UHGV virus genome: UHGV-0213490
Length of the DNA stretch: 25,438 nucleotides
Direction: 5' to 3' (one strand)
DNA from: a virus
Below are positions 1 to 25,438 of the stretch, one piece after another (positions within the stretch are counted from its first letter, which is position 1; the number at the start of each line of letters is the position of its first letter). The notes under the pieces were generated by a model. That model was not told the origin of the DNA, did no database searches, and saw only the letters and a list, made by a program, of their open reading frames with translations. The translations under genes were made by a program, and so were the position numbers.

Positions 1-1020
1 CTACTTACTGACCACAAGCGGCAAATCCAGTGTTGGGGTGATTTTGGTTTTACGATCGTAAATCAACACCTGATTTTCTGTTTTGTGTCCACTGAAAATT
101 TGTTTGTCGCGACTGCTGCCTTCGTAATCTGAAATCCCTTTGGCTTTTATGTCATGGAAGTTGCACCCAAACGGAACGCCGGCTTTTTGCTCGGCTGCAC
201 GTTTAGCCTGATTCCACCAGTTGTTCAGCGTCTTGGCTATTACCTTCCCACCTTTGGTTGTGTTGATCACATACTCGCATGTGCCGGAAGATACATTTCG
301 GGCTAACTGGATCGCCGTACGTAATCGCGGAGACCATTCCTTGATTTGTTTTGTGCCGGTCTTGTTTTGCTCAATGTAAATCCCTTTATCCATAATATCC
401 TGCCATTTCAGCTCGAGTACATCACCGAGCCTTGCCGCACAAAGATAGGATATCTCCATTGCAATACGTAACTGTGGAATTGCTTCTGCATATATTGCAG
501 CATACTGTTCATCGGTGATGTAAACAGTACGGGCTTTAAGTGTGAATTTTCTGACTCCTTTGCATGGATTATTTTTCACATACCCACGCTCATATCCCCA
601 TCCGTATACACGGCTCAGACTTGCCAGTTCATGGTTTGCCTGGGTCTTGCTCTCAAGTCCTCGCTTATCCATGAAAATTCTTACCTGTTCAATTTTTACA
701 TTATCAGCAAGCACTTTTCCGAATACTGCCAACAATGCCCTTTGATGTTGCCGATAATCTTTTTGGGTTCGGGGGGCCAGTTCTGTAAATGTAGGGGAGT
801 CCATAAACATGTGCCATAATTTAGCTACTGTCATTATGTTGTGGAGTTTTGCTTTTTCCAGCTCATAATTTTGCCAGACTTTAGCTACGCTGGTTTCCCG
901 CACTCTTCCGAGCCCTATAGTTCTTGTGCTTCCTTCGGGTTTCCATACGTAACTGTAACCATTCGATCTAACACGCGGTGGTAGAGCATTATCTTTTTTG
1001 TTTTTTCTTGGTCTTCCCAT
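1..1020 (-). CDS. int: Phage tyrosine integrase (lambda Int family)
   Basis: 339-aa ORF at the prophage end; C-terminal HKTENQVLIYDRK resembles the lambda Int catalytic Tyr region; overlaps the xis-like ORF upstream as in int-xis modules. Confidence 0.9.
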   Translation of the reverse strand: MGRPRKNKKDNALPPRVRSNGYSYVWKPEGSTRTIGLGRVRETSVAKVWQNYELEKAKLHNIMTVAKLWHMFMDSPTFTELAPRTQKDYRQHQRALLAVFGKVLADNVKIEQVRIFMDKRGLESKTQANHELASLSRVYGWGYERGYVKNNPCKGVRKFTLKARTVYITDEQYAAIYAEAIPQLRIAMEISYLCAARLGDVLELKWQDIMDKGIYIEQNKTGTKQIKEWSPRLRTAIQLARNVSSGTCEYVINTTKGGKVIAKTLNNWWNQAKRAAEQKAGVPFGCNFHDIKAKGISDYEGSSRDKQIFSGHKTENQVLIYDRKTKITPTLDLPLVVSK

Positions 1021-1240
1021 TGTTCAGCGCCTCAAAATCGGGTTCAGCGGAAACCAGTTCAGGTGCTTTTGGCATCGTAGTCAGTCTGTGTGGAATATCC
1101 CTGCGAAGAACTATTGGTTCGTTTTTAGGACCGATTACAAATGGGATACCGTGCAGCCTTAACTGGTGTTGCTGTTTTGTGTATCGCTCGTATTTCGTGA
1201 TCTCTTGAATCTCTGCTGGCGATAGAGTTAATTCGTACAT
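989..1240 (-). CDS. Excisionase-like small DNA-binding protein
   Basis: 83-aa ORF immediately upstream of int and overlapping it by 32 nt; basic C-terminus; call rests on position, not recognised homology. Confidence 0.5.
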   Translation of the reverse strand: MYELTLSPAEIQEITKYERYTKQQHQLRLHGIPFVIGPKNEPIVLRRDIPHRLTTMPKAPELVSAEPDFEALNNGKTKKKQKR

Positions 1241-1306
1241 ATGGTCACGTGCCTTACAGCATGACCGCCGCCAATATAATTCGGGGACGGCGATCAGGGT
1301 TGAACA

Positions 1307-3565
1307 TTAAAAATCAACCGGATTCGGGATCAGTTTTTGCCAGATTGCTGAAACGTATTTTGCCTGGTGACGGGCGTCATCCAGTGCATTATGGCGCTCA
1401 CCTTCGAATGGGATAGCAGTTCTGGCATCGAAGTCTATGGCTTTCCCCAGCTCAACGATTGTGCGTACATCGCGATCGTTGTAGTAGCGCCACGGGCAGG
1501 GGATACCCTGTCGTTCGTATGAACGACGTAAAATCACGTTGTCGAAGTTGGCTCCATTCCCCCAGACCTGGACAAAAAATTCACCGGAGTTTTCGTCGAT
1601 AAATTCCCGCAATTGCAGTAGTGCATCATCTAACGGAATTTCATCGGTCAGAAGGGCAGATTGCGCCTCGCGTGATTGCTTGAGCCACCATTTTATGGTG
1701 TCACGATCAATGATTCCGCCAGTAGTTTCCAGATCGATGGTCTTGCTAAATTCCGGCCCCATATCTCCGGTTTGCGGATCGAAAAATATTGCACCTATTG
1801 AGATAATCGGGGCATCAGGATTTTTTCCCATGGTTTCGAGGTCGATCATTAGATGGTCACACGTCCTGCTGGTGGATGTGATTTTGTGATGGCTGTTCAC
1901 CTTAACTGAGTGATCTGCCGCCTCGCCAGTTTCATTATCGCTGGCGTGGTCCTGAGCGCTGCCAGCATTCTCCTTGTGTGGATGTTCAGCGCCTTCCATT
2001 TCCTCCGGATCGTTTTCCTGAACTTCAACCTGATTCTCTTCATCGAATGTTTCCTGGTATGTTGCGTCGCCCATCACCGCGCCACAATCAGGGCAGTTGC
2101 CGCAACCGCTCTGACCGCAGGCGGTGCAGACTTTTTCCGGTTCCTGTTGCGCTACTGGTTCAGGCTGGCTGATATTGACTGCCTGCATAATTTTGTTTAC
2201 TTCGTCAGCGGTAACTTTTACCTGATTAACCGGATCTATCTGTGCCTGAGTATCCAGCGATTGCGTGTCCTGGCGATGTTCAGTTGTATCCGGTTCCATT
2301 GTTTCAGCCGTTGCCTGTTCATCTGCCATTGCGTCAGACGGTTGTGATTTTTCCTCATTATTTTTTTCTTCTTCTGTTTCGCGTTCAGCAGCCAGTTCGC
2401 GGTTAACTTCTTCCAGGATATCTTTTTCCGGTGTATGTCGTGCAGCAGTGAGAGTTTCCTCGGTGGGATGCTCGTGATCAGTCTCCGTTAAGTGGGCGTT
2501 GATATACTCCTGAAGGCGTCCCGGGTAGAGATAAAGTTCAGGGTGAGCACTTCGGATAAGTGCAAAAATAGCTGCACGGGAATAATCCCGAATACCAGTG
2601 ATTGCGCGAAGTGCTGCGGACCATTCTTTGAACGGACTTTCTTTCTTCCGGACGACTTCTTTTGCGCGACGATAAACGCTGCCCGGAATTTCATAAATAT
2701 TAAAATCCATCGGAAGTGTGGCCGCTGCAATCTCCACATCCAGCGTATCGAAGGTGTGTACTAAATTCGGATTGCGATCGGTTTTGTTCCCTCCACCGGC
2801 ATTAGCACCGGAAGCCGTGCGGGTGATACGAGAAACACGATTTCCTTTCATCCACTCGTTTGTCAGCAGACCGCGATCGGTGTAGTCAGCGTTCAGGTAT
2901 GCTTCGATGAAAGAAGTCATCACCCACAGTTCTGAATTTACGGGGGCGGGAAAAACACTGCCAGTATCCCGAACCAGTTTGTGGAGATCGCGAATTTCCA
3001 GTGGATCGAGCAGACTGGTTTTATGCGAAATAGCGAGGGCAGTAACAGTCGGCAGTTCTTCAGCCCGTGCAATGTGTAATGCCTGGAGTTCGTCGCGTGA
3101 AACGTGCGTTACCGGTTTTTCGCTGCCGCGTTGAGCAAGCCAGCGAATGGGTAGTTCCTGACCGGAAACCGGCAGGAGCATGTTCTCCTCAATCTCAGTC
3201 ATGTCTTCGCCGTTGACGTTGGTATTGTCAGTGCTGACTGGTTTGTCCTGAACAGAGGGCGAGGGCGCGATAAGTACCATTGTGATACCATCTTCCCCGC
3301 CTTTTTCGTAACGGTTGCAGAATTCGGTATCAAACACGCCTTCCGGAGGAAGGTCATTCACAACGGGTAAATGGACGCGAACAGGTTTTTTAAAATCCTC
3401 TTCGTCAAATCCGACATCGTCCATTGCGACAACACCGCGTGATATTGCAACCGATAATTTTTTTGCTGTGCGCCAGTAAAAACCGCCTTTAATCCCAAGG
3501 CGTTTTCTGACTTTGTCATTTTTGGCTTCGTAATATAGTGCAATTTCTTCTTTATCAGCGCTCAT
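1307..3565 (-). CDS. Large phage protein with C-terminal DnaQ-like (DEDDh) 3'-5' exonuclease domain
   Basis: 752-aa ORF; C-terminus has Exo I (MIDLETMG), Exo II (WGNGANFD) and Exo III ([13 protein letters not shown]) motifs; internal Cys cluster [16 protein letters not shown]; acidic linker. Confidence 0.8.
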
Positions 3566-3642
3566 TGATAAACCTCATAACCATTTTTAGGGTGAACAAG
3601 TCCCTGCCATTGCAGGCATATAAAAATGAAACCGGATATTAA

Positions 3643-3900
3643 TTACGGTGCTGTTTTAAGTCCTGCCGGGACTTCGTTATTATCCATGCGAATAACTTTA
3701 TCGACCGGATAACAGTTACCGGGAATTTTCTGTTCCGCTGCGGCAGCCATGCATTCTTTCATTGAGCTGTATACGCCAGTAACCGTGTCAACCGGTTCGC
3801 CGGAAACAAGAAAAACCGTCAGAACAAGTGCAAATGTGGTATTCATTGCCAGTATCCTTTTTGCATCAGACGTAAACGGGCCAGCATTGAAACAATGCAT
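3643..3900 (-). CDS. Small secreted/membrane-anchored hypothetical protein (start may be the internal Met at 3846)
   Basis: ORF with signal-peptide-like stretch MNTTFALVLTVFLVSG; part of the leftward early operon. Confidence 0.45.
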   Translation of the reverse strand: MHCFNAGPFTSDAKRILAMNTTFALVLTVFLVSGEPVDTVTGVYSSMKECMAAAAEQKIPGNCYPVDKVIRMDNNEVPAGLKTAP

Positions 3901-4190
3901 ATTTGATTTAATAACTCCCGTTCGTGTTTTCTCTTATTAATGGCATCTTCAGTAAATGCAGGGTTACTGATACTGACACCAATTTCAAAACAACCTTCAG
4001 ACGTATTAACGTTTGGTAATAACGTTTCCATTATCGCGTCCTCAACAATGAATTTTGTGATACGGTGCCTGGTGCCTCCAGGTGACGTTAACCAGTTAAC
4101 AATTAACGCCGGATACAGGGAAACCGACCCATGAAACAAATACGGAGTATCGATCACTTTTTTAACTGTTCCGCGTGCGCTTAGCCGCAT
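3843..4190 (-). CDS. Hypothetical early protein
   Basis: 115-aa ORF in the leftward operon; overlaps the neighbouring ORF so the true start is uncertain. Confidence 0.35.
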   Translation of the reverse strand: MRLSARGTVKKVIDTPYLFHGSVSLYPALIVNWLTSPGGTRHRITKFIVEDAIMETLLPNVNTSEGCFEIGVSISNPAFTEDAINKRKHERELLNQICIVSMLARLRLMQKGYWQ

Positions 4191-4422
4191 TCACCGCATC
4201 ACAAAATTCACTTTAAAAAGGGCGGACATCAGCCAGCAATGAAACTGATGCCGCCAAAGGTGCCAATCAACATGAAGTGTTGTAGCGGGGTTGTCACTTA
4301 AGCGTATGGTCAACCTGACAACCCGGTGCACTAATGGGGTAAGGATAACCCCGCCATACTTACCGCCGTACGCTTTCGCGTTATGCCCTGACTTTTCAGG
4401 GATATATCCTTTCAGTAAACTG

Positions 4423-4629
4423 TCAGTGCCGGATTTTCTTCAGTAGCTCTCCCGAAAGTTGAGTAGTTTTAATTGTTGTTTTGAAATAATCACTGCTTTC
4501 ACATTTGAGTGATTTCATGGCAATCCAAATGCGGGCCTCTGTGCCTGCATTGGGCTCCAGTTCATGTAAGCGTTTTGCATCTTCCAGAAGCAAGGCAATA
4601 ACGTGTTTAAGTTCTGTCTCTTCCATCAT
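4423..4629 (-). CDS. Hypothetical early protein
   Basis: 68-aa ORF overlapping the upstream gene by 23 nt (coupled). Confidence 0.4.
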   Translation of the reverse strand: MMEETELKHVIALLLEDAKRLHELEPNAGTEARIWIAMKSLKCESSDYFKTTIKTTQLSGELLKKIRH

Positions 4630-4867
4630 TAATCTCGTTGGCTTGATATTGACGCAGGTGTGCAGCCACTTTGGCTACGTTCAATGATGCTGCCTCTGTA
4701 AGACCGGCAATTTCCTTATCCAGTTCTGACAGGTTTTTGACCTGCAGTTCTCTGGAGTCACAGGCCCATTTCAGATCCTGTACCGCCTTAACTTTCTTGA
4801 TCATCCATTCGTAAATTTCATCATCGGTATAACCTGGCGCGATGATGACGGGTTCTGGTTTCTGCAT
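4607..4867 (-). CDS. Hypothetical early protein (first gene of leftward operon)
   Basis: 86-aa ORF about 190 bp downstream of the OL-like operator cluster. Confidence 0.5.
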   Translation of the reverse strand: MQKPEPVIIAPGYTDDEIYEWMIKKVKAVQDLKWACDSRELQVKNLSELDKEIAGLTEAASLNVAKVAAHLRQYQANEINDGRDRT

Positions 4868-5054
4868 ATTGATTCCTCGCAGTACTGTTTCCCCTTAACG
4901 CCGGGGTGGCGGAACAAAAACCTGCTGCATAGTTAAAGTTGAACCCTGCCGTCATGTTCTTACGCCTCGGGCTGGCTACTTAACCCCTGACCACTGCCTG
5001 GTAACTCGAAGTATTGCCCTGCGTTCTGTGGGGCGGGGTGGGTTGGCATGGAAA

Positions 5055-5121
5055 AACTATAGGTAATGCCTAATTATTTGTCAATAGGCTATGCCTAATA
5101 ATTTAGATGCAACCTAATAAG
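5055..5121. promoter_or_regulatory. OL-like operator cluster with putative leftward promoter
   Basis: aTAGGTaatGCCTAAt (5059-5074) and aTAGGCtatGCCTAAt (5084-5099) share half-sites with the OR palindromes; a third half-site CCTAAT lies near 5115. Confidence 0.55.
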
Positions 5122-5192
5122 TGATGGTATGTGGGAGATGTAGTAGGAGTTAACTAACGGGATCTAGGAGTTTCCCGTCGGACCATATAAGT

Positions 5193-5669
5193 TTAAGTTC
5201 CTGTCTTGGTGATGTTCTGGCTTTTCCGTTTTGATTCTTGATTTTTCAAATAGTTACCTACCTTCATTTCCATTGCGGCAATGTAGGCGCGAACGTCATG
5301 ATCAACCCAACTAGGCTCCGTAGCATTTCCAGATAAGAGGAAAGCTACAATTGCTCTTTTTTCATCAGAGGCGGCTTGATAAAGGCTGTTTATGTCTAAA
5401 AGTTCACTTTTTGTATTTGAAGTGGATGGGGTTGGTATGGGGTATTCGTTAAGCCCCCAATGCTCTGGACCAACCACATCAGAAAAGAAACGCCATAGTT
5501 CTGGAAGTTTATCTTTACTTATCGAACCTTTCTTAATCCAGTCATGGATTGATGGTGGTTGGACTTTGAAATGACGTGCGATCTCCGCCTTTGATTTGAC
5601 GGCTCCTGATGCAATTTTTTTGTTAATGGCCTGCTCTATCGCTCGGCCCAAGTCTTTACCACTAAGCAT
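5193..5669 (-). CDS. racR: Prophage repressor, RacR-like (HTH, no S24 peptidase domain)
   Basis: 158-aa ORF; N-terminal HTH (KSKAEIARHFKVQPPSIHDWIKKG); no LexA-like Ala-Gly/Ser-Lys autocleavage region; divergent from the cro-like gene; matches E. coli Rac RacR from memory. Confidence 0.75.
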   Translation of the reverse strand: MLSGKDLGRAIEQAINKKIASGAVKSKAEIARHFKVQPPSIHDWIKKGSISKDKLPELWRFFSDVVGPEHWGLNEYPIPTPSTSNTKSELLDINSLYQAASDEKRAIVAFLLSGNATEPSWVDHDVRAYIAAMEMKVGNYLKNQESKRKSQNITKTGT

Positions 5670-5694
5670 TGCTTAATAGTCTCCTATGCGCATC

Positions 5695-5766
5695 GCGTTA
5701 GGCAATCCCTATGTTTAGTGCATTAGGCATAGCCTATTGACAATTGCGTTAGGCGAAGCCTAATAT
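5695..5766. promoter_or_regulatory. OR-like tripartite operator with pR/pRM-type divergent promoters
   Basis: Three palindromes about 25 bp apart: TTAGGCaatCCCTAT (5698-5712), TTAGGCataGCCTAT (5723-5737), TTAGGCgaaGCCTAA (5749-5763); TTGACA (5737-5742) and TAATAT (5761-5766) with 18-bp spacer upstream of the cro-like ATG. Confidence 0.65.
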
Positions 5767-5793
5767 CATTGTGTGTTTTTTGGAGTTCATTCG

Positions 5794-6117
5794 ATGAAAA
5801 AAGAGAACTATTCATTCAAACGGGCTTGTGTTGTTGTCGGTGGGCAATCAGCAATGGCTAGGCTTTTAGGTGTATCTCCTCCAAGCGTAAATCAATGGAT
5901 CAAAGGTGTACGTCAGTTGCCTGCTGAGAGATGTCCTGCGATTGAACGAGCAACAAAAGGTGGTGTCCTGTGTGAAGAACTTCGTCCTGATGTTGATTGG
6001 TCATACTTACGACGCCTGTCATGTTATTCGCAGAATATGTCGATGAAGCAACCAAATGACGAAAACGATCATACCCGAAGCATCAAGAGGCAAATGATTC
6101 ATGAAAATCAAACATGA
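5794..6117 (+). CDS. ydaS: Cro/YdaS-like HTH regulator
   Basis: ATG 5794 (MKKENYSFKRACVVVGGQSAMARLLGVSPPSVNQWIKG) with HTH; first rightward gene after the operators; resembles Rac YdaS from memory. Confidence 0.75.
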   Translation: MKKENYSFKRACVVVGGQSAMARLLGVSPPSVNQWIKGVRQLPAERCPAIERATKGGVLCEELRPDVDWSYLRRLSCYSQNMSMKQPNDENDHTRSIKRQMIHENQT

Positions 6118-6526
6118 GCACATCCGCATGGCGATGAATGCCTGGGCGCGTCCGGATGGTGAAAAAGTTCCGGTAGCCGAGATAACCAGGGTTTATTTCG
6201 AGCTGGGCATGACGTTTCCTGAGCTGTACGACGACAGCCATCCGGAAGCCCTGGCCCGCAATACTCAGAAAATTTTCCGCTGGGTAGAGAAAGACACCCC
6301 TGATGCTGTTGAAAAAATTCAGGCGTTGTTACCAGCGATCGAAAAAGCAATGCCGCCTCTGCTGGTGGCCCGAATGCGCAGCCACAGTTCAGCCTTTTTT
6401 CGGGAACTGGTGGAGACGCGGGAACGACTGGTGAGAGACGCTGATGATTTTGTCGCAGTGGCGATCGCTGGTTTCAATCAGATGAATCGTGGTGGCCCGG
6501 CGGGAAATGCCGTGGTCGTTCATTAA
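6101..6526 (+). CDS. ydaT: YdaT-like protein (cII-position regulator or toxin-like)
   Basis: 141-aa ORF overlapping the end of the cro-like gene; RBS AAGAGG 9 nt upstream; position and size match Rac YdaT. Confidence 0.65.
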   Translation: MKIKHEHIRMAMNAWARPDGEKVPVAEITRVYFELGMTFPELYDDSHPEALARNTQKIFRWVEKDTPDAVEKIQALLPAIEKAMPPLLVARMRSHSSAFFRELVETRERLVRDADDFVAVAIAGFNQMNRGGPAGNAVVVH

Positions 6527-6547
6527 GAATAGTACAGGAGAAAATGG

Positions 6548-6841
6548 ATGACATTTACAAATGAAGGTCGAATTGTTTTTGATTTTGAGTACGAAACACC
6601 ATTGCAGAGATTGATTATGTTAAGAATTTTCTGCTCTGGGAGTGGTGATGGTGGGCGCGAAAAGCGTTTTGAAGATCAGGAATTCCGACGTTTTTGTTGT
6701 TGTACGTTTGATGAGTTTGAGCAGGCTATCGCGAAACTTATCGAGATGGGAGTGATTCATAAAATAAGTTATGGATATCAATACGGAAAGCCATCAAGCG
6801 GTTACATCATCAAAGATCCGGGTGAAATTATTCAGTTATGA
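6548..6841 (+). CDS. Hypothetical protein, translationally coupled to the replication initiator
   Basis: 97-aa ORF; its stop overlaps the ATG of the next gene (ATGA at 6838-6841). Confidence 0.5.
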   Translation: MTFTNEGRIVFDFEYETPLQRLIMLRIFCSGSGDGGREKRFEDQEFRRFCCCTFDEFEQAIAKLIEMGVIHKISYGYQYGKPSSGYIIKDPGEIIQL

Positions 6842-7803
6842 GTCTTCTTTTTGCTGAACGTCCGCTGGTTATTAACACGCATCTGGCGATGAAAATTGGC
6901 CTGAACGAAGCCATCGTGTTGCAGCAGCTGCATTACTGGTTGAGAGATACCGGTTCCGGCATGGAATGTGATGGTGTTCGCTGGATTTATAACACAACAG
7001 AACAATGGCTGGAACAGTTCCCGTTCTGGTCAGAGTCAACGTTAAAACGCGCATTTGCAAGTCTGAAAACGCTGGGGCTTTTGCGTTGCGAAAAGCTCAA
7101 CAAATCAAAGCGTGATATGACTAATTTTTACACGATTAATTACGAGAGCGAGCTTTTAGATGGTGGCAAAGTGAGCGAATTCATCAGGTCAAAATGCGCT
7201 GCTCCATCAGGTCAAAATGACACGATGGAAGAGGTCAAAATGAAACGCTCCATTGGTTCAAAACGACCCAATGTCATCGGGTCAAAATGGCCCGATGATC
7301 TTACAGAGAATACAACAGAGATTACTACAGAGAATAAAAATACTTCTCGTCCGGAAGCTTCGCAACCGGACCCGCAGACGGCTGAACAGGATTTTTTAAC
7401 CCGACACTCTGACGCGGTTGTGTTCAGTGCGAAAAAACGCCAGTGGGGCAGCCAGGAAGATTTAGCGTGTGCGCAGTGGATCTGGGGACGAATCGTGAGT
7501 CTTTACGAACAGGCTGCCAGCGATGATGGTGAGATCACGCGACCGAAAGAACCCAACTGGACTGCATGGGCCAATGACGTGCGCACAATGCGGATGCTTG
7601 ATGGCAGAACTCACAGGCAAATTTGCGAAATGTTTGGTCGGGTACAGCGGGATCCCTTTTGGGTAAAAAATATCATGAGTCCGTCAAAGCTTCGTGAAAA
7701 ATGGGACGAACTGGTCATCCGCCTGGGGCGTTCGCCTGTACAGCGTTGTGTGAATCACATTTCTGAACCGGACACCGAAATTCCGCCTGGGTTCAGGGGG
7801 TGA
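6838..7803 (+). CDS. Replication initiation protein (lambda O-like / DnaD-like replisome organiser)
   Basis: 321-aa ORF in the O position; N-terminal winged-helix-like region; contains an internal array of GGTCAAAATG iterons followed by an A/T-rich repeat, as in lambda ori inside O. Confidence 0.7.
   Translation: MSLLFAERPLVINTHLAMKIGLNEAIVLQQLHYWLRDTGSGMECDGVRWIYNTTEQWLEQFPFWSESTLKRAFASLKTLGLLRCEKLNKSKRDMTNFYTINYESELLDGGKVSEFIRSKCAAPSGQNDTMEEVKMKRSIGSKRPNVIGSKWPDDLTENTTEITTENKNTSRPEASQPDPQTAEQDFLTRHSDAVVFSAKKRQWGSQEDLACAQWIWGRIVSLYEQAASDDGEITRPKEPNWTAWANDVRTMRMLDGRTHRQICEMFGRVQRDPFWVKNIMSPSKLREKWDELVIRLGRSPVQRCVNHISEPDTEIPPGFRG
7181..7340. repeat. Candidate origin of replication: iterons plus AT-rich tract inside the O-like gene
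   Basis: Five copies of (C/G)AGGTCAAAATG-like iterons between 7183 and 7290, then TACAGAGAATA direct repeats and an A-rich tract at 7300-7340. Confidence 0.55.
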
Positions 7804-7843
7804 GTGTTTATTTCAGGTCATGAGATAATTTTCAGGAGGAGTT

Positions 7844-8263
7844 GTGGCAAAAGTTTTTACACAGGAAGAGCGAGAAAAAATTAAAGGGCAGGTTGTTGAA
7901 CTTGTACGCCAGAGTGGGCGCGAGACGTTACGGCAACTGGAAGCCAAGACAGGTGCGACAAGATATCTGATGAGCGTTCTCGCAAGAGAGCTGGTTGCCA
8001 GTGGCGATGTATACAACTCTGGTTACGGGTTATTCCCGTCTGAACAGGCTCGTAAGGACTGGCAAAACGCCCGCAAAAAACTCTCGAGAGCAAAGCTGAA
8101 GAAAACATCTGTAGTTGATCCGGACCTTATCTGGTCGTTACCAGACGGAGAAATACGCCGCTACGACAGGCGTCAGAACATAATCTGTCGCGAGTGCCGG
8201 AAAAGCAAGGTTATGCAGCGAGTTTTGATGTTTTACAGGGGTAATAACGGAGCAACGATATGA
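7844..8263 (+). CDS. Hypothetical phage protein
   Basis: 139-aa ORF with GTG start preceded by AGGAGG; basic C-terminal half with CxxC. Confidence 0.5.
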   Translation: MAKVFTQEEREKIKGQVVELVRQSGRETLRQLEAKTGATRYLMSVLARELVASGDVYNSGYGLFPSEQARKDWQNARKKLSRAKLKKTSVVDPDLIWSLPDGEIRRYDRRQNIICRECRKSKVMQRVLMFYRGNNGATI

Positions 8264-8559
8264 GGGTTTATATCGCAGGGCCGATGACCGGGTATAAAAA
8301 TTTCAACCGTGAGGCGTTCCACAAGGCGGAAGAGAAGCTGAAACAGAAAGGGTGCACGGTGTTGAATCCGGCAGTACTTCCTGGTGGGCTGACACAGGCG
8401 CAGTACATGGATATTTGTACTGCGATGCTCCGCTGTGTGGATACGATTTACATGCTGAAAGGCTGGCATCGGTCGGCAGGCGCTAAGGCAGAACTGGCGC
8501 TGGCGGCAAAATTGGGGCATGAGGTTGTATTTCAGGAGGCAACCAGTGAGCAAGATTGA
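8260..8559 (+). CDS. DUF4406-like (nucleoside 2-deoxyribosyltransferase-like) phage protein
   Basis: 99-aa ORF MRVYIAGPMTGYKNFNREAFHKAEEKL; ATGA overlap with the upstream gene. Confidence 0.55.
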   Translation: MRVYIAGPMTGYKNFNREAFHKAEEKLKQKGCTVLNPAVLPGGLTQAQYMDICTAMLRCVDTIYMLKGWHRSAGAKAELALAAKLGHEVVFQEATSEQD

Positions 8560-9148
8560 CTATCAGGCACTGCGTGAGGCAATACAAAACTATCAGTCGA
8601 TGCTGGCGTGGTATGAGGCTATCCCGGATAGCCCAAACGCAGAGGTTGATTGTGATGAAGCTTTGGCTGCGTTTAAGCGTCAAATTCGTCACAGGGAAGT
8701 GGATATTATCGCCGATCTGCTGGATGAATGGGAATCCCAAAACAAGCGTATTGCAGAACTGGAGAAAAGCGAAGAGCAACCCATTAACGAGCGTGACCAT
8801 GCTGAGTCTGCTTTAGATGATATGTACTTTGCAGCAACCGGTAACAGGCCGGAGTGGAGCAACTGGTTCGGCTTTTCAGATGCTGTCGATGCCGTGGTTG
8901 ACAGAATTGCTGATTTAGAAGCTAAACAATGCATTGAAGAGATGAGTAAACAAAGTTGCGAAGCTCGGGAGCGTGATTTGTTTGAATCATGGGTAATGCA
9001 TTCAATTTGTATTTCCAAATCGACGCTTGAAGGATTGCGCACCGAAACTGGATATCGTAACGCGACCTTATCAGGAACAGACTTCAACCGAATGTGGGAA
9101 CAATGGAAATCTATCCGCGCCGCTGGCATTCGCATCAAAGGAGAGTGA
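8546..9148 (+). CDS. Ea22-like family protein
   Basis: GTG start after CAGGAGG; VSKIDYQALREAIQNYQSMLAWYEA resembles Ea22/ead-like prophage proteins from memory. Confidence 0.55.
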   Translation: MSKIDYQALREAIQNYQSMLAWYEAIPDSPNAEVDCDEALAAFKRQIRHREVDIIADLLDEWESQNKRIAELEKSEEQPINERDHAESALDDMYFAATGNRPEWSNWFGFSDAVDAVVDRIADLEAKQCIEEMSKQSCEARERDLFESWVMHSICISKSTLEGLRTETGYRNATLSGTDFNRMWEQWKSIRAAGIRIKGE

Positions 9149-9149
9149 C

Positions 9150-9506
9150 GTGGAAATAAAACCAGAAGATGAGTTAAGTAATATTGTTTTATTTCCGGTA
9201 AAAGAGGATGACCCACGTAATCAGGTTAATTTTCTTTATGAGCCATCGGAAAGACCATACTGCCATCACGCTTCTGTCCGGGTTGACGAAAAAGAGCGTC
9301 AGGTCCGCTGTAAAATCTGCGGTGCAGTTGTGGAGCCGTTTGACTGGATGCTCTCTGTGGCGAAAAGAGAAACCAGACTGGCAGATGATGTAAGGCTATT
9401 GCGCCAGGAGGAACAGGAAAGACGGAAAAATATAGAAAAGTTAATTCAGATTGAGCGTAACGCGAAAGCGCGGATACGCAGGGCGACGAAATCCAGAACT
9501 GAATAA
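9150..9506 (+). CDS. Hypothetical Zn-ribbon protein
   Basis: GTG start 2 nt after the upstream stop with AAGGAGAG RBS; CHH...CKICG motif; basic C-terminus. Confidence 0.5.
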   Translation: MEIKPEDELSNIVLFPVKEDDPRNQVNFLYEPSERPYCHHASVRVDEKERQVRCKICGAVVEPFDWMLSVAKRETRLADDVRLLRQEEQERRKNIEKLIQIERNAKARIRRATKSRTE

Positions 9507-9556
9507 ATAAATTTAGCACTGTAAATAAAATCAAATCCTTAACTGGAGGTATATCT

Positions 9557-9769
9557 ATGTTAAATACACAGAAAACCATTAATGCGGAAAAATATAACGA
9601 GTGGGTGAGGAAATTTTCTGAGCAGATTTTTAAAATTACTGGCGACGAGAATGCGGCAAAAAATGAATTAGAGCCGTGGACACCTGAAGGAGTCGAACCA
9701 AATTATTGCTGGTGGGATGTTGATCCAGTTGATGCTGCAAATGAAGCTATGAGTTATCACAACGATTAA
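9557..9769 (+). CDS. Hypothetical phage protein
   Basis: 70-aa ORF with GGAGG RBS. Confidence 0.5.
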   Translation: MLNTQKTINAEKYNEWVRKFSEQIFKITGDENAAKNELEPWTPEGVEPNYCWWDVDPVDAANEAMSYHND

Positions 9770-9801
9770 TGTCAGGAGGCCGCCCGAAAGGGCGGTAAGA
9801 A

Positions 9802-10020
9802 ATGACTACATTATTCAGAAAAGAATATCCGCGAAAAAGTAGAGCGACAGAATTTTTGTTTCTCATTCTGTTTATCGTGTTGATGATACCGATATCCCCG
9901 CTAATTTTTGTCTGGATAATCGTGAAAATAATTGAACCTATTATTGAGTTATATACCGATGTGATATGGGGACCATTCAACACACTACACAATAAAATTA
10001 ATCCGTATAAGGAAAGCTGA
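9802..10020 (+). CDS. Small hydrophobic membrane protein
   Basis: 72-aa ORF, AT-rich, two predicted TM segments; SD and ATG separated by a perfect CCGCCC-GAAA-GGGCGG hairpin. Confidence 0.45.
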   Translation: MTTLFRKEYPRKSRATEFLFLILFIVLMIPISPLIFVWIIVKIIEPIIELYTDVIWGPFNTLHNKINPYKES

Positions 10021-10021
10021 T

Positions 10022-10387
10022 ATGTCACTGACGAAAAAACAACGCGCAGAACTGCGCATGAAGTTCGGTGGTCGCTGCGCTTATTGCGGCTGCGAACTTG
10101 GCGAAAAGTGGCATGCAGACCATGTAAAACCGGTCATCCGTTTTGATGGAAATATGCTTCACCAGGAACGTGACGATATATCCAACATGGTTCCGGCATG
10201 CCACCCATGCAATCTGCACAAGCATTGCAGTAGTCTGGAAGATTATCGGCGAATTATCAGTGATGGTCGTCGTGAATTCCTTGCGTCCGGGAAAGGCAAA
10301 GCGCTGGTTCGTATGGGATTGGTTGAAATGAAATCTGACCCAGTTGTGTTCTGGTTTGAAAAATATCAAGAAGGGGCTACGGCATGA
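10022..10387 (+). CDS. HNH endonuclease
   Basis: 121-aa ORF with Zn-finger/HNH signature CAYCGC...HADHVKP...N...CHPCNLHKH. Confidence 0.8.
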   Translation: MSLTKKQRAELRMKFGGRCAYCGCELGEKWHADHVKPVIRFDGNMLHQERDDISNMVPACHPCNLHKHCSSLEDYRRIISDGRREFLASGKGKALVRMGLVEMKSDPVVFWFEKYQEGATA

Positions 10388-11199
10388 CCACTTTTACCAA
10401 TAGCAAACTAACAGACGAATACGTTTCAAATGCAACGTTGATTCGGCTCATTCTGTGGGCTGACCAGCACAATAGCCATTATGTTGTAGCGGCTCTGCGC
10501 GAGCTACAGGAGCGCCGCAAGGCTGATAGTGTGCCTGTAGAAATCAACGACGACATGGCTTACGCATTTCACCATGCGCTTTCTGACTCATCGCTTGGCT
10601 CTGATGAAATCGAAGAAATTAAAACCGGGTTGCGTGCTGCCTTTGCCAATGTCACCGTCCAGCCGGTGCTGATAGTGCCAGATGAAATCGAGCCAGACGA
10701 TAGCAATACGTTTGATTATGTTGATGGCTGGAACGCCTGCCGCGCCGCCATGCTTCAGAGTAACCAACCTGTAAGCCAAACTTACAACTTGCCAGAATTA
10801 ATCGAGGGCATGGAAGTTTCCATTGATGTAAGCACTTGTGATGCTGATTTAGGTAATCGCTATTTCGGCACCGTCACCGAGGCGTTAGAACTTGATACTG
10901 CCAAGAATGGCTACATCCTCCTGATTCAGGACGCAGAGCCAAACTTCGATGTAAATGGCAACTCTCCGGTAACTCCGGATGGTTGGATAAGCTGTAGTGA
11001 GCGAATGCCGGAAAAGGGCCAGAACGTGCTTATTTCGGTGAATTTCGATAGCTCTCTGGTTGAACCGCTAATATGCTCCGCACGCTATACCGGAAGCACC
11101 TTTCGGCGCGGAGATGCAACGATTAAGCCGGGTAATGGTATTGAGCAAGCAACTCACTGGATGCCGCTACCGGAACCACCGCAGGAGGTGAATCAATGA
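10384..11199 (+). CDS. DUF551 domain-containing phage protein
   Basis: 271-aa ORF coupled to the HNH gene (ATGA overlap); C-terminal WISCSERMPEKGQNVLISV is typical of DUF551. Confidence 0.65.
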   Translation: MTTFTNSKLTDEYVSNATLIRLILWADQHNSHYVVAALRELQERRKADSVPVEINDDMAYAFHHALSDSSLGSDEIEEIKTGLRAAFANVTVQPVLIVPDEIEPDDSNTFDYVDGWNACRAAMLQSNQPVSQTYNLPELIEGMEVSIDVSTCDADLGNRYFGTVTEALELDTAKNGYILLIQDAEPNFDVNGNSPVTPDGWISCSERMPEKGQNVLISVNFDSSLVEPLICSARYTGSTFRRGDATIKPGNGIEQATHWMPLPEPPQEVNQ

Positions 11200-11279
11200 C
11201 CTGGCCTGAGGCATTTACCACGGTAGGAATTGCGATGGCAGTGGCGATGGTGGTGTATTCGATTTGCCGTTGGGGATAA
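11196..11279 (+). CDS. 27-codon hydrophobic micro-ORF
   Basis: ATG overlaps the DUF551 stop; strong AGGAGG 7 nt upstream; encodes MTWPEAFTTVGIAMAVAMVVYSICRWG (single TM helix); followed by a terminator. Confidence 0.45.
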   Translation: MTWPEAFTTVGIAMAVAMVVYSICRWG

Positions 11280-11289
11280 CAAACAAAAA

Positions 11290-11316
11290 CCCCGGATTGA
11301 TGGTCCGGGGTTTTTG
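11290..11316 (+). terminator. Rho-independent terminator
   Basis: CCCCGGA-ttgatgg-TCCGGGG followed by TTTTT. Confidence 0.75.
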
Positions 11317-11653
11317 AAGGAAACAAAACAGAAACAGCAATTGCCGTTACCTGTTGTTATCATGGCAAGTAAACGTATCTCAGGCGAGCGCATTGCGCCG
11401 TTCTGACGCAGATAAACTAGCCTGGATAGATGGTGCTGGCAATAAAAAATAGCGTTTTCTTATCGGTGTCGGTAAGATTGCTGCGGGTGCTTGAGGCTGT
11501 CTGCCTCGGGCATGCCACTGTAAGGCAGACAGAGAAAAGCCCCAGTTAACATTACGCGTCCTGCAAGACGCTTAACATTAATCTGAGGCCCAATCTATGT
11601 CTCACAAATGTAGGTTAGCCTCTTACGTGCCGAAAGGCAAGGAGAAGCAGGCT

Positions 11654-11809
11654 ATGAAGCAGCAAAAGGCGATGTTAATCGCCCTGATCGTCATCTGTTT
11701 AACCGTCATAGTGACGGCACTGGTAACGAGGAAAGACCTCTGCGAGGTACGAATCCGAACCGGCCAGACGGAGGTTGCTGTCTTCGTGGACTACGAATCT
11801 GAGAAGTAA
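11654..11809 (+). CDS. hok: Hok/Gef-family type I toxin
   Basis: MKQQKAMLIALIVICLTVIVTALVTRKDLCEVRIRTGQTEVAVFVDYESEK: single TM plus conserved CE..R.G..EVA motif; AGGAGA RBS; in-frame upstream ATG at 11597 gives a mok-like extension. Confidence 0.85.
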   Translation: MKQQKAMLIALIVICLTVIVTALVTRKDLCEVRIRTGQTEVAVFVDYESEK

Positions 11810-11881
11810 GAGTGACTAGGCGGGAGAGTAATCTCCCGCCACCTCTGATGTGTCAGGCATCCTCAACGCACCCGCACTTAA

Positions 11882-11902
11882 CCCGCTTCGGCGGGTTTTT
11901 TC
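11882..11902 (+). terminator. Rho-independent terminator of the hok transcript
   Basis: CCCGC-ttcg-GCGGG plus TTTTTT; preceded by a GGCGGGAGAGTAATCTCCCGCC hairpin (11819-11840). Confidence 0.75.
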
Positions 11903-12021
11903 ACGTACTGTGGTTGTGAATACGATTGGTATTAGGCTATGCTAACAACATTAGCCTGACTAATTTTGTATTGACTTGATTTTTTGTTAAAGAACAGGAC
12001 GGAGAAGTAAGGGTACACCCA

Positions 12022-12201
12022 ATGAGCTACGCACTAAAAAAACACCCGCGATTGACTATTCCCCCTCGCGATAAAAGCGTTGTGGCAGCTCCGCGCCCGG
12101 CTATTGATGAAAATTGCACACATCGTGAGCAGGTGAAAAATGCTTTCGATTTCGGTTTTTCTCGTTACGAGAAGGCAATGGAAGAACTTTCAAAAGTGTA
12201 A
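12022..12201 (+). CDS. Candidate antitoxin/partner of the Fic/Doc toxin
   Basis: 59-aa ORF (MSYALKKHPRLTIPPRDKSVV...EKAMEELSKV) ending 10-19 nt before the Doc-like gene; below the ORF-track length cutoff; not recognisably Phd/YefM. Confidence 0.5.
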   Translation: MSYALKKHPRLTIPPRDKSVVAAPRPAIDENCTHREQVKNAFDFGFSRYEKAMEELSKV

Positions 12202-12210
12202 TAATGGGTA

Positions 12211-12705
12211 TTGTGCTCTATGGCTGAGATTGTTGAAGGAGTGCACTATCTTTCGGTTGATGATCTTACTGAAATCAATCGCCTTTTAATTGAGCTTCAA
12301 ACACCAGATGAACCTGTAGGTGTGCTGAGTGTTGATAATTTAAGTTCTTCTCAGGCCCGTCCCAGCATGGTTCGATGGTATGAACAGATCAATGACATGT
12401 TTGTACTGGCATCGGTATTGATTGAAAGTCTGATTCAGAATCATCCGTTTGCTAATGCGAACAAACGAACAGCTATGATGGCTGGTTACGTCTTCTTGTT
12501 GTTGAATGGCTATGAGTTAACAGCACCAGGCGATGAAATCGTGGAAATGGCAGAGGGACTGGCCTGCAAAACCTATACTCGAGAAGATCTCGAGAACTGG
12601 TTGTGTTATTGGTCTCGTGCGTATGACAGCCGGGAATTATGTAAAACAGGCGCAACTATTGTTTTGTATGAAACTATCAAGCTTAAAATAGAACAGCAAA
12701 ACTAA
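12211..12705 (+). CDS. doc: Fic/Doc-family toxin (death-on-curing-like)
   Basis: Doc-type Fic motif HPFANANKRTA; alternative ATG at 12220. Confidence 0.8.
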   Translation: MCSMAEIVEGVHYLSVDDLTEINRLLIELQTPDEPVGVLSVDNLSSSQARPSMVRWYEQINDMFVLASVLIESLIQNHPFANANKRTAMMAGYVFLLLNGYELTAPGDEIVEMAEGLACKTYTREDLENWLCYWSRAYDSRELCKTGATIVLYETIKLKIEQQN

Positions 12706-12720
12706 AGGTGCTTCCAATGA

Positions 12721-12745
12721 AAACCCGCTTCGGCGGGTTTTTTGT
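12721..12745 (+). terminator. Rho-independent terminator (second copy of the hok terminator sequence)
   Basis: AACCCGCTTCGGCGGGTTTTTT, identical over 22 nt to 11880-11901. Confidence 0.75.
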
Positions 12746-12818
12746 TTTACGTATTCTGGTTTACAATCCACAGGCCAGCCTGAACAACTGGCACCTGCTG
12801 CGCCAGCAGAGAAAACCG

Positions 12819-13091
12819 ATGGCGCACAATACCAAACATCACAATTCTGATACCGACCTTGCCAGCAGGCACGGGCGGTGTTCTCATGCATTCAAATATG
12901 ACTGGTACCAGCATGACCCCTGCACTGAAGAACAGGCCGAATGGCTGATTCAGAACTACCGCAGGCGTGGGTACGAGTTTCAGAAAGATCTCAGCTTCGA
13001 TCGTCGTCACTGGATAATCTCCGTCAGGCTCCCTTATTCCGAACGTCCGCCGCGTCCGTCCCGCACATTCCAGCAACGCATCTGGAGGTAA
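12819..13091 (+). CDS. Hypothetical protein
   Basis: 90-codon ORF from ATG 12819 ending 1 nt before the DUF968 gene start; Arg/His-rich. Confidence 0.4.
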   Translation: MAHNTKHHNSDTDLASRHGRCSHAFKYDWYQHDPCTEEQAEWLIQNYRRRGYEFQKDLSFDRRHWIISVRLPYSERPPRPSRTFQQRIWR

Positions 13092-13092
13092 C

Positions 13093-14142
13093 GTGCGGGT
13101 ATTGCTTCGACCTGTTCTGGTACCGGAACTCGGGCTGGTGGTCCTTAAGCCGGGTCGTGAATCCATGCGGGTATTTCATAATCCCCGGGTGCTGGTGGAG
13201 CCGGAACCGAAAAGCATGCGCGGTCTGCCGTCCGGCATTGTCCCTGTCGTTCGCCAGCCGCTGGCGGAGGATAAATCATTACAGCCATTTTTCAGCGATG
13301 AGCGGGTGATTCGTGCTGCCGGCGGCGCTGGTGCACTGTCTGACTGGCTCCTGCGTCATGTTAAATCCTGCCAGTGGCCTCATGGTGACTATCACCACAG
13401 CGAAACCGTCATACATCGTTACGGTACCGGCGCGATGGTGTTGTGCTGGCACTGCGACAACCAGCTGCGTGGCCAGACCTCCGAATCACTCGGGCAGCTT
13501 GCTCAACAAAATCTGGCAACCTGGATAATTGACGCCATCCGTCACGCAATAAATGGCGCGCAGGAGCGGGAGTTATCGCTGGCTGAATTGTACTGCTGGG
13601 CTGCTTTAAATAATGTGGTGGATGCCATAACCGAAAATATGGCGCGTCGAATCCTGAAACGTTCGGGTGAAAAAATCCTTTCCGTATACCGCGAAAGCGA
13701 CATCATACCGGGAGTGCAGACAGCCACCAGCATACTGAAGCAGCGCACAAAAAATATTGCGCTACCGCCTCACGTCCACCAGCAACAGAACTCACCGCAG
13801 GAAAAGGCGGTGGTAAGCATTGCCGTTGATCCGGATTCTCCGGAATCTTTCATGAAGCGCCCTAAACGTCGCCGCTGGGTTAACGAGAAATACACGCGCT
13901 GGGTAAAGATGCAGCCGTGTGCGTGTTGTGGTAAGCCAGCCGACGATCCCCATCACCTGATTGGTCATGGTCAGGGCGGAATGGGAACAAAATCCCACGA
14001 TATTTTCACGCTACCGCTGTGTCGGGAGCATCGCAACGAACTTCATGCGGATCCGCTGGCGTTCGAAGAAAAGCATGGTTCTCAGGTTGATTTAATTTTT
14101 CGTTTTCTTGATCACGCCTTTGCAACCGGTGTGCTTGGGTAA
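13093..14142 (+). CDS. DUF968 domain protein (YdfU-like, nin region)
   Basis: 349-aa ORF with GTG start after GGAGGTAA; C-terminal Cys/His cluster CACCGKPADDPHHLIGHGQGGMGTKSHD...CREHRNELH. Confidence 0.65.
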   Translation: MRVLLRPVLVPELGLVVLKPGRESMRVFHNPRVLVEPEPKSMRGLPSGIVPVVRQPLAEDKSLQPFFSDERVIRAAGGAGALSDWLLRHVKSCQWPHGDYHHSETVIHRYGTGAMVLCWHCDNQLRGQTSESLGQLAQQNLATWIIDAIRHAINGAQERELSLAELYCWAALNNVVDAITENMARRILKRSGEKILSVYRESDIIPGVQTATSILKQRTKNIALPPHVHQQQNSPQEKAVVSIAVDPDSPESFMKRPKRRRWVNEKYTRWVKMQPCACCGKPADDPHHLIGHGQGGMGTKSHDIFTLPLCREHRNELHADPLAFEEKHGSQVDLIFRFLDHAFATGVLG

Positions 14143-14154
14143 AAGGGGGTATTG

Positions 14155-14526
14155 ATGTGTATAGAGTTTGTTTTGCCTTACCCGCCGACGGTGAATACTT
14201 ACTGGCGACGTCGTGGCAGCACATATTTTGTATCAAAAGCCGGTGAGCGTTATCGCCGTGATGTGGCACTTATTGTTCGCCAGCAGCAACTGAAATTAAA
14301 CCTGTCCGGAAGGCTGGCGATAACGGTTATTGCCGAGCCGCCGGATAAGCGTCGTCGTGATCTGGACAATATCCTGAAAGCACCACTGGATGCGCTGACG
14401 CATGCGGGACTGCTTATCGACGACGAGCAGTTTGATGAAATTAATATTGTGCGCGGTCAGCTCGTTCCTGGTGGTCGGCTGGGCGTGAAGATTTGCGAAA
14501 TTAGAGGTGATAGTAATGGGGCGTGA
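14155..14526 (+). CDS. rusA: Holliday-junction resolvase RusA
   Basis: LPYPPTVNTYW...DKRRRDLDNILKAPLDALTHAGLLIDDEQ matches the RusA family signature; AAGGGGG RBS. Confidence 0.85.
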   Translation: MCIEFVLPYPPTVNTYWRRRGSTYFVSKAGERYRRDVALIVRQQQLKLNLSGRLAITVIAEPPDKRRRDLDNILKAPLDALTHAGLLIDDEQFDEINIVRGQLVPGGRLGVKICEIRGDSNGA

Positions 14527-14866
14527 TATGTATGAGGTTTTAGACCGCTGGGGGGCATGGGCTGCAGCAGAAAATAGTGGTGTCGATTGGCAACCGATAG
14601 CAGCGGGCTTCAAGGGGCTTTTACCACGCGGTAAAAAGTCACGTCTCCAGTGTGATGATGATGAGGGGCTCATGATCGATGGGTGCGTAGCTAGATTAAG
14701 AAAGTACAAACCAGAAGAGTATGAGTTAGTTATAGCCCATTTTGTGGTAGGGATTTCATTGCGAGCCATTGCTAAGAAGAGAAAGTGTTCGGATGGGACT
14801 ATCAGGAAAGAGTTGCAAACATCGCTTGGTTTCATTGAAGGCATTGTTTGCACTCTTGCCTGTTAA
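14516..14866 (+). CDS. Q: Late-gene antiterminator Q (QuuD/Q82-like)
   Basis: MGRDMYEVLDRWGAWAA...IAAGFKG...CDDDEG...C resembles E. coli QuuD-type Q proteins; GAGGTGA RBS; follows rusA as in lambdoid nin-Q order. Confidence 0.8.
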   Translation: MGRDMYEVLDRWGAWAAAENSGVDWQPIAAGFKGLLPRGKKSRLQCDDDEGLMIDGCVARLRKYKPEEYELVIAHFVVGISLRAIAKKRKCSDGTIRKELQTSLGFIEGIVCTLAC

Positions 14867-14887
14867 CTATTCTTAACTGTCTTCTAG

Positions 14888-15772
14888 TTATATTGGGCGC
14901 TTTGAATTCGATTTAAAGCGTCTTCCACTTATTCCAGAAACCCAAATGTCTTCCTCAAGAAAGTCAAGAAGGGCTTTTATTTCTTTTTTTGATGAAGGCA
15001 TGACAATTTTCTCAACGCCGCCAACTATTATGGTTTGTAAGGGGAATTTAACTTTAGCAGCTTCGGATTTAAACTTTGACATATTTGGGGGTGTTAGCAT
15101 CCCAGTCTGATTTATTAGTGTTACTTTATTTCTTATCACTGTATCTGCAACGGATTTTAGATCAAAACCTTGGGGAGTAGAAAATACACTAAGTTGACTA
15201 AATGCATTAAGTTCTTGGTCAGTAGCAGCAGAAAAATAGGACGACATGTCAAAAATGCTTCTTAGATTAAAGAAACTCTTAAATCGTATTGTATCATTGA
15301 TAATTATTGCAACTAGTTTATCATCAACATTAAAACCGATGCTATTAGCTTTACTAAAGGTAGTTTTGCTTGCAAAAAGCTTTCCAAAGAATGATTTTGA
15401 GGTATCTAAGATTTGTTTTTTGTTGAAAGTTTGTAGTGCAATAATATTGGGGTTTGCTGGCGCGTCAACACCAACAAATAATGCTTTAATATAACCAATA
15501 TCAATTTGGCTAGGATCCCAGATAGGCACGGCGGTAGGCCTATTGACTGCGTCAATCAGGCGTGCAGAATCAGTAAAGTTTTGTATTTCAAAACACTCAC
15601 TATGTTTTGGTGTATAACCGGCATAGAATGGTATCATATTGTTATGATGACTTTCAAAATATTGACGCTGTTGTTGGAAAATGGCCGTAACAGAAGTACT
15701 TGCTGTTGCATCAAGTTCGACTCTAACAATTCTCGTTGCAATTGTATTATCTATTACTGCAAAAAGTGCCAT
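14888..15772 (-). CDS. Unknown 294-aa soluble protein, gene 2 of AT-rich cassette (candidate defence effector)
   Basis: Long ORF in strongly AT-rich DNA on the opposite strand to the flanking phage genes; AAGGAT RBS; 5-nt gap from the upstream membrane gene; no motif I recognise. Confidence 0.7.
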   Translation of the reverse strand: MALFAVIDNTIATRIVRVELDATASTSVTAIFQQQRQYFESHHNNMIPFYAGYTPKHSECFEIQNFTDSARLIDAVNRPTAVPIWDPSQIDIGYIKALFVGVDAPANPNIIALQTFNKKQILDTSKSFFGKLFASKTTFSKANSIGFNVDDKLVAIIINDTIRFKSFFNLRSIFDMSSYFSAATDQELNAFSQLSVFSTPQGFDLKSVADTVIRNKVTLINQTGMLTPPNMSKFKSEAAKVKFPLQTIIVGGVEKIVMPSSKKEIKALLDFLEEDIWVSGISGRRFKSNSKRPI

Positions 15773-15777
15773 GGTTA

Positions 15778-16299
15778 TTATCCTTTAACATGTAGAAATG
15801 TGTAGTCTGTTAATTGAATAACTGTAAATTTGATATCTTTAATATCAGTAATGACTGATTTAGAAATCAATACAAAACCTACGCCGGTGTCATCTTCAGC
15901 TTCGTAAAATTTATAACCGATAAGTGACAATACTGGGTTAAAGTTATAGTTCTCGGAAAAGCTGATGTAAAATAACAATGACAAATAAAAGAATAACGCA
16001 TATGCTTTATTTTCAGCAATAGAATCTGTTCCTAGGAGAGGGAATAAATAGCTTAAGAAATAATTAGTTACTTCTTTGTTAGCTGGAGAAACTGAACTAA
16101 TATTTTTTGTCAGAGGTTCAAGTTGTTTCTCAGCATATTGAATCAGGCCTATTGCTAATAACCAACTTGCTATGCCAACGCATAAGCTATATTGCATCAG
16201 CCAAACCGTATCTTTTACATATCCAATAAAAAATAGAGTTGCGCAAACAGGTGCAATTGAGCTGGCCGTTAATAATAAGCGTGCTAATTTGTTCATCAT
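15778..16299 (-). CDS. Unknown 173-aa polytopic membrane protein, gene 1 of AT-rich cassette
   Basis: Three to four hydrophobic helices (LLLTASSIAPVCATLFFIGY, WLMQYSLCVGIASWLLAIGLIQY, YFLSYLFPLLG, AYALFFYLSLLFYISF) plus about 55-aa C-terminal tail; AAGGA RBS. Confidence 0.7.
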   Translation of the reverse strand: MMNKLARLLLTASSIAPVCATLFFIGYVKDTVWLMQYSLCVGIASWLLAIGLIQYAEKQLEPLTKNISSVSPANKEVTNYFLSYLFPLLGTDSIAENKAYALFFYLSLLFYISFSENYNFNPVLSLIGYKFYEAEDDTGVGFVLISKSVITDIKDIKFTVIQLTDYTFLHVKG

Positions 16300-16606
16300 G
16301 ATATCCTTTGTACTGTTTATGCATACAGCACTTTACATCATGTACTCCAAAGTATCTATCTTGTGAAGAATCTTACACTAAATACTACAGAAAAAGTTAA
16401 CGCGTACGCAAAAAGTATTATATCGTGTTAAGAGTGGTTACTTCGCCACACAGCTTAAACCCGCTCGACAGCGAGTTTTTTAGTGTCCGAAAAGCGGACC
16501 CAGCACGGTAAACGCGCTGGTGGTTGCGAATACTGGTCTTTAAGCTTGCTGGCTTTTTGGACAAGAGTTATTGGTATGTCACGTTAACCAGAAAAGGGAA
16601 AAAGAC

Positions 16607-16804
16607 ATGCTAAAACAGCAGGATATGACCGAAACCGCCAGAGTGGTGTTTAATGAGTTAAGCGTCACCGAACCGGCGACAGTCGGGGAAATTGCGCAGA
16701 ATACGTACCTTTCACGCGAACGCTGCCAGTTAATACTGACCCAGCTTGTTATGGCGGGTCTGGCAGATTATCAGTTCGGTTGTTACAGACGCCTTCCGCA
16801 GTGA
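16607..16804 (+). CDS. Small hypothetical protein (possible winged-helix DNA-binding)
   Basis: 65-aa ORF from ATG 16607 with AAAAGGGAAAAAG RBS; upstream of the methyltransferase. Confidence 0.4.
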   Translation: MLKQQDMTETARVVFNELSVTEPATVGEIAQNTYLSRERCQLILTQLVMAGLADYQFGCYRRLPQ

Positions 16805-16954
16805 AGGCTTTTTTATTTGTGGTAATGGGCGGCTGGTGGGTGTTAGCGGCACCTGCCAGCCATCTGCTCATGCGTTGGGGTCACAAGCAAACCTCAGGCC
16901 CATCTGCTTTGCGCAAAAGCAGAATGAGCCTATCAGAGAAGTGCTTATTGATCT

Positions 16955-18001
16955 ATGGCTAATACTGTAAAAATATCCAGTTGTGAGTCAATCAACGCTG
17001 ATTGCCTGGAATTTATCCAGACCTTACCGGAAAACTCTGTCGATCTGATAGTCACAGACCCGCCATACTTTAAAGTGAAGCCCGAGGGCTGGGATAACCA
17101 GTGGAAGGGCGACGATGATTACCTGAAATGGCTGGACCAGTGTCTGGCGCAATTCTGGCGGGTACTGAAGCCTGCCGGAAGTCTTTACCTGTTCTGTGGT
17201 CATCGCCTGGCATCTGATATCGAAATCATGATGCGTGAACGCTTTAATGTGCTGAACCACATTATCTGGGCGAAGCCGTCCGGGCGCTGGAACGGATGCA
17301 ACAAGGAAAGCCTGCGGACGTATTTCCCGGCAACAGAACGCATTCTGTTTGCAGAACATTATCAGGGGCCATACCAGCCCAAAAATGACGGCTATGCGGC
17401 AAAGGGGCGCGAGCTAAAACAGCACGTCATGGCCCCGCTGATTTCTTACTTTCGTGATGCGCGTGAATCACTGGGAATAACGTCAAAACAGATAGCGGAA
17501 GCCACCGGAAAGAAAAACATGGCTTCGCACTGGTTTGGTATCAGTCAGTGGCAGTTGCCGAACGAAGGCGATTATCTGAAATTACAGGCGTTGTTTGCGC
17601 GTGTTGCAGCAGAAAAACATCAGCGCGGTGAACTGGAAAAGCCACACCACCAGCTGGTCAGCACATACAGTGAACTGAACCGGCAATATGCCAGTCTGCT
17701 GGATGAGTACAAATCCCTGCGGCGTTATTTTTCCGTATCGGCTGCCGTTCCGTATACGGATGTCTGGACGCACAAGCCTGTGCAGTATTACCCCGGCAAA
17801 CATCCCTGTGAGAAACCGGCGGATATGTTGCGTCAGATAATTACCGCCAGCAGCCATCCGGGAGATTTGGTCGCTGATTTTTTTATGGGGTCGGGGTCAA
17901 CAATAAAAGCAGCATTATCGCTGGGAAGGCGTGCAATAGGTGTGGAACTGGAAGAAGAGAGATTTAACCAGACTGTAATTGAAATAAAAAATAATCGTTA
18001 A
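16955..18001 (+). CDS. Orphan DNA methyltransferase (beta-class N6-adenine/N4-cytosine)
   Basis: Motif IV DPPY (IVTDPPYF) precedes motif I FxGxG (DFFMGSGST); no adjacent restriction endonuclease. Confidence 0.85.
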   Translation: MANTVKISSCESINADCLEFIQTLPENSVDLIVTDPPYFKVKPEGWDNQWKGDDDYLKWLDQCLAQFWRVLKPAGSLYLFCGHRLASDIEIMMRERFNVLNHIIWAKPSGRWNGCNKESLRTYFPATERILFAEHYQGPYQPKNDGYAAKGRELKQHVMAPLISYFRDARESLGITSKQIAEATGKKNMASHWFGISQWQLPNEGDYLKLQALFARVAAEKHQRGELEKPHHQLVSTYSELNRQYASLLDEYKSLRRYFSVSAAVPYTDVWTHKPVQYYPGKHPCEKPADMLRQIITASSHPGDLVADFFMGSGSTIKAALSLGRRAIGVELEEERFNQTVIEIKNNR

Positions 18002-18170
18002 ATGTGTGTATCATCATTTCTGCATTTTATGAATAATAGAAATTTATACATATATTTACGAATATTGACACAGTTTTTAATTGAAAAAGTATCTGTCCTC
18101 ATTAATATTCCTTTTCGGTTCCGAGGGGGATGTAAAGCGCGGTCATTTTTATTTTTCCTGAGGAACCAAT

Positions 18171-18246
<76 letters not shown>

Positions 18247-18249
18247 TAT

Positions 18250-18324
<75 letters not shown>

Positions 18325-18685
18325 GCATTTGAAATAAGCCTTATTGTATTGCAGCACTGGCGTATTTTTATTACGTGGGAGCAGGTTGTTTTGAAAAAGC
18401 ATTCTGTTCTCTGGCTATGATTTGAGGCCAGGTTAGCCTCAGTGCTGATTTTTTTGCGACAGCAGAATGGTGCATTGCTGGTGGAGATTTTGTATTTCCT
18501 GGCAGGGTCGGTGATGCATCATTCTGGTGTTGTAAATAACACCACCGGGGTGTTCCTCAGAGCGAGGGTGGTTAAAAGAGTCGGTTTAACGGGAAATCAC
18601 AGTATTCATACAGGACGGAATACTTCGGGAGGCACCCGACACCTCGGTTTTATTACAATTAAGAATGTATTTCTTGCATTGACCA

Positions 18686-18711
18686 ACCGCCGTATCCGGC
18701 GGTTTTTTTTA
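18686..18711 (+). terminator. Rho-independent terminator
   Basis: CCGCCG-tatc-CGGCGG followed by TTTTTTTT. Confidence 0.7.
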
Positions 18712-18843
18712 TTCAGAATTCCGTTTCTTTATGGTTCGCTGCGGCGGGCCTTTTTCATATCTGCGCTTTACTCAACGTGTATTGAATCTGAATACATCAC
18801 ATAAAAGACATCGGCGGGTGCCTTTGACGGGGTGTTTTATTAC

Positions 18844-18866
18844 GGGCCGCTGGTGGCCCTTTTTTA
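18844..18866 (+). terminator. Rho-independent terminator just upstream of the lysis cassette
   Basis: GGGCC-gctggt-GGCCC followed by TTTTTT, 19 nt before the holin RBS. Confidence 0.7.
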
Positions 18867-18884
18867 TTTACAGGAGAAAAAAGT

Positions 18885-19274
18885 ATGTCTGAACCCTTAT
18901 CCGGTTCCGGCACGGCTGCGGCGCTCGGTGGGGCGACGGTATTCGGGCTGTTTACCGGAACGGATTTCGGGATTGTATTTGGTGCGTTCGCTGGTGCGTT
19001 GTTTGTGGCAACAATGCCGCAGACACTTTCAGCCTGGCGTGTGGCTGCACATTTTCTGGTGTCCTTTATTGTTGGTGTGCTTGGGGCGGATGTGATGGCG
19101 TCTTACCTGGTTGAAAAACTGAATCTCCACAGCACATCTCTCGACGCGCTTTGCGCGGTACTGGTATCGGTGGTGTCGGTGAAGATTCTCTCATTCATCC
19201 ACCAGCAGGATATCGCATCGCTGTTATCCGGGCTGTTCTCCCGTCTGCGGGGTGGAGGCGGTAATGTTAAGTAA
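18885..19274 (+). CDS. Putative holin (multi-TM membrane protein)
   Basis: 129-aa ORF with GGAGAAAAAAG RBS; Gly/Ala-rich TM helices; first gene of the lysis cassette. Confidence 0.55.
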   Translation: MSEPLSGSGTAAALGGATVFGLFTGTDFGIVFGAFAGALFVATMPQTLSAWRVAAHFLVSFIVGVLGADVMASYLVEKLNLHSTSLDALCAVLVSVVSVKILSFIHQQDIASLLSGLFSRLRGGGGNVK

Positions 19275-19292
19275 CCTTCCCGGATTACTGAT

Positions 19293-19541
19293 GTGGTGTT
19301 AAGCACGGTTATCGTGCTGACGCTCTTTTTTTATCGTCGTGGTGAGTCGAGACATAAACCGCTGATGTCGTGGCTGGCCTGGCTGCTGATGCTGCTTTAT
19401 GCCTTTGCGCCGCTTTGTTATCTGTGTGGTCGCTTTCCACCCGGTAACTGGCTGGTCGTCCTGATTAACCTAGTGTTCTGCGTGCTGGTGATACGAGCAC
19501 GCGGGAACGTATCAAGAATCCTTGTATTACGAAGGCGCTGA
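19293..19541 (+). CDS. Small membrane protein in lysis cassette (possible holin/antiholin partner)
   Basis: GTG start at 19293 or ATG at 19365; two hydrophobic helices; ends 1 nt before the endolysin ATG. Confidence 0.4.
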   Translation: MVLSTVIVLTLFFYRRGESRHKPLMSWLAWLLMLLYAFAPLCYLCGRFPPGNWLVVLINLVFCVLVIRARGNVSRILVLRRR

Positions 19542-19542
19542 T

Positions 19543-20088
19543 ATGAAGTCGAAAGATGAAATTTTTGACGAAATTCTGGGAAAAGAGGGCGGTTACGTCA
19601 ATCACCCGGATGATAAAGGTGGTCCGACTAAATGGGGCATCACTGAAAAAGTTGCCCGTGCACACGGTTATCAGGGCGATATGCGTGACCTGACGCGTGG
19701 GCAGGCGCTGGAAATACTCGAGGCGGACTACTGGTACGGACCACGATTCGACCAGGTTGAGGACCTGTCTCCTGATATTGCCGCAGAGTTGTGCGATACG
19801 GGCGTGAACATGGGGCCAACTGTGGCGTCCAGAATGCTTCAGCGCTGGCTGAACGTTTTCAACCTGCGCGGGAAACTCTATCCGGATATGGATGCTGATG
19901 GACGCATCGGGCCGCGTACTCTTAATGCATTACGGGCATATCTGAAAAATCGCAGCAGGGATGGTGAACTGGTACTGGTGAAAGCCCTGAACTGTACGCA
20001 GGGCGAGCGTTATCTGGAGCTGGCAGAGAAACGCGAGGCCAATGAGTCGTTTGTCTATGGCTGGCTGAAAGAGCGCGTGGTGGTTTAA
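19543..20088 (+). CDS. Endolysin, GH108-type muramidase with peptidoglycan-binding domain
   Basis: MKSKDEIFDEILGKEGGYVNHPDDKGGPTKWGIT is the typical GH108 N-terminus; C-terminal PG-binding-like region; alternative upstream ATG at 19522. Confidence 0.8.
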   Translation: MKSKDEIFDEILGKEGGYVNHPDDKGGPTKWGITEKVARAHGYQGDMRDLTRGQALEILEADYWYGPRFDQVEDLSPDIAAELCDTGVNMGPTVASRMLQRWLNVFNLRGKLYPDMDADGRIGPRTLNALRAYLKNRSRDGELVLVKALNCTQGERYLELAEKREANESFVYGWLKERVVV

Positions 20089-20184
20089 AAACTGACACTG
20101 AAGTGCTGAACACCCTCAACTCATGCAGGCTCTTTTCTGGGGCTACGATGAGCGAAAGTAAGGGGCATAGCATCAGATAGCAAA

Positions 20185-20220
20185 AACCCCGGCTGCGGTA
20201 ACAGTCCGGGGTTTTCTGTT
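20185..20220 (+). terminator. Rho-independent terminator after the endolysin
   Basis: CCCCGGCTG-cggtaa-CAGtCCGGGG followed by a T-rich run. Confidence 0.65.
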
Positions 20221-20248
20221 TCTGGCCTTGGGTAAGGCAAAGGAGAAC

Positions 20249-20431
20249 ATGAGGAAGTATAAACTAATTCTGTTGAGGTTGACTATGAAAAACGGCCTTG
20301 AATTGAAAGCGCCTGTAACTGATGACATCAGCAGAGCGGTGGCTTTTGCCATTAAGTGGGTGGCGGTCGGTATCACTGTGTCTCCGATTCTGTATGGGAT
20401 GGCAAAATTGATCATTGCTGTGAAATCGTAA
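20249..20431 (+). CDS. Small protein with C-terminal TM helix
   Basis: 60-aa ORF with AAGGAGAA RBS; C-terminal AVAFAIKWVAVGITVSPILYGMAKLIIAV. Confidence 0.45.
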   Translation: MRKYKLILLRLTMKNGLELKAPVTDDISRAVAFAIKWVAVGITVSPILYGMAKLIIAVKS

Positions 20432-20448
20432 GTGGGGCAGGGGTAAAT

Positions 20449-20583
20449 ATGTCAGATAGCATTATAAAACTGGCGCGAATTCTCTGTGTGGTTGTTGGCC
20501 TTTCATTTTCAGCAATGTTGGTTGCCATTTTCATTTCCACCGCCTGGCGAGTATTGAGCCTATCCGGATTGATTGGTGGATAG
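20449..20583 (+). CDS. 44-aa single-TM micro-protein
   Basis: ATG 20449 after GGGGCAGGGG; MSDSIIKLARILCVVVGLSFSAMLVAIFIST. Confidence 0.4.
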   Translation: MSDSIIKLARILCVVVGLSFSAMLVAIFISTAWRVLSLSGLIGG

Positions 20584-20587
20584 TGAG

Positions 20588-20770
20588 ATGAAGCGAAAAC
20601 ACTGGACACACAGAATGCCGCGAACGGCGGCGAAATGGGCACTGGTAGCGATACTGGTGCCTTTTTTCCTGGTGGGATGCGTCAGCCTGGATAAGGCGCG
20701 CCAGCTTTTCGATACAGCTTCTCAGATCTGTGAAATTGTCGACGGTGTTCGGCAGTGTATGCAGAACTGA
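20588..20770 (+). CDS. Small lipoprotein
   Basis: 60-aa ORF with signal peptide and lipobox (ALVAILVPFFLVGC); two further Cys in the mature part. Confidence 0.5.
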   Translation: MKRKHWTHRMPRTAAKWALVAILVPFFLVGCVSLDKARQLFDTASQICEIVDGVRQCMQN

Positions 20771-20944
20771 TCGCCTGTAAGAGCAGAATATTTTGCTGAA
20801 AAATGAAGGATGCGCCGGCGTCCGGAAAGCATGAAATTCTGTGTTTGTGGCTACTCAATAAAATAAATTCTTTCTGTCTGCGCGAATACTCAAATGTTGA
20901 TCAGCGCCCGGGGCGGTGACGGGCTTCGATATCAGGAGAAGATA

Positions 20945-21337
20945 ATGGAAAAGAAAGAAGACAAACCAATGGTAATTGGTGCTGTGGCTGTTCCGTTTAA
21001 GTTTGAACTGTCACAACTGGTGGAGATGCGCATCAGTGATGAATGGGGTGAGGTTAAAGCTCGCGCGCAGTATGCGGATGGCGAAAACCAGTACTTGATC
21101 CACTACAAGGCTGCTGATGGTCGCGCCACAACGGCGTGGTTTGGTGAGTCAATGCTGGAAGCAACAGAAGATGATCGCCATCCGGGCTGTCCGGTATTTG
21201 CCGGTATGAAATTACCGGAAGGTGCAGTTGAACTGCAGCCGGGTGAGGTGTTCGTAATGTCAGAAGTCATTGATGGCAAACCGCAGTATTCACGTATTGA
21301 AACTAACGGCAAGGACGTTTGTCTGGTTAGCAAGTAA
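20945..21337 (+). CDS. Hypothetical protein upstream of cos
   Basis: 130-aa ORF from ATG 20945 (MEKKEDKPMVIGAVAVPF...) with AGGAGAAGA RBS. Confidence 0.5.
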   Translation: MEKKEDKPMVIGAVAVPFKFELSQLVEMRISDEWGEVKARAQYADGENQYLIHYKAADGRATTAWFGESMLEATEDDRHPGCPVFAGMKLPEGAVELQPGEVFVMSEVIDGKPQYSRIETNGKDVCLVSK

Positions 21338-21724
21338 CTTGCATTACAGCAGCCCTTCAGTGAGGGGCTGCGATAATGTGAGAAATAAAAAACCGGTCAC
21401 AGGGAGTGGCTACACAGAACCGGCCGGCGAAGATCGCCAATACCACCCATGCTTCAGTAAAACATACATATGACATTAGCTGGTATTGATGTAAATGCAA
21501 TGTTACGCATCGACAAAAATAAAAAACCGGCAGGGGAAATCCATTGAAGATTTGCCGGTGGCAAAAGAGGGCCATGTTTTTAACCTTAGTCGCAGAGTTA
21601 CGGAGTGCAACTACGAATGCTGCCGGTATATGGCTGAATGGCGTTTCAATGATGTACGTCATCTTATCTGTAAATGTTAATGATAAACGCTCTCATTTGT
21701 GTGGGTCCTTCCGGTGGGGAGGCC

Positions 21725-21750
21725 TTCCACGGGGCGGGAGCGTCGCGGAA
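21725..21750. other. cos site (cosN-like) for DNA packaging
   Basis: CACGGGGCGGGAGCGTCGCGG closely resembles lambda cosN (ACGGGGCGGCGACCTCGCGG, from memory), about 180 bp upstream of the Nu1-like gene with an A/T-rich cosB-like tract between. Confidence 0.6.
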
Positions 21751-21927
21751 AAAGGCTAGTTTTTGCATTTTCATTCATCATCATCATCTTTTCAATGCAT
21801 TGAATTTAAACGAATTTTATTTTTAGTATGTTAATTTTGCGTGTTTTTTGGTCAACATATAACGCACTTTATAACGCTTTTTGAAAAGGTGTTCGCAAGA
21901 TGCATGTTTAAAACGTCAGGAGGGGAT

Positions 21928-22419
21928 ATGGATCGTGAGTTGAAAAATCTGATGCTGAACATTAACCAACTGGCGGCAATAGCAGGTATATGTCGTCAGA
22001 CTGCGGCGGCAAGACTGCAAAACATCCAGCCCGCCGGAGGACATGACAAGTTAAAGCTCTACCGGGTGGCAGATATTGTGTCGGCATTTCTGGCATTACC
22101 ACCGCCAGTTGCAGAAGGCGAAATGGACGCGCATGAGCGCAAAGCCTGGTATCAGTCTGAGCGTGAACGTCTTAAGTTTGAACAGGAAACAGCACAACTT
22201 ATTCCGGCAAGCGATGTCAGGCGGGAATTTGCCATCTGGGCAAAAGCGGTGGTACAGGTGCTGGAGACATTACCCGATGTTCTGGAGCGTGACTGCGGTC
22301 TGCAGCCCACTGCTGTAAGTCGTGTTCAGACCATCATTGATGATCTGCGCGATCAGATAGCCCAACGGGTGACCGAAACAGGTGCGGATGATGAGGAGGA
22401 ATTACATCAGGAGGAGTAA
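21928..22419 (+). CDS. Terminase small subunit (lambda Nu1-like)
   Basis: MDRELKNLMLNINQLAAIAGICRQTAAARLQNI is an N-terminal HTH comparable to Nu1; acidic C-terminus; lies just downstream of cos. Confidence 0.7.
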   Translation: MDRELKNLMLNINQLAAIAGICRQTAAARLQNIQPAGGHDKLKLYRVADIVSAFLALPPPVAEGEMDAHERKAWYQSERERLKFEQETAQLIPASDVRREFAIWAKAVVQVLETLPDVLERDCGLQPTAVSRVQTIIDDLRDQIAQRVTETGADDEEELHQEE

Positions 22420-22501
22420 TGCTGAATCAGGAAACCGCAAAGGCAGCACGAACCGATTCAGGTTATATCCTTCGTGCACCGAGACGAATGCGGATTGCTG
22501 A

Positions 22502-23524
22502 TGCTGTCGCTCAATATATGCGGGTATTCTTGCGAAATCGACCGTTGCTGCCGTTATCGAATACCTCGGTTTACAGGAAACGGTAAATCAGGCTTCTGGC
22601 GCATTACAGAAAAACCAGAACGGCGCAGATATTCCAGGAAAAGATACCTTCACCAAAAATATTGGTGCCTGCCGCGCATATAGCGCATGGCTGAATATTG
22701 GTGGCGATAGTCAGGTCTGGACAACCGCGCAATTTATTTCGTGGCTGGAGAGTCAGGGAGCATTTAACCATCCTTACTGGATGTGCAAAGGCTCATGGGC
22801 TTATGCAAACAATAAGGTCATTACAGATACAGGTTGCGGAAATATTTGTCTTGCAGGTGCTGTGGTGGAAGTTATTGGCACTCGCGGCGCAATGACCATA
22901 CGCGTTACCACGCCGAGTACGTCCAGCGGCGGCGGAATCACTAACGCTCAATTCACTTATATTAATCATGGTGATGCTTACGCTCCTGGCTGGCGACGAG
23001 ACTACAACACGAAAAACCAGCAGCCTGCATTTGCTTTAGGGCAAACAGGAAGCACTGTCGGAAATGATAAAGCTGTTGGCTGGAACTGGAATAGCGGGGT
23101 CTATAACGCAAATATTGGTGGCGCATCGACATTAATCCTCCATTTCAATATGAATGCGGGGAGTTGCCCTGCTGTACAGTTCCGCGTGAATTATAAGAAC
23201 GGCGGTATTTTTTATCGTTCAGCGCGTGATGCTTATGGATTTGAGACTGACTGGTCAGAATTCTACACCACAACACGTAAGCCATCAGCGGGAGATGTTG
23301 GTGCATATACGCGGGCAGAATGTAACTCAAGGTTTATTACAGGTATTCGCCTTGGCGGTCTGTTATCTGTTAAGACATGGCATGGTTCTGGCTGGTCTGA
23401 CAGGTCAGGTTATGTCGTTACGGGTTCAGTTAACGAAAACCGTGATGAATTAATTGATACAATTCAGGCAAGGCCAATTCAGTATTGCATTAATGGGGTG
23501 TGGTATAACGCGGGGAGTATTTAA
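22502..23524 (+). pseudogene. Side tail fibre protein, 3' fragment (N-terminal part missing)
   Basis: Open frame with no start before the in-frame TGA at 22499-22501; GALQKNQNGADIPGKD resembles the conserved RLQKDQNGADIPDKG motif of lambda-type Stf; followed by tfa. Confidence 0.6.
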
Positions 23525-23526
23525 CG

Positions 23527-24069
23527 ATGATGCACTTAAAAAACATTACTGCTGGAAACCCTAAAACAAAAGAGCAATACCAGCTAACGAAACAATTTAA
23601 CATCAAATGGCTTTATACAGAGGATGGGAAAAACTGGTATGAGGAACAAAAGAACTTTCAGCCTGATACGTTGAAAATGGTCTATGACCACAACGGCGTT
23701 ATTATTTGTATTGAAAAGGATGTTTCAGCAATTAATCCGGAAGGCGCAAGCGTCGTTGAATTACCTGATATTACAGCAAATCGCCGGGCTGATATTTCGG
23801 GTAAATGGATGTTTAAGGATGGCGTGGTAATTAACCGGGAATGCACTTATGAAGAACTGGTGCAGCAGGCAAAAAATAAAAAGAGCTTATTAATGCGACA
23901 GGCCGATGATTGCATGGCACCCCTTCGGGATGCTGTGGATTTGGATATGGCGACAGAGGGGGAAAAGGAACAGTTACTGACCTGGAAGAAATATCGGGTG
24001 TTACTAAACCGTGTTGATACATCGACCGCGCCGGATATTGAATGGCCGGAAGAACCAGACACAATGTAA
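23527..24069 (+). CDS. tfa: Tail fibre assembly protein
   Basis: [48 protein letters not shown]...[16 protein letters not shown] is a typical Tfa sequence. Confidence 0.85.
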
Positions 24070-24232
24070 GCGAAAAGAAAAACCGCAGACACGACGTATG
24101 CAGGACGTGCTGCGGTTGGCTGGCGAACTTTCGATAGTGCGAGTATTGAATGATTTCCAGCCGTTATTGATTTTATATAACTGTAGTGGAGTTATTCAAC
24201 ACACAGGCAAAACGGAATAATCTGAGAAAAAA

Positions 24233-24262
24233 GCGTGCTTCGCCAATCAGGGGGCGAAGCAC
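24233..24262. terminator. Strong hairpin (11-bp perfect stem), likely minus-strand terminator
   Basis: CGTGCTTCGCC-aatcaggg-GGCGAAGCACG; a T-run follows on the minus strand. Confidence 0.5.
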
Positions 24263-24525
24263 GTCTGAATGACACCTGAAAATTTCCCGTCCGTTAAGTG
24301 TCCGTCCCGAGAGAAGTGGGGAACCATAACACCCTGTCGGGACGCAGAAAGAAACAACACAACTTGCAGGGATATTTTCTTGATAAAGCATGAATGAGCA
24401 AGTGATTGTTTGTGCTGGCAGGGATTTTAGGAATTTTTTGGCAGAAAATATACCAATTGGTATACCAAGTTTATACCAAGAGCCAAAAAGCAAAGGGGCT
24501 ACCATTCGGTAACCCCTTGATTATC

Positions 24526-24613
24526 TGGCGGAAGCGCAGAGATTCGAACTCTGGAACCCTTTCGGGTCGCCGGTTTTCAAGACCGGTGCCTTCAACCGCT
24601 CGGCCACACTTCC
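24526..24613 (-). tRNA. serT: tRNA-Ser(UGA), host serT
   Basis: Reverse complement reads GGAAGTGTGGCCGAGCGGTTGAAGGCACCGGTCTTGAAAACCGG...GAGTTCGAATCTCTGCGCTTCCGCCA: long variable arm, anticodon UGA, 88 nt. Confidence 0.9.
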
Positions 24614-25039
24614 GGAATGACGCGCACTATAAACATCCCGATGCGGCGTGTAAACCCCTAATTTGTTTGTTTGCCTGAAAAACAGCCAAAAGTGCATTGA
24701 TAGCGTGAAATAACAGCAGATTGATCATTTCATCACCATGAATTCCTTCTCTTTTACTCGTTTAGCAACCGGCTAAACATCCCCACCGCCCGGCCAAAAG
24801 AAAAATAGGTCCATTTTTATCGCTAAAAGATAAATCCACACAGTTTGTATTGTTTTGTGCAAAAGTTTCACTACGCTTTATTAACAATACTTTCTGGCGA
24901 CGTGTGCCAGTGCAGAAGGATGAGCTTTCGTTTTCAGCATCTCACGTGAAGCGATGGTTTGCCTTGCTACAGGGACGTCGCTTGCCGACCATGTGCGCCC
25001 GGTGTCCTGCCGGTGTCGCAAGGAGAAGAGACGTGCGAT

Positions 25040-25438
25040 ATGAATAACGAGGAAACATTTTACCAGGCCATGCGGCGTCAGGGCGTTACCCGGCGCAGCT
25101 TTCTCAAATATTGTAGTCTGGCTGCCACGTCGCTGGGATTAGGCGCGGGAATGGCACCAAAGATTGCCTGGGCGCTGGAGAACAAACCCCGCATTCCGGT
25201 GGTATGGATCCACGGTCTGGAATGCACCTGCTGTACCGAATCTTTTATCCGCTCCGCTCACCCACTGGCGAAGGACGTCATCCTTTCCCTGATTTCCCTC
25301 GATTACGACGATACTTTGATGGCTGCCGCCGGAACCCAGGCGGAAGAAGTCTTTGAAGACATCATCGCGCAATACAATGGCAAATATATCCTCGCAGTAG
25401 AAGGTAATCCGCCGCTGGGCGAGCAGGGGATGTTCTGT
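25040..25438 (+). CDS. hyaA: Hydrogenase-1 small subunit HyaA, 5' portion (runs off window)
   Basis: [37 protein letters not shown] has a Tat signal and matches E. coli HyaA; HGLECTCC cluster motif; GGAGAAGAG RBS. Confidence 0.9.

Follow-up and report, generated by a model that had tools for sequence, protein, structure and literature searches.

The immunity region of the Rac prophage in Escherichia coli K-12 has been studied experimentally in nearly all of its parts, including OR binding by RacR, the ydaS-ydaT promoter PydaST, activation of the promoter PracR4 through the YdaT-box, and derepression of the leftward genes (PMC5700373, PMC9638921, PMC11014345, PMC11879457, PMC8630535, PMC5917428). 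EMSA and footprints at OR, the lethality of a racR deletion and its rescue by deletion of ydaST are likewise already published for K-12; operator binding, ydaST repression and lethal deletion have been reported for the K-12 protein only (PMC5700373, PMC5700377, PMC9638921). The mSphere papers of 2017 interpreted the locus as a repressor-guarded toxin. In more recent literature YdaS counts as the analogue of Cro and YdaT as that of CII; YdaT forms tetramers that bind DNA and activate a PRE-like promoter serving the repressor gene in the reverse direction (PMC9986795, PMC11879457).

The window analysed here is the whole 25.4 kb stretch (25,438 nucleotides) of the virus genome UHGV-0213490. On either side of its repressor gene stands a multipartite operator set that overlaps an outward-directed early promoter, which is the layout of a lambdoid immunity region. 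With a probability of about 0.88, we read this region as the switch that governs immunity (lysis-lysogeny) in a lambdoid prophage of the Rac immunity type, integrated next to tRNA-Ser/hyaA in a chromosome like that of E. coli. It is a lambda-like immunity switch of an already known kind: the OR operators, ydaST promoter, YdaT-box and domain layout are those published for K-12 Rac, and the OL/PL cluster is the one element for which we found no RacR description, with a tested counterpart in CP-933P. For the present allele, the evidence consists of the sequences, the family assignments, the conservation of the sites and the lack of S24.

The repressor and its operators

5193-5669, minus strand: racR, 158-aa CI-analogue repressor, assigned from similarity to K-12 RacR and from NCBIfam NF049929

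The original prediction had proposed Rac-type immunity and suggested alignment to RacR, YdaS and YdaT. RacR proved to be identical to K-12 RacR (b1356) at 145 of 158 residues (92%), collinear over its full length with no gaps, and YdaS to K-12 YdaS at 83 of 98 aligned residues (85%), while identity to the toxic K-12 YdaT is just 33%. RacR also passes the NF049929 RacR equivalog (246.4 bits, cut-off 200; E 1.1e-73), and the proposed immunity type thus holds. The protein comprises an N-terminal HTH domain (about aa 1-72), a linker and a short helical C-terminal domain, a layout already published for K-12 RacR (PMC9638921, PMC11014345). Its HTH motif resembles that of YdaS, and residue 42, in the recognition helix, is H here and Y in K-12.

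Operators were searched for in the whole window as TTAGGC-N3-GCCTAA with at most 2 mismatches. Five matches were found (5059, 5084, 5698, 5723 and 5749), every one inside two clusters, against 0.76 expected, and none of 100 shuffles reached five. The only perfect palindrome is that at 5749-5763, the remaining operators having 1-2 mismatches; a 3-mismatch threshold adds two further in-cluster sites, at 5103-5117 and 5662-5676. The palindrome (T/A)TAGGC-N3-GCCTA(T/A) agrees with the published RacR consensus (PMC5700373, PMC9638921). The cluster between racR and the divergent ydaS consists of the following elements (operators carry no strand):

5749-5763: OR1, TTAGGCGAAGCCTAA, perfect palindrome overlapping PydaST in its spacer and -10; the published O1
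5723-5737: OR2, TTAGGCATAGCCTAT, adjoining the TTGACA (-35) of PydaST
5698-5712: OR3, TTAGGCAATCCCTAT, within the racR promoter region
5662-5676: OR4, CTAAGCATTGCTTAA, weak (3 mismatches), on the racR start codon; the published "O3" (PMC9638921)
5737-5766, plus strand: PydaST, PR-like promoter, TTGACA-18-TAATAT, upstream of ydaS, ydaT and the replication genes

Three operators had been predicted in this cI/cro intergenic region; all three are present (5698, 5723 and 5749), and the fourth, published site accompanies them, giving spacings of 36, 25 and 26 bp. The OR4 position (-7) is occupied by a site in all relatives, where the match is better than here. The equivalent of OR1 has been footprinted in K-12 (PMC9638921), and the hexamers and spacing of PydaST, which the RacR-type operators cover, are those mapped experimentally in K-12 (PMC11879457). 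The second cluster lies on the other side of racR, as the original prediction of an OL-like set had anticipated:

5059-5073: OL1, ATAGGTAATGCCTAA, overlapping PL in its spacer and -10
5084-5098: OL2, ATAGGCTATGCCTAA, adjoining the leftward -35, within a 22-nt mirror copy of OR2 and the -35
5103-5117: possible OL3, TTAGATGCAACCTAA, 19 bp away from OL2 and weak, with 3 mismatches
5056-5084, minus strand: PL-like promoter, TTGACA-17-TATAGT, 11 of 12 consensus positions
4868-5055, minus strand: untranslated leader of the PL transcript, with a C-rich 5' end, about 90% conserved with K-12

PR and PL are near-consensus sigma-70 promoters that point away from racR and have a common register relative to their operators, and a perfect 22-nt inverted repeat (5078-5099 / 5722-5743) links the two clusters. 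Seven minus-strand ORFs follow PL, the last ones being exonuclease, xis and int. In K-12, a decrease in RacR derepresses leftward genes (ydaG, ydaF, kilR, recE, xisR and intR), and for leftward Rac genes the derepression amounts to 40-70-fold or more (PMC6765115, bioRxiv 10.64898/2026.09.06.749655). An OL/PL set downstream of racR would provide a direct path from loss of RacR to int, xis and exonuclease, and could extend the published K-12 model. We found no description of a RacR OL, PL or looping in the open-access literature, a scope outside which the older subscription papers on sbcA/recE lie.

Every site is conserved. K-12 Rac has nearly the same sequence at both clusters, and Mixta, Proteus, a Pseudomonadota MAG and Achromobacter, whose proteins are 58-78% identical, retain the combination of OR with OL/PL, the register between PL and its operators being preserved from Escherichia to Proteus and Achromobacter. 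Among viral contigs, three OR sites occur in 80 of 80 and two or three OL sites in all 78 with enough sequence, with a single stray operator site in 449 kb. Possible OL3 keeps one half-site in Escherichia and meets the 2-mismatch threshold in 47 of the 78 informative contigs.

The PL leader is conserved with K-12 although the genes downstream differ, and this conservation is not seen outside Escherichia. A structured, put/nut-like RNA was considered for 4868-5055 and rejected, since the fold does not exceed shuffled stability (z +1.24) and has no Rfam match.

YdaS, YdaT and the surrounding prophage

5794-6117, plus strand: ydaS, 107-aa Cro analogue
6101-6526, plus strand: ydaT, 141-aa CII analogue of the CP-933P/3C4R allelic type
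6094-6111, no strand: YdaT-box, ATGATTCATGAAAATCAA, at the ydaS/ydaT junction with the ydaT ATG in its spacer
5911-5916, minus strand: -35 of the PRE-like reverse promoter (PracR4), CTGACG against TTGACG in K-12, placed by homology only

The YdaS/YdaT-like genes named in the original prediction are recognised by Pfam above the gathering cut-offs, YdaS by PF15943 (E 1e-29; 102.5 bits, cut-off 30) and YdaT by PF06254 (E 8e-10; 39.5 bits, cut-off 21). Membership of YdaS in the Cro family was judged on the gathering thresholds of PF15943 and PF14549 together with solved Cro proteins; it scores above threshold for P22_Cro (E 2e-8; 34.3 bits, cut-off 30.2) and matches Cro proteins in the PDB (3bd1, E 3e-10). 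YdaT is alike at almost every residue to PDB 3C4R (E 3e-88) and matches CP-933P YdaT, PDB 8BT1, at E 1.5e-78. The stop codon of the K-12 gene is lost here through a 12-bp deletion, so that ydaS overlaps the ydaT start; it exceeds its K-12 counterpart by 9 codons. The YdaT-box, the sole match in the window at no more than 1 mismatch, is exactly the box footprinted with DNase I in K-12 and is one base off the CP-933P OM site (PMC11879457, PMC9986795). By analogy with K-12, where YdaS failed to repress racR (PMC9638921), YdaS here would be an imperfect Cro.

An O-like replication gene lies downstream of ydaT. The prophage seems to be defective, capsid and tail genes being absent between the lysis cassette and tail-fibre remnants, so that a true lysis-lysogeny decision may be vestigial. 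The switch itself is carried by 1086 of 5426 complete E. coli genomes, about a fifth.

Three further candidate observations were rejected. An SOS-controlled antirepressor in the window was discarded, as the sole perfect CTGT-N8-ACAG precedes a Kiwa defence operon and not an antirepressor-like gene. Records named "vB_Eco...R" appeared to offer an induced, viable phage with RacR immunity; they belong to a survey of phages located within clinical-isolate genomes and therefore give no evidence of induction. A wider match to K-12 Rac reduces to the immunity cassette plus partial exonuclease and tail-fibre similarity.

Alternative readings of the region

The repressor could be an SOS-cleavable, CI/LexA-type protein whose protease domain has diverged too far for sequence models, a reading to which we give hardly any credence. 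The lineage does have such a history: in an exhaustive representative search with the N-terminal domain, 33 of 140 relatives (about a quarter) carry Peptidase_S24 as scored by Pfam. An earlier homologue search with the 78-aa N-terminal domain had returned 37 proteins, mostly truncated, with no information on C-terminal domains. The single-sequence AlphaFold model of RacR (mean pLDDT 44) is too poor to decide the fold and unusable beyond showing no strands. However, only some 68 residues follow the linker, against about 125 spanned by the S24 matches in relatives; neither a G-x-S-M motif nor an Ala-Gly or Cys-Gly dipeptide occurs anywhere in the 158 residues, whereas S24-bearing relatives show GDSMEP or GESM; and Pfam finds no Peptidase_S24 in RacR at E ≤ 1, whereas the same model, in the identical scan, gives relatives scores of 1e-14 to 1e-15, with E values of 6e-15 to 2e-14 for L011, L013 and L014. 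A family HMM gives no match to LexA or lambda CI, and the AlphaFold/ESM models published for K-12 RacR show a fold of three helices that does not resemble the C-terminal domain of CI (PMC9638921, PMC11014345). The original prediction of an HTH repressor devoid of a LexA-like autoproteolysis domain is thus confirmed. It is also very improbable that the OL-like cluster is a non-functional chance duplicate of OR sequence, with RacR acting at OR alone. OL3 is weak in the window, and a search of open-access papers found no RacR binding data for the OL region, but two sites 25 bp apart share their register with a promoter that agrees with the consensus at 11 of 12 positions, and the layout persists in K-12, in all 78 informative viral contigs and in distant genera with wholly diverged flanks. 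Moreover, K-12 leftward genes rise when RacR drops (PMC6765115; bioRxiv 10.64898/2026.09.06.749655), and the sister repressor PaaR2 has an experimentally tested PL/OL (PMC8630535).

An unlikely reading, albeit one with published backing, is that the locus is an addiction module in which YdaS and YdaT kill cells that lose RacR and so stabilise a cryptic prophage. Deletion of racR kills K-12 and was obtained only alongside deletion of ydaS-ydaT, and racR knock-down leads to filamentation and death (PMC5700373, PMC5700377); Pfam family names still say "toxin"; and the switch here is intact in a prophage that seems to be defective. These toxicity data nevertheless concern the K-12 proteins, whereas the YdaT here, only 33% identical to that of K-12, is of the CP-933P/3C4R type, and no toxicity was detected for CP-933P YdaT (PMC8630535). 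In a Type II toxin-antitoxin system, a toxin is neutralised through direct binding by its cognate antitoxin from the same autoregulated operon; YdaS and YdaT are both HTH DNA-binding proteins by their PDB matches and act as regulators for which operators and target promoters have been defined (PMC9986795, PMC11879457). A second operator/promoter set over int, xis and exonuclease is unneeded by a two-gene addiction module, viral contigs of 40-48 kb carry the immunity cassette as well, and Jobling's critique argues likewise (PMC5917428). No toxin-antitoxin behaviour is recorded for ydaST in the literature (PMC8630535; PMC5917428, citing Christensen-Dalsgaard 2010). Lethality on loss of the repressor may occur here, but would be a by-product of a derepressed phage early programme, not evidence for a dedicated toxin. 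Of the repressor-guarded toxin originally suggested, the possible lethality of derepression stands, while the dedicated toxin module is not supported, YdaT being of the CP-933P type reported as non-toxic and both proteins regulators. The main value of reading the region as a phage immunity switch is correct annotation, since the name "toxin" that Pfam gives to both families suggests a toxin-antitoxin system.

Proposed switch and comparison with known systems

As an immunity switch, the region would operate through oligomeric RacR bound to 15-bp (T/A)TAGGC-N3-GCCTA(T/A) operators. At the four OR sites RacR would keep the strong promoter PR, and with it ydaS, ydaT and the replication genes, off and autoregulate racR, and at two or three OL sites it would silence the mirror-image leftward promoter of the small ORFs, exonuclease, xis and int. 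YdaS would serve as the Cro analogue, with an HTH similar to that of RacR; YdaT, as the CII analogue, would bind the YdaT-box at its own start codon and activate the reverse promoter within ydaS, raising racR expression. The short helical C-terminal domain of RacR would provide oligomerisation in place of the S24 autoprotease. As this autoprotease is lacking, RecA-stimulated self-cleavage cannot be the route of derepression, which must instead involve an antirepressor, a competing factor or a fall in RacR level. Occupation of OL by RacR, looping between OL and OR (if it occurs) and K-12-like behaviour of the present allele are predicted from sequence; residue 42 of RacR and the one substitution in the PRE-like -35 are possible counterpoints to the last. 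The separation range of a Superdex 75 column ends near 70 kDa. The octamer estimate for RacR was obtained on such a column, so that the oligomeric state, and hence looping, is uncertain.

RacR may, quite tentatively, be seen as one branch of a family in which the DNA-binding domain, operators and OL/OR/PL/PR layout are constant and the C-terminal modules interchangeable, with an S24 autoprotease in about a quarter of members and a small helical oligomerisation domain in RacR. If so, induction of Rac-immunity prophages would be uncoupled from RecA, oligomeric RacR would bridge OL and OR across about 640 bp around racR, and OL would control int and xis directly, a possible reason why Rac excises on RacR depletion.

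Compared with K-12 Rac (b1356-b1358), the locus shares RacR, YdaS, the OR operators, the hexamers and spacing of PydaST, an identical YdaT-box, the OL/PL sequence and the PL leader. It differs in the YdaT allele and the PRE-like -35; beyond about 4890-6125 everything is unrelated or mosaic. The K-12 genes kilR, sieB, ydaU and ydaV are missing, and the integrase is different, as is the integration site (tRNA-Ser/hyaA here, ttcA in K-12). With paaR2-ydaS-ydaT of CP-933P (E. coli O157:H7), it has in common the YdaT type, a YdaT operator at the ydaS/ydaT junction, an oligomeric repressor lacking S24, and a PL/OL beyond the repressor operon, tested in CP-933P, whose hexamers equal those of PR (PMC8630535, PMC9986795). 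In contrast, the CP-933P repressor is PaaR2, which has other operators and is co-transcribed with the paaA2-parE2 toxin-antitoxin pair; such a pair is absent between racR and OL here, the racR stop lying 94 bp from weak OL3.

Lambda cI-cro-cII likewise has a divergently arranged repressor and Cro, multipartite operators at about 24-26-bp spacing over PR and PL on the two sides of the repressor gene, a reverse promoter activated by a protein of the CII type and, downstream, an O-like replication gene. The sequences are not similar, RacR lacks S24 and hence, unlike the lambda repressor, RecA-mediated cleavage, and the OL-OR gap of about 640-690 bp (2.3 kb in lambda) encloses the repressor gene only. 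Four OR sites, one over the start codon, also set this locus apart, and N/nut elements are unrecognisable. The S24-bearing Achromobacter cousins of RacR (L011 and L013) are 77-78% identical over residues 1-77 of the N-terminal domain, and share the TTAGGC-N3-GCCTAA operators, a divergent YdaS-like gene and an OL pair over a TTGACA promoter. They differ in their length of 362-366 aa, in a C-terminal Peptidase_S24 with the GDSMEP motif, through which they are presumably SOS-cleavable, and in an OL located 1.9-2.5 kb downstream with additional genes between. Such cousins constitute a natural domain-swap series bearing on the induction of S24-less CI analogues.

Prophage context

The window is the left arm of a lambdoid prophage, with the following layout.

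Genes around the immunity region
1-1020: integrase, followed by the excisionase
Between excisionase and immunity region, minus strand (integrase, excisionase and exonuclease side): 752-aa exonuclease and four small ORFs
Rightward of the immunity region, in order: O-like replication gene, DUF977, hok/sok, Fic protein, DUF968, RusA, Q
After Q: Kiwa pair, methylase, two tRNAs, then holin and endolysin

Tail-fibre remnants and a tRNA-Ser follow about 2.5 kb past the endolysin, and the right flank is E. coli hyaA/tRNA-Ser (98.6% identity). The prophage looks defective, since the stretch from the endolysin to the tRNA-Ser junction (20100-24100) is limited to two tail-fibre-related ORFs and a DUF1441 protein and lacks capsid and tail genes. 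The genes for tRNA-Thr(TGT) and tRNA-Gly(TCC) (18171-18324), just upstream of the lysis genes, are prophage-borne; tRNA-Ser(TGA) (24526-24613) adjoins hyaA and marks the chromosomal junction.

Other loci include a minus-strand Kiwa anti-phage pair, KwaA (15778-16299; PADLOC E 2e-83) and KwaB (14888-15772; E 1e-149), flanked by the Q antiterminator and a DNA methylase (14888-16328 including the upstream box). The pair may be an SOS-regulated defence moron, because a good LexA-box-like sequence, CTGTATGCATAAACAG, is found at 16313-16328, 14 nt upstream of the kwaA ATG. A sok antisense RNA (11485-11659; Rfam RF01794, 118 bits) indicates that the early-right operon includes a hok/sok type I toxin-antitoxin locus, and the DUF968-RusA-Q cluster is preceded by a gene for a Fic/DOC protein (12211-12705; PF02661, E 1e-11).

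Immunity genes and operator clusters

Genes and promoters of the immunity region
5193-5669, minus strand: racR, 158-aa ORF
5794-6117, plus strand: ydaS, 107-aa ORF, with GGAG at 5782-5785
6101-6526, plus strand: ydaT, 141-aa ORF, overlapping the end of ydaS by 17 bases
5737-5766, plus strand: PR-like promoter, TTGACA-18-TAATAT (promoter scan)
5084-5056, minus strand: PL-like promoter, TTGACA-17-TATAGT (promoter scan)

Judged by sequence comparison, the central repressor protein is RacR: it aligns without gaps to E. coli K-12 RacR (145/158 identical) and scores 246 bits on the NCBIfam RacR equivalog (cut-off 200). The 107-aa protein belongs to PF15943 (E 1e-29), also matches P22_Cro and HTH_3 in Pfam, is identical to K-12 YdaS at 83 of 98 positions, and resembles solved Cro proteins (3bd1, E 3e-10). 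Compared with K-12, its gene has lost 12 bp, including the stop codon, and so runs 17 nt into ydaT. The 141-aa protein is of the YdaT family (Pfam PF06254, above cut-off); it shares just 33% identity with K-12 YdaT, is nearly identical to PDB 3C4R (E 3e-88), and closely matches the prophage CP-933P YdaT structure, PDB 8BT1 (E 1.5e-78).

With up to two mismatches, TTAGGC-N3-GCCTAA matches five times in the 25.4-kb window against 0.76 expected, a count reached in 0/100 shuffles. All five fall in two clusters flanking racR, namely OL beyond its 3' end (5059, 5084) and OR between racR and ydaS (5698, 5723, 5749), with a perfect palindrome at 5749-5763 alone. Allowing three mismatches gives a non-significant window-wide count (14 vs 9.4 expected) and adds two in-cluster matches, 5103-5117 and 5662-5676, the latter on the racR start codon. 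Exactly two sigma-70-like sites were found by the promoter scan in 4800-6600, one per cluster and both facing away from racR; in each, the -35 directly adjoins one operator, and the neighbouring operator overlies the spacer and -10. The OL and OR arrangements are mirror copies, as shown by a perfect 22-nt inverted repeat that links 5078-5099 and 5722-5743. The original prediction of operator clusters on either side of the repressor gene is thus confirmed.

In K-12, three variant GCCTAA/TTAGGC repeats were noted in the 123-bp racR-ydaS spacer by Krishnamurthi et al., who reported three RacR-DNA complexes, ChIP enrichment and ydaS repression (PMC5700373). RacR footprints yielded the consensus (T/A)TAGGC-n3-GCCTA(T/A), with O1 lying over the ydaST promoter and O3 over the racR ATG (Wisniewska et al., PMC9638921). 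Later work described four inverted repeats and a RacR octamer, the N-terminal domain having five helices and being CI-like, the C-terminal domain unlike that of CI (PMC11014345). Relative to K-12 Rac, differences in OR are confined to between-site positions (alignment A1, OR against K-12), and the hexamers and 18-bp spacing of the PR-like promoter are identical to those of the mapped PydaST. The recognition helix (published residues 38-47) differs at residue 42 (codon 5544-5546), reading PPSIHDWIKK in the window and PPSIYDWIKK in K-12; the half-sites of the operators are the same in both.

OL/PL and the C-terminal module of RacR relatives

A description of an OL cluster for RacR was not found in the searchable literature. 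K-12 Rac has a nearly identical cluster (alignment A2, OL/PL leader against K-12). Twelve genome loci were retrieved with RacR as query. In those from Escherichia, E. ruysiae, Mixta, a Pseudomonadota MAG, Proteus and two Achromobacter, the region downstream of the repressor gene again shows the pair 'site-TTGACA-N5/6-site over -10', even though the flanks cannot be aligned; the Klebsiella and Nitrosomonas loci (2/12) have no OL inside the 3-kb flank. Over 30 distinct sites the half-site is wTAGGC, and T2, A3 and G5 never vary among the 60 half-sites. RacR-encoding IMG/VR contigs carry three OR sites in 80/80 and, where they hold enough sequence, two or three OL sites in 78/78, with one stray site outside the clusters in 449 kb. 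In K-12 transcriptomes, RacR depletion is accompanied by a strong rise of ydaG, ydaF, kilR, racC, recE, xisR and intR (PMC6765115; bioRxiv 10.64898/2026.09.06.749655). Because of the conservation across K-12, other genera and IMG/VR contigs, together with this rise, we conclude that OL/PL is functional, with predicted RacR binding at OL; a non-functional cluster is very unlikely. The centres of OL2 and OR2 lie 639 bp from each other, and OL-OR spacing in relatives ranges from 614 bp to about 2.6 kb; putative looping is plausible.

The PL leader (4868-5055, minus strand) is about 190 nt long, untranslated and C-rich at its 5' end, and shows about 90% conservation with K-12 despite different downstream genes. 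Folding analysis gave no stable structure (z +1.24) and Rfam gave no match; the leader could be a Rho-utilisation-like tract.

That the repressor is non-cleavable, as predicted, is supported: Pfam found no S24 domain even at E<=1, the protein, with roughly 68 residues beyond the linker, contains neither a G-x-S-M motif nor Ala-Gly, and a family HMM matched neither LexA nor lambda CI. Three relatives do score for Peptidase_S24 in the same Pfam scan, their first 77-79 residues being 65-78% identical to RacR; a cryptic S24 domain in RacR itself is very unlikely. As the single-sequence AlphaFold model of RacR was poor, the helical C-terminal fold rests on published models.

S24-bearing relatives (alignment A4)
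L011 (Achromobacter locus), 3001-4101
L013 (Achromobacter locus), 3001-4089
L014 (locus of a further relative), 3001-3678

Searching exhaustively for the 78-aa N-terminal domain gave 603 cluster representatives; S24 occurs in 33 of the best 140, and the C-terminal domain is detectably RacR-like in only six sequences of the set, the window protein included. The Achromobacter S24-bearing relatives keep the TTAGGC-N3-GCCTAA OR and OL/PL layout. These comparisons indicate that the DNA-binding module and operator layout are constant and that the C-terminal module is swapped among RacR relatives.

The probable immunity switch compared with Rac and CP-933P

We favour, at a probability of about 0.88, a lambda-like immunity switch in which RacR would act at both OR and OL, YdaS would serve as Cro analogue and YdaT as CII analogue, and induction would proceed independently of RecA cleavage. 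The alternative that ydaS and ydaT are repressor-guarded toxins, not strictly exclusive of a switch, is improbable. It is weak for this allele because the YdaT, 33% identical to that of K-12, is of the CP-933P type: in CP-933P, YdaT has no detectable toxicity, YdaS acts like Cro and YdaT like CII, and a PL/OL set lies past the repressor operon (Jurenas et al.; Prolic-Kalinsek et al.; PMC8630535, PMC9986795). In the debate over toxins, Jobling had already argued likewise for Rac (PMC5917428). The Rac-type switch of the original prediction stands with its protein families and operators; its toxin component is weakly supported for this allele.

K-12 YdaT was footprinted on ATGATTCATGAAAATCAA, spanning the ydaT ATG; this YdaT-box gives up to 29-fold activation of the reverse promoter PracR4, which lies inside ydaS with -35 TTGACG, and so increases expression of racR; PracR4 is also cross-activated by CP-933P YdaT (Wons et al., PMC11879457). 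An identical box lies at 6094-6111, the sole match in the window at <=1 mismatch. The homologous -35 in the window reads CTGACG.

The segment common to the window and K-12 Rac spans only about 4890-6125, the remainder being mosaic. At a coverage threshold of >=80%, 1086 of 5426 complete E. coli genomes contain the 761-bp OL-racR-OR segment, and CP-933P-type YdaT is paired with this RacR in 79/80 viral contigs. Cassette joints lie at about 6112-6130 and about 4868-4900: identity with K-12 Rac ends about 25 nt into ydaT, just past the YdaT-box, and on the other side where the PL leader ends. A complete, 92% identical RacR locus with OL and OR occurs on a 5.2-kb contig binned 'Candidatus Nanosynbacter' (JARKOR010000130.1), almost certainly mis-binned E. 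coli DNA.

The feature is real, was correctly recognised, and is already known. Since the OR operators, promoter, YdaT-box and Cro/CII roles are published, almost the whole finding has been characterised in Rac and CP-933P; the incremental residue is OL/PL for RacR, the exchange of C-terminal domains, and the mosaic joint that directly follows the YdaT-box.

Follow-up and report, generated by a model that had tools for sequence, protein, structure and literature searches.

The origin of phage lambda lies in the middle of the gene for its initiator, O, which follows cro and cII in the rightward operon, and comprises four iterons of ~19 bp, spaced 20/24/23 bp apart, with an A-rich, easily melted tract promoter-distal to them. 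In the RepA_N-type plasmid initiators of Gram-positive bacteria, too, the gene for the initiator contains iterons, which lie between two of its domains. DopC/DopE provide an example of a relationship to the host primosomal protein DnaT: HHpred against 2ru8 detected a 'DnaT C-terminal motif' joined to an N-terminal HTH of the O-like type, and those who described DopC drew a parallel with dnaT-dnaC and judged the protein to be no longer an initiator (Brezellec et al. 2017, PMC5509034). DopC is the product of a domesticated chromosomal gene that lacks iterons and is paired with a P-like protein, whereas the locus described here has intact iterons and no partner gene.

We analysed a 25,438-nt stretch of viral DNA, referred to as the window, in which an iteron array and an AT-rich tract within an O-like gene had been proposed to form a probable ori. 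On every point that can be addressed computationally the sequence analyses support this proposal; the segment very probably serves a lambda-like prophage as its replication origin, and lies inside the gene of its predicted binding protein. The layout, said to be that of lambda ori, matches the annotated lambda ori when the two are set side by side: in both, the ori is in mid initiator gene, the gene follows cro and cII in a rightward operon, the repeats are near-palindromic and about two helical turns apart, and the A-rich, easily melted tract is promoter-distal to the repeats. The window differs in having five or six iterons of 23 bp, in lacking a P gene and in that the initiator has a DnaT-like tail in place of the C-terminal end of lambda O (..DLTNTDWIYGVDL). 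The ori itself is thus an ordinary lambda-type origin; what is unusual is the lack of a loader gene, together with the presence on the initiator of a tail shared with DnaT. The features of the locus are as follows:

5737-5766, + strand: putative pR-like promoter (TTGACA-18-TAATAT) before the cro/YdaS-like gene, listed for context
6838-7803, + strand: initiator gene (ORF, 321 aa), encoding a winged helix, a disordered linker containing the ori, a lambda-O-like C-terminal domain and a DnaT-like tail
6838-7158, + strand: N-terminal domain (aa 1-107), a predicted iteron-binding winged helix
7159-7181: possible sixth iteron, degenerate, in phase and 23 nt upstream of iteron 1, GATGGTGGCAAAGTGAGCGAATT
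7182-7204: iteron 1, CATCAGGTCAAAATGCGCTGCTC
7205-7227: iteron 2, CATCAGGTCAAAATGACACGATG
7228-7250: iteron 3, GAAGAGGTCAAAATGAAACGCTC
7251-7273: iteron 4, with a degenerate core, CATTGGTTCAAAACGACCCAATG
7275-7297: iteron 5, the best palindrome of the set (inverted repeat with 11-nt arms, 91% complementary), CATCGGGTCAAAATGGCCCGATG
7303-7348: predicted DNA unwinding element, i.e. three 12-nt repeats (7303-7338) and an A-rich run
7375-7740, + strand: C-terminal helical domain (aa 180-301), homologous to that of lambda O
7741-7803, + strand: DnaT-like C-terminal tail (QRCVNHISEPDTEIPPGFRG) and stop codon, a candidate docking peptide

Iterons and A-rich tract within the initiator gene

The five iterons originally placed within the coding sequence at ~20-25 bp spacing were recovered by repeat search as five copies of a 23-nt unit at 7182-7297, with start-to-start spacings of 23/23/23/24, inside the ORF at 6838-7803. 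The core GGTCAAAATG is exact at 7187, 7210, 7233 and 7280, with no further exact copy in the whole 25,438-nt window, and is degenerate at 7256 in iteron 4 (GTTCAAAACG). The iteron consensus, CATCAGGTCAAAATGACCCGATG, which is self-complementary at 18/23 positions and has the form CATC-N3-TCAAAAYG-N-GATG, is close to that of lambda (CATCCCTCAAAACGAGGGAT), the repeat core TCAAAA(C/T)G being common to both. In 0/300 dinucleotide shuffles of the initiator gene did a 10-mer, with ≤1 mismatch allowed, occur four or more times in 120 nt, the shuffle maximum being 3. There may be a sixth iteron at 7159-7181: this unit reads GGCAAAGTGA, belongs to repeat families D2 and D6 and is overlapped by a TRF array of period 23 (7167-7220), and in two relatives (L002 and L003) the matching unit, GGTCAAAGTG, is better kept than in the window.

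The array corresponds to codons 108-153 of the 321-residue initiator. The cores of iterons 1-5 stand in codon phases 2, 1, 3, 2 and 2, such that all three phases are used, and are translated as RSKC, GQND, EVKM, GSKR and GSKW. Because of these phases and the 23-nt period, the iterons are, as judged from their sequences, DNA-level elements and not a peptide repeat.

The TACAGAGAATA repeats and A-rich tract reported to follow the iterons are indeed present, in the form of three 12-nt tandem units at 7303-7338 (ACAGAGAATACA, ACAGAGATTACT and ACAGAGAATAAA), followed by AAAATAC. The GC content of 7303-7345 is 28%, compared with 47% for the window, and its top strand is 67% purines; the 40-mer at 7309-7348 (GC 0.28) is the least stable of the region 6500-8300 and is at the 99th percentile of the whole window. 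These properties suggest 7303-7348 as the probable site of melting, although a second AT-rich stretch to the left of the array (7103-7142, GC 0.25) counts against fixing melting to this side. Consistent with the proposed assignment, the gene's least stable 40-mer starts between -10 and +60 nt from the array end in 29/39 loci of the initiator family with at least three phased repeats. Matches to the DnaA box (TTWTNCACA) number three in the window, which is the chance level, with none within the ori, and no Rfam family is found in 6500-8300.

The comparison of the iterons with those of related phages, which the original prediction had set beforehand as a refuting test, reveals that the repeats are kept in HannyBb, mEp460_4F5 and a Klebsiella phage. 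Among 53 distinct relatives, which are 90-97% identical, third codon positions in the rest of the gene have a variability of 0.109; the value is far lower in the iteron cores (0.023), and reaches its minimum for any stretch of the gene, 0.004, in the A-rich tract. The viral-contig scan yielded relatives 95-98% identical only, which were used for this variability analysis and not in comparing diverse lineages. The 12-nt repeats are in frame and encode TENT TEIT TENK, invariant in the protein alignment; hence part of the conservation of the A-rich tract could be protein-level. More widely, arrays of the same period occupy this position of the gene in 39/77 loci of the family, their lineage-specific cores including GGTCAAAA, CAATTTGTC, CATGTGATC, TGCCCTCTT, GATCCAACG and CAAATGCAA; homologues of the N-terminal domain have 3-6 repeats, with a period of 22-24 bp, at this position. 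The array-bearing homologues include those from Enterobacterales, Pantoea, Pseudomonas, Acinetobacter, Photobacterium, Staphylococcus, Limosilactobacillus and Clostridia; across phyla the period and position of the array are constant, whereas its sequence depends on the N-terminal-domain lineage.

Composition of the initiator

The initiator matches phrog_391 ('replication initiation O-like') with E 7.7e-96, residues 17-321 aligning with profile positions 11-298 of 298. Searches of Pfam and NCBIfam with the whole protein and with each half returned no family, save for a 16-bit match (cut-off 201) of the last 20 residues to the NCBIfam DnaT model. PF04492 (Phage_rep_O), to which the N-terminal domain of lambda O belongs, did not match the initiator even at E ≤ 10, with lambda O (E 6e-36) and Gifsy-2 O (E 2e-30) serving as controls. 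BLASTP, by contrast, aligns aa 147-294 with residues 135-270 of lambda O (34% identity, E 3e-26), with no similarity to the lambda O N-terminus. The two proteins are homologous in the C-terminal domain, which in lambda O is the P-binding half, and in the segment translated from the A-rich tract; the tract itself is, via this protein alignment, homologous to the A-rich tract of lambda ori. The designation of the gene as O-like is thus apt for the C-terminal half, but does not extend to the N-terminal domain: on its sequence matches, the initiator is a mosaic, only the C-terminal half of which is O-like.

Confidence in the AF2 model of the initiator is low to moderate (mean pLDDT 55). The model predicts an N-terminal domain with an H-H-E-E-H-H-E-E winged-helix pattern (pLDDT 61-76), a helical C-terminal domain (pLDDT 63-83), for which a fold search with the model gave nothing usable, and, between them, disorder over residues 101-175 (pLDDT 23-31); the tail is likewise predicted to be disordered. 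The best Foldseek matches of the N-terminal domain, which are weak and come from a model of pLDDT 61-76, are 4pql_B (E 9e-3), an N-terminal DNA-binding domain, and 5kbj_H (E 2e-2), a Rep-DNA complex, both of which we take to be staphylococcal plasmid RepA proteins. RepA_N-type initiators may be structural relatives of the modelled N-terminal domain, the match being weak (E 9e-3, TM 0.57 on the target), and differ from the initiator of the window in that there is no Pfam match, in the C-terminal domain and in that the replicon of the window is that of a phage. The majority of alignment columns in the N-terminal domain are invariant. Its co-location with the array and the lineage-specific cores are the basis for our proposal that this domain binds the iterons. 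A scan for promoters and terminators within the initiator gene gave nothing above the shuffle level.

Proposed helicase recruitment and the DnaT-like tail

Overall, we consider it likely that 7159/7182-7348 is the vegetative ori of a lambdoid prophage, embedded in the initiator linker, that works by initiator binding, melting and tail-mediated recruitment of host DnaB-DnaC. The initiator would be expressed by early transcription in the rightward direction, with the pR-like promoter at 5737-5766 as its probable start, and the transcript would cross the ori. The N-terminal winged helix would bind, probably as dimers, the five or six 23-bp iterons, whose phasing is about two helical turns, and the nucleoprotein complex so formed would melt the adjacent A-rich tract of three 12-mers at 7303-7348. 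With a phage loader absent, host DnaB would be loaded at the melted tract, most likely through contact of the 20-residue tail of the initiator with the host DnaB-DnaC complex.

That no P/DnaC-type loader gene follows was correctly anticipated: the gene after the initiator encodes a DUF977 product (7844-8263), and no P-, DnaC- or DnaB-type gene is found there or anywhere in the 25.4 kb window, for which tblastn with 24 loader/helicase queries (P-, DnaC-, DnaB- and G39P-like) gave nothing better than E 0.2. The same loader-less gene order occurs in HannyBb, mEp460_4F5, Klebsiella phage ST147-VIM1phi7.2, Tritos, 689R5 and 606R7; mEp460 is part of a phage set in which, according to its authors, both life cycles were confirmed in 26 focus phages (PMC9836094). 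Of the two suggestions originally made, i.e. that the replication module is incomplete or that it uses a host loader, the first is not borne out, since viable relatives also have no P, DnaC or DnaB gene and the layout is seen in isolated or induced phages, whereas the second is favoured, a candidate docking peptide being present on the initiator.

The last 20 residues of the initiator are identical at 14/20 positions with residues 160-179 of E. coli K-12 DnaT, the shared pattern being ..VN.(V/I)SEPD..IPPGFRG. The likeness is limited to this peptide: DnaT has its own N-terminal domain and PF17948, the former absent from the initiator and the latter not found in it by Pfam (K-12 DnaT control, E 4e-21), whereas SPN1S gp46 has wider DnaT similarity, comprising the whole PF17948 domain as well as the tail, with no loader after it. 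In DnaT, PF17948 ends at residue 154, such that the tail is outside the folded domain. A recent capture of the tail from host dnaT is ruled out because only 42/69 nucleotides are identical; the initiator of Tritos, though otherwise unrelated, ends in an identical tail (100%), nucleotide homology to Tritos-type phages beginning at ~7741. DnaT acts in fork restart and the initiator is predicted to act in sequence-specific origin initiation, but both are thought to pass a stretch of ssDNA to DnaB-DnaC.

The tail is also found on Rac YdaU, Gifsy-2 O, Stx phage 75/02 gp15, SPN1S gp46 and Tritos. The pairs Rac YdaU-YdaV, Gifsy-2 O with its DnaC-like protein and 75/02 gp15-gp16 are in the same early-right operon position as the initiator of the window and, in Rac and 75/02, are followed by DUF977/LygF, comparable to the DUF977 gene of the window. 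After each of YdaU, Gifsy-2 O and gp15 comes a loader with 49-51% identity to E. coli DnaC throughout the length of DnaC, whereas the window, Tritos, SPN1S and mEp460 have none, and the DnaC-like loaders that follow tail-less initiators are 28-36% identical to DnaC. Tritos and 75/02 gp15 are 64% identical over the C-terminal domain and tail, yet only 75/02 has its own DnaC homologue. Other tails have other partners: WENTL tails pair with P-like loaders, ..CNW tails with DnaC-like proteins and DnaB, and FRFDDET tails with G39P-like proteins and DnaB. Within the initiator family the raw association between a DnaT-like tail and the absence of a loader is strong (1/27 vs 27/47, p = 1.5e-6), but it is not significant when collapsed to 6 lineages (p = 0.18). 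Given this, and the counterexamples of Rac, Gifsy-2 and 75/02, where the tail coexists with a DnaC homologue, we rejected the statement that the tail predicts the lack of a loader in favour of a weaker one, namely that the DnaT-like tail appears to pair with a close DnaC homologue or with no loader, and never with a P-type loader in this sample.

The array might instead be an ori at which the helicase arrives by the PriA primosome, with the tail docking PriA/PriB and host PriA, PriB and DnaT delivering DnaB-DnaC. The 2026 cryo-EM structures of the preprimosome show PriA bound by the C-terminal domain of DnaT via a conserved hydrophobic surface, and the authors assign DnaB/DnaC recruitment, as a proposal, to the DnaT N-terminal domain (PMC13377028); no DnaC-DnaT interaction has been demonstrated (PMC11087952). 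The IPPGF of the tail is hydrophobic and conserved, and SPN1S gp46 has the whole DnaT C-terminal domain, but the tail lies beyond the folded domain that ends at residue 154, and in three unrelated initiator families it is directly upstream of a close DnaC homologue. Moreover, PriA is, to our knowledge, near-universal among bacteria, yet all 27 of the tail-bearing family loci with an identified organism are from Enterobacterales, which is the range of DnaC and DnaT. We thus regard the PriA route as unlikely.

It is similarly doubtful that the tail serves in binding or coating ssDNA, or in oligomerisation, with the helicase recruited via the lambda-O-like domain or another phage protein, e.g. 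the DUF977 product. Removal of DnaT residues 154-179 weakened cooperative ssDNA binding, with the apparent Kd for dT30 approximately doubled and cooperativity lowered (PMC4132743), so that DNA, and not a protein partner, may be what the tail acts on; across initiator families, however, tail type and loader type go together, which a general role in ssDNA binding does not predict. A small winged-helix gene (DUF977 or PerC-like) follows the initiator in 22/27 tail-bearing loci of the family, which would fit a non-recruiting tail. In ST147-VIM1phi7.2, however, a Dam methylase gene is directly after the initiator, with no small partner, SPN1S has no such gene, and Rac and 75/02 have the gene alongside their own DnaC homologues; the DUF977/PerC-like product was therefore rejected as a hidden loader. 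The literature that we found on the tail in phage initiators, or on the function of DnaT residues 155-179, consists of the DopC note of Brezellec 2017 and the truncation experiment.

Returning to tail-mediated recruitment at a working origin, it is very unlikely that the absence of a loader gene marks a defective module, in which the array is a relic or the loader is supplied in trans by another prophage. Decay of this type of ori does occur, because in some E. coli prophages (P0018-P0023) an in-frame deletion of 31 aa (93 nt) has removed four iterons, but the gene in the window is full length, shares 96% identity with its counterpart in the isolated phage HannyBb and has all its iterons intact, the loader-less layout is shared by several isolated or induced phages, and the constraint on the ori region is visible. 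That the repeats encode a repetitive peptide linker, or are sites for a transcription regulator, with no origin present, is scarcely credible even with the in-frame, invariant TENT/TEIT/TENK repeats, given a 23-nt period that is not a multiple of 3, a core translated in five different ways, an array whose period and position are kept while its sequence varies with the N-terminal-domain lineage, its position adjoining the least stable duplex and a layout that is that of lambda ori.

The tail peptide and the initiator family in context

The distribution of the tail raises the possibility, which we put forward tentatively, that the ~20-residue peptide ..VNxISEPDxxIPPGFRG is a portable module that recruits a DnaC-type loader (DnaB6-DnaC6). 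If so, it would serve host DnaT in delivering DnaB-DnaC to sites of restart, enterobacterial phages would have grafted it onto at least five unrelated initiator bodies, and phages such as that of the window would have dropped the loader gene and use host DnaC; as a corollary, the dnaT-dnaC operon would derive from a ydaU-ydaV-type pair of phage initiator and loader that has been domesticated. Recruitment by the tail would explain how some lambdoid phages replicate without a loader of their own. As a short transferable peptide common to DnaT and many phage initiators, the tail may also provide an experimental handle on the recruitment of DnaB-DnaC by the DnaT-containing preprimosome.

The value of the ori itself is chiefly in annotation, and its embedding within the initiator gene would define a minimal replicon for common prophages of E. 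coli, E. albertii, Citrobacter, Salmonella and Klebsiella. The initiator family, for which there is no Pfam or NCBIfam model, is large, one database having 4,303 of its proteins (E ≤ 1e-5) and another 12,211 representative clusters (E ≤ 1e-3), and its members carry the NCBI label 'hypothetical protein'.

Anatomy of the candidate origin

Sequence anatomy, DNA-level constraint, family-wide architecture and homology to lambda together give good support for assigning the segment as a putative phage ori. As an ori it is ordinary and of a known type, but it varies in two respects: its DNA-binding domain is not that of lambda and has separate iterons, and the module has no loader, its initiator ending in a DnaT peptide. 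The features concerned, the repeats being from a repeat search, are:

6838-7803, + strand, initiator gene (321 aa), containing the whole iteron array and the A-rich tract
7182-7204, iteron 1, 23-nt unit
7205-7227, iteron 2, 23-nt unit
7228-7250, iteron 3, 23-nt unit
7251-7273, iteron 4, core degenerate (GTTCAAAACG)
7275-7297, iteron 5, 23-nt unit
7303-7338, three tandem 12-nt repeats (ACAGAGAATACA / ACAGAGATTACT / ACAGAGAATAAA), directly downstream of the iterons and followed by an A run

The original prediction of five iterons within the coding sequence, followed by short repeats and an A-rich tract, is thus borne out, with start-to-start spacings of 23, 23, 23 and 24 nt. Four iterons carry the core GGTCAAAATG unchanged and iteron 4 has GTTCAAAACG; no further exact copy exists elsewhere in the 25,438-nt window, and at least four copies of a 10-mer within 120 nt (up to one mismatch allowed per 10-mer) were reached by 0/300 dinucleotide-preserving shuffles of the initiator gene. 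In the consensus, CATCAGGTCAAAATGACCCGATG, 18 of the 23 positions are self-complementary. A possible sixth unit, degenerate here and better kept in relatives, lies in phase at 7159-7181. The GC content of 7303-7345 is 28%, compared with 47% for the window, and no 40-mer of 6500-8300 is less stable than 7309-7348 (99th percentile across the whole window).

The initiator ORF matches PHROG 391 ('replication initiation O-like', E 8e-96), no Pfam or NCBIfam family was found for it, and its closest proteins, from E. albertii and E. coli, are 97% identical. An AlphaFold2 model (mean pLDDT 55) has four parts:

residues 11-85, winged-helix N-terminal domain (pLDDT 61-76)
residues 101-175, disordered stretch (pLDDT 23-31)
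residues 180-297, helical C-terminal domain (pLDDT 63-83)
C-terminal tail, disordered

The top structural matches of the N-terminal domain, both weak, are 4pql_B (an N-terminal DNA-binding domain, E 9e-3) and 5kbj_H (a Rep-DNA complex, E 2e-2). The iterons and A-rich tract encode exactly the predicted disordered stretch. Because the 23-nt period is not a multiple of 3 and the cores begin at codon positions 2, 1, 3, 2 and 2, the same core DNA is read as different peptides (RSKC, GQND, EVKM, GSKR and GSKW), and the iterons are thus DNA elements rather than a peptide repeat. Among 53 distinct sequences 90-97% identical to the window, variability, scored column by column as the share of sequences that differ, was 0.023 in iteron cores, 0.035 in iteron arms and 0.004 in the A-rich tract, compared with 0.109 at third and 0.017 at first and second codon positions elsewhere in the initiator gene; the disordered linker drifts more slowly, against the expectation that it would drift faster than folded domains.

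A lambda-type layout in a mosaic initiator

The annotated lambda ori comprises four (C)ATCCCTCAAAACGAGGGAT-like iterons with spacings of 20/24/23, then an A-rich tract, all in gene O. The window iterons have in common with these the outline CATC...TCAAAA(C/T)G...GAT, and the predicted resemblance to lambda ori holds for the overall arrangement. Residues 147-294 of the window protein align with lambda O 135-270 (34% identity, E 3e-26, BLASTP), the alignment beginning among residues that the A-rich tract encodes, whereas the N-terminal domains have no sequence relationship; the description 'O-like gene' is therefore apt for the C-terminal part but not for the N-terminal domain. C-terminal homology, unrelated N-terminal domains and a shared ori layout thus point to a mosaic initiator that carries a lambda-type ori. 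Nucleotide matches reveal the joints, with some phages matching the N-terminal part and iterons only, and others only from about 7741 on, i.e. the tail and LygF.

Conservation of the repeats had been set beforehand as a check on the ori assignment. The array with its three 12-mers is kept in Escherichia phage HannyBb, mEp460_4F5 and Klebsiella phage ST147-VIM1phi7.2. Scanning a single genome for each species gave 80 loci encoding the N-terminal domain, from Enterobacterales, Pantoea, Xenorhabdus, Pseudomonas, Acinetobacter, Photobacterium, Psychrobacter, Bacillus, Staphylococcus, Limosilactobacillus, Clostridia and Thermomicrobiales. A crude k-mer detector picks up three or more repeats with 22-24-bp phasing in 39 of the 77 full-length genes, in every case around residues 108-170, with cores varying by lineage (GGTCAAAA, CAATTTGTC, GCAAATTGC, CATGTGATC, TGCCCTCTT, GCAAAATGC, GATCCAACG, CAAATGCAA, CGACAAATT and GAGCAATTC); in 29 of these 39 the gene-wide least stable 40-mer starts -10 to +60 nt from the array end. 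A fixed position and period, with sequence changing along with the adjacent DNA-binding domain, is the pattern that binding sites of that domain should give.

Natural initiator variants from some E. coli prophages (P0018-P0023) have lost exactly 31 codons in frame, aligned to window 7185-7277. The 93 nt correspond to 23+23+23+24, such that four units are gone and one iteron is left, and the variants look like unequal-recombination deletions that would inactivate the ori. The classical lambda ori-minus deletions are defined by lesions of this kind.

Separately, contigs in metagenome bins assigned to Bacillota, Veillonella parvula and Collinsella (L088, L090 and L150) encode initiator stretches 94-96% identical to the window protein, most likely by binning contamination. 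Phage Tritos (L004) has unrelated GTCACG-based iterons (1621-1927), then three in-frame 12-nt repeats (ACAGATAAAGAT x3, 1928-1963) similar to ACAGAGAATACA x3 of the window.

The absent loader and the DnaT-like tail

As predicted, no P- or DnaC-type loader gene follows the initiator, nor does a DnaB- or G39P-type gene; a PHROGs search of 1-18000 was negative and tblastn of the whole window with 24 loader and helicase queries gave nothing better than E 0.2. The suggestion that the module is incomplete is unlikely to be correct, because the same loader-less order recurs in HannyBb, mEp460_4F5, ST147-VIM1phi7.2, Tritos, 689R5 and 606R7, and mEp460 belongs to a set whose authors report both life cycles confirmed for 26 focus phages (PMC9836094).

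The other suggestion, use of a host loader, gains support from the last 20 residues of the initiator, QRCVNHISEPDTEIPPGFRG, which are identical at 14/20 positions to E. coli DnaT residues 160-179, its extreme C-terminus, outside the DnaT Pfam domain. The tail is portable. The Tritos initiator is 100% identical to the window protein over these 20 residues and otherwise unrelated, and by tblastn the tail ends replication proteins in 48 phage records, including Rac YdaU, the Gifsy-1 and Gifsy-2 O proteins (with a PF04492 N-terminus), Stx phages 75/02 and POCJ13, the SPN1S group, PAT1 and Klebsiella phages; in the N-terminal-domain family, all tail-bearing loci with an identified organism are from Enterobacterales. 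Directly after YdaU, Gifsy-2 O and 75/02 gp15 lies a loader 49-51% identical to full-length E. coli DnaC, whereas for DnaC-like loaders after initiators that end differently the figure is only 28-36%. The Tritos initiator and 75/02 gp15 have a common C-terminal domain and tail (64% identity), with a DnaC homologue in 75/02 only. SPN1S gp46 has a complete DnaT DNA-binding domain (PF17948) and no loader gene after it. This Salmonella phage 'replication initiation protein' (L172, 1748-2563) matches PF17948 at residues 181-250 (E 4e-18) and also carries the tail.

Within the N-terminal-domain family, ..WENTL tails pair with lambda-P-like loaders, ..SGFSEQ..CNW tails with a distant DnaC-like loader and DnaB, and ..FRFDDET tails (Bacillus group) with a G39P-like loader and DnaB, which suggests that these initiators generally have short C-terminal docking peptides. 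Sorted by their last ~12 residues, family initiators (L086-L165) fall into classes tracking the downstream gene; lambda-like ..NTDW.. tails are also present.

We infer that the tail is an interface to a DnaC-type loader, phage-encoded or host, through which the window phage would use host DnaB-DnaC. The raw association of the tail with an absent loader in this family (1/27 versus 27/47; p = 1.5e-6) is inflated because the loci are related, and after collapsing to six lineages p = 0.18. Given this value, that DnaT-DnaC contact is not demonstrated (PMC11087952), and the DnaT studies that follow, two other roles are possible. One is a PriA-mediated route: in preprimosome structures of 2026 PriA is the docking site of the DnaT C-terminal domain, with recruitment of DnaB/DnaC assigned, as the authors' proposal, to the DnaT N-terminal domain (PMC13377028). 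The other is DNA binding, since DnaT cut at residue 153 has weaker cooperative ssDNA binding (PMC4132743). The loader-interface reading is not wholly new, because the domesticated protein DopC has already been described as joining an O-like N-terminus to a DnaT C-terminal motif, and has been set in parallel with the dnaT-dnaC pair (PMC5509034); our literature search gave no account of this tail on phage initiators that are functional. For the question of how DnaT-type proteins engage DnaB-DnaC, the tail provides a specific lead that can be tested.

Prophage context

The window is a lambdoid prophage, with these genes around the initiator:

1-1020, - strand, integrase
1307-3565, - strand, RecE-like exonuclease
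5737-5766, pR-like promoter, in front of the cro/YdaS-like gene
5773-6117, cro/YdaS-like gene
6101-6526, cII/YdaT-like gene, after which comes the initiator gene
7844-8263, DUF977/LygF, downstream of the initiator
after DUF977/LygF, DUF4406, Ead/Ea22, HNH and RusA genes
14507-14866, Q-like antiterminator

A 97-aa ORF (6548-6841, +) separates the cII/YdaT-like gene from the initiator, its stop overlapping the initiator start (ATGA), and has weak likeness to the first ~87 residues of phrog_4617 (a 223-position 'replication initiation protein' profile, E 6e-8). The 315-nt segment carrying it is missing in ~98 related loci and in the phage collection searched, and was seen in E. coli strain A8 only; the ORF may be what module exchange left of another initiator's N-terminus. 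The gene after a tail-bearing initiator usually encodes a winged-helix protein of ~130-165 aa. In 6 loci, one of them in the window, this is DUF977/LygF (DUF977 is labelled 'Ren-like exclusion protein' in PHROGs), and in 16 loci it is a protein whose C-terminus is PerC-like (PF06069, E 7e-8, in the downstream protein of L002).

A hok/sok-type toxin-antitoxin locus (11485-11809) comprises a sok RNA (11485-11659; Rfam RF01794, 118 bits) and an overlapping MokW/Hok-like ORF (11597-11809), and a Doc-like toxin ORF lies in the nin-like region (12211-12705; phrog_577, E 2e-50). Rfam also identifies tandem tRNA genes (18171-18243 and 18250-18321, +) downstream of a DNA methyltransferase gene (16955-18001), and a third tRNA gene (24529-24613, -) near the window's right end.

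What the first reader, a model, noticed from the sequence alone, without database searches (positions are those of the whole stretch)
11480..11902. Complete hok/sok-type type I toxin locus inside the prophage
A Hok/Gef toxin ORF has an in-frame upstream ATG (mok-like leader). A 10-bp-stem 5' hairpin (CTGTCTGCCT...AGGCAGACAG, 11491-11530) and a 3' hairpin plus terminator match the folded architecture of hok mRNAs. An antisense Sok-like RNA is expected on the minus strand across the leader (about 11560-11640) but cannot be placed exactly by eye.
Basis: partly seen in the sequence, partly recalled or inferred. Interest (0 to 1): 0.55.

Follow-up and report, generated by a model that had tools for sequence, protein, structure and literature searches.

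The report
Intact hok/mok/sok toxin-antitoxin locus
This is a complete, ordinary copy of the well-known hok/sok "host-killing" toxin-antitoxin module, with a toxin identical to the experimentally studied HokW of Shiga-toxin phages, sitting in a defective lambda-like prophage of E. coli.

Summary
The observation and the interpretation both hold. Window 11473-11901 carries a full hok/mok/sok type I toxin-antitoxin locus.

- **Family matches:** Rfam RF01794 scores 118 bits (cut-off 59). Pfam HOK_GEF scores 81 bits.
- **Toxin:** The 51-aa toxin is 51/51 identical to HokW of phages 933W and Sp5, which has been shown to be toxic and to be neutralised by sokW RNA (PMC8621323).
- **mok:** An in-frame mok leader ORF starts at 11597.
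- **Sok gene (minus strand):** -35 TTGCCT at 11640-11635 and -10 TAACCT at 11617-11612, both identical to sokW. The 5' end is at 11605, where the annotated 5' ends of sokW and K-12 sokC both map. The 3' end is at about 11535-11529.
- **mRNA fold:** The full-length mRNA (11485-~11901) folds with z = -6.3. Its 5' tac element pairs with a 3' fbi element. Compensatory changes across 28 loci from several enterobacterial genera support this pairing and the 5' metastable hairpin.
- **Activation switch:** The translatable "open" fold costs +13 kcal/mol in the full-length RNA and about 0-3 kcal/mol after 3' truncation, as in plasmid R1.

The exact proteins are already present on hundreds of E. coli contigs. 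This is already known and of low interest.

The parts
11473..11478 (+). hok promoter -10 (TAAGAT); no recognisable conserved -35
   Evidence: A TAnnnT-like hexamer sits at the same distance (-12 to -7) upstream of the conserved GGG 5' end in nearly all of the 27 related loci, while the sequence further upstream diverges. It is below the threshold of the promoter scan. The promoter assignment is an inference.
11485..11901 (+). full-length hok mRNA (~414-417 nt), from the conserved GGG 5' end to the terminator T-run
   Evidence: Position 1 of the Rfam RF01794 model aligns to 11485. Conservation among relatives begins exactly there. MFE is -170.7 kcal/mol, z = -6.3. On 28 loci, 84% of cells are paired against 38-45% for slid partners, and 41 pairs change on both sides.
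11485..11492 (+). tac element (GGGUGCUU), the 5' end that pairs in turn with the metastable partner, with fbi and with ucb
   Evidence: It pairs with fbi in the MFE fold. Position 4 (U/C) covaries with its fbi partner (UA 15, CG 10) and with its metastable partner (UA 15, CG 11). tac/ucb pairing holds in 99.5% of cells. Element names follow PMC9841398.
11487..11513 (+). metastable 5' hairpin of the nascent transcript (tac 11487-11497 paired with 11503-11513)
   Evidence: It is the MFE of the isolated leader. On 28 loci, 95.8% of cells are paired against 28-56% for slid partners, and 4 pairs change on both sides.
   Evidence: It appears in the folds. Column 15-48 shows AU 17, UA 6, GC 2.
11537..11543 (+). 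ucb / anti-SD (AAGCCCC); sequesters the mok SD in the closed fold and pairs with tac in the open fold
   Evidence: In the full-length MFE, 11539-11543 pairs with 11585-11589. It is invariant in 28 loci. It matches the Rfam consensus tac stem.
11529..11605 (-). Sok-like antisense RNA gene (71-77 nt): a 5' single-stranded tail of about 14 nt, a long hairpin, then CUUUU(CUCU)
   Evidence: The annotated 5' ends of 933W sokW and K-12 sokC both map to 11605. Their 3' ends map to 11535 and 11529. The fold is -33 kcal/mol, z = -5.8. It carries a 16-nt (versus the Rfam consensus) to ~18-20-nt (versus the hokC/Photorhabdus-type loci) apical insertion. Expression was not tested here.
11612..11640 (-). 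Sok promoter: -35 TTGCCT (11640-11635), 17-nt spacer, -10 TAACCT (11617-11612)
   Evidence: It is identical to 933W/Sp5 from -35 through -10; the only difference is at 11607, position -2. In Sp5, mutating the sokW -10 abolished protection (PMC8621323). The -35 region is nearly invariant in 28 loci. It is below the threshold of the consensus scan.
11585..11622 (+). mok SD (GAGG, 11585-11588) / dcb (GCCUC, 11618-11622) hairpin, the Sok-target hairpin of the open mRNA, with apical loop CUCACAA
   Evidence: It folds alone at -13.3 kcal/mol, z = -3.2. It matches the Rfam consensus hairpin. The GAGGC/GCCUC base pairs in essentially all of the 28 loci (one G-U). The upper stem is variable, with some double changes.
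11597..11809 (+). mok-like leader ORF (70 aa), in frame with hok
   Evidence: It is 67/70 identical to MokW. An ATG at exactly -57 nt is in frame in 19 of 28 related loci. Three loci have it at -58, out of frame, with an ORF overlapping hok. The exact 70-aa sequence occurs on 102 contigs, and the names recorded for it are all E. coli.
11654..11809 (+). hok toxin gene (51 aa), SD AAGGAG at 11639-11644
   Evidence: Pfam HOK_GEF 81.1 bits. It is 51/51 identical to HokW. The exact sequence occurs on at least 999 contigs. All four nucleotide differences from hokW are synonymous.
11819..11840 (+). 3' UTR hairpin (GGCGGGAGA/UCUCCCGCC), the probable protective 3' end of the truncated mRNA
   Evidence: On 28 loci, 96.5% of cells are paired and 3 pairs change on both sides (helix 18). 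The protective role is inferred from R1 (PMC9841398).
11861..11873 (+). fbi element (CCUCAACGCACCC), pairs with the 5' tac
   Evidence: The duplex with the first 13 nt is -21.5 kcal/mol. An equivalent element lies 339-381 nt from the 5' end in 38 of 40 related loci. Covariation is shown.
11880..11901 (+). intrinsic terminator (AACCCGC-UUCG-GCGGGUU plus U-run)
   Evidence: Folds. It is shared with the Rac-type locus but not with 933W. The terminator scan missed it.

Best explanation
The locus is an intact hok/mok/sok type I toxin-antitoxin module of the chromosomal/prophage hokD-hokW-hokC subgroup. It lies in the nin region of a defective lambdoid prophage of E. coli.

Proposed mechanism. Steps 1-5 are inferred from the R1 and Sp5 systems. 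The sequence features that underlie them are shown here.

1. A weak constitutive promoter (-10 TAAGAT) makes a stable mRNA of about 415 nt.
2. While the RNA is being made, its 5' tac element is held in a metastable hairpin. In the finished RNA, tac pairs with the 3' fbi element. The anti-SD (ucb) covers the mok ribosome-binding site, so neither ribosomes nor Sok can bind.
3. Slow 3' trimming removes fbi. tac then pairs with ucb, and the mok SD/dcb hairpin forms. This exposes the mok start, and it also exposes the Sok target.
4. A short, unstable antisense RNA (Sok, 71-77 nt) is made from its own promoter on the minus strand. Its 5' tail pairs across the mok start codon and SD. This blocks mok translation and therefore the coupled hok translation, and the duplex is cut by RNase III.
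5. When Sok supply stops, the stored mRNA is translated. Sok supply could stop through loss of the DNA, a host transcription shut-off, or prophage induction. The 51-aa Hok peptide then inserts into the inner membrane and kills or lyses the cell.
For: - **Family matches.** Rfam RF01794 scores 118.1 bits against a cut-off of 59. Pfam HOK_GEF scores 81 bits.
- **Closest characterised relative.** The DNA is 93.6% identical to the annotated mokW/hokW/sokW locus of 933W. That locus is identical to the Sp5 locus over the matched 405 bp. Hok is 51/51 identical to HokW and Mok is 67/70 identical to MokW.
- **Published experiments.** HokW is toxic. sokW, expressed from its own promoter, protects the cell. 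A -10 mutant loses protection. RNase III and Hfq contribute. Both RNAs are seen on Northern blots (PMC8621323).
- **Sok placement.** The Sok 5' end and promoter map onto the annotated sokW and sokC. The Sok fold has z = -5.8.
- **Closed fold.** The full-length fold has z = -6.3 and contains tac/fbi and ucb:SD pairing.
- **Covariation.** On 28 loci (Escherichia, Kluyvera, Photorhabdus, Pantoea, Citrobacter, Erwinia, Kalamiella and others), 84% of cells are paired against about 40% for slid controls, and 41 pairs change on both sides. tac position 4 covaries with both alternative partners.
- **Switch energetics.** The open conformation costs +13.1 kcal/mol in the full-length RNA and only 0-2.8 kcal/mol in 3'-truncated RNAs.
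- **Intactness.** There is no IS element or truncation. By contrast, the loci at the hokD position (L009) and L039 have no leader match.
Against: - Nothing here measures transcripts, processing or toxicity for this exact allele.
- The hok promoter has a poor -10 (4 of 6 matches) and no recognisable -35. Neither the hok nor the Sok promoter passes the generic sigma-70 scan.
- The first 16 nt of Sok differ from SokW at 6 positions. Sok kinetics therefore cannot simply be assumed equal to those of SokW.
- Thermodynamic prediction makes the open fold only iso-energetic after truncation, not clearly preferred.
- The biological role is not determined by sequence. It could be prophage retention, abortive infection, or help with lysis.
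Confidence: 0.93

Rival explanations
1. The locus is a decayed, non-functional hok relic. This would resemble most K-12 chromosomal hok loci, which are interrupted by IS elements or lack their leader. It would be kept only as prophage cargo.
For: - Degenerate copies exist. The loci at the hokD position (L009) and L039 lack the tac motif and have no Rfam leader match.
- In the K-12-like hokC locus (L016), the best 3' partner for tac is aberrant.
- The hok -10 here (TAAGAT) is weaker than TAGAAT in 933W or TATAAT in hokC.
- The host prophage is itself defective.
Against: - Every element is present and uninterrupted: promoter -10, tac, metastable partner, ucb, mok SD and ATG, dcb, Sok promoter and hairpin, hok SD and ORF, 3' hairpin, fbi and terminator.
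- The toxin is identical to the functional HokW, and all coding differences are synonymous.
- The same leader allele recurs unchanged in other E. coli and Shigella genomes (L007, L012).
Confidence: 0.04
2. The module is the same, but its main job is that shown for hokW-sokW in Sp5. After SOS induction Sok disappears, Hok is made before holin and endolysin, and it speeds lysis and phage release. On this view it is not a prophage-retention or anti-phage device.
For: - In Sp5, deleting hokW-sokW delayed growth arrest by about 40 min and halved phage release. sokW vanished after mitomycin C in a RecA-dependent way (PMC8621323).
- The toxin here is identical.
- The window retains a holin (18885-19274) and an endolysin (19522-20088).
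Against: - Between the integrase (1-1020) and the tRNA-Ser (24526-24613), the prophage has no head or tail genes apart from a tail-fibre fragment and its assembly gene. No progeny can therefore be released.
- The locus sits in the nin region, next to a Doc toxin pair and upstream of a Kiwa defence pair. In 933W it sits at the right end of the phage.
- A role in retention or abortive infection suits a remnant prophage better. This is an inference.
Confidence: 0.2
3. The match is a chance short ORF plus chance hairpins.
For: None beyond the small size of the ORF. The consensus promoter and terminator scan found nothing on the relevant strands.
Against: - Rfam E = 1e-26 and Pfam E = 4e-23.
- 0 of 100 shuffles fold as well as the real sequence.
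- 4,722 of 5,426 complete E. coli genomes carry a match.
- Covariation is seen across several genera.
Confidence: 0.005

Closest known systems
hokW-mokW-sokW of Stx2 phages 933W and Sp5 (VT2-Sakai) (AF125520, AP000422; Takada et al. 2021, PMC8621323)
   Same: - The Hok toxin is identical (51/51), and Mok is 67/70 identical.
- The DNA is 93.6% identical over 405 bp.
- The Sok -35, spacer and -10 are identical.
- The Sok 5' end, the enlarged Sok hairpin (71 nt), and the tac, ucb, dcb and fbi sequences are the same.
   Different: - Six substitutions lie in the first 16 nt of Sok, which is also mok codons 2-4.
- There is a compensatory G-C to A-T change in the 5' hairpin.
- The upstream promoter region is unrelated beyond the -10.
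- The window has an intrinsic terminator after fbi, whereas 933W diverges there.
- The location differs: the nin region of a defective prophage here, the right end of an inducible Stx phage there.
hokD (relF)-type loci of E. coli and Shigella lambdoid prophages (e.g. L007, L012; PGAP name 'type I toxin-antitoxin system toxin HokD')
   Same: The leader, mok start and Sok region are the same allele as in L007, with the same Rfam score of 118.1 bits. The hok N-terminal 44 residues are identical.
   Different: - The C-terminus here is HokW-type (VFVDYESEK) rather than HokD-type (VFTAYEPEE). The window allele therefore looks like a mosaic of the two.
- The copy at the position of K-12 hokD (L009) has no leader or Sok at all.
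hokC (gef)-mokC-sokC of E. coli K-12 (b4412, b0018, b4413)
   Same: - mok is in frame and shares the hok stop codon.
- sokC is annotated antisense, and its 5' end maps to the same position.
- The tac sequence GGGUGCUUGAGGC is the same.
- The Rfam score is 118.3 bits, on the hok strand.
   Different: - SokC is shorter (59 nt) and lacks the apical hairpin insertion.
- The toxin is about 80% identical.
- The K-12 locus has IS186 just downstream of hokC. In the K-12-like locus L016, the best 3' partner for tac is aberrant and no normal fbi was found.
- It is chromosomal, not in a prophage.
hok/sok (parB) of plasmid R1 and IncFII plasmids, the mechanistic paradigm (reviewed in PMC9841398)
   Same: The architecture is the same: tac/fbi closure, a metastable 5' hairpin, ucb covering the mok SD, the tac/ucb and SD/dcb open form, a Sok promoter inside the mok leader, and the Rfam family (87 bits for the IncFII locus).
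   Different: - HokW, which is identical to the toxin here, shares only 44% amino-acid identity with R1 Hok (PMC8621323).
- In the R1-type sequence, mok is out of frame with hok. This rests on my reading of the alignment and on prior knowledge.
- R1 Sok is shorter than the 71-77 nt here, about 64 nt from prior knowledge.
- The carrier is a plasmid rather than a prophage.

Membership tests
hok/sok type I toxin-antitoxin family | Small (about 50 aa) Hok/Gef membrane toxin (Pfam PF01848) | tested here: met
   PF01848 scores 81.1 bits against a cut-off of 22, covering residues 6-47. The conserved LVTRKDLCEV core is shared with 27 relatives. The NCBIfam Hok subfamily model scores 53.6 bits, below its strict cut-off of 73.
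hok/sok type I toxin-antitoxin family | Conserved hok mRNA leader (Rfam RF01794, named 'sok') | tested here: met
   118.1 bits against a gathering score of 59, full model 1-157, at 11485-11659 on the + strand. Reference loci also match on the hok strand: K-12 hokC 118.3, 933W 113.5, IncFII/R1-type 87.2 bits.
hok/sok type I toxin-antitoxin family | Overlapping mok leader ORF with its own SD, starting inside the Sok-complementary region | tested here: met
   ATG at 11597, with GAGG 9 nt upstream. The ORF is 70 aa and in frame with hok. The ATG position is conserved in 22 of 28 loci, in frame (19) or shifted by one base (3). Translational coupling itself was not tested.
hok/sok type I toxin-antitoxin family | Cis-encoded antisense Sok RNA gene with its own promoter, a 5' single-stranded tail and a terminator hairpin | tested here: met
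   -35 TTGCCT, 17-nt spacer, -10 TAACCT, identical to the functional sokW promoter. The 5' end at 11605 coincides with the annotated sokW and sokC 5' ends. The fold is a hairpin plus U-run at -33 kcal/mol, z = -5.8. This is met at the sequence level only.
hok/sok type I toxin-antitoxin family | Sok RNA is actually transcribed and is unstable | not testable with these tools
   This needs Northern blot, RNA-seq and rifampicin chase. It has been shown for sokW in Sp5 (PMC8621323).
hok/sok type I toxin-antitoxin family | Long-range 5'-3' closure of the full-length mRNA (tac/fbi) | tested here: met
   It is present in the MFE and centroid folds. The duplex is -21.5 kcal/mol, and an equivalent element lies 339-381 nt downstream in 38 of 40 loci. 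There is a compensatory U-A to C-G change (15 versus 10 loci).
hok/sok type I toxin-antitoxin family | Metastable 5' hairpin that traps tac in the nascent transcript | tested here: met
   It is the MFE of the isolated leader. 95.8% of cells are paired against 28-56% for slid controls, 4 pairs change on both sides, and 0 of 500 shuffles reach the observed values.
hok/sok type I toxin-antitoxin family | Switch to the open form (tac/ucb plus mok SD/dcb) after 3' processing | tested here: inconclusive
   The pairings are possible and conserved: tac/ucb 99.5% paired but invariant, and the SD/dcb base paired in essentially all 28 loci. The predicted penalty drops from +13.1 to 0-2.8 kcal/mol on truncation. 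The invariant pairs give no covariation evidence, and the processing itself cannot be observed here.
hok/sok type I toxin-antitoxin family | Toxicity of the peptide and neutralisation by the antisense RNA | not testable with these tools
   Not tested here. The identical 51-aa peptide (HokW) arrested growth on induction and was neutralised by sokW (PMC8621323; identity). The Sok 5' tail of this allele differs from SokW at 6 positions.
hokW-sokW orthologue (933W/Sp5) | Same toxin, same antitoxin and same genomic position in a Stx-converting phage | tested here: not met
   The toxin is identical. However, the Sok recognition tail differs at 6 of 16 nt, the 3' terminator differs, and the locus lies in the nin region of a defective non-Stx prophage. 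It is a close paralogue or allele, not the same locus.

The most novel reading that the evidence does not exclude
The toxin is identical to HokW, but the Sok recognition tail and the mok start segment have diverged from it (6 of 16 nt). This segment is among the most variable parts of the leader across relatives (pairwise identity 0.47-0.58, against 0.8-1.0 for the adjacent regulatory elements). This allele could therefore be an orthogonal antitoxin-specificity variant, one that lets several prophage hok/sok copies coexist in a cell without cross-protection. Together with the adjacent Doc toxin pair and the nearby Kiwa pair, it could form an addiction/defence cassette that keeps a defective prophage in the genome.
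Probability: 0.3. Interest if true: 0.3.

Novelty: already known. Interest (0 to 1): 0.1.

Why it matters
It matters little as a discovery. The family has been understood since the 1980s-90s, the closest relative was characterised in 2021, and the exact proteins are in public databases on hundreds of contigs.

It has some practical value for annotation. RefSeq/PGAP labels only the Hok ORF in such loci and omits mok and Sok. The Rfam 'sok' hit falls on the hok-sense strand, so an automatic annotation would put the antitoxin on the wrong strand.

The locus also marks a stretch of a defective prophage that is dense in toxin-antitoxin and defence genes: hok/sok, a Doc toxin pair and Kiwa.

Tried and rejected
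1. **Generic promoter/terminator scan.** It found neither the hok promoter, the Sok promoter nor the hok terminator. The Sok -10 (TAACCT) matches only 3 of 6 consensus positions, and the terminator stem was probably over-extended into its loop. I relied instead on homology to the functional sokW promoter and on folding.

2. **Mislabelled elements.** From memory I first called GCCUCUUAC (11617-11626) 'ucb' and the 3' UTR GUAAGAG 'dcb', and I enforced a GAGGC:GCCUC 'tac-ucb' pairing. In one search I then enforced SD/dcb pairs one base out of register. Both gave misleadingly large penalties and should be ignored. The names were corrected from PMC9841398, and the calculation was redone.

3. **Covariation of the apical part of the Sok-target hairpin.** It is only weakly assessable, because MAFFT aligns this hypervariable segment poorly.

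4. **Source genome.** No complete E. coli genome covers more than 52% of the window. The prophage is a mosaic and the source strain was not identified.

5. **Other copies.** Rfam found only one sok-family match in the window.

6. **PADLOC.** It has no model for Hok or Doc, so their absence there carries no information.
Full report
**Observation**

- A 51-codon ORF (11654-11809) matches Pfam HOK_GEF at 81 bits, against a cut-off of 22.
- An ATG 57 nt upstream (11597) is in frame and gives a 70-aa mok-like ORF.
- The two 10-nt arms CTGTCTGCCT and AGGCAGACAG exist, but at 11497-11506 and 11523-11532, a few bases right of the stated 11491-11530.
- A 3' hairpin lies at 11819-11840, and a GC hairpin with a T-run lies at 11880-11901.
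- Rfam family RF01794 ('sok') matches 11485-11659 over its full length at 118.1 bits, against a gathering score of 59, with E = 1e-26.
- The full-length RNA 11485-11902 folds at -170.7 kcal/mol. Shuffles average -130 ± 6.4 kcal/mol, so z = -6.3.

**Strand of the Rfam hit**

RF01794 matches the plus strand, which is the hok-sense strand. The same holds in reference loci. In K-12 the model hits the hokC strand, while the curated sokC ncRNA is annotated on the opposite strand. In 933W and in an IncFII (R1-type) plasmid it also hits the hok strand. The model ends at the hok AUG. It therefore describes the hok mRNA leader, which contains the complement of Sok. The hit is evidence for the locus, not for the strand of the antitoxin.

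**Placing Sok**

The window aligns without difficulty to the annotated mokW/hokW/sokW locus of phage 933W (93.6% identity over 405 bp) and to K-12 mokC/hokC/sokC. The annotated 5' ends of sokW and of sokC both map to window 11605 on the minus strand. Their 3' ends map to 11535 and 11529.

Upstream on the minus strand lie TTGCCT (11640-11635), a 17-nt spacer and TAACCT (11617-11612). This stretch is identical to 933W, and the only nearby difference is at position -2.

The predicted RNA has a free 5' tail of about 14 nt, a long hairpin and CUUUU(CUCU). It folds at -33 kcal/mol with z = -5.8. Compared with SokC and the Rfam consensus, its hairpin carries an apical insertion of about 16-20 nt. That gives a length of 71-77 nt, as for SokW.

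**Link to experiments**

The 933W and Sp5 (VT2-Sakai) loci are identical over the matched 405 bp. Takada et al. (PMC8621323) reported the following for Sp5:
- HokW arrests growth when induced.
- sokW expressed from its own promoter prevents this.
- A mutant in the sokW -10 loses protection and is partly rescued in trans.
- RNase III and Hfq contribute.
- Both RNAs are detected by Northern blot.
- After mitomycin C, sokW disappears and HokW accumulates in the inner membrane.

The toxin encoded here is 51/51 identical to HokW. Mok differs at residues 2-4 only. All four nucleotide differences within hok are synonymous.

**mRNA architecture**

Element names follow the summary in PMC9841398.

*Closed form.* In the full-length fold, the 5' tac element (11485-11496) pairs with fbi (11861-11873). 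The anti-SD/ucb (11539-11543) pairs with the mok SD region (11585-11589).

*Metastable form.* The isolated leader folds so that tac pairs with the segment just downstream (11503-11513). This is the metastable hairpin described for R1.

*Open form.* With the correct register, the open form (tac/ucb plus SD/dcb) costs +13.1 kcal/mol in the full-length RNA. It costs 0.0, 0.2 and 2.8 kcal/mol in RNAs ending at 11830, 11845 and 11860. That is the expected direction for activation by 3' trimming. It does not make the open form clearly preferred, and the processing cannot be observed here.

**Comparative support**

One scan of species-representative genomes returned 47 Hok loci. Of these, 26, plus 933W and the window, were aligned from the 5' GGG to just past fbi. 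The set covers Escherichia species, Kluyvera, Photorhabdus, Pantoea, Citrobacter, Erwinia, Kalamiella and two unclassified genomes.

- **Whole full-length structure.** On the window's full-length structure, 84.2% of cells are standard pairs, against 38-45% when partners are slid by 1-3 columns. Forty-one pairs change on both sides, against 15-23 for the slid controls. The structure was derived from one of the aligned sequences, which inflates the paired fraction. It does not inflate the double changes.
- **tac position 4.** It is U in Escherichia-type loci and C in most Photorhabdus and Pantoea loci. Its fbi partner switches A to G (UA 15, CG 10), and so does its metastable partner (UA 15, CG 11). 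Position 4 is bulged in the tac/ucb stem, which is otherwise invariant.
- **fbi-like element.** It lies 339-381 nt from the 5' end in 38 of 40 loci.
- **Metastable hairpin.** It is 95.8% paired and has four pairs with double changes.
- **hok promoter.** A TAnnnT-like -10 sits at a fixed distance upstream of the conserved GGG in nearly all loci, while everything further upstream diverges. This supports a transcript start at about 11485. The -35 is not recognisable.

**mok frame**

The mok ATG lies exactly 57 nt before the hok ATG and is in frame in 19 of 28 loci. In three others a one-base insertion puts it at -58, out of frame, with a 55-68-codon ORF overlapping hok. The position of the start is conserved, not the peptide. 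This fits a leader whose translation, rather than its product, matters.

**How this allele differs from hokW-sokW**

Of the 27 differences from 933W, six fall in the first 16 nt of Sok, which is also mok codons 2-4. Two form a compensatory G-C to A-T change in the 5' hairpin. The rest are in loops, at synonymous sites or in the 3' UTR.

The leader allele is the same as in HokD-type loci of other E. coli and Shigella genomes (L007, L012), whereas the C-terminal codons are HokW-type. The locus therefore looks recombinant between the two.

Across relatives, the Sok-tail target is among the least conserved segments of the leader (0.47-0.58 pairwise identity). It lies next to the invariant mok SD and upstream of the well-conserved Sok -10/dcb segment (0.89-1.00). 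This fits its role as a specificity determinant, but that is an inference.

The window has an intrinsic terminator after fbi. The Rac-type locus shares it and 933W lacks it.

**Context**

The window is a lambdoid prophage. It carries, in order:
- integrase 1-1020 (-), exonuclease, DicB;
- a YdaS/Cro-like gene, a cII-like gene, O, Ren;
- nin-region genes, including an HNH gene and a DUF551 gene;
- the hok locus;
- a 59-aa ORF plus a Doc toxin;
- DUF968/HNH, RusA, Q;
- a Kiwa pair on the opposite strand;
- a methyltransferase, two tRNAs, holin, endolysin;
- DUF1441, a tail-fibre fragment and a tail-fibre assembly gene;
- tRNA-Ser.

Head and tail genes are absent, so the prophage is defective. 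No complete E. coli genome covers more than 52% of the window. The hok-(59 aa)-doc arrangement does recur elsewhere, for example in E. coli AH19B041, where only the Hok ORF is annotated.

Matches to the 481-bp query occur in 4,722 of 5,426 complete E. coli genomes, with a median of two places per genome, and in 79 phage records. The exact Hok sequence is on at least 999 contigs and the exact Mok sequence on 102.

**Verdict**

The locus is an intact member of a thoroughly characterised family and a near-twin of a locus studied experimentally in 2021. What remains open is not visible in sequence: which role it plays in a prophage that can no longer make particles (retention, abortive infection or lysis assistance), and whether its diverged Sok tail makes it orthogonal to co-resident copies.

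Novelty: already known. Interest: low.

Noticed in passing
window 12022-12705 (+): A 59-aa ORF (12022-12201; PHROG 2208, no Pfam hit) is followed after 9 nt by a 164-aa Doc/Fic 'death-on-curing' toxin. The toxin scores 126 bits on TIGR01550 (cut-off 38.7) and also matches Pfam Fic. This looks like a type II toxin-antitoxin pair directly downstream of the hok terminator. The same hok-59aa-doc arrangement occurs in E. coli AH19B041.
   Followed up: partly
window 14888-16299 (-): This is a Kiwa anti-phage defence pair. KwaA (15778-16299) scores 277 bits in PADLOC and KwaB (14888-15772) scores 495 bits. KwaB also matches Pfam KwaB at 30.6 bits (cut-off 26.3). The pair is inserted on the opposite strand between Q (14507-14866) and the methyltransferase (16955-18001).
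   Followed up: partly
window 4220-4269 (-) and 3843-4190 (-): A sub-threshold DicF sRNA match (37.4 bits, gathering score 48, E = 6e-5) lies immediately upstream of a DicB cell-division inhibitor gene (Pfam DicB, 127.6 bits). This is the dicF-dicB arrangement of Qin-type prophages.
   Followed up: no
window 11196-11316 (+): A 27-codon hydrophobic ORF (MTWPEAFTTVGIAMAVAMVVYSICRWG) overlaps the stop codon of the DUF551 gene (ATGA). It is followed by a GC hairpin plus T-run (11290-11316) that would insulate hok from upstream transcription. It has no family match.
   Followed up: no
window 18171-18324 (+) and 24526-24613 (-): Two prophage-borne tRNAs, Thr(tgt) and Gly(tcc), sit between the methyltransferase and the holin. 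A tRNA-Ser(tga) lies at the far end from the integrase and may mark the attachment site.
   Followed up: no
window 1-24613: The prophage is defective and mosaic. Only about 24.6 kb lie between the integrase and tRNA-Ser. There are no head or tail genes except a tail-fibre C-terminal fragment (22781-23524) and its assembly protein (23527-24069). No complete E. coli genome covers more than 52% of the window.
   Followed up: partly
Rfam RF01794 at window 11485-11659; L003 602-754: The Rfam family named 'sok antitoxin' matches the hok-sense strand in every reference locus tested, opposite to the curated sokC gene of K-12. Annotations derived from it would place the antitoxin on the wrong strand.
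   Followed up: yes
window 23850-24026 (+): There is a sub-threshold match to Rfam IS009 (61.9 bits, gathering score 117, E = 5e-12) inside the tail-fibre assembly gene.
   Followed up: no
L015, L023, L050 (genome contigs): Near-identical E. coli-type hok sequences sit on very short contigs of assemblies labelled Acinetobacter idrijaensis, Xanthomonas pisi and a chicken-gut MAG. These are probably contamination of those assemblies and not genuine distribution.
   Followed up: no

Follow-up and report, generated by a model that had tools for sequence, protein, structure and literature searches.

Morons of lambdoid phages such as HK97 and HK022 (PMC3594210) are extra, independent units that are present or absent at a precise point, possess their own terminator and a deviating G+C content, and carry host-affecting or defense cargo that the repressed prophage presumably expresses. 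The antiviral hotspots of P2-like phages and P4-like satellites (PMC9122126) lie at a fixed position of a temperate phage and are either occupied by alternative defense or TA systems or empty. In addition, temperate phages and defective prophages exchange DNA at short patches, and it was reported that Rad52-like phage recombinases drive such mosaicism at short, diverged homologies in lambda, Rac and Qin, the minimal pairing segment being 23-27 bp for Red-beta and 31-34 bp for RecA (PMC3945230). A recent survey of Hok (10.1101/2025.08.07.668861) reported that hok is not enriched within 20 kb of defense systems and did not mention terminators. Literature searches for a hok-adjacent slot or for terminator-bounded cassettes returned no description, which is not proof of novelty; a preprint on the Pas sRNA proved unrelated.

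Here, we have analyzed a stretch of viral DNA of 25,438 nucleotides (virus genome UHGV-0213490; hereafter the window), a 25.4-kb piece of a Rac/Qin-like lambdoid prophage read on its + strand, in which a Doc module stands directly behind hok. The module has the moron features listed above, whereas the slot in which it lies holds several unrelated morons, all of which end in the terminator hairpin of the upstream gene; this terminator may double as a mosaic joint, and a promoter scan of the module gave no consensus match. As in P2 and P4, the position is fixed and its content alternates or is missing, but the slot belongs to Rac/Qin-like lambdoid prophages, lies between hok and orf88-ydfU-rusA-Q and holds smaller cargo (0.7-1.9 kb), and while the P2/P4 hotspots are bounded by conserved genes only, a repeated terminator hairpin is added here with each cassette. 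Compared to the patches used by Rad52-like recombinases, the shared patch here is about 20-26 bp long and is a predicted terminator that would also act in recombination.

The Doc module and the hairpins on either side of it

The left part of the window contains, in order, the prophage integrase (1-1020), a RecE-like exonuclease with a fused 3'-5' exonuclease domain (1307-3565), DicB, YdaS/YdaT, DUF977 and Ea22, followed by an HNH gene (10022-10387), a DUF551 gene, the hok/sok locus and the first hairpin, T1. Behind T1 are a 120-nt leader, a 59-aa ORF, a gene for a Doc-family toxin of 161 aa and the second hairpin, T2, and then an 88-aa ORF, the DUF968 gene (ydfU), rusA and Q. The hok/sok locus has all the expected parts, namely a Hok/Gef ORF overlapped by mok, with the sok antisense/leader upstream: sok was detected at 11485-11659 on the + strand (Rfam RF01794, 118.1 bits against a gathering score of 59, E=8.7e-28), and the mok/hok reading frame at 11597-11809 (+; Pfam HOK_GEF, 79.8 bits), with hok proper starting from the ATG at 11654. 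Homologs of this frame are annotated as hokD/mokW in related phages.

The window contains exactly two copies of the 22-mer AACCCGCTTCGGCGGGTTTTTT, at 11880-11901 (T1) and 12722-12743 (T2), both on the + strand, 842 bp apart from start to start and with 820 bp between them. No further match with up to three mismatches was found in the window and none in 100 dinucleotide shuffles; within the window alone, the repeat is far beyond chance. The identity stops at 22 nt, as the 5' flanks (cactt at T1, tgaaa at T2) and the first base 3' of the T6 run (C and G, respectively) differ, and a longer repeat was rejected because neither side shows an exact extension. T1, an intrinsic terminator predicted to end the hok mRNA, lies 70 nt 3' of the hok stop codon and folds into a 7-bp stem with a UUCG loop and U6 (-12.8 kcal/mol). 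T2, the predicted intrinsic terminator of the Doc operon, lies 16 nt 3' of the stop of the Doc-family gene and was also matched by a terminator scan of the window (12719-12742); its fold reaches -14.9 kcal/mol on the + strand and -12.9 on the - strand, and together with the A run at 12719-12721 it forms a bidirectional hairpin that is predicted to terminate on the minus strand too. Both hairpins have a G+C-rich CCCGC/GCGGG stem extended by A-U pairs to 7-10 bp, a UUCG loop and a U6 tract, and no shuffle of T1 or T2 gave an equally stable fold. By stem, U tract and position, T1 and T2 are predicted to be canonical rho-independent terminators. The initial annotation had described an exact 22-bp direct repeat of a terminator that brackets the Doc module, which holds at both positions and for the folds of both copies.

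The 161-aa protein (12220-12705, +) belongs to the Doc (death-on-curing) family, with 126 bits to TIGR01550 DOC_P1 (cutoff 38.65) and 45.8 to Pfam Fic (cutoff 24). The Doc-type active-site motif HxFx(D/N)(A/G)NKR is present as HPFANANKR; the aligned residues are HIFNDANKR in P1 Doc (3k33) and HCFYNANKR in 9vzc. The layout resembles that of P1 phd-doc in having a Doc-family toxin with this motif and a small upstream ORF in an operon of a temperate phage, but the similarity to P1 Doc is local and approximately 30%, the 59-aa partner has no Phd/YefM match, and the module lies in a lambdoid nin-type region rather than in a plasmid prophage. The 59-aa ORF (12022-12201, +) keeps a conserved position and is a candidate for the antitoxin gene of the Doc operon; its product matched nothing in Pfam, NCBIfam or PADLOC. 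In eight loci outside the lambdoid slot (in Serratia, Providencia, Morganella, Rosenbergiella and Kluyvera), an ORF with 64-76% amino acid identity lies directly 5' of a Doc homolog, and because this arrangement is kept in eight loci of five genera, the ORF is considered a real partner gene; its product is probably the antitoxin of Doc.

The 120-nt leader of the cassette (11902-12021, +) is its presumed promoter region. A consensus sigma-70 promoter scan of the + strand from T1 to the 59-aa ORF gave no match, and weak hexamers are present within the leader (-35-like TTGTGA at 11914-11919 and -10-like TATGCT at 11938-11943); the promoter of the cassette presumably lies here. Homology to loci with an empty site ends at the T tract of T1, i.e., before the leader, and three loci (L010, L106 and L161) have another, unrelated leader of 120 nt in place of that of the window. 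The module has a G+C content of 41-45%, compared to 50-58% in its flanks. Its cargo encodes the 59-aa ORF and Doc only, with no transposase, and besides the hairpins no terminal inverted repeats were reported; with a flanking duplication of 22 bp, it does not have the features of an IS.

On the right, the slot is followed by a short flank (12744-12824, +), which directly adjoins the hok terminator in empty-site relatives. The 88-aa ORF 5' of ydfU (12825-13091, +) was compared by blastn with the annotated loci L002 and L004; it matches a 92-aa hypothetical ORF of PPompW-type phages and had no family match in profile searches. Its assignment as rem was ruled out, as rem is a separate insert of approximately 420 bp after the hok terminator in L002 and L004. 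The DUF968 (YdfU) gene (13093-14142, +; Pfam DUF968, 244.8 bits), whose protein also has a weak HNH-like match, is followed by rusA (14152-14526, +; Pfam RusA) and Q (14507-14866, +; Pfam Phage_antitermQ), which represent the conserved right-hand context.

Recurrence of the hairpin in unrelated contexts

At least 120 IMG/VR contigs contain the 20-mer AACCCGCTTCGGCGGGTTTT, and at least 89 of the 137 listed instances are in contexts unrelated to hok or Doc. The consensus of the Pseudomonas sRNA rsmX in Rfam ends with the same hairpin as well. Weak Rfam matches to rsmX, RydC and istR at T1 and T2 were discarded, since they cover the terminator only and fall below the gathering score. The hairpin is presumably a recurrent 'optimal' form of the canonical terminator that has arisen convergently. 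For a hairpin as widespread as this one, the identity of T1 and T2 is weak evidence by itself, and the repeat was therefore judged by comparison with relatives.

Such recurrence is what would be expected if the two hairpins, and those behind other cargo, were strong terminators of a common type that evolved independently or were native to hok and to the cassettes, with illegitimate joints formed anywhere; the survivors would be products in which hok retains its terminator and Q is protected against read-through, so that boundaries appear at terminators. We regard this as unlikely. Besides the unrelated viral contexts and rsmX, it agrees with the Doc operons of the other genera, which have no hok nearby and end in their own terminators of a similar CCCRC-NNNN-GYGGG-T6 type right after the stop codon. 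In addition, a cassette that lies upstream of Q and is expressed in the lysogen plausibly needs a strong terminator. On the other hand, the stems and loops of these eight terminators clearly differ from those of T1 and T2, and because they differ and hok is missing, the exact identity of the hairpin is considered specific to the lambdoid slot. The eight loci are uninformative on the donor of the cassette.

Empty slots, other cargo and breakpoints in related genomes

In phage Evi (L001) and four further loci (L026, L041, L054 and L046), homology to the window reaches 11899 and picks up again at 12722. The hok terminator is followed directly by the sequence that lies behind T2 of the window in Evi and at least 13 IMG/VR contigs. 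An in silico deletion product, in which one repeat and the module were removed by joining 11600-11901 to 12744-13050, matches E. coli bR_120_Kylling (L220) in one contiguous piece with 96.4% identity, and this genome, in which homology to the window likewise returns at 12722, has the order hok, one hairpin, an 88-aa-type ORF, DUF968 and RusA. At least 80% of the deletion product is covered in 2875 of 5426 complete E. coli genomes, a number that may include places with short inserts; the slot is empty in about half of complete E. coli genomes, including Qin of K-12. The Doc cassette itself is present in 125 of the 5426 genomes (approximately 2%) with 92-99% identity. A sample of 74 hok loci was gathered by protein similarity and hence was not conditioned on the hairpin: T1 is at the same place in 50 of them, and a second hairpin lies within 2.5 kb in 7 of the 45 T1-bearing loci with enough downstream sequence.

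The same slot is occupied by other cargo in related loci. RosmerTA, recognized outside the window as a pair of the RmrT toxin and RmrA (HTH plus M78 peptidase), is present in three subtypes (L169; L183 and phage Tritos; L018, L187 and L191), with PADLOC E-values of 5.7e-93, 4.6e-25 and 7.5e-10 for RmrT and 8e-201, 6e-105 and 5.5e-102 for RmrA, the latter with Pfam HTH_3 and Peptidase_M78. A pair of HTH and small M78-peptidase genes fills the slot in L085 and L185, and a gene for a 130-aa lipoprotein does so in L184/L221 (in L184 and in E. coli TUM1881). Over 15-19 nt, the right-hand hairpins of these cargos match the window terminator exactly, with a single loop base in Tritos as the exception. 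The three RosmerTA cassettes have their best matches to different RmrT models, or match them very unequally, and their 3' flanks are dissimilar while the hairpin is the same; because such divergent cassettes share it, the hairpin evolves separately from the cargo. The L018-type cassette is found in 237 of the 5426 complete E. coli genomes (approximately 4%), and the site without it corresponds to the usual hokD-rem junction of thousands of genomes, including K-12 derivatives. Among the relatives examined, the content of the interval therefore varies and repeat-bounded indels occur: the slot, for which the initial annotation had proposed alignment of related prophages and a search for the 22-mer around other cargo, is empty in many of them (Evi, the IMG/VR contigs and bR_120_Kylling), and elsewhere hairpins with 0-1 mismatch flank three RosmerTA subtypes, the HTH/M78 pair and the lipoprotein gene.

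The sequence 3' of T2 of the Doc cassette is variable too and includes orf88-DUF968, DUF1367 types, an opposite-strand HTH/RelE pair and others, with Doc cassettes that have both hairpins also found in prophages lacking DUF968 downstream (L005-L008). Every downstream type seen behind the Doc terminator was also detected directly behind the hok terminator in other loci, with 90-99% identity over 260-300 nt between the two settings, and at least six types are known in both.

The joints are precise. In every cassette type, sequences diverge from the first base 3' of the T run of T1, and homology is back at the A preceding CCCGC in the hairpin on the right. T runs vary in length with the downstream and not the upstream sequence, and the points of exchange are therefore placed within the T tract or at its left. 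The shared stretch is exactly 22 nt, or up to approximately 26 nt where T-GTT(TT) is common. Six of 16 junction types have a -35-like motif, GGTTKWSA, at a distance of 9-22 nt from the hairpin, compared to 0.3 in shuffles, and it was not built on as an extension of the repeat since the six cases are not independent (two related flank types and three RosmerTA leaders). These data bear against independently evolved terminators with joints selected from random ones, as at least five unrelated cargos share a hairpin of 15-19 nt with 0-1 differences, all cassette types have their junctions at exactly the same nucleotides, and the six or more downstream types are joined at the same base behind both terminators. 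A part of the hok loci points the other way: in 17 of the 74, homology breaks at the 5' edge of T1 and the hairpin copy is absent, which agrees with selection acting on random joints.

A different origin of the repeat would be a single ancestral duplication of the hairpin, after which cassettes were exchanged by ordinary crossovers within extended flanking homology (hok to the left, and orf88/ydfU or the cassette itself to the right) and the hairpins remained as passive markers. The Doc cassette and the Tritos-type and L169-type RosmerTA cassettes share both flanks of the window over hundreds of base pairs, and because both flanks are common to them, recombination in the flanks suffices for those swaps. 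The L018-type cassette is also in line with such a history, as all copies among the rows sampled from the 237 E. coli genomes lie in the hok slot and none outside it. However, one duplication leaves the exact placement of unrelated cargo between hairpins unexplained, as well as the connection of the Doc terminator to at least six unrelated right arms that have the hairpin alone in common, and we consider this history improbable, even more so than selection on convergent terminators. Concerted evolution of T1 and T2 was ruled out, since T1 is degenerate and T2 intact in L007, T2 is substituted in L008, and Tritos has a loop variant of 1 nt.

The layout of hok-hairpin followed by cargo-hairpin is array-like, a direct duplication of 19-22 bp flanks each insert, and joints occur at both edges of the hairpin, some without homology. 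These features might suggest that a structure- or site-specific enzyme inserts cargo beside the hairpin and duplicates it, by analogy with integron attC sites or with elements that target terminators or REP hairpins. The hok terminator hairpin would then be a dedicated, structure-recognized insertion site, beside which small defense and toxin cassettes with one hairpin each would be taken up and removed by a nuclease or recombinase acting in trans; a nuclease gene nearby might encode this enzyme (the HNH gene, DUF968 with its weak HNH-like match, or RusA). We find this very unlikely. Profile searches detected no recombinase or transposase in any cargo of the slot, the only integrase of the window is an ordinary prophage integrase at its far end, and the Doc cassettes of L005-L008 lack the downstream DUF968 while having both hairpins. 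Integron cassettes are similar in layout only, being arrays of compact or promoter-poor units, each closed by a hairpin repeat, with precise gain and loss; attC sites are 57-141 nt long with R''/L''-L'/R' boxes, whereas the repeat here is a far shorter terminator of 22 nt in which such boxes are absent, with no IntI or attI.

A probable moron-type hotspot with the terminator as a possible joint

We favor, with a probability of roughly 60%, the reading that the slot is a hotspot for moron-type cassettes in which the approximately 20-bp terminator serves as a short-homology recombination joint. T1 would end the hok mRNA, and T2 would end a self-contained TA operon of the 59-aa ORF and Doc and block read-through into ydfU-rusA-Q. 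The 842-bp unit of one hairpin plus the operon would represent a moron-type cassette in a hotspot directly 3' of hok, and the hairpin would provide the common sequence for gain and loss of cassettes and for their pairing with new downstream genomes. A crossover between hairpins of two collinear phages could place hok-T-cargo-T on a new right arm; recombination between T1 and T2 would delete the cassette exactly, and the reverse, Campbell-type event would insert it and leave direct repeats. The catalysts are likely to be short-homology recombinases of the Red-beta, RecT or Erf type from co-resident phages. The simplest account of the joints is that the hairpin is the sole sequence common to all partners and that recombination between its copies gave rise to the observed combinations, and we infer from the comparisons both its role as a recombination substrate and the class of enzymes that may act on it. 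It is very likely that selection reinforces the pattern, T1 being part of the hok mRNA, and a cassette situated upstream of Q would need a strong terminator if it is expressed in the lysogen.

Several observations weigh against this reading of the hairpin as a joint. A repeat of 22 bp does not exceed the minimal pairing length of any of these recombinases, Red-beta included, and the patch of 22 nt (up to approximately 26 nt) is a marginal but plausible joint over evolutionary time. The hairpin is generic and part of its identity could be convergent, the joints of the 17 hok loci without a hairpin look structure- or selection-defined rather than homology-defined, and T1 and T2 are not always identical, as in L007, L008 and Tritos. 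For phages that share both flanks, ordinary recombination within hok and within ydfU is enough to swap cassettes. The window ORFs that were scanned include the RecE-like exonuclease but no single-strand annealing protein gene (Red-beta, RecT or Erf), and the searches revealed no donor context with hairpin-flanked cargo outside the hok slot. The proposal of the initial annotation that the module was inserted or can be exchanged by recombination at the terminator is thus supported as far as the breakpoints at the hairpin edges and the empty and swapped slots are concerned; recombination at the terminator itself is read from the positions of the breakpoints, and long flanking homology could serve part of the swapping between phages with the same flanks.

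The hok slot may be best described as a variant on the known hotspots, that is, a defense/moron hotspot in which copies of one terminator mark the cassette boundaries, the mechanism of exchange being deduced from sequence comparison. Exact terminator repeats need careful reading in general, considering that this hairpin recurs, presumably by convergence, in unrelated genes. A long-standing question is whether moron and defense cassettes enter phage genomes by exchange at short conserved patches or by random illegitimate joining followed by selection, for which the hok slot, being compact and common, offers a natural test case. The slot is also worth searching for new small anti-phage or toxin cassettes.

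Sequences flanking the terminator hairpin

Of the 74 hok loci, 17 lose homology to the window precisely at the 5′ edge of T1, the terminator hairpin that follows hok (11880-11901), with CACCCGCGCTT immediately before the break and TACCATACTG immediately after it. The gene that comes after the break in these 17 loci encodes a signal-peptide protein, and no copy of the hairpin was found within 5 kb. Loci breaking at this edge are L145, L149-L157, L164, L171, L173-L175, L177, L178, and L204, an example being L153 at position 5282. At L007, a Doc locus of E. coli 2014C-3655, T1 is degenerate (AACCTACTTCGGCGGTTTTTTTT) and T2, the copy following the Doc gene (12722-12743 in the window), is intact. 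An IS3 element lies within the hok leader/sok region of the same locus (L007 1489-2651), splitting the matches to window 11477-11619 and from 11617 onward.

Of 16 distinct post-terminator sequences, 6 have a -35-like element, GGTT(G/T)(A/T)NA, on the 3′ side of the hairpin at a distance of 9-22 nt, against an expectation of 0.3 from shuffles; these six cases are not independent of each other. The element is located at 11910-11919 and 12762-12771 in the window, at 1935-1945 in the compared locus L003, and in the leaders of L018, L169, and L183, which carry cassettes of RosmerTA (the toxin RmrT paired with RmrA, an HTH and M78 peptidase protein). The RosmerTA leaders also contain two copies of GGTTGACAAA approximately 30-40 nt apart, which are possibly operators for the HTH protein. 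Matches to the Rfam family rsmX were found at 11814-11901 and 12654-12743 with 25-32 bits, below the gathering score of 56; their sole source is the CCCGCUUCGGCGGG-U hairpin, with which the rsmX consensus also ends, and they were rejected as terminator-only false positives.

Occupants of the slots around hok

The L018-type RosmerTA cassette occurs in 237 of 5426 complete genomes; its empty site is the ordinary Qin-type hokD-terminator-rem junction, carried by the E. coli K-12 derivative DH10B (NZ_CP110018.1 1732587-1732818, H127) and by thousands of genomes besides. In L002 and L004, rem is a separate insert of approximately 420 bp located 3′ of the hok terminator and lacking a second hairpin. 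The 88-aa ORF of the window (12825-13091), which stops 1 nt short of ydfU (start at 13093), was considered as rem and rejected; its counterpart is a 90-92-aa hypothetical ORF preceding ydfU in PPompW-type and other prophages.

A second variable slot was observed at 11283-11476, with a small conserved block (approximately 11196-11282) on its left and the sok/hok module, beginning at 11477, on its right. In the window it spans approximately 190 nt and starts with a bidirectional terminator hairpin with a perfect 13-bp stem (11284-11316). In L054 and L018 only about 30 nt separate these two flanks, and in the Doc locus L005 the slot is filled by a different insert of approximately 190 nt with a small ORF.

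Proteins encoded in the window

A 752-aa protein (1307-3565, minus strand) has a RecE-type Exonuc_VIII domain and, at its C terminus, an Rv2179c-like 3′-5′ exoribonuclease domain; no recT-like neighbour of its gene was seen. Upstream of Doc, a 59-aa ORF (12022-12201) had no family match in Pfam, NCBIfam, or PADLOC, and is kept together with Doc in Serratia, Providencia, Morganella, Rosenbergiella, and Kluyvera (64-76% at the amino acid level). It is therefore a candidate for an unclassified Doc antitoxin.

Follow-up and report, generated by a model that had tools for sequence, protein, structure and literature searches.

What accompanies the Doc-family toxin encoded between the early and late genes of a lambdoid prophage, if its usual Phd/YefM-type antitoxin is not to be seen, and does the immunity repressor of the prophage have any say in the expression of such a pair? 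These questions are raised by a stretch of viral DNA of 25,438 nucleotides (UHGV virus genome UHGV-0213490; its whole length is referred to as “the window” hereafter), in which the only upstream neighbor of a gene encoding the Doc-type motif HPFANANKRTA is an ORF of just 59 codons. The original prediction, made from the letters of the sequence, regarded this ORF as an unusual partner of the toxin, and took a nearby inverted repeat for a hint of cross-talk with the repressor of the prophage. The toxin, its small partner, the leader preceding them, and the extent to which the whole arrangement behaves as a mobile unit are considered below.

Genomic Context and Boundaries of the Cassette

The prophage, one of E. 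coli, is of the Rac-like lambdoid type and is a mosaic, as the best single-place cover of it by any complete genome did not exceed 52% in a search with the whole window. An integrase is encoded at the left end, and a 158-aa repressor gene is found on the minus strand at 5193–5669. The Doc module is preceded by YdaS-like, YdaT-like and replication genes and then by hok with its sok RNA (11485–11659; 118 bits in Rfam), whereas DUF968, RusA and Q follow downstream, and the placement of the module in the nin region by the original prediction is thus confirmed, at least in the sense of a “nin-like” position.

The left edge of the cassette is formed by the hok/sok terminator on the plus strand (11880–11901), which constitutes the first of two perfect direct copies of a 22-nt sequence, AACCCGCTTCGGCGGGTTTTTT. 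Its counterpart at 12722–12743 is contained within the cassette’s own intrinsic terminator, recognized by a terminator scan on the same strand at 12719–12743 and representing the right edge. Between these two, all on the plus strand, lie the leader with the promoter region (11902–12021; the promoter being deduced from an alignment of sister cassettes), the 59-aa putative antitoxin gene (12022–12201; ATG start, RefSeq WP_000119356.1 “hypothetical protein”, PHROG 2208) and the Doc-family toxin gene (12220–12705; 161 aa from the ATG at 12220). The 59-aa ORF ends in tandem stops, TAATAA, and the Doc ORF follows in the same frame. Nothing significant was found in the interior of the cassette when it was compared with Rfam, where only sub-threshold terminator-like matches were seen.

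An empty-site query, built by fusing the hok terminator directly to the sequence from position 12744 onwards, made it possible to look for genomes in which the cassette is missing. In such genomes, a single 22-nt copy runs straight into the sequence from 12744 onwards as one contiguous match of ~98% identity, and among 5,426 complete E. coli genomes this was the case for 2,677, in which the match extended over 80% or more of the query, while the filled site was present in 165 of them (~3%), being chromosomal in every case. Carriers include O157:H7 and O104:H4 strains, and the cassette is also found in many other Enterobacterales prophages; the sequence past the T-run of the cassette terminator varies among the prophages carrying it. 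The direct repeats, the empty site and the variable right flanks, taken together, therefore define the unit as 11902–12743, that is, a self-contained 842-bp moron consisting of a leader with a candidate promoter, a small gene, the Doc gene and a terminator. This is much like the lambdoid morons, promoter–gene–terminator units that are likewise situated between two conserved phage genes and show a clean presence/absence polymorphism, but differs from them in that the terminator of the cassette exactly duplicates that of the neighboring hok, which suggests that the cassette was gained or exchanged through recombination at the hok-terminator sequence.

The gene pair is by no means confined to this position. 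Depending on the locus, its neighbors are those of the nin region, tail/baseplate genes, dinI/umuDC, or the end of a P2-like Pseudomonas phage beside a tRNA, and such completely different flanking genes indicate that the pair moves as a unit. Exchange within the cassette seems to take place as well: in some of the E. coli copies the antitoxin shows 88–90% amino-acid identity against 96–97% for Doc, the leader is likewise more diverged than Doc, and in one locus (L052) dS amounts to 0.68 for the antitoxin gene versus 0.22 for the Doc gene, a divergence of the antitoxin and leader exceeding that of Doc that points to recombination inside the cassette. Other toxin–antitoxin modules are found nearby in several of the prophages (hok/sok in the window; ParDE as well as VapBC in Salmonella; a RelE/ParE-family toxin accompanied by an HTH protein in O104:H4).

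The Doc Toxin

The larger protein of the pair matches TIGR01550 (Doc_P1 subfamily) with 126 bits (cutoff, 38.65; E 9e-37) and the Pfam Fic family PF02661 with 45.8 bits (cutoff, 24; E 1.2e-11). Its closest relative of solved structure is the Doc of Enterococcus faecalis (PDB 9VZC; E 9.6e-14 over residues 6–116), the match to P1 Doc (PDB 3K33) being limited to 63 residues at E 1.9e-5. The catalytic motif HPFANANKRTA (12442–12474 on the plus strand, its HPFANANKR part occupying 12442–12468) fits the HxFx(D/N)(A/G)NKR consensus, and not one of its residues H75, F77, N79, N81, K82 and R83 varies among 45 homologues, which come from many Enterobacterales. By its sequence, the protein is clearly a Doc-family toxin and an ordinary member of that family, and public annotation already calls its gene a toxin.

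The assignment to the Doc/Fic family and the motif put forward by the original prediction thus hold, whereas the length of 164 aa does not. The latter corresponds to the maximal ORF (12211–12705), starting with a TTG at 12211; in RefSeq records of identical cassettes, and in all of the homologues, translation is taken to start at the ATG corresponding to 12220 (MAEIVEGV...), and the 45 homologues begin with MAE.VEG, so that a start at 12220 and a length of 161 aa are the likely ones. Residues past ~134 are outside of the TIGR01550 match, and those past ~145 are variable among the relatives. The AlphaFold model of Doc, based on the alignment of 45 sequences, is all-helical with a mean pLDDT of only 52.8; PADLOC matches to Doc were marginal only. 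No natural antitoxin–Doc fusion was found among the 120 Doc homologues listed.

The 59-aa ORF as a Gene and Its Pairing with Doc

The 59-aa ORF is a genuine gene. Pairwise dN/dS values relative to the window copy are 0.05–0.10 (e.g., 3 non-synonymous versus 14 synonymous differences), equal to or below those of Doc, and the constraint is distributed unevenly along the gene, with codons 36–59 being the most constrained ones (dN/dS of 0.06, as opposed to 0.26 for codons 1–35).

Pairing with Doc is strict, and this part of the original prediction, namely that the ORF is the upstream partner of the toxin, was borne out at every one of the more than 90 loci examined (Escherichia, Salmonella, Serratia, Providencia, Ewingella and Pseudomonas phages). 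A Doc gene is found 10–31 nt downstream in all 89 of the loci that were fetched via the small protein. Conversely, a scan of genome contigs with Doc, which yielded nine loci of close relatives only, showed a member of the small-protein family directly upstream in eight of eight close Doc relatives (Serratia, Providencia, Morganella, Rosenbergiella and Kluyvera). Even in the P2-like Pseudomonas phage Sirocco, the Doc of which is 57% identical, a homologue of the small protein is recognizable (MGHALKKTDRIYIPPRDKS...FQRYEKALEELAKV). A small upstream co-oriented gene, strict co-occurrence and a short gap make up the gene layout of a type II toxin–antitoxin system.

The family itself is small. The 59-aa protein matches PHROG 2208 (“unknown function”) with 2.7e-42, and when 1.84 billion representative proteins were searched exhaustively with its profile, just 39 relatives came up, nearly all of which are 38–95 aa in length. 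Literature searches by accession, PHROG number and keywords found no study of the partner; one paper on such a phage names the Doc-family toxin and no partner.

Domain Content and Predicted Structure of the Partner

The profile search called for by the original prediction leads to PHROG 2208 and to no characterized domain, and the impression that the partner does not look like Phd/YefM proved to be correct. The 59-aa protein has no Pfam or NCBIfam match; none of the 37 family members matches the Phd/YefM family PF02604 up to an E value of 10, or any of the AbrB/MazE Pfam families; PADLOC has no model for the protein; and the family profile, when run against the sequences of the PDB, gave chance matches only (E 0.09 for ribosomal protein S25 and E 1.2 for a RES-domain protein). 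Membership in Phd/YefM was accordingly rejected, given that there is no profile match, that hhalign assigns a probability of 1% to the comparison with the P1 Phd alignment, and that residues 1–33 show no fold. Nor is homology to P1 Phd itself claimed, as hhalign pairs a different segment, FSRYEKA with FEAYKKA, in a different register. It was also considered that the N-terminus might be the remnant of an AbrB hairpin (RLTIPPRD being reminiscent of the TTIPPEV of Listeria), and neither Pfam nor hhalign lent any support to this.

In the family alignment, the conserved parts are an N-terminal (L)xIPxRDK, an AxPxP stretch, and a C-terminal QVxNAFxxxFxRYxKAxxxLSKV, with which the protein ends; the IPxRDK motif is nearly as conserved as the C-terminal helix. 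The AlphaFold model (alignment of 37 sequences; pTM 0.36) depicts a single helix at residues 34–57 with a pLDDT of 92–95, while residues 1–33, which hold the conserved IPxRDK, are modeled as coil without regular structure. One helix with an unstructured N-terminus would fit a neutralizing element that folds on the toxin rather than a DNA-binding domain. No globular or DNA-binding domain is found in the partner, whereas Phd has the YefM fold, the “Phd” of Enterococcus an AbrB-like domain and PanA a Panacea domain.

The C-Terminal Helix as a Candidate Doc-Binding Element

Doc antitoxins are known from published work to be built in a modular way. P1 and Salmonella Phd bind Doc via residues 52–73, the hot spots being F56, I59, M/F60, H63, L67 and L70 (PMC9207808); in the Enterococcus antitoxin, residues 52–79 are placed on an AbrB-like domain, and the bent C-terminal helix inserts into Doc (PMC13034048); and the PanA of Corynebacterium has a “Phd-C” element that neutralizes Doc on its own when fused to SUMO (PMC10440598). 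Antitoxins consisting solely of a neutralizing element are known too (PMC10440598).

The C-terminus of the 59-aa protein reads RYEKAMEELSKV, and its predicted amphipathic helix (residues 34–57) ends with ...FDFGFSRYEKAMEELSKV. Counted from the C-terminus, F42, F46, Y49, M53 and L56 of the partner fall on F56, (M/F)60, (H/L)63, L67 and L70 of Phd, and in the partner (L56 of 59), Phd (L70 of 73) and EFPhd alike, the last Leu is followed by just three residues. Testing for a likeness beyond helical periodicity was done by searching a profile of residues 33–59 against 1,533 background ORFs from eight loci. The two best matches outside of the family were both ORFs situated directly upstream of Doc, one in a Moorella phage (ERYRPALEELAK-COOH; E 0.028) and the other in a Listeria phage (MNQYEDALKDL; E 0.04). 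When the family was compared with AbrB-type Doc antitoxins by hhalign, the C-terminal 27 columns only were aligned, in the same register (P = 0.009, probability of 4.6%).

Such a likeness to other Doc partners at the C-terminus, with E ~0.03 in a small database, is weak, if specific, and the match to the Phd hot spots could be coincidental, amphipathic periodicity being common. The model of the helix and the tail comparisons are nonetheless consistent, if weakly so, with a Phd-C-type Doc-binding element. The 59-aa protein thus appears to be a minimal antitoxin lacking a DNA-binding domain, and what is unusual about it is probably what is missing, not the likely mode in which Doc would be bound.

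Leader Region and the Immunity Operators

A consensus promoter scan of the window found none on the plus strand. The leader does hold a candidate −35 element (TTGTGA, 11914–11919), two candidates for the −10 element (TAGGCT at 11933–11938, or TATGCT at 11938–11943 with a preceding TGG) and a Shine–Dalgarno-like AAGGG at 12009–12013. With a (T/C)ATTA(G/A) element that they have in common as the anchor of an alignment, the leaders of the sister cassettes show, in register, TTGxxC-N18-TA(G/A)A(C/T)T at 72–114 nt before the start codon, and the −10-like position, 18 nt past the −35-like TTGxxC, is TAGACT, TAAATT or TAGGCT across the cassettes.

The original prediction drew attention to an inverted repeat at this very place, TTAGGCTA-N12-TAGCCTGA (arms at 11932–11939 and 11952–11959), and saw in its TTAGGC the reused half-site of the immunity operators. 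The repeat does exist, its arms being complementary at seven of eight positions with an exact core of 6 bp, and its left arm overlaps the −10-like element; its significance, on the other hand, cannot be upheld. The 120-nt leader holds four such 7/8 repeats, equivalent to two independent ones, versus 0.86 in shuffles (p ~0.05), and the repeat at 11932–11959 is not beyond chance. Sister cassettes read TTAGAC or TTAAAT at the position of TTAGGC with no matching right arm, and E. coli variants (L013, L017, L022 and L029) break the repeat with no compensating changes. A second and better inverted repeat, ACAACATTAG-CCTGA-CTAATTTTGT (11945–11969; 9 of 10 positions complementary, loop of 5 nt), follows closely after the −10-like element. 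The E. coli variants leave both of its arms intact, their substitutions being in the loop; it could be either an operator or an RNA hairpin. No operator common to the cassette subtypes was found, each leader having palindromes of its own despite the conserved N-terminus of the partner.

Whether the repeat at 11932–11959 is an operator of the RacR-like repressor of the prophage, coupling the module to immunity, can be judged against the operators themselves, which are 15-bp palindromes, TTAGGC-N3-GCCTAA, arranged as two triplets (5059–5117 and 5698–5763) flanking the repressor gene. What speaks for such a coupling is that TTAGGC is the half-site of all six of these operators, and that TAGGCTATGC at 11933–11942 recurs in the operator at 5084–5098. 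The 15-bp site at 11932–11946, however, has three mismatches to the operator, one more than was allowed for and on a par with the background (14 sites of this kind, where 9.4 would be expected), the half-sites of the repeat are 20 bp apart from center to center (8-nt arms, 12-nt gap) as opposed to 9 bp in the real operators, and TTAGGC, although present in the letters as predicted, is not enriched in the window (8 occurrences versus 10.8 expected). The sister-cassette alignment, with TTAGAC or TTAAAT at this position, places the TTAGGC of the window within the conserved −10-like element of the cassette, to which it therefore belongs. Decisive is the finding of the identical leader, repeat included, in two prophages of other immunity, one in O104:H4 with that of lambda cI (lambda OR can be recognized) and another whose HTH repressor is of a third type; in both of them, operators of the TTAGGC type are absent. 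Natural variants, as described, disrupt the repeat as well. Cross-talk with the repressor is thus not supported, and we regard this reading as highly improbable.

Discussion

The 842-bp moron that follows the hok/sok terminator is, in our opinion, quite probably a two-gene module of the type II toxin–antitoxin kind, in which the 59-aa protein would serve as the antitoxin. Judging from its family membership, Doc would be a kinase of the Fic fold that phosphorylates EF-Tu and halts translation, and the helix of the partner (residues 34–57) would bind Doc in the way the Phd-C helix does, as suggested by structure prediction and weak sequence similarity. The cassette may be expressed from its own promoter in lysogens, and, upon decay of a labile antitoxin, it might stabilize the prophage or abort superinfection. 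A bolder version of this reading, which we deem rather unlikely, would have the 59-aa family represent a distinct minimal class of Doc antitoxins without a DNA-binding domain, with the near-invariant (L)xIPxRDK as a second functional element (either an inhibitory contact at the active site of Doc/the surface of EF-Tu, or a degron/sensor triggered by a superinfecting phage), and the cassette being a portable abortive-infection module of two genes, passed on between temperate phages that are unrelated to each other.

Two other readings depart further from the antitoxin role. The 59-aa protein might be an obligate partner of Doc of another kind, be it the transcription factor of the operon, a folding/targeting chaperone or adaptor, or an activating sensor; no homology to characterized antitoxin domains was found for it, the antitoxin model does not explain why IPxRDK is nearly as conserved as the helix, and P1 Doc is described, in a reference cited in PMC10440598, as being completed by its partner via “fold complementation”. 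Still, the gene order, the size, the short gap and the strict co-occurrence follow the type II antitoxin pattern, the most constrained part of the protein is the C-terminal helix, resembling Doc-binding tails, and neither is a DNA-binding fold predicted for the partner nor an operator conserved among the cassettes, which renders this reading improbable. The notion that the Doc-like enzyme is an accessory one, modifying some host or competitor-phage protein other than EF-Tu, with the small protein tuning its specificity, has to contend with an invariant motif of the Doc kinase type (the Lys of NKR), with nearest solved relatives that are bona fide Doc toxins, and with the company the cassette keeps with other toxin–antitoxin modules (hok/sok; ParDE and VapBC; the RelE/ParE family). 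We consider it more improbable still, even if the category given to Doc-like proteins in PHROGs is “moron, auxiliary metabolic gene and host takeover”, Fic/Doc enzymes vary in chemistry and target (PMC10440598), and the Doc clade in question has a variable C-terminal extension of ~30 residues that is missing from P1 Doc.

If the 59-aa protein is taken as the antitoxin, the pair can be placed among the Doc systems already known. It shares with the Phd-Doc of P1 (PDB 3K33 and 3DD7) and Salmonella the arrangement of two genes in the same orientation, of which the smaller comes first, and a toxin of the HxFx(D/N)(A/G)NKR type, and the predicted terminal helix of the partner has hydrophobic residues on the Phd hot spots of both when counted from the C-terminus. 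The similarity to P1 Doc itself is, however, distant (the abovementioned E value of 1.9e-5 over 63 residues), no Phd/YefM domain and no folded N-terminal domain are predicted in the 59-aa partner, and what is an addiction module of a plasmid prophage in P1 is a moron of a chromosomal lambdoid prophage here. The Phd-Doc of Enterococcus faecalis (9VZC; PMC13034048) contains the closest solved Doc, and the tails of the Enterococcus and Listeria antitoxins (...YKELVTK and ...YEDALKDLVDL) are in register with the ...YEKAMEELSKV of the partner; those antitoxins are, however, 78–79 aa long and possess an AbrB-like β-sheet DNA-binding domain recognizing a palindromic operator, whereas the 59-aa family has no AbrB/MazE match and aligns with them in the C-termini only. 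A portable C-terminal helical neutralizing segment is also what the partner would have in common with the Phd-C of the Doc:PanA pair and with the single-domain antitoxins (NetFlax, PMC10440598), from which it differs in having no Panacea domain and in that PHROG 2208 is a separate sequence cluster with an IPxRDK motif of its own.

Antitoxins reduced to their neutralizing element and portable Phd-C elements are already established, which makes the pair a modest variation on the toxin–antitoxin theme; the partner, which belongs to a small uncharacterized family (PHROG 2208), fails the tests for both the Phd/YefM and the AbrB domains. The gain is a moderate one, since the modular logic of type II antitoxins, with which the system agrees, is already known, yet naming PHROG 2208 as the cognate partner of Doc would complete the annotation of this module in ~3% of complete E. 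coli genomes. The family also draws attention to a conserved 8-residue motif at its N-terminus, and the pair as a whole offers a natural test of whether a bare “Phd-C” helix suffices to control Doc.

Neighbourhood of the Doc Cassette

Two Doc cassette-containing loci, one of Salmonella (L005) and one of E. coli O104:H4 (L090), have several toxin-antitoxin modules gathered at the same prophage position: in the former (3496-6009) hok is followed by the Doc cassette, ParDE and VapBC, and in the latter (9757-11434) hokD is followed by the Doc cassette and then, on the opposite strand to both, by a gene for an HTH protein together with a RelE/ParE-family toxin. The prophage position of the Doc cassette thus seems to be a hot spot of toxin-antitoxin modules.

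In the window, the Doc cassette is directly preceded by a hok/sok locus (11485-11901), a type I toxin-antitoxin system that is complete: it has the sok RNA (11485-11659; Rfam, 118 bits), the mok/hok ORF (11597-11809; Pfam HOK_GEF, 1.1e-22) and, at 11880-11901, a terminator whose exact sequence recurs as that of the Doc cassette.

Close downstream of the gene for antiterminator Q, on the minus strand (within 14888-16299), is a 294-aa ORF matching the Kiwa defence protein KwaB (PF16162, 4.2e-7), preceded by a 173-aa ORF that had no match in the Pfam search and may be a KwaA-like partner; with these two, the prophage would have a second accessory unit of the defence type. The immunity region, in turn, has two triplets of 15-bp palindromic operators, TTAGGC-N3-GCCTAA (5059-5117 and 5698-5763), either side of the gene for a 158-aa repressor (5193-5669, minus strand), which is the classic OL/OR arrangement with a repressor of an uncharacterised family (no match in the Pfam search), and YdaS-like and YdaT-like genes come next (5794-6526).

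Divergence within the Cassette

When the window cassette (11902-12705) was compared with those of an E. coli group (L033-L058), the leaders were unrelated and the antitoxins only 88-90% identical, whereas the Doc proteins were 96-97% identical; likewise, dS for locus L052 was 0.68 for the antitoxin versus 0.22 for Doc. Leader and antitoxin are thus more diverged than Doc, which points to recombination with a breakpoint inside one of the two genes or between them. These share one reading frame in the window, their junction (12199-12219) consisting only of two stop codons in a row (TAA TAA) and then five sense codons, after which Doc starts with the ATG at 12220.

Several sister cassettes (L074, L009, L059, L086, L073) have in their leaders a common palindromic element, GCACTGCC(A/T)AA(C)GTGC, about 20-45 nt 5' of the antitoxin start and just ahead of the ribosome-binding site; Salmonella carries TGCACTAATTTAGTGCA, and another sister-cassette group has TTGGCnnGCCAA. 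These may act as operators specific to a subtype or as RNA hairpins, and none of the three types is present in the window's leader.

Short Doc Partners

Moorella phage MTATph1 (L103, 590-1125) encodes a 54-aa Doc partner, annotated as hypothetical, in which a DNA-binding domain is not evident and which ends in ERYRPALEELAK, much as the window's 59-aa partner does. Minimal Doc antitoxins may have originated on more than one occasion, or may be commoner than annotation shows.

Follow-up and report, generated by a model that had tools for sequence, protein, structure and literature searches.

Kiwa was reportedly described by Doron et al. in 2018, as a system of Escherichia coli O55:H7 RM12579. 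The Kiwa systems tested by experiment include those designated ECOR8, ECOR12 and D9. Structures of its components have been solved by Zhang, Todeschini et al. (PDB entries 9mrx, 9mrg, 9mrr, 9nyu and 9mtn; PMC11785009), and in the same work KwaA tetramers and KwaB dimers were found to form a supercomplex. Both genes are needed for the defence, which is directed against phages as well as conjugation; the protection is not abortive, and the cells survive (PMC11785009). The phage protein Gam inhibits KwaB, and about half of the Kiwa loci, approximately 198 prophages among them, are located on mobile elements (PMC11785009). A further prophage-borne system, Tai/Ati of phage phi80, is relevant on account of its regulation, as its expression has been proposed to be tied to the phage transcription programme (PMC11364771).

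The locus described here is a two-gene cassette in UHGV virus genome UHGV-0213490, a stretch of 25,438 nucleotides that is called the window below. We conclude that the cassette is a Kiwa system, kwaA plus kwaB, of a type that is already described. The explanation that we consider best for the locus as a whole, with a probability of roughly 90%, is that of a Kiwa operon from a short-protein clade, carried as cargo by a defective prophage, with a mechanism assigned by homology and with predicted control by LexA.

Assignment of the cassette to Kiwa

The window is a defective lambdoid prophage. Its genes include those for an integrase, a RecE-like exonuclease, hok/sok, a DUF968 protein, RusA, the antiterminator Q, Kiwa, a DNA methylase, two tRNAs, a holin and a GH108 lysin. 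Beyond the lysin gene there are only a DUF1441 protein, a tail-fibre fragment and a tail-fibre assembly gene, followed by tRNA-Ser and hyaA; the head and tail genes have been lost. The features of the cassette and its immediate neighbour are as follows.

14507 to 14866, plus strand: gene for antiterminator Q (PF06530; Pfam E 2.9e-45), convergent with kwaB
14867 to 16390, no strand assigned: AT-rich inserted cargo segment of about 34.3% GC, holding kwaB, kwaA and their predicted promoter and operator
14888 to 15772, minus strand: kwaB, encoding a 294-aa soluble protein with a DUF4868/KwaB domain (PADLOC, Pfam, fold)
15778 to 16296, minus strand: kwaA, encoding a 172-aa membrane protein with four transmembrane helices and a cytoplasmic beta-barrel (PADLOC, Pfam, fold)

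The original prediction had described two minus-strand open reading frames with a 5-nt gap and a ribosome-binding site each, and this layout was verified: the frames span 15778 to 16299 (173 aa) and 14888 to 15772 (294 aa), and an AAGGA Shine-Dalgarno sequence precedes both kwaA (16304-16308) and kwaB (15781-15785). For kwaA, a start at the second ATG (16296; 172 aa), which the homologues and PGAP use, is likelier than one at the first ATG (16299; 173 aa). With 34.4% GC against 47.6% in the remainder of the window, the cassette is indeed more AT-rich than its surroundings, as had been claimed, and the predicted distance of 21 nt between the stop codons of kwaB and the convergent neighbouring gene was confirmed, that neighbour being a true Q (PF06530). 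The left edge of the cargo segment was set at the Q stop codon and the right one (about 16390) at the point where loci with different cargo align again. The longest stop-free run in the cassette amounts to 298 codons, while shuffling of the same DNA (n = 1000) gave a mean of 68 and a maximum of 190. A scan of the cassette against Rfam found no RNA family.

Both products were recognized by the PADLOC models for Kiwa over practically their whole length. The kwaA product matched KwaA model PDLC00216 with an E value of 1.9e-83 (277 bits; residues 1-172 of the 173-position model), and the kwaB product matched KwaB model PDLC00225 end to end with an E value of 1.4e-149 (495 bits). Because these matches are near-perfect, the clade must have been catalogued as Kiwa by 2023. 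No other defence family was matched by either protein at E values up to 1, only the Kwa models, and Pfam gave no match to RexAB or Abi proteins; the relation to these systems that had been suggested was therefore rejected. In Pfam, the kwaB product scored 30.6 bits against PF16162 (KwaB, formerly DUF4868) over residues 108-281, just above the curated cut-off of 26.3. The corresponding KwaA entry, PF28043, is recorded in precomputed annotation on a 99%-identical homologue (P0089) and on all relatives, while our scan of the kwaA product, made with a Pfam version that lacks the KwaA model, returned a weak meaningless match only.

Annotation in RefSeq agrees with this assignment. The 99%-identical E. 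coli copies of kwaB are named "Kiwa anti-phage protein KwaB-like domain-containing protein", and those of kwaA are named either "KwaA family protein" or "hypothetical protein". The latter pair of names is explained by the divergence of the clade, since the kwaA product scored 45.7 bits against the NCBIfam KwaA equivalog NF041622, which is below the cut-off of 100. Searches of PDB sequences, performed with the single proteins and then with family profiles, found no Kiwa chain. As neither these searches nor the equivalog model connected the proteins with the solved ones, the structures of both were predicted, and the link to the solved Kiwa complex runs through the fold only.

The AlphaFold2 (AF2) model of KwaA, built from the family alignment, is of moderate confidence (pLDDT 77.5). 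Together with the hydropathy analysis it indicates a polytopic membrane protein that ends in a soluble tail rich in beta structure: predicted helices cover residues 2-28, 32-59, 76-96 and 98-114, and predicted strands residues 62-72 and 130-170. The description of gene 1 as a three- to four-helix membrane protein with a soluble tail thus holds, with four helices in the model. When compared with the PDB using Foldseek, the model retrieved solved KwaA chains exclusively, over their full length, with a probability of 1.00 and an identity of 17-18%; these made up the top six matches, led by 9mrx_A (TM 0.73/0.66) and followed by 9mrg and 9mrr. The predicted topology, in which four helices are combined with C-terminal strands and with a beta-hairpin located in the first cytoplasmic loop, also agrees with the published structure. 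The KwaB model, likewise made from a family alignment and of moderate confidence (pLDDT 78.3), gave solved KwaB chains as all of its top five matches (9nyu, 9mrx_D, 9mtn), with E values from 7.5e-6 to 3e-4, a probability of 1.00, TM scores of 0.48-0.55 and 307-321 aligned columns, and the following match had an E value of about 1. Superposition on solved KwaB yielded a TM score of about 0.5, an rmsd of about 8 Å and an identity of about 11-13%, and the match extends over the whole predicted fold, i.e., the N-terminal Rossmann-like domain and the C-terminal DUF4868 domain.

Finally, the order kwaA then kwaB is kept at every locus of the clade for which gene calls exist, comprising nine other genera or species and a second E. 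coli element. Membership in Kiwa follows from the domain content, the full-length folds and the operon order, and the strict equivalog threshold is the only measure of which the proteins fall short. The clade is found mainly in Enterobacterales. At an identity of at least 95%, the cassette occurs in 33 of 5426 complete E. coli genomes, and a more distant relative is present in 38 others.

These results bear on the original prediction in two ways. The HMM and structure comparison with DUF4868/KwaB that it had proposed placed both proteins in Kiwa and not with RexA/RexB or Abi, so that its comparison with Kiwa proved right to the point of identity (PADLOC, Pfam, RefSeq and the folds), and the idea of a horizontally acquired defence cassette that pairs a membrane protein with a soluble one is supported. 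On the other hand, the cassette had been presented as a candidate undescribed system, and this had to be abandoned, as PADLOC, Pfam and RefSeq/PGAP all know it. Since the system is Kiwa and its clade is already catalogued, the finding was known before, and with the clade present in PADLOC, Pfam and RefSeq we attach little weight to it in itself.

By homology, the cassette should work as published for other Kiwa systems. [quoted passage not shown] The kwaB product, by analogy the DNA-binding effector of the system, would then bind the incoming DNA via DUF4868, replication would be stalled and late gene expression blocked, and the cell would not be killed. Abortive infection, which had been put forward as a mode of action, was discarded, because published work on Kiwa found none (PMC11785009).

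A predicted LexA operator on the kwaAB promoter

Two further features are predicted directly upstream of kwaA.

16311 to 16330, minus strand: predicted LexA (SOS) operator TGCTGTATGCATAAACAGTA, with 16 of 20 matches to TACTG(TA)5CAGTA
16330 to 16358, minus strand: predicted kwaAB promoter, with the -35 hexamer TAGATA at 16353-16358, a 17-nt spacer and the -10 hexamer TAAAGT at 16330-16335

The operator is the sole CTGT-N8-ACAG site in the 25.4-kb window, and the same palindrome is common to the kwaA upstream regions of E. coli, Proteus and Salmonella, which are otherwise diverged. Of 12 lineages that were retrieved one by one, 10 have a LexA box some 30-45 nt ahead of kwaA, irrespective of genomic context. 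The observed score was reached by 0-1 of 2000 shuffled controls for nine of the boxes and by 7 of 2000 for the weakest one, from Morganella. A scan of IMG/VR viral contigs with the KwaA alignment provided 61 loci; the box was present in every one of the 56 loci with upstream sequence, corresponding to 33 of 33 distinct upstream regions over a range of KwaA identities from 100% down to 37%. Its consensus in the clade is TACTGTATA.A.AaACAGTa, with unconserved sequence on either side. This survey covers the short-protein Kiwa clade. No LexA box was found in the other cargo cassettes that occupy the same site after Q, and no link between Kiwa and LexA or SOS was found in open-access papers and preprints. 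We also considered the palindrome as a terminator hairpin and rejected this, given that conservation is limited to the half-sites and that the spacer shows no self-complementarity.

The last T of the -10 hexamer is the first base of the LexA box. A scan for consensus promoters (threshold 9 of 12 positions) reported nothing upstream of kwaA, as the promoter in the window has 8 of 12 positions and was missed for this reason; its assignment comes instead from the comparison across genera. In 31 upstream regions anchored on the box, a TAnnnT hexamer abuts the box and a hexamer resembling TGGATA or TAGATA lies 17 nt further upstream. Since the kwaAB promoter has a canonical LexA box across its -10/+1 region, repression by LexA and induction upon DNA damage are predicted; kwaAB is, in other words, predicted from its sequence to be SOS-inducible. 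Such control would provide a concrete rule for the conditions under which a defence complex embedded in the membrane is produced, and the DNA damage that would trigger it also induces prophages, both in the same cell and in its neighbours. A practical consequence is that, with the native promoter, plaque assays may give too low an estimate of Kiwa activity except where the SOS response has been switched on or the operator mutated.

The operator also has a bearing on whether the cassette does anything at present. It might be a silent or decaying passenger of a cryptic prophage with no current function, in keeping with the absence of head and tail genes and with the low basal expression that the predicted operator would impose, but we regard this as very improbable. 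Both frames are intact in AT-rich DNA, in which stop codons are frequent; the cassette has stayed at least 95% identical in the 33 complete E. coli genomes; and the half-sites of the operator are conserved over 33 diverged upstream regions, which indicates purifying selection. A Kiwa operon under predicted LexA control remains the reading that we prefer.

Position between Q and a conserved promoter-like element

On the far side of the cassette from Q, the following element begins where the cargo segment ends.

16391 to 16481, plus strand: putative late promoter with a Q-utilisation site, short leader and terminator hairpin, conserved across loci

It is composed, in order, of a variable part of 30 nt, the invariant core TGTTAAGAGTGGTTACTTCGCCACACAGCTTAAACCCGC, a hairpin whose stem differs between loci and a T run; in the window, the terminator scan placed the stem-loop at 16463-16476 and the T run up to 16481. 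The core and the hairpin are present in all ten loci compared, and the element as a whole occurs in over 1000 E. coli genomes. It is also present in 264 phage records; most of these are of Stx-converting phages, in which the methylase, the tRNAs and stx all lie downstream of it (L007, L014). The variable part holds a palindrome of 8-9 bp that changes with the Q allele: it reads GCGTACGC where Q is at least 71% identical to that of the window, GCGGTCCGC at 54-57% and ACGATCGT at 46%. In a prophage that has no cargo (L006), the element starts 15 nt after the Q stop. We infer that it is the cognate late promoter of Q with a Q-binding site, a short leader and a terminator.

The operon stands directly after the Q stop, upstream of the putative Q late promoter and with a predicted promoter of its own. 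From this position it follows that Kiwa is probably outside the late operon and divergent from the late transcription unit. The location in the Q-to-lysis interval of a lambdoid prophage, as originally claimed, is supported. The claim that the cassette runs antisense to the late operon can be kept only in part: its orientation is opposite to that of Q and the late genes, but it lies most probably upstream of the late promoter, and a placement inside the late transcription unit was rejected because the conserved late-promoter-like element is located beyond the cassette.

The same arrangement recurs elsewhere. Segment 14521-16464 of the window, which comprises Q, Kiwa and about 165 bp past kwaA, is 97.8% identical to a second prophage (L001) with otherwise unrelated flanks. 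Among the viral loci with enough downstream sequence, Q is convergent to kwaB in 50 of 59, and in the closest ones the Q match starts a few nucleotides past the kwaB stop. The convergent arrangement is also seen in Klebsiella, Serratia, Proteus, Morganella, Enterobacter and one species with a PF06323-type Q. The clade was found in three settings away from Q as well: a P4-like satellite, a site beside DarT/NADAR genes and an island flanked by an integrase.

The pair can also be read in another manner, namely that the proteins have a Kiwa-like fold and a different job, for example superinfection exclusion switched on only at SOS-triggered induction, with a trigger or target that may differ. Several observations would fit such a role: (i) the proteins are very divergent from the characterised ones (12-18% identity) and under the NCBIfam equivalog cut-off, (ii) the LexA box is universal in the clade and (iii) the operon adjoins Q in those 50 of 59 viral loci, which hints at a link with the life cycle of the phage itself. 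We nevertheless judge it improbable, although less so than a silent passenger, as the Kiwa fold extends over the full length of both proteins, the gene order is conserved, and the clade also resides at the three kinds of site away from Q, in line with a general defence module. Keeping other phages out would in any case count as defence. The assignment as a Kiwa defence operon is retained.

Because the cassette lies between Q and its apparent cognate promoter, it is linked to a unit that is necessarily inherited together, and this linkage may account for its spread through the mosaic prophages of the lambdoid group. Uncharacterised pairs of a soluble and a four-helix membrane protein fill the same position in related phages, an Stx2a phage and Shigella phage SfII among them. 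The cargo found in individual loci was as follows.

L002: proteins of 308 and 182 aa
L004: proteins of 273 and 161 aa
L005: a DUF6731 protein and a protein of 147 aa
L014: proteins of 343 and 179 aa
L015: PDC-M53

These findings incline us, with little more than even confidence, towards a wider proposal, in which the short-protein Kiwa clade is wired to the SOS response, being kept off by LexA until DNA damage occurs, and the gap between Q and the late promoter serves lambdoid phages as a so far undescribed slot in which defence cargo is exchanged. Several cassettes in the same slot of related phages belong to no recognised family, and new defence systems are more likely to be found among these than in the cassette that was originally flagged.

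Comparison with described systems

Compared with the characterised Kiwa systems (RM12579 and ECOR strains), the window pair has the same two-gene operon with kwaA upstream of kwaB, and it is likewise carried on a mobile element, prophages being among the carriers of both. As judged from the models, KwaA would share the four transmembrane helices and the cytoplasmic beta-barrel, and KwaB the N-terminal alpha/beta domain followed by DUF4868, both predicted folds being matched in full length. The differences are those of sequence, size, control and location. Identity to the solved proteins is only 12-18%, with scores below the NCBIfam equivalog cut-off, and the proteins are shorter (172 and 294 aa, whereas the solved chains have about 195 and about 315 residues). 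The clade of the window has a predicted LexA box on its promoter, a kind of regulation that we did not find described for Kiwa, and it is habitually placed right after Q. From the PADLOC models PDLC00216 and PDLC00225 the window pair does not differ in sequence; PADLOC is silent on regulation and insertion site.

With Tai/Ati of phi80 the cassette has in common that a prophage-borne defence gene is situated near Q and oriented against the late genes (PMC11364771). The proteins and the mechanism are unrelated, Tai acting by interference with tail assembly (PMC11364771), and Tai is inside the Q-controlled region, whereas Kiwa of the window is apparently upstream of the late promoter. As to stx and other morons of the Q-to-lysis region, the original prediction had placed the cassette in the interval where stx rides. 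This is correct for the broad interval, which is shared, as are the AT-rich composition and the horizontal acquisition, but it does not extend to the precise site: stx is encoded on the strand of the late genes, downstream of both the conserved promoter-like element and the tRNA genes (L007, L014), whereas Kiwa is encoded on the other strand, with its own predicted promoter, and stands upstream of that element.

A cargo slot between Q and a conserved promoter-like element

Downstream of the antiterminator gene Q, we found a conserved element that was not annotated in any of the records examined:

16391-16481, plus strand: promoter-like element that begins with a palindrome, continues with an invariant leader and closes with a hairpin plus T run

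The element lies immediately 3' of Q in prophages devoid of cargo and 5' of stx in Stx phages, and the palindrome in its upstream part varies with the Q allele. As read from the sequence, it probably comprises the late promoter, a Q-binding site and a terminator. The gap from the Q stop codon to this element is a cargo slot, which in related prophages and phages, including one Stx2a phage and Shigella phage SfII, is occupied by differing AT-rich (29-38% GC) minus-strand cassettes.

Cargo in the slot of the window and of related prophage or phage loci (L numbers)
Window: 14867-16390 (Kiwa)
L002: 1480-2941
L003: 3360-5760
L004: 2129-3459
L005: 2046-3434
L014: 889-2452
L015: 845-2459

Five slot cassettes are pairs in which a soluble protein (270-343 aa) accompanies one of 147-194 aa that has several hydrophobic segments, and no similarity was detectable either among these five or between them and Kiwa. 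The SfII cassette matched the PADLOC candidate PDC-M53 and one cassette was a trio with a metallo-beta-lactamase fold, the remaining ones giving no matches at all.

Kiwa outside prophages and divergence of its two proteins

Kiwa systems of the same clade were also present at two non-prophage loci:

L022, 964-3911: Rahnella, Kiwa adjoining DarT and NADAR (DarG-like) genes
L025, 1832-8044: E. coli FORC_042, Kiwa within a P4-like satellite at tRNA-Leu

Both copies retain the predicted LexA box. Comparison of the homologue lists revealed that KwaA is better conserved than KwaB across the same taxa, with identities to the window proteins of 78% versus 62% in Salmonella, 73% versus 52% in Proteus mirabilis and 68% versus 49% in Dickeya. 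KwaB, the soluble DNA-binding partner, evolves faster than KwaA, the membrane sensor.

State of the prophage and the region preceding the lysis genes

The prophage (window 1-24613) is defective. No head or tail genes are left in it; what remains 3' of the lysis genes is limited to a DUF1441 protein, a C-terminal fragment of a tail fibre and a tail-fibre assembly gene, the last followed by tRNA-Ser(TGA), with hyaA beyond. The prophage is also a mosaic, since coverage of positions 9000-21000 by any one complete E. coli genome does not exceed 63%. Further features are:

1307-3565, minus strand: 752-aa protein, an exonuclease VIII (RecE-like) region fused to a C-terminal Rv2179c-like 3'-5' exoribonuclease domain
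11485-11659, plus strand: hok/sok-type toxin-antitoxin locus (Rfam sok antitoxin RNA, 118 bits)
16571-18324, plus strand: 77-aa ORF, N6/N4 DNA methylase, then tRNA-Thr(TGT) and tRNA-Gly(TCC)

The last region lies 3' of the promoter-like element; it also contains a terminator-like hairpin (16791-16808), listed between the ORF and the methylase, and its 77-aa ORF gave a weak winged-helix match. In Stx phages a small ORF, a methylase and tRNAs are arranged in the same way, and stx comes next.

Follow-up and report, generated by a model that had tools for sequence, protein, structure and literature searches.

Where an Rz/Rz1 spanin pair is expected in a lysis cassette, this locus carries three very small genes. 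The question is which of them, if any, serves the outer-membrane step of lysis. The window, i.e. the whole stretch of 25,438 nucleotides that was analysed (UHGV virus genome UHGV-0213490), has the following features in this region.

18885..19274, + strand: Phage_holin_8 holin, the first gene of the lysis cassette (Pfam PF16931, 5.5e-22; PHROG 198 'holin')
19293..19541, + strand: Phage_holin_3_7 second holin or antiholin (Pfam PF05449, 3.5e-20; PHROG 217)
19543..20088, + strand: endolysin with Glyco_hydro_108 and PG_binding_3 domains (Pfam, 1e-26 and 8.5e-27)
about 20182..20224, + strand: T1, intrinsic-terminator-like hairpin with U-run, the left edge of a portable T1-ORF1-ORF2 module
20249..20431, + strand: ORF1, tail-anchored small membrane protein of 60 aa (PHROG 1115/4493)
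20449..20583, + strand: ORF2, single-TM peptide of 44 aa (PHROG 4906)
20588..20770, + strand: ORF3, prolipoprotein of 60 aa with the lipobox LVGC31, the terminal gene of the lysis cassette (PHROG 7528)
20637..20668, + strand: T2, 11-bp hairpin followed by T6, in ORF3 codons 17-27 (h-region of the signal peptide)

The first-pass annotation had described a terminator after the endolysin, then open reading frames of 60, 44 and 60 aa in the place where spanins are expected. The three frames were recovered within one base, and the same CDS are called by the NCBI annotation pipeline in near-identical E. coli prophages, each as 'hypothetical protein' (WP_001233879, WP_001284011 and WP_133158975). The position after the endolysin and the terminator were likewise confirmed. 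T1 has a dG of -23 kcal/mol and a z of -4.3, and 0 of 200 shuffles folded as well; its bulge and long loop kept it from being recognised by a simple terminator scan. Hydropathy agreed with a C-terminally anchored ORF1, a single-TM ORF2 and a lipoprotein ORF3. The conservation across related prophages that was to be checked was found for all three, with a dN/dS of 0.04-0.56 for ORF1, 0.17-0.23 for ORF2 and 0.14-0.29 for ORF3; all three are under purifying selection. The matching PHROGs (1115, 4906 and 7528) are all of unknown function, and Pfam, NCBIfam and PADLOC returned nothing for ORF1, ORF2 or ORF3. The GC content of the trio (0.44-0.52 versus 0.49-0.58 for the lysis genes) does not set it apart. 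Head and tail genes are absent from the window's own prophage, so its copies of the trio may no longer be in use.

ORF3 is the sole ORF with a lipobox in the entire 25.4 kb. By hydropathy and sequence pattern it consists of a cationic n-region, an h-region and the lipobox L-V-G-C31, followed by 30 mature residues (counted from the Cys) with Val at +2. Its one hydrophobic segment spans residues 13-32 and the C-terminus is polar. As in an o-spanin, the pattern is that of an SPII signal, having a lipobox Cys and lacking Asp at +2. The family alignments keep the lipobox G-C unchanged, and the wide one also keeps the putatively periplasmic Cys48 and Cys57 throughout. In the main clade, the signal peptide is better conserved than the mature part. 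The latter has a net charge of -1, a hydrophobic moment of 0.4-0.54 and no prolines, and is predicted to be helical. From the ORF3 alignment, AlphaFold2 built a single long helix over residues 12-59 (pLDDT 67), a model too weak and featureless to be used for a fold search. A profile search of PDB sequences returned chance matches only. When the ORF3 profile was compared with 1.84 billion representative proteins, only 24 clusters were found; they were short lipoprotein-like relatives or fragments throughout and gave no link to a known family. A search of 5,426 complete E. coli genomes showed ORF3 in 314, and its carriers include the Shiga-toxin converting phages phiP27 (Stx2e) and phiSTEC1575 (Stx2k).

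The genomic setting of ORF3 was followed in two samples, one of 83 loci fetched by ORF3 homology and one of 77 informative loci sampled by Phage_holin_8; the sampled loci are closely related enterobacterial prophages and hence non-independent. In 83 of the 83 fetched loci ORF3 came after the holin(s) and a GH108 or M15 endolysin, and never after a 933W-type Rz. About 30 of them had the ORF3 start 13-15 nt past the M15 gene, and in one case (L056) the start overlapped the stop codon of the GH108 gene (ATGA). From this spacing, ORF3 is predicted to be translationally coupled to the endolysin gene in the minimal cassettes. Divergent members with 35-60% identity, found in Mu-like, lambdoid and P27-like phages, also lie directly 3' of the endolysin gene, next to other holins (Phage_holin_3_1 and types of 117-118 aa). 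The endolysin of ORF3-type cassettes is a GH108 enzyme, an M15 peptidase or a third type of 175 aa. Altogether about four types of holin, three of endolysin and three of phage are represented among the family loci. We conclude that a phiP27-type lysis cassette, made up of holin(s), endolysin and small lipoprotein, has ORF3 as its conserved final gene.

In the sample collected by the holin, 66 of the 77 loci had a linked ORF3 and no Rz/Rz1, two had Rz/Rz1 only (L278 and L287), eight had neither, and one had both (L255). In the last locus the N-terminus of ORF3 was lost. A second case of coexistence was GER2, where Rz is accompanied by an ORF3 remnant with two in-frame stops. ORF3 and Rz/Rz1 thus hardly ever occur together, and in the two loci that have both, ORF3 is degenerate. 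The eight cassettes with neither gene show that prophages at least, some of them defective, can do without a gene in the slot for ORF3 or Rz. In the LT-II prophages, toxin genes fill the ORF3 slot.

ORF1 and ORF2 behaved differently from ORF3, and the idea that the three genes form one unit had to be given up. Both were missing from most ORF3 cassettes in the 83-locus and the 77-locus samples, and ORF1 without ORF2 as well as ORF2 without ORF1 was observed. In PhiR12-type phages the T1-ORF1-ORF2 block is found between the R lysozyme and a normal Rz/Rz1 pair. The homology to PhiR12_3 starts exactly at T1, where the ends of the stem are conserved and the loop differs. PhiR12_3, GER2 and PhiR5_1 each have an ORF1 homologue between R and Rz. 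The first ATG of ORF1 is supported by the N-terminal motif MRKYK..LRL, which is kept in homologues with 45% identity. ORF2 homologues with 72-77% identity occur in 276 phage records; one ends 7 nt 5' of Rz in VT2phi_272 and PhiR12_3, and the 933W-type Stx phages also have one between R and Rz. T1-ORF1-ORF2 is therefore a portable insert and not a spanin substitute, since it also occurs in phages with Rz and is missing from most ORF3 cassettes. The trio, which the first-pass annotation had considered as an unusual spanin solution, is probably two things, a lysis-cassette gene (ORF3) and a portable T1-ORF1-ORF2 insert that encodes accessory late proteins. What stands of the earlier proposal is that ORF3 takes the place of Rz/Rz1; ORF1 and ORF2, an insert that is also found beside normal Rz/Rz1 genes, do not belong to it.

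Could ORF3 still be the o-spanin of a two-component system, with ORF1, ORF2 or another small ORF as the i-spanin, so that the two bridge and fuse the membranes? The lipobox, the predicted outer-membrane sorting, the periplasmic Cys and the place in the lysis cassette would all fit, and ORF2 ends 4 nt 5' of ORF3, which suggests translational coupling. Neither ORF1 nor ORF2 has a periplasmic domain, however. ORF1 has a single C-terminal hydrophobic segment (residues 30-58) and its chain ends 2 residues past the TM, and ORF2 has one TM segment (residues 11-29) with at most about 14 residues beyond it. In addition, both are absent from most ORF3 cassettes and elsewhere accompany a complete Rz/Rz1.

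Other candidates were sought with a home-made heuristic for i-spanin-like ORFs. It found Rz and Rz1 in the positive control, was validated on Rz-type controls only and missed the Rz1 of one locus (L004). The window contained no Rz/Rz1-like pair, and the scan detected no i-spanin-like ORF near the lysis genes of either the window or the complete phiP27 genome, in agreement with the first-pass annotation, which had recognised no i-spanin of the Rz/Rz1 type. Across the 83 ORF3 loci no i-spanin-like ORF recurred. Since the holins vary across the ORF3 family, they do not provide a constant inner-membrane partner from the phage either. A cognate i-spanin gene containing, overlapping or adjoining ORF3 was not found, and with 30 mature residues and no partner ORF3 falls short of bridging the periplasm. 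It also lacks membership in an Rz1 or o-spanin family, with no match in Pfam or NCBIfam and a PHROG (7528) that is listed as function-unknown.

The two-component reading has been applied to the phiP27 homologue of ORF3, which is catalogued as a putative singleton o-spanin (PMC6139136; Kongari et al. 2018). In the same survey phiP27 is classed as a 'separated' two-component system with a combined periplasmic length of 62 residues, the shortest among those surveyed. The 'i-spanin' proposed there is an ORF of 64 aa that begins with TTG and matches no PHROG. It runs antisense to a conserved ORF of 90 aa (phrog_36812), is not conserved, and is missing from the window and from the minimal cassettes. 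This 'i-spanin' therefore looks spurious and is probably not a gene. A literature search for an o-spanin lacking an i-spanin gave nothing usable. On this evidence, a two-component spanin built on ORF3 is highly improbable.

The transcription of the trio was then considered. In a simple consensus scan, neither the T1-ORF1 interval nor the sequence ahead of ORF3 showed a sigma-70-like site, and ORF3 was not followed by a terminator. With T1 upstream and no promoter-like site before ORF1, the trio would be transcribed only by antiterminated late transcription. A second hairpin, T2, lies within the 5' coding region of ORF3 and was detected by the terminator scan (dG -18.4 kcal/mol, z -2.85). In the alignment, 99% of the cells in T2 are paired, and 8 of the 11 pairs change on one side only with the pairing kept. 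Among the codons for the same amino acid in the window and in Lelliottia, 8 were identical and 1 was different within T2, in contrast to 5 identical and 16 different in the rest of ORF3 (p = 0.0016). The conservation of the T2 codons reaches synonymous sites, so a constraint at the nucleotide level contributes there. Double compensatory changes were not seen in T2, and a shuffle control was uninformative; the evidence for the constraint consists of the wobble-preserving single changes and the missing synonymous variation. T2 is absent or altered in the most distant ORF3 members and is a feature of the main clade, not of the whole family. With T1 upstream and T2 within the 5' coding region, the expression of ORF3 should be limited to Q-antiterminated late transcription.

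These findings bear on the possibility that ORF3 is a moron-type lipoprotein outside of lysis in the lysis-to-terminase hotspot, acting in receptor masking or superinfection exclusion like Cor and the T5 Llp, or in serum resistance like Bor. Small phage outer-membrane lipoproteins with conserved Cys are known in masking, exclusion or serum-resistance roles. A Bor-like gene occupies the same region in 933W-type phages, about 10% of the holin-sampled cassettes do without both ORF3 and Rz/Rz1, and the toxin genes in the LT-II slot also fit this reading. However, lipoproteins of the Bor, Cor and Llp type are expressed from their own promoters, and the Bor-like gene of VT2phi_272 is on the strand opposite to the late genes. 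ORF3, in contrast, has the same orientation as the endolysin gene, to which it is coupled (13-nt gap or stop/start overlap), and it has no detectable promoter of its own, lying behind T1 and containing T2. It travels with the lysis genes across lambda-like, P27-like myovirus and Mu-like packaging and tail modules and is not tied to a single tail module. It is nearly exclusive of Rz/Rz1, degenerates alongside Rz/Rz1, and gave no PADLOC match. A moron function of ORF3 is thus improbable, and the moron or superinfection-exclusion alternative offered by the first-pass annotation for the trio is weakened by the lack of a promoter-like site between T1 and ORF1 and by the coupling of ORF3 to the endolysin in the minimal cassettes.

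As judged from sequence and gene context, the most likely role of ORF3 is to perform, or help with, the outer-membrane step of lysis, with no canonical inner-membrane spanin subunit supplied by the phage. The protein would be exported, receive a lipid at Cys31, be cut by signal peptidase II and then be sorted to the outer membrane, as predicted from the Val instead of an Asp at +2. The resulting helical peptide, about 30 residues long and with two Cys, would lie at the periplasmic face of the outer membrane. Its gene takes the slot of Rz/Rz1 in other lambdoid cassettes. How such a peptide might act was considered by comparison with known systems. Lambda Rz1 and other o-spanins are, like ORF3, prolipoproteins of about 60 aa that are sorted to the outer membrane, have a periplasmic Cys and are encoded distally in the lysis cassette. 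Unlike them, ORF3 has no embedded, overlapping or adjacent i-spanin gene. Rz1 is also Pro-rich and unstructured, whereas the mature ORF3 of 30 aa is predicted to be helical and has no Pro, and no sequence match to the Rz1 families was found. The unimolecular spanins of the T1 gp11 type resemble ORF3 as single genes with an N-terminal lipoprotein signal that replace Rz/Rz1, but ORF3 has neither a C-terminal TM domain nor a long periplasmic beta-rich domain.

A short phage peptide, the disruptin phiKT gp28, serves the outer-membrane step in a phage that lacks spanins (bioRxiv 10.1101/515445). It is described as a cationic antimicrobial peptide, whereas ORF3 carries a signal peptide of the lipoprotein type and its mature part has a net charge of -1. 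As 30 mature residues are too short for the periplasm and the peptide is non-cationic, no known mechanism of outer-membrane disruption fits ORF3 directly. Candidate mechanisms would be disulphide-linked oligomers, a host partner or an action like that of the colicin lysis proteins. The latter, which include BRP, are very small lipoproteins with a mature part of about 30 aa as in ORF3 and compromise the envelope of the producer. Their effect on the envelope depends on the outer-membrane phospholipase OmpLA. They are encoded in the colicin operon, whereas ORF3 belongs to a phage lysis cassette. The cleaved signal peptide of the pCloDF13 BRP is described as stable and functional by itself (van der Wal 1994/1995, as cited in PMC5727409). 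The Pfam family Lysis_col showed no match to ORF3 at E <= 1, and the comparison with BRP is an analogy drawn from the mature part of about 30 aa and the unusually conserved signal peptide. We tentatively propose that the ORF3 family represents unrecognised single-component outer-membrane lysis factors, in which a lipopeptide of about 30 residues replaces Rz/Rz1 without an inner-membrane subunit from the phage. They may act like colicin lysis proteins, with the mature lipopeptide, the signal peptide set free by cleavage, or the two together as the active part, and in the main clade their expression may be locked to late antitermination by the terminator in the signal-peptide codons.

Gram-negative phages without a recognisable spanin account for 91 of 677 (PMC6139136), roughly one in seven, or for about 15% (bioRxiv 10.1101/515445). 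The phiKT disruptin was the only experimentally described alternative to spanins in the literature searched, and the ORF3 cassette is a concrete and readily testable candidate for another spanin-free solution. If ORF3 breaches the outer membrane alone, it would offer a minimal means of controlled release or lysis. The annotation of spanins would also need correction, as the phiP27 'two-component spanin' pairs an ORF3 homologue with a probable non-gene.

For ORF1 and ORF2, accessory inner-membrane proteins that are expressed late are the probable products. Position and analogy are the basis of this assignment, in which they would most plausibly modulate the membrane steps of lysis and not serve as spanin subunits. 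The LambdaSo Lcc6 and the Mu releasin are extra small TM proteins needed for lysis. Like ORF1 and ORF2 they are small single-TM phage proteins that were overlooked in annotation, and they act with the holin/endolysin machinery. The gene for Lcc6 is far from the lysis cassette, whereas ORF1 and ORF2 lie between the endolysin gene and the gene for the outer-membrane step, and unlike the lysis-required Lcc6 and releasin they are dispensable for the cassette type. As holins or antiholins they found no match in Pfam, PHROGs, NCBIfam or PADLOC; a DUF3930 match in the ORF1/ORF2 search was far below threshold (14.5 bits versus a cutoff of 25). A by-eye similarity had suggested that ORF2 is a remnant of the N-terminal TM domain of Rz, which was rejected since ORF2 precedes complete Rz genes.

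The T1-ORF1-ORF2 module lands where the endolysin gene adjoins the gene for the outer-membrane step, in ORF3-type as well as in Rz-type cassettes. Small TM peptides of at least three families are found directly before, or overlapping, the start of Rz or ORF3, a placement that suggests a link to the outer-membrane step. Several coliphage lysis cassettes share this junction as a place where genes for small membrane proteins land. ORF1 and ORF2 could instead be self-contained cargo, i.e. small membrane toxins or exclusion peptides without a role in lysis. The module moves between unrelated lysis cassettes and sits among other cargo seen at the same junction, namely Ant, KilA-N and IS elements, each of the two genes is found without the other, and neither has a family annotation, all of which would suit cargo. 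With a terminator on the 5' side and no detectable promoter, however, the genes should be silent in lysogens, and the several families of TM peptides abutting Rz or ORF3 also speak against it, so that we regard the cargo explanation as unlikely and retain the accessory late proteins.

The window content is a lambdoid prophage remnant, in which integrase, hok/sok, RusA, Q, methyltransferase, two tRNA genes, a terminator cluster, the lysis genes and the small terminase subunit follow each other in this order.

Features of the prophage remnant and its lysis region
1-1020, minus strand: integrase
14507-14866: Q antiterminator gene
18885-19274: holin, Phage_holin_8
19293-19541: holin, Phage_holin_3_7
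19543-20088: endolysin, GH108 and PG_binding_3
about 20182-20224: T1, strong terminator-like hairpin after the endolysin (dG -23 kcal/mol, z -4.3)
20249-20431: ORF1, 60 aa
20449-20583: ORF2, 44 aa
20588-20770: ORF3, 60 aa
20637-20668: T2, 11-bp hairpin and run of six T in ORF3 codons 17-27 (dG -18.4 kcal/mol, z -2.85)
22419-24613: small terminase (DUF1441), then a tail-fibre C-terminal fragment, a tail-fibre assembly gene and a minus-strand tRNA

Since the tail-fibre remnants directly follow the small terminase, this prophage has lost its head and tail genes and is defective. E. coli ETEC1706 shows the same terminase-to-tail-fibre layout between yccA and hyaA. The early region has a complete hok/sok type I toxin-antitoxin locus at 11485-11809 (Rfam sok 118 bits; Hok/Gef ORF 11597-11809). 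Directly downstream of the Q gene and in the opposite orientation, two minus-strand genes (14888-16299) code for a 294-aa KwaB-like protein (Pfam KwaB 30.6 bits, cutoff 26.3) and a 173-aa protein with an N-terminal TM segment, which may be a Kiwa-type defence moron. Two tRNA genes (18171-18321) separate the methyltransferase gene from the holin gene. PhiP27 likewise has tRNA genes 3' of the methyltransferase, with the stx2e genes between them and the holin; the window has no toxin genes at this place.

The first-pass annotation had described ORFs of 60, 44 and 60 aa after the endolysin and a terminator, coding for a C-terminally anchored protein, a single-TM peptide and a lipoprotein. The coordinates and T1 agree with this description, as do hydropathy (ORF1 tail-anchored, ORF2 single-TM) and the lipobox of ORF3. 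In near-identical E. coli prophages PGAP calls the same three CDS, all as hypothetical proteins. Conservation across related prophages had been proposed as a check, and all three were found conserved as coding genes: with homologues of 43-90% identity, dN/dS was 0.04-0.56 for ORF1, 0.17-0.23 for ORF2 and 0.14-0.29 for ORF3. Purifying selection acts on all three.

Canonical spanins were searched with a heuristic scan of our own, which picks out lipobox ORFs as well as ORFs whose soluble tail comes after an N-terminal TM domain. The sole lipoprotein candidate in the 25.4-kb window was ORF3, and no i-spanin-like ORF was detected near the lysis genes, as the first reading of the sequence had noted for the Rz/Rz1 type. 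For a positive control, the scan recovered Rz and the embedded Rz1 of PhiR12_3; in VT2phi_272 it recovered Rz and missed Rz1. The complete phiP27 genome (42.6 kb) has the ORF3 homologue as the only lipobox ORF close to the lysis genes, and its late strand showed no i-spanin-like ORF except StxB, which was flagged because of its signal peptide.

The position of ORF3 was followed in 83 loci fetched by ORF3 homology. It was 3' of the holin(s) and a GH108 or M15 endolysin in all 83, and the 933W-type Rz was absent from every one. About 30 of them have a minimal cassette of holin, holin, M15 endolysin and, after a gap of 13-15 nt, ORF3; in one locus (L056) the GH108 gene and ORF3 overlap by their stop and start codons (ATGA). 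The endolysin-ORF3 gap holds either nothing, T1-ORF1-ORF2, an ORF1-like gene, Ant, KilA-N or, in phiP27, a minus-strand 90-aa ORF. To avoid conditioning on ORF3, a second sample was picked by the holin. Among its 77 informative loci, ORF3 without Rz was observed in 66, Rz/Rz1 instead of ORF3 in two (L278, L287), Rz/Rz1 together with an ORF3 copy lacking the N-terminal region in one (L255), and neither in eight, including both LT-II prophages. In GER2, S-R-Rz is followed downstream by an ORF3 remnant with two in-frame stops. The LT-II enterotoxin prophages Rac-SA53 and SerU-LTIIb have holin-holin-GH108 and then eltIIA/B (L210 4815-5955; L211 5219-6368), with no recognisable outer-membrane-step gene in these cassettes.

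A hairpin-pattern scan and a profile search brought up more distant ORF3 members (35-60% identical), which likewise lie directly 3' of an endolysin, in other settings. In a Mu-like phage the homologue overlaps the GH108 stop; in a lambdoid phage it goes with a Phage_holin_3_1 holin and an M15_4 endolysin; in further cassettes it goes with a holin of 117-118 aa and an endolysin of a third type (175 aa). The family is narrow (24 clusters at 50% identity, out of 1.84 billion representatives), and all named sources are enterobacterial. Even so, ORF3 is common: 314 out of 5,426 complete E. coli genomes carry it, with a maximum of 7 copies in one genome. Taken together, the fixed position, the coupling to the endolysin, the varied holin, endolysin and virion modules and the near-exclusivity with Rz/Rz1, including decay beside it, are the signature of a lysis gene that would be interchangeable in function with spanins. 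A moron, the other reading proposed for the trio, is less likely for ORF3, as these properties do not fit one that blocks receptors or serves lysogenic conversion. The idea of an unusual spanin solution holds in part: ORF3 occupies the Rz/Rz1 slot, whereas ORF1 and ORF2 are portable and co-occur with Rz.

ORF3 is already known as a catalogue entry. Kongari et al. 2018 (PMC6139136) listed phiP27 as a 'separated' two-component spanin with both subunits as family singletons and a combined periplasmic length of 62 residues, the shortest found. Their o-spanin coordinates fall on the ORF3 homologue, with an internal Met taken as the start (51 aa). Codons 3-8 of ORF3 vary synonymously with conserved amino acids, which supports the upstream ATG as the true start. 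The published i-spanin is a 64-aa TTG-start ORF (L001 4278-4472, phiP27 20348-20542; PMC6139136 supplement). It has no PHROG match, is antisense to the conserved 90-aa ORF (phrog_36812) and is absent from the window and from the minimal ORF3 cassettes; for these reasons it is probably not a gene. ORF3 thus appears as a variant of the spanin theme that was catalogued with the wrong partner. What is new is that ORF3 seems to stand alone, with no conserved phage inner-membrane partner; the holins, too, vary across the family.

The ORF3 protein starts with a 17-residue n-region containing six K/R, followed by the h-region and the lipobox LVGC31. The mature part has 30 residues with Val at +2, and the sequence carries a predicted outer-membrane sorting signal. 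A helical mature peptide is predicted, with 83% helix in PMC6139136 and a single helix in the AlphaFold2 model (pLDDT 67). The mature peptide is moderately amphipathic (hydrophobic moment 0.4-0.54) with a net charge of -1, and two Cys, 8-10 residues apart, are invariant in the family. Such a protein cannot bridge the periplasm. A u-spanin was ruled out, as there is no C-terminal TM domain, and so was a disruptin-like protein, as ORF3 is not cationic. The nearest functional analogy is to the colicin lysis or bacteriocin release proteins, lipoproteins that also have mature parts of about 30 aa; for pCloDF13, references given in PMC5727409 describe a cleaved signal peptide that is stable and active. 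Pfam Lysis_col did not match ORF3, so the likeness remains an analogy and does not place ORF3 in that family. In the best reading, ORF3 is a lipoprotein for the outer-membrane step of lysis; it lacks an i-spanin and would act once the peptidoglycan has been degraded by the endolysin.

Among 35 distinct sequences, pairing holds in 99% of the T2 cells, and in 8 of the 11 pairs just one side varies, by wobble-preserving changes. No double compensatory changes were found in this set, so the covariation test on T2 itself is uninformative. The stronger evidence for constraint is missing synonymous change, counted only at codons with an unchanged amino acid. Between the window and the Lelliottia homologue (overall dS 1.7), 8 hairpin codons were identical and 1 different, against 5 identical and 16 different outside (Fisher p = 0.0016; pooled over four comparisons, p = 0.0003). 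T2 is nearly invariant including synonymous sites, though the other codons of the homologues are near saturation, and this constraint on the h-region codons accounts at least in part for the higher conservation of the signal peptide relative to the mature part. T2 is confined to the main clade; of the distant members, one lacks the T-run and keeps a shorter hairpin, and in another the hairpin is missing. T2 looks like an intragenic intrinsic terminator. We speculate that, as a terminator in the 5' coding region, it would restrict ORF3 to antiterminated transcription, a plausible safeguard for an envelope-damaging protein.

ORF2 homologues of 72-77% identity were found in 276 phage records, mostly 933W-type Stx phages. 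The gene order is S, R, IS element, Ant, ORF2 homologue and, 7 nt further, Rz in VT2phi_272, and S, R, ORF1 homologue, ORF2 homologue, Rz/Rz1 in PhiR12_3. When the window was aligned to PhiR12_3, the homology started exactly at T1 (stem ends conserved, loop different) and extended as far as the next gene's start codon, which makes T1-ORF1-ORF2 the mobile unit. Each of the two ORFs also occurs without the other, and both are missing from most ORF3-bearing cassettes. An ORF1-like gene (45% identity) lies directly against ORF3 in phiSTEC1575-Stx2k and against Rz in GER2, and in PhiR5_1 the ORF1 TM segment is present among other small ORFs between R and Rz. Judged by gene order, ORF1 and ORF2 are a portable insert and not spanin parts. 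As no promoter-like site was detected between T1 and ORF1, we infer transcription solely by Q-modified polymerase through T1; the module would be on late in infection and off in the lysogen.

Small TM peptides of at least three families immediately precede or overlap the start of the outer-membrane-step gene, Rz or ORF3, and LambdaSo Lcc6 and the Mu releasin are extra small TM proteins in lysis. On these grounds an accessory lysis role of ORF1 and ORF2 is somewhat more likely than pure cargo, and the two form a separate portable module whose function is probably lysis-accessory. Tail-anchored peptides of 45-57 aa with a C-terminal R-W-W (L006 2826-2999, L007 2130-2282, L278 6466-6603) end at, within 1 nt of, or overlapping the start of the gene that follows (Rz in two of the phages, ORF3 in the third); they are a recurring feature at this place. 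Between the endolysin stop and T1 lie about 95 nt with no plus-strand ORF >25 aa, and 20089-20224, which ends in the strong terminator, had no Rfam match at gathering thresholds. The endolysin-to-T1 stretch could be a stable 3'-UTR fragment or a small RNA.

Follow-up and report, generated by a model that had tools for sequence, protein, structure and literature searches.

In two prophages of E. coli K-12, packaging genes are joined to what is left of a tail-fibre module. DLP12 (nohD-aaaD'-tfaD) keeps its lysis genes, cos, and nu1 and A sequence (PMC3945230). Next after its intact small terminase gene comes the aaaD pseudogene, a short 5′ stub of a gene for a gpA-type large terminase (TerL), in which 102 codons match positions 3-58 of the GpA_ATPase profile; the stub is fused to what remains of the tail-fibre module, and upstream of it the lysis cassette is kept. 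In Qin (nohA-stfQ'-tfaQ), all head and tail genes are gone, and the small terminase gene abuts and overlaps a C-terminal fragment of the side tail fibre gene stf, followed by the tail-fibre assembly gene tfa.

The locus described here, part of a 25,438-nt stretch of DNA (UHGV-0213490, hereafter the window), is organised in the same way but differs from both K-12 prophages in detail. Specifically, i) the small terminase (TerS) of the window is of the DUF1441 type, whereas those of DLP12 and Qin belong to the Phage_Nu1 family (PF07471); ii) the TerL stub has 36 codons and is joined to stf, whereas that of DLP12 has 102 and is joined to tfa, and Qin has no TerL stub at all between the two genes; iii) in Qin, whose fibre fragment is of nearly equal size (320 aa compared with 332 aa here), the pin invertase gene, absent from the window, adjoins tfaQ, and the integration site is another; and iv) DLP12 is an old prophage with many lesions, IS insertions among them, whereas the prophage in the window is, but for two lesions, identical to an intact sibling. 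Closer to hand are two related lambdoid prophages at the same yccA-serT site, in E. coli ETEC1706 (L001) and in GCA_012378975.1 (L030), both of which have lost their morphogenesis genes and kept tfa and attR. L001 has a packaging gene of the Nu1 type and joins a portal fragment to a C-terminal tail-fibre fragment; in L030, the DUF968 gene (window 13589) is joined to stf (window 23344), a deletion larger than that in the window, and L030 also lacks the stretch where the window carries Q, Kiwa, the lysis genes, and terS. As the breakpoints of L001 and L030 differ from those of the window, they represent separate events. The same terS-terL packaging module, in the same gene order, is found at 85-88% DNA identity in mEp460 and phi458 and without a single mismatch (apart from one 1-bp gap over the aligned stretch to the breakpoint) in the draft loci L017 and L018, but in all four the 20-kb morphogenesis block, absent from the window, is complete.

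We conclude that a lambdoid (mEp460-like) prophage integrated at serT has, with high probability, lost about 20.1 kb in one internal deletion, and that the interval is the resulting scar. Both flanks match intact prophages to an extent far beyond chance. The left arm (window 11929-22526) corresponds to L017 1-10599, with no mismatches in 10,598 nt and one 1-bp gap; past the breakpoint, L017 continues into a 700-aa gpA-type TerL, portal, a ClpP-capsid fusion, tail genes, and tape measure. The right arm (window 22520-25438) is 99.1% identical to L028 over 2,920 nt, and its proximal part (22520-24700) is 98-99% identical to seven more intact prophages at the same site (L026, L027, L029, and L031-L034), with mismatches clustering at 23113-23287; in these relatives the matching sequence forms the last part of an 840-843-aa stf gene, with identical tfa and then hyaA after it. 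Thus the right parent is deduced from other intact prophages at the site that are 99% rather than 100% identical, and the comparison as a whole rests on draft and metagenome assemblies. An intact reference with a near-identical TerL was also sought among 5,426 complete E. coli genomes, where the best match reached 95.6%. Strain 52F4 (L003) was considered as an intact reference and set aside; it has another tail-fibre/tfa allele and is integrated at potB, and maps the left breakpoint only.

The missing DNA amounts to about 20,071 nt, composed of 8,890 nt from terL codon 37 to the start of the tape-measure gene in L017, 3,075 nt for a 1,024-aa tape measure, and 8,106 nt from the end of the tape-measure gene to the stf breakpoint in L032; the L017 and L018 sequence that was compared reaches only to the tape-measure gene, and this size is therefore pieced together from two draft loci, no single contig showing both deleted ends. 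The estimate of some 20.07 kb agrees with the 20 kb or so that the initial annotation had supposed to be missing. Of terL only the first 36 codons survive, stf lacks its 5′ 508 codons, and the portal, protease-capsid, head-tail, and tail genes, together with J and lom, are gone; the virion genes among those lost are present in L017 and L026-L034.

At the junction (22520-22526), three-way alignments reveal a short imperfect repeat and no filler DNA. The terL arm of the repeat reads GCGGGTA (terL codons 34-36) and the stf arm GCGGGATA (stf codons 506-509), as it does in all nine of the nine intact stf genes at the serT site; strictly, the crossover falls on the TA at 22525-22526. The breakpoints therefore share 2 nt of exact homology, or 7 nt if one bulge is allowed, and just 0.08% of breakpoint pairs drawn at random show homology as great as this. 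The junction is flanked by remnants of truncated genes, TerL codons 1-36 and Stf codons 509-840, and alignment with intact relatives, the check that the initial annotation had proposed, resolves the breakpoints to the base. A scan of Rfam for structured RNAs at or near the junction found none, and in a promoter and terminator scan of 21300-24700 the counts did not exceed those in shuffled sequence, the serT terminator being the sole notable site. A 46-mer across the junction had no match in a set of one representative genome per species, and no place in the 5,426 complete E. coli genomes covered 80% or more of a junction-spanning query. The exact 55-aa chimeric product encoded at the junction (see below) occurs on 4 contigs in public data, which stem from two projects or more.

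The small terminase gene (21928-22419, plus strand) is intact and encodes 163 aa. Its only Pfam match is DUF1441 (PF07278, 135 bits), and it matches phrog_141, "terminase small subunit", at E = 2.4e-71; in the same library, K-12 NohD and NohA score 332 and 336 bits against Phage_Nu1 (PF07471), which does not match the protein of the window. The "Nu1-like" label first given to this gene is thus mistaken. In the intact siblings an identical terS leads, with overlapping stop and start codons, into a 700-aa TerL having GpA_ATPase and GpA_nuclease domains. The same overlap is preserved here, between the TAA of terS (22417-22419) and the ATG (22419-22421) of a 55-codon ORF (22419-22586, plus strand), just as first annotated, and the start of this ORF is translationally coupled to the terS stop. 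The ORF is chimeric, consisting of 36 TerL codons (22419-22526, plus strand) followed by 19 codons of out-of-frame stf DNA. The TerL part is identified by PHROG TerL matches covering residues 1-36/37 and by identity to L017 and L018, which extends through 22526 and gives way to unrelated sequence beyond. In the intact L017 TerL, the ATPase domain (PF05876) spans residues 41-304 and the endonuclease domain (PF20454) residues 326-644; the stub thus stops short of the ATPase domain, and neither catalytic domain is present in the window. The initial annotation had the small terminase and a fibre 3′ fragment meeting at a deletion junction; a deletion junction it is, but the two do not abut directly, since the 36-codon TerL stub lies between them.

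Upstream of terS, a conserved non-coding segment of 72 nt (21703-21774, plus strand) is 100% identical to L017 9776-9847 and recurs, with 86-92% identity, in a satellite-like element parasitic on this type of phage; we regard it as a candidate cos or packaging recognition site.

Downstream of the junction, the stf fragment (22526-23524, plus strand) comprises codons 509-840, 332 aa or roughly the last third of a parental gene of 840-843 codons, and aligns to L028 from L028 coordinate 8993/9000, with 99.1% identity. The fibre reading frame is open from 22502, after a TGA at 22499-22501, has its first start codon at 22781, and ends at 23524. The initial annotation was right that this frame opens at 22502 without a start codon, but the breakpoint is not there: bases 22502-22524, although in the fibre frame, are terL DNA, and the true breakpoint is 22525/22526. 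The N-terminal tail-attachment domain (phage_tail_N, PF08400), found at residues 1-134 of an intact 840-aa Stf, is missing from the 340-codon open frame; what remains matches gp37_C, and matches tail-fibre PHROGs at internal to C-terminal profile positions. The C-terminal receptor-binding part is followed, as in a complete Stf/Tfa module, by an intact gene for the Caudo_TAP chaperone Tfa (23527-24069, plus strand; 180 aa; PF02413, 150 bits; phrog_136), and an identical Tfa comes after full-length stf in intact prophages at serT-hyaA. An ORF farther on (24173-24505, minus strand) has no Pfam or PHROG match; it was considered as part of the event and rejected, its sequence being present in intact siblings as well.

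The window covers the prophage from integrase to attR. A tyrosine integrase gene (1-1020, minus strand; Pfam Phage_integrase) marks the left end, and an identical integrase adjoins yccA/tusE/yccX/rlmI in many assemblies. At the right end, attR (24481-24585) is a repeat of about 105 nt that includes the 3′ 60 nt of serT, the tRNA-Ser(UGA) gene (24526-24613, minus strand; ARAGORN and Rfam) which is the integration target and is followed by hyaA; the matching attL is found between yccA and int, about 142-248 nt beyond window position 1 and outside the window, and window 24481-24585 aligns with L015 7162-7268 at 88% over 107 nt. On contig L004, a short-read assembly to which the window is 100% identical, the sequence is collinear past the junction and through the tRNA-Ser gene into hyaABCDEF-appCB. 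The host chromosome is of the E. coli type and collinear on either side of the prophage, which has yccA and hyaA as its neighbours and is inserted at the 3′ end of serT.

Consistent with a lambdoid prophage, the element has flanking att repeats and an integrase, and retains early, regulatory, and lysis modules, including exonuclease VIII-like, DicB, repressor/Cro-like, YdaT, O-like replication initiator, RusA, and Q genes, two holin-family genes, and a GH108 endolysin. (Truncation of Q by insertion of Kiwa was considered and rejected; Q covers positions 2-113 of a 118-position Pfam profile.) All other sizeable ORFs in the window are early, regulatory, replication, cargo, or lysis genes, and between int and attR/tRNA-Ser we found no large terminase catalytic domain, portal, capsid, or tail genes. 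Because the window spans int to attR, there is no room in the prophage for another morphogenesis module. These findings bear out the initial annotation as to the absence of the large terminase, portal, capsid, and tail genes, the 36 TerL codons excepted, and of any complete morphogenesis module elsewhere in the prophage; they also support its view of the prophage as defective, since gene content suggests that the element can neither cut and package DNA nor make virions on its own.

We propose that the short imperfect repeat recombined through slipped mispairing or microhomology-mediated joining, with the crossover falling between GCGGGTA in terL and GCGGGATA in stf, and without the help of long homology. 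A single step of this kind would have removed TerL residues 37-700 with both catalytic domains, portal, the protease-capsid fusion, head-completion and tail genes, tape measure, J, lom, and the first 508 codons of stf. What is left comprises int, the early, immunity, replication, Q, cargo, and lysis genes, an intact small terminase, a TerL stub of 36 codons that runs on into stf out of frame, a start-less receptor-binding third of stf, tfa, and attR; with only these genes left after the deletion, the remnant presumably could not cut or package DNA or build particles alone. The deletion is real, yet it is ordinary prophage decay and calls for no new mechanism.

A second lesion accompanies the first. 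In the second holin-family gene (Phage_holin_3_7; 19264-19541, plus strand), comparison with L017 reveals a 1-bp deletion at about position 19291 (GAATG to GATG) that frameshifts the first 9 or so codons and is the sole difference from L017 in 10.6 kb. The change is private to the junction-bearing loci (the window, L004/L016, and L005), absent from 7 relatives, and shared by the 4 contigs with the exact chimeric ORF; it is a second lytic-function lesion in the same lineage. The prophage also carries a complete Kiwa anti-phage system (14888-16299, minus strand), with KwaB at 14888-15772 (PADLOC E = 1.4e-149) and KwaA at 15778-16299 (E = 1.9e-83), located between Q and a DNA methyltransferase gene.

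The initial annotation presumed the retained cargo to be what is maintained, and it could be argued that loss of lytic functions benefits the host and that cargo such as Kiwa, Fic/Doc, hok/sok, the methyltransferase, and tRNAs is kept by selection. In keeping with such domestication, exactly two events separate the prophage from its intact sibling in 10.6 kb, both of them in lytic functions; at least three independent morphogenesis deletions have occurred at this single site; and surveys of incomplete prophages report that losses fall preferentially on terminase and portal genes, with enrichment of tail-fibre and integrase genes (PMC7744054). We nevertheless consider selected domestication possible but rather doubtful. 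The intact sibling L017 holds the same cargo (Kiwa, Fic, and methyltransferase) with zero substitutions in 10.6 kb, and so little divergence leaves no time for unselected genes to decay; the deletion is probably recent, and because it is too recent, the retained cargo says nothing about selection. Moreover, the independent L030 deletion at the same site takes in the stretch where the window carries Kiwa, the methyltransferase, and the lysis genes, the junction is found on only 4 contigs while most contigs with an identical TerS have an intact TerL, and the holin lesion may merely reflect relaxed selection after the deletion. Selective maintenance of the cargo is thus not supported.

A single-step deletion also has to be weighed against the notion that the junction is the last of several nested deletions, or arose by recombination with a lambdoid or P2-like prophage sharing the fibre module, since successive deletions, or recombination between co-resident prophages followed by loss, would give the same end product. 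The stf 3′ module does occur at 96-97% identity in P2-like prophages and in lambdoid prophages elsewhere (L006, L008, and L009), and the clustered right-arm mismatches, together with a 99% rather than 100% match to intact relatives, would fit such an exchange. However, the right arm runs unbroken through identical tfa, attR, and serT-hyaA, just as it does in the intact prophages integrated there, the chromosome on either side is collinear, and the 22526/22527 boundary holds no remnant of an intermediate junction, all of which make a multistep or inter-prophage origin improbable. Nested deletions, if there were any, would leave the identity of the feature unchanged. L006 was tried as a right-side reference and dropped; the match there is gpH of a P2-like prophage, and shows only that the fibre module is mosaic.

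Less probable still is that the locus is a helper-dependent mobile element, a satellite-like remnant packaged by a phage of the same terminase type by means of its integrase, replication genes, candidate cos, and TerS. All of these are indeed kept, and real satellite-like elements that parasitise phages of this type carry the same terS-upstream segment and a DUF1441 TerS, but the prophage matches a full phage in sequence except for the deletion, has no dedicated hijacking genes, keeps the lambdoid early region and the lysis cassette in full, and bears two truncated genes that are plainly scars. At about 24.6 kb it is also about 55% of the parental genome, which is too short for a monomer under the headful limits of cos phages. 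A phage satellite or PICI in the strict sense (about 10-15 kb, with modules of its own and hijacking genes) was likewise rejected for this 24.6-kb truncated phage; compare the satellite-like element in L019/L036.

There is a slim chance that TerS and the coupled 36-residue TerL stub hamper packaging by related superinfecting or co-resident phages, or that cos and TerS let a helper mobilise the Kiwa-bearing remnant. In lambda gpA, the equivalent N-terminal segment binds the small subunit, and a TerS/stub pair could sequester cos DNA or poison holoterminase assembly. Both ideas, interference and mobilisation, derive solely from what was retained, and the sequence demands neither.

Finally, an assembly artefact, in which a contig was misjoined from terL to stf and the morphogenesis genes are in fact still there, might be suspected given that tail-fibre 3′ ends are repeated among prophages and that the window is identical to a short-read contig, but it can be dismissed with near certainty: the two sides of the join share 2 nt exactly, or 7 nt if a bulge is allowed, which is much shorter than the k-mer of any assembler, the junction and the holin deletion occur together in independently assembled sets (ENA ERZ1034669 and Logan SRR7658583), and the contig continues collinearly into serT-hyaABCDEF-appCB.

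Because the deletion has a zero-substitution parent, a 7-nt imperfect-repeat breakpoint, a second lytic lesion, and several independent counterparts at the same site, it offers a clean natural case of the first step in prophage decay, and a usable data point on the speed and mechanism of prophage disarmament in E. coli where defence cargo such as Kiwa is retained. For annotation, the prophage should be scored as defective, and the 55-codon ORF, like the "tail-fibre" ORFs of 219-247 aa reported by gene callers, is an artefact of the deletion.

At its left end the window starts with the stop of a tyrosine integrase gene (1-1020, minus strand) and ends just beyond a tRNA-Ser(UGA) gene (24526-24613, minus strand). 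In assemblies with an identical integrase, the gene neighbors yccA, tusE, yccX, and rlmI, those encoding the chimeric ORF described below run on into hyaABCDEF-appCB, and a repeat of about 105 nt (24481-24585), including the 3′ 60 nt of the tRNA, has a second copy between int and yccA; because of these flanks and the att repeat, we place a prophage of about 24.6 kb, all but attL, inside the window. Near its right end, a small terminase gene (terS; 21928-22419, plus strand; Pfam DUF1441, 135 bits; phrog_141 "terminase small subunit", E = 2.4e-71) has a TAA stop (22417-22419) that overlaps the ATG (22419-22421) of a 55-codon ORF (22419-22586, plus strand). This ORF is chimeric: residues 1-36/37 match PHROG families including large terminase, and family searches gave no match for the remainder of the product. 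A second frame, which holds a 3′ fragment of the side tail fibre gene stf, is open from 22502 to 23524 (plus strand) with no start codon before 22781, matching gp37_C and many tail-fibre PHROGs at internal to C-terminal profile positions, and is followed by the tail-fibre assembly gene tfa (23527-24069, plus strand; 180 codons; Caudo_TAP). The initial annotation was accurate as to gene positions, overlap, and frames, save for its "Nu1-like" label: TerS works like Nu1 yet lies outside the Phage_Nu1 family, matching DUF1441 instead, whereas NohA and NohD, the small terminases of the Escherichia coli K-12 prophages Qin and DLP12, are Phage_Nu1.

Intact siblings were found by looking up the exact TerS protein in public assemblies, and many intact prophages at serT-hyaA by looking up the exact Tfa protein. 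The breakpoint could indeed be mapped against such relatives: i) window 11929-22526 aligns with 1-10599 of the intact sibling L017 (ENA ERZ28649528, a 153.8-kb scaffold) with zero mismatches and one 1-bp gap, and identity ends exactly at 22526; ii) window 22520-25438 matches the intact serT prophage L028 at 99.1%. L017 shares Fic, DUF968, RusA, Q, KwaB, KwaA, methyltransferase, holin, endolysin, and terS with the window, and continues beyond terS with a 700-aa gpA-type large terminase (TerL), a 70-aa protein, portal, a ClpP-capsid fusion, head-completion and tail genes, and then the tape measure; the intact serT-hyaA prophages have lom, J, and other tail genes before a full-length stf of 840-843 codons, and then Tfa. 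The window retains TerL codons 1-36, short of the ATPase (residues 41-304) and nuclease (326-644) domains; the first wholly stf-derived codon is 509 of 840 (L028 coordinates), leaving 332 C-terminal Stf residues without the N-terminal phage_tail_N attachment domain. Missing are the 8,890 nt that run, in L017, from terL codon 37 up to where the tape measure starts, the 3,075 nt of the tape measure itself (1,024 aa), and 8,106 nt from the tape-measure end to the stf breakpoint (L032, another intact prophage at this site), or about 20,071 nt as a composite of L032 and of L017, whose stretch reaches the tape-measure gene; this agrees with the 20 kb proposed initially, and putting the block back would give a prophage of about 44.7 kb, as large as the mEp460-type phages.

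The remaining sizeable ORFs are all early, regulatory, replication, cargo, or lysis genes (exonuclease VIII-like, DicB, repressor/Cro-like, YdaT, and an O-like initiator; DUF977, HNH, Fic, DUF968, RusA, Q, KwaB/KwaA, and an N6/N4 methyltransferase; two holin-family genes and a GH108 endolysin), leaving no place within the prophage for a second morphogenesis module. Because it is without TerL catalytic domains, portal, capsid, and tail, the prophage would, judging from gene content, be unable to package DNA or assemble particles. The reading of a deletion junction in a defective prophage was right.

Across the breakpoint, the terL parent reads ...TATATGCGGGTA|CCCATGG..., the stf parent ...GTCGGGCGGGATA|TTCTTGCG..., and the window ...TATATGCGGGTA|TTCTTGCG..., and three-way alignment revealed no filler DNA. 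The exact parental overlap is TA, and 7 nt (GCGGG-TA) are shared if one bulged base is allowed; among 400,000 random position pairs from the two parental stretches, an exact overlap of at least 2 nt occurred in 6.7%, and 7 nt with one bulge in just 0.08%. GCGGGATA was present at the stf breakpoint in 9/9 retrieved intact stf genes at this site. The frequencies among random pairs are consistent with crossover at a short imperfect repeat in terL and stf, by which the deletion may have arisen.

The junction is genuine. A k-mer mis-join is ruled out by an overlap of merely 2-7 nt. The exact 55-aa chimera is encoded on four public contigs, among them a 133.8-kb ENA contig that matches 13 kb of the window at 100% and a separately assembled Logan contig. 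A 1-bp deletion at about 19291 (GAATG to GATG), which frameshifts the first codons of a Phage_holin_3_7 gene (19264-19541), is all else that separates the window from its intact sibling over 10.6 kb; it is common to all junction-bearing loci, including an independent assembly, was found solely in loci with the 20-kb deletion, and is missing from seven relatives. The junction is also rare: no match was found in one representative genome per species or in complete E. coli genomes (0/5,426), and among the ten identical-TerS neighborhoods listed it occurs once, the others having a complete TerL (seven) or a TerL interrupted by another element (two).

The element represents an otherwise intact prophage that has recently undergone deletion. 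At typical E. coli substitution rates, zero substitutions imply that it and the intact sibling separated on the order of decades, or at most a few centuries, ago. Both differences from the intact sibling strike lytic functions, which hints mildly at selection against lysis, but relaxed selection following the first lesion would predict this equally well. Nor can it be derived, as had been presumed, that the retained cargo is being maintained: an intact sibling with the same cargo differs by not one substitution over 10.6 kb, so there has been no time for anything to decay, and the deletion in L030, another derivative at this site, takes in the stretch where the window has Kiwa and the lysis genes. 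That TerS and the TerL N-terminal stub interfere with packaging, or that a helper mobilizes the remnant, is a reading drawn solely from which parts happened to be retained, and we consider it very improbable.

What we have is a real, recent, and precisely mappable deletion scar in a lambdoid prophage, of a kind already well known. Its architecture is textbook: in DLP12, nohD is followed by the aaaD pseudogene, 102 codons of which match the start of GpA_ATPase, and then tfaD, and in Qin, nohA directly adjoins a 320-aa fragment of stfQ, with tfaQ next. Surveys report tail-fibre and integrase genes to be enriched in incomplete prophages, and terminase and portal preferentially lost (PMC7744054); experimentally, infecting lambda recombines with the DLP12, Qin, and Rac remnants (PMC3945230). 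Related prophages carry independent morphogenesis deletions: at the same serT site, L030 (GCA_012378975.1, position 9818) has the DUF968 gene fused, at window 13589, to stf, at window 23344, a larger deletion than that of the window, and L001 (E. coli ETEC1706, 26130-26925) has a piece of the portal fused to a C-terminal piece of a tail fibre; at ompW in other E. coli strains, the tRNA/holin region of L008 and L009 (about 3700-4230) runs into lom, J, or stf. The tfa adjoining attR survives every time.

Several other features of the prophage deserve mention. A complete Kiwa system (KwaB, 294 aa, and KwaA, 173 aa; 14888-16299, minus strand, opposite to the late operon) lies between the Q antiterminator and DNA methyltransferase genes, as also in the intact siblings L017 and L018. 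Further toxin-type cargo, a hok/sok-type locus (11485-11659; Rfam sok, 118 bits) and a Fic/Doc-family gene (12211-12705), lies upstream of DUF968, RusA, and Q. Two phage-borne tRNAs, tRNA-Thr(UGU) and tRNA-Gly(UCC) (18171-18324), separate the methyltransferase from the lysis cassette, a slot holding Ile/Lys/Gly or Gly alone in relatives (L008, L002). In L002 (E. coli RM13752), 2001-2495 matches window 24091-24585, the pre-attR region and part of serT, and sits upstream of an integrase, adjoining the tail-fibre end of another prophage, which suggests tandem prophages at the site. Window 22527-23825 (the stf 3′ part and first half of tfa) shares 97% identity with tail-fibre gene H and tfa from a P2-like prophage in E. 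coli IAL7250, with an adjacent invertase and inverted fibre segment; this shows exchange of the receptor-binding module between siphovirus-type and myovirus-type prophages.

An element of about 10.7 kb is found within terL (at about codon 333) of prophages with the same terminase type (L019, 5160-14161; L024; and L036, E. coli EC42405, NZ_CP043414.1, 13759-24448). It encodes a tyrosine integrase, a small HTH protein, Bro-N, Icd-like and DUF4222 proteins, a RepA-type helicase, SSB, and a ClpP-capsid fusion and a DUF1441 small terminase of its own. In a complete genome one half of terL lies on either side of the element, and about 13 nt of terL (L017 11478-11490) are present twice. It looks like a capsid-encoding satellite with the helper terL as attachment site, and a literature search found no description of it. 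A GC-rich non-coding segment of 72 nt upstream of terS in the window (21703-21774), a candidate cos or terminase-recognition site, is kept at 86-92% in other prophages with this terminase type and, in two copies, in the element itself.
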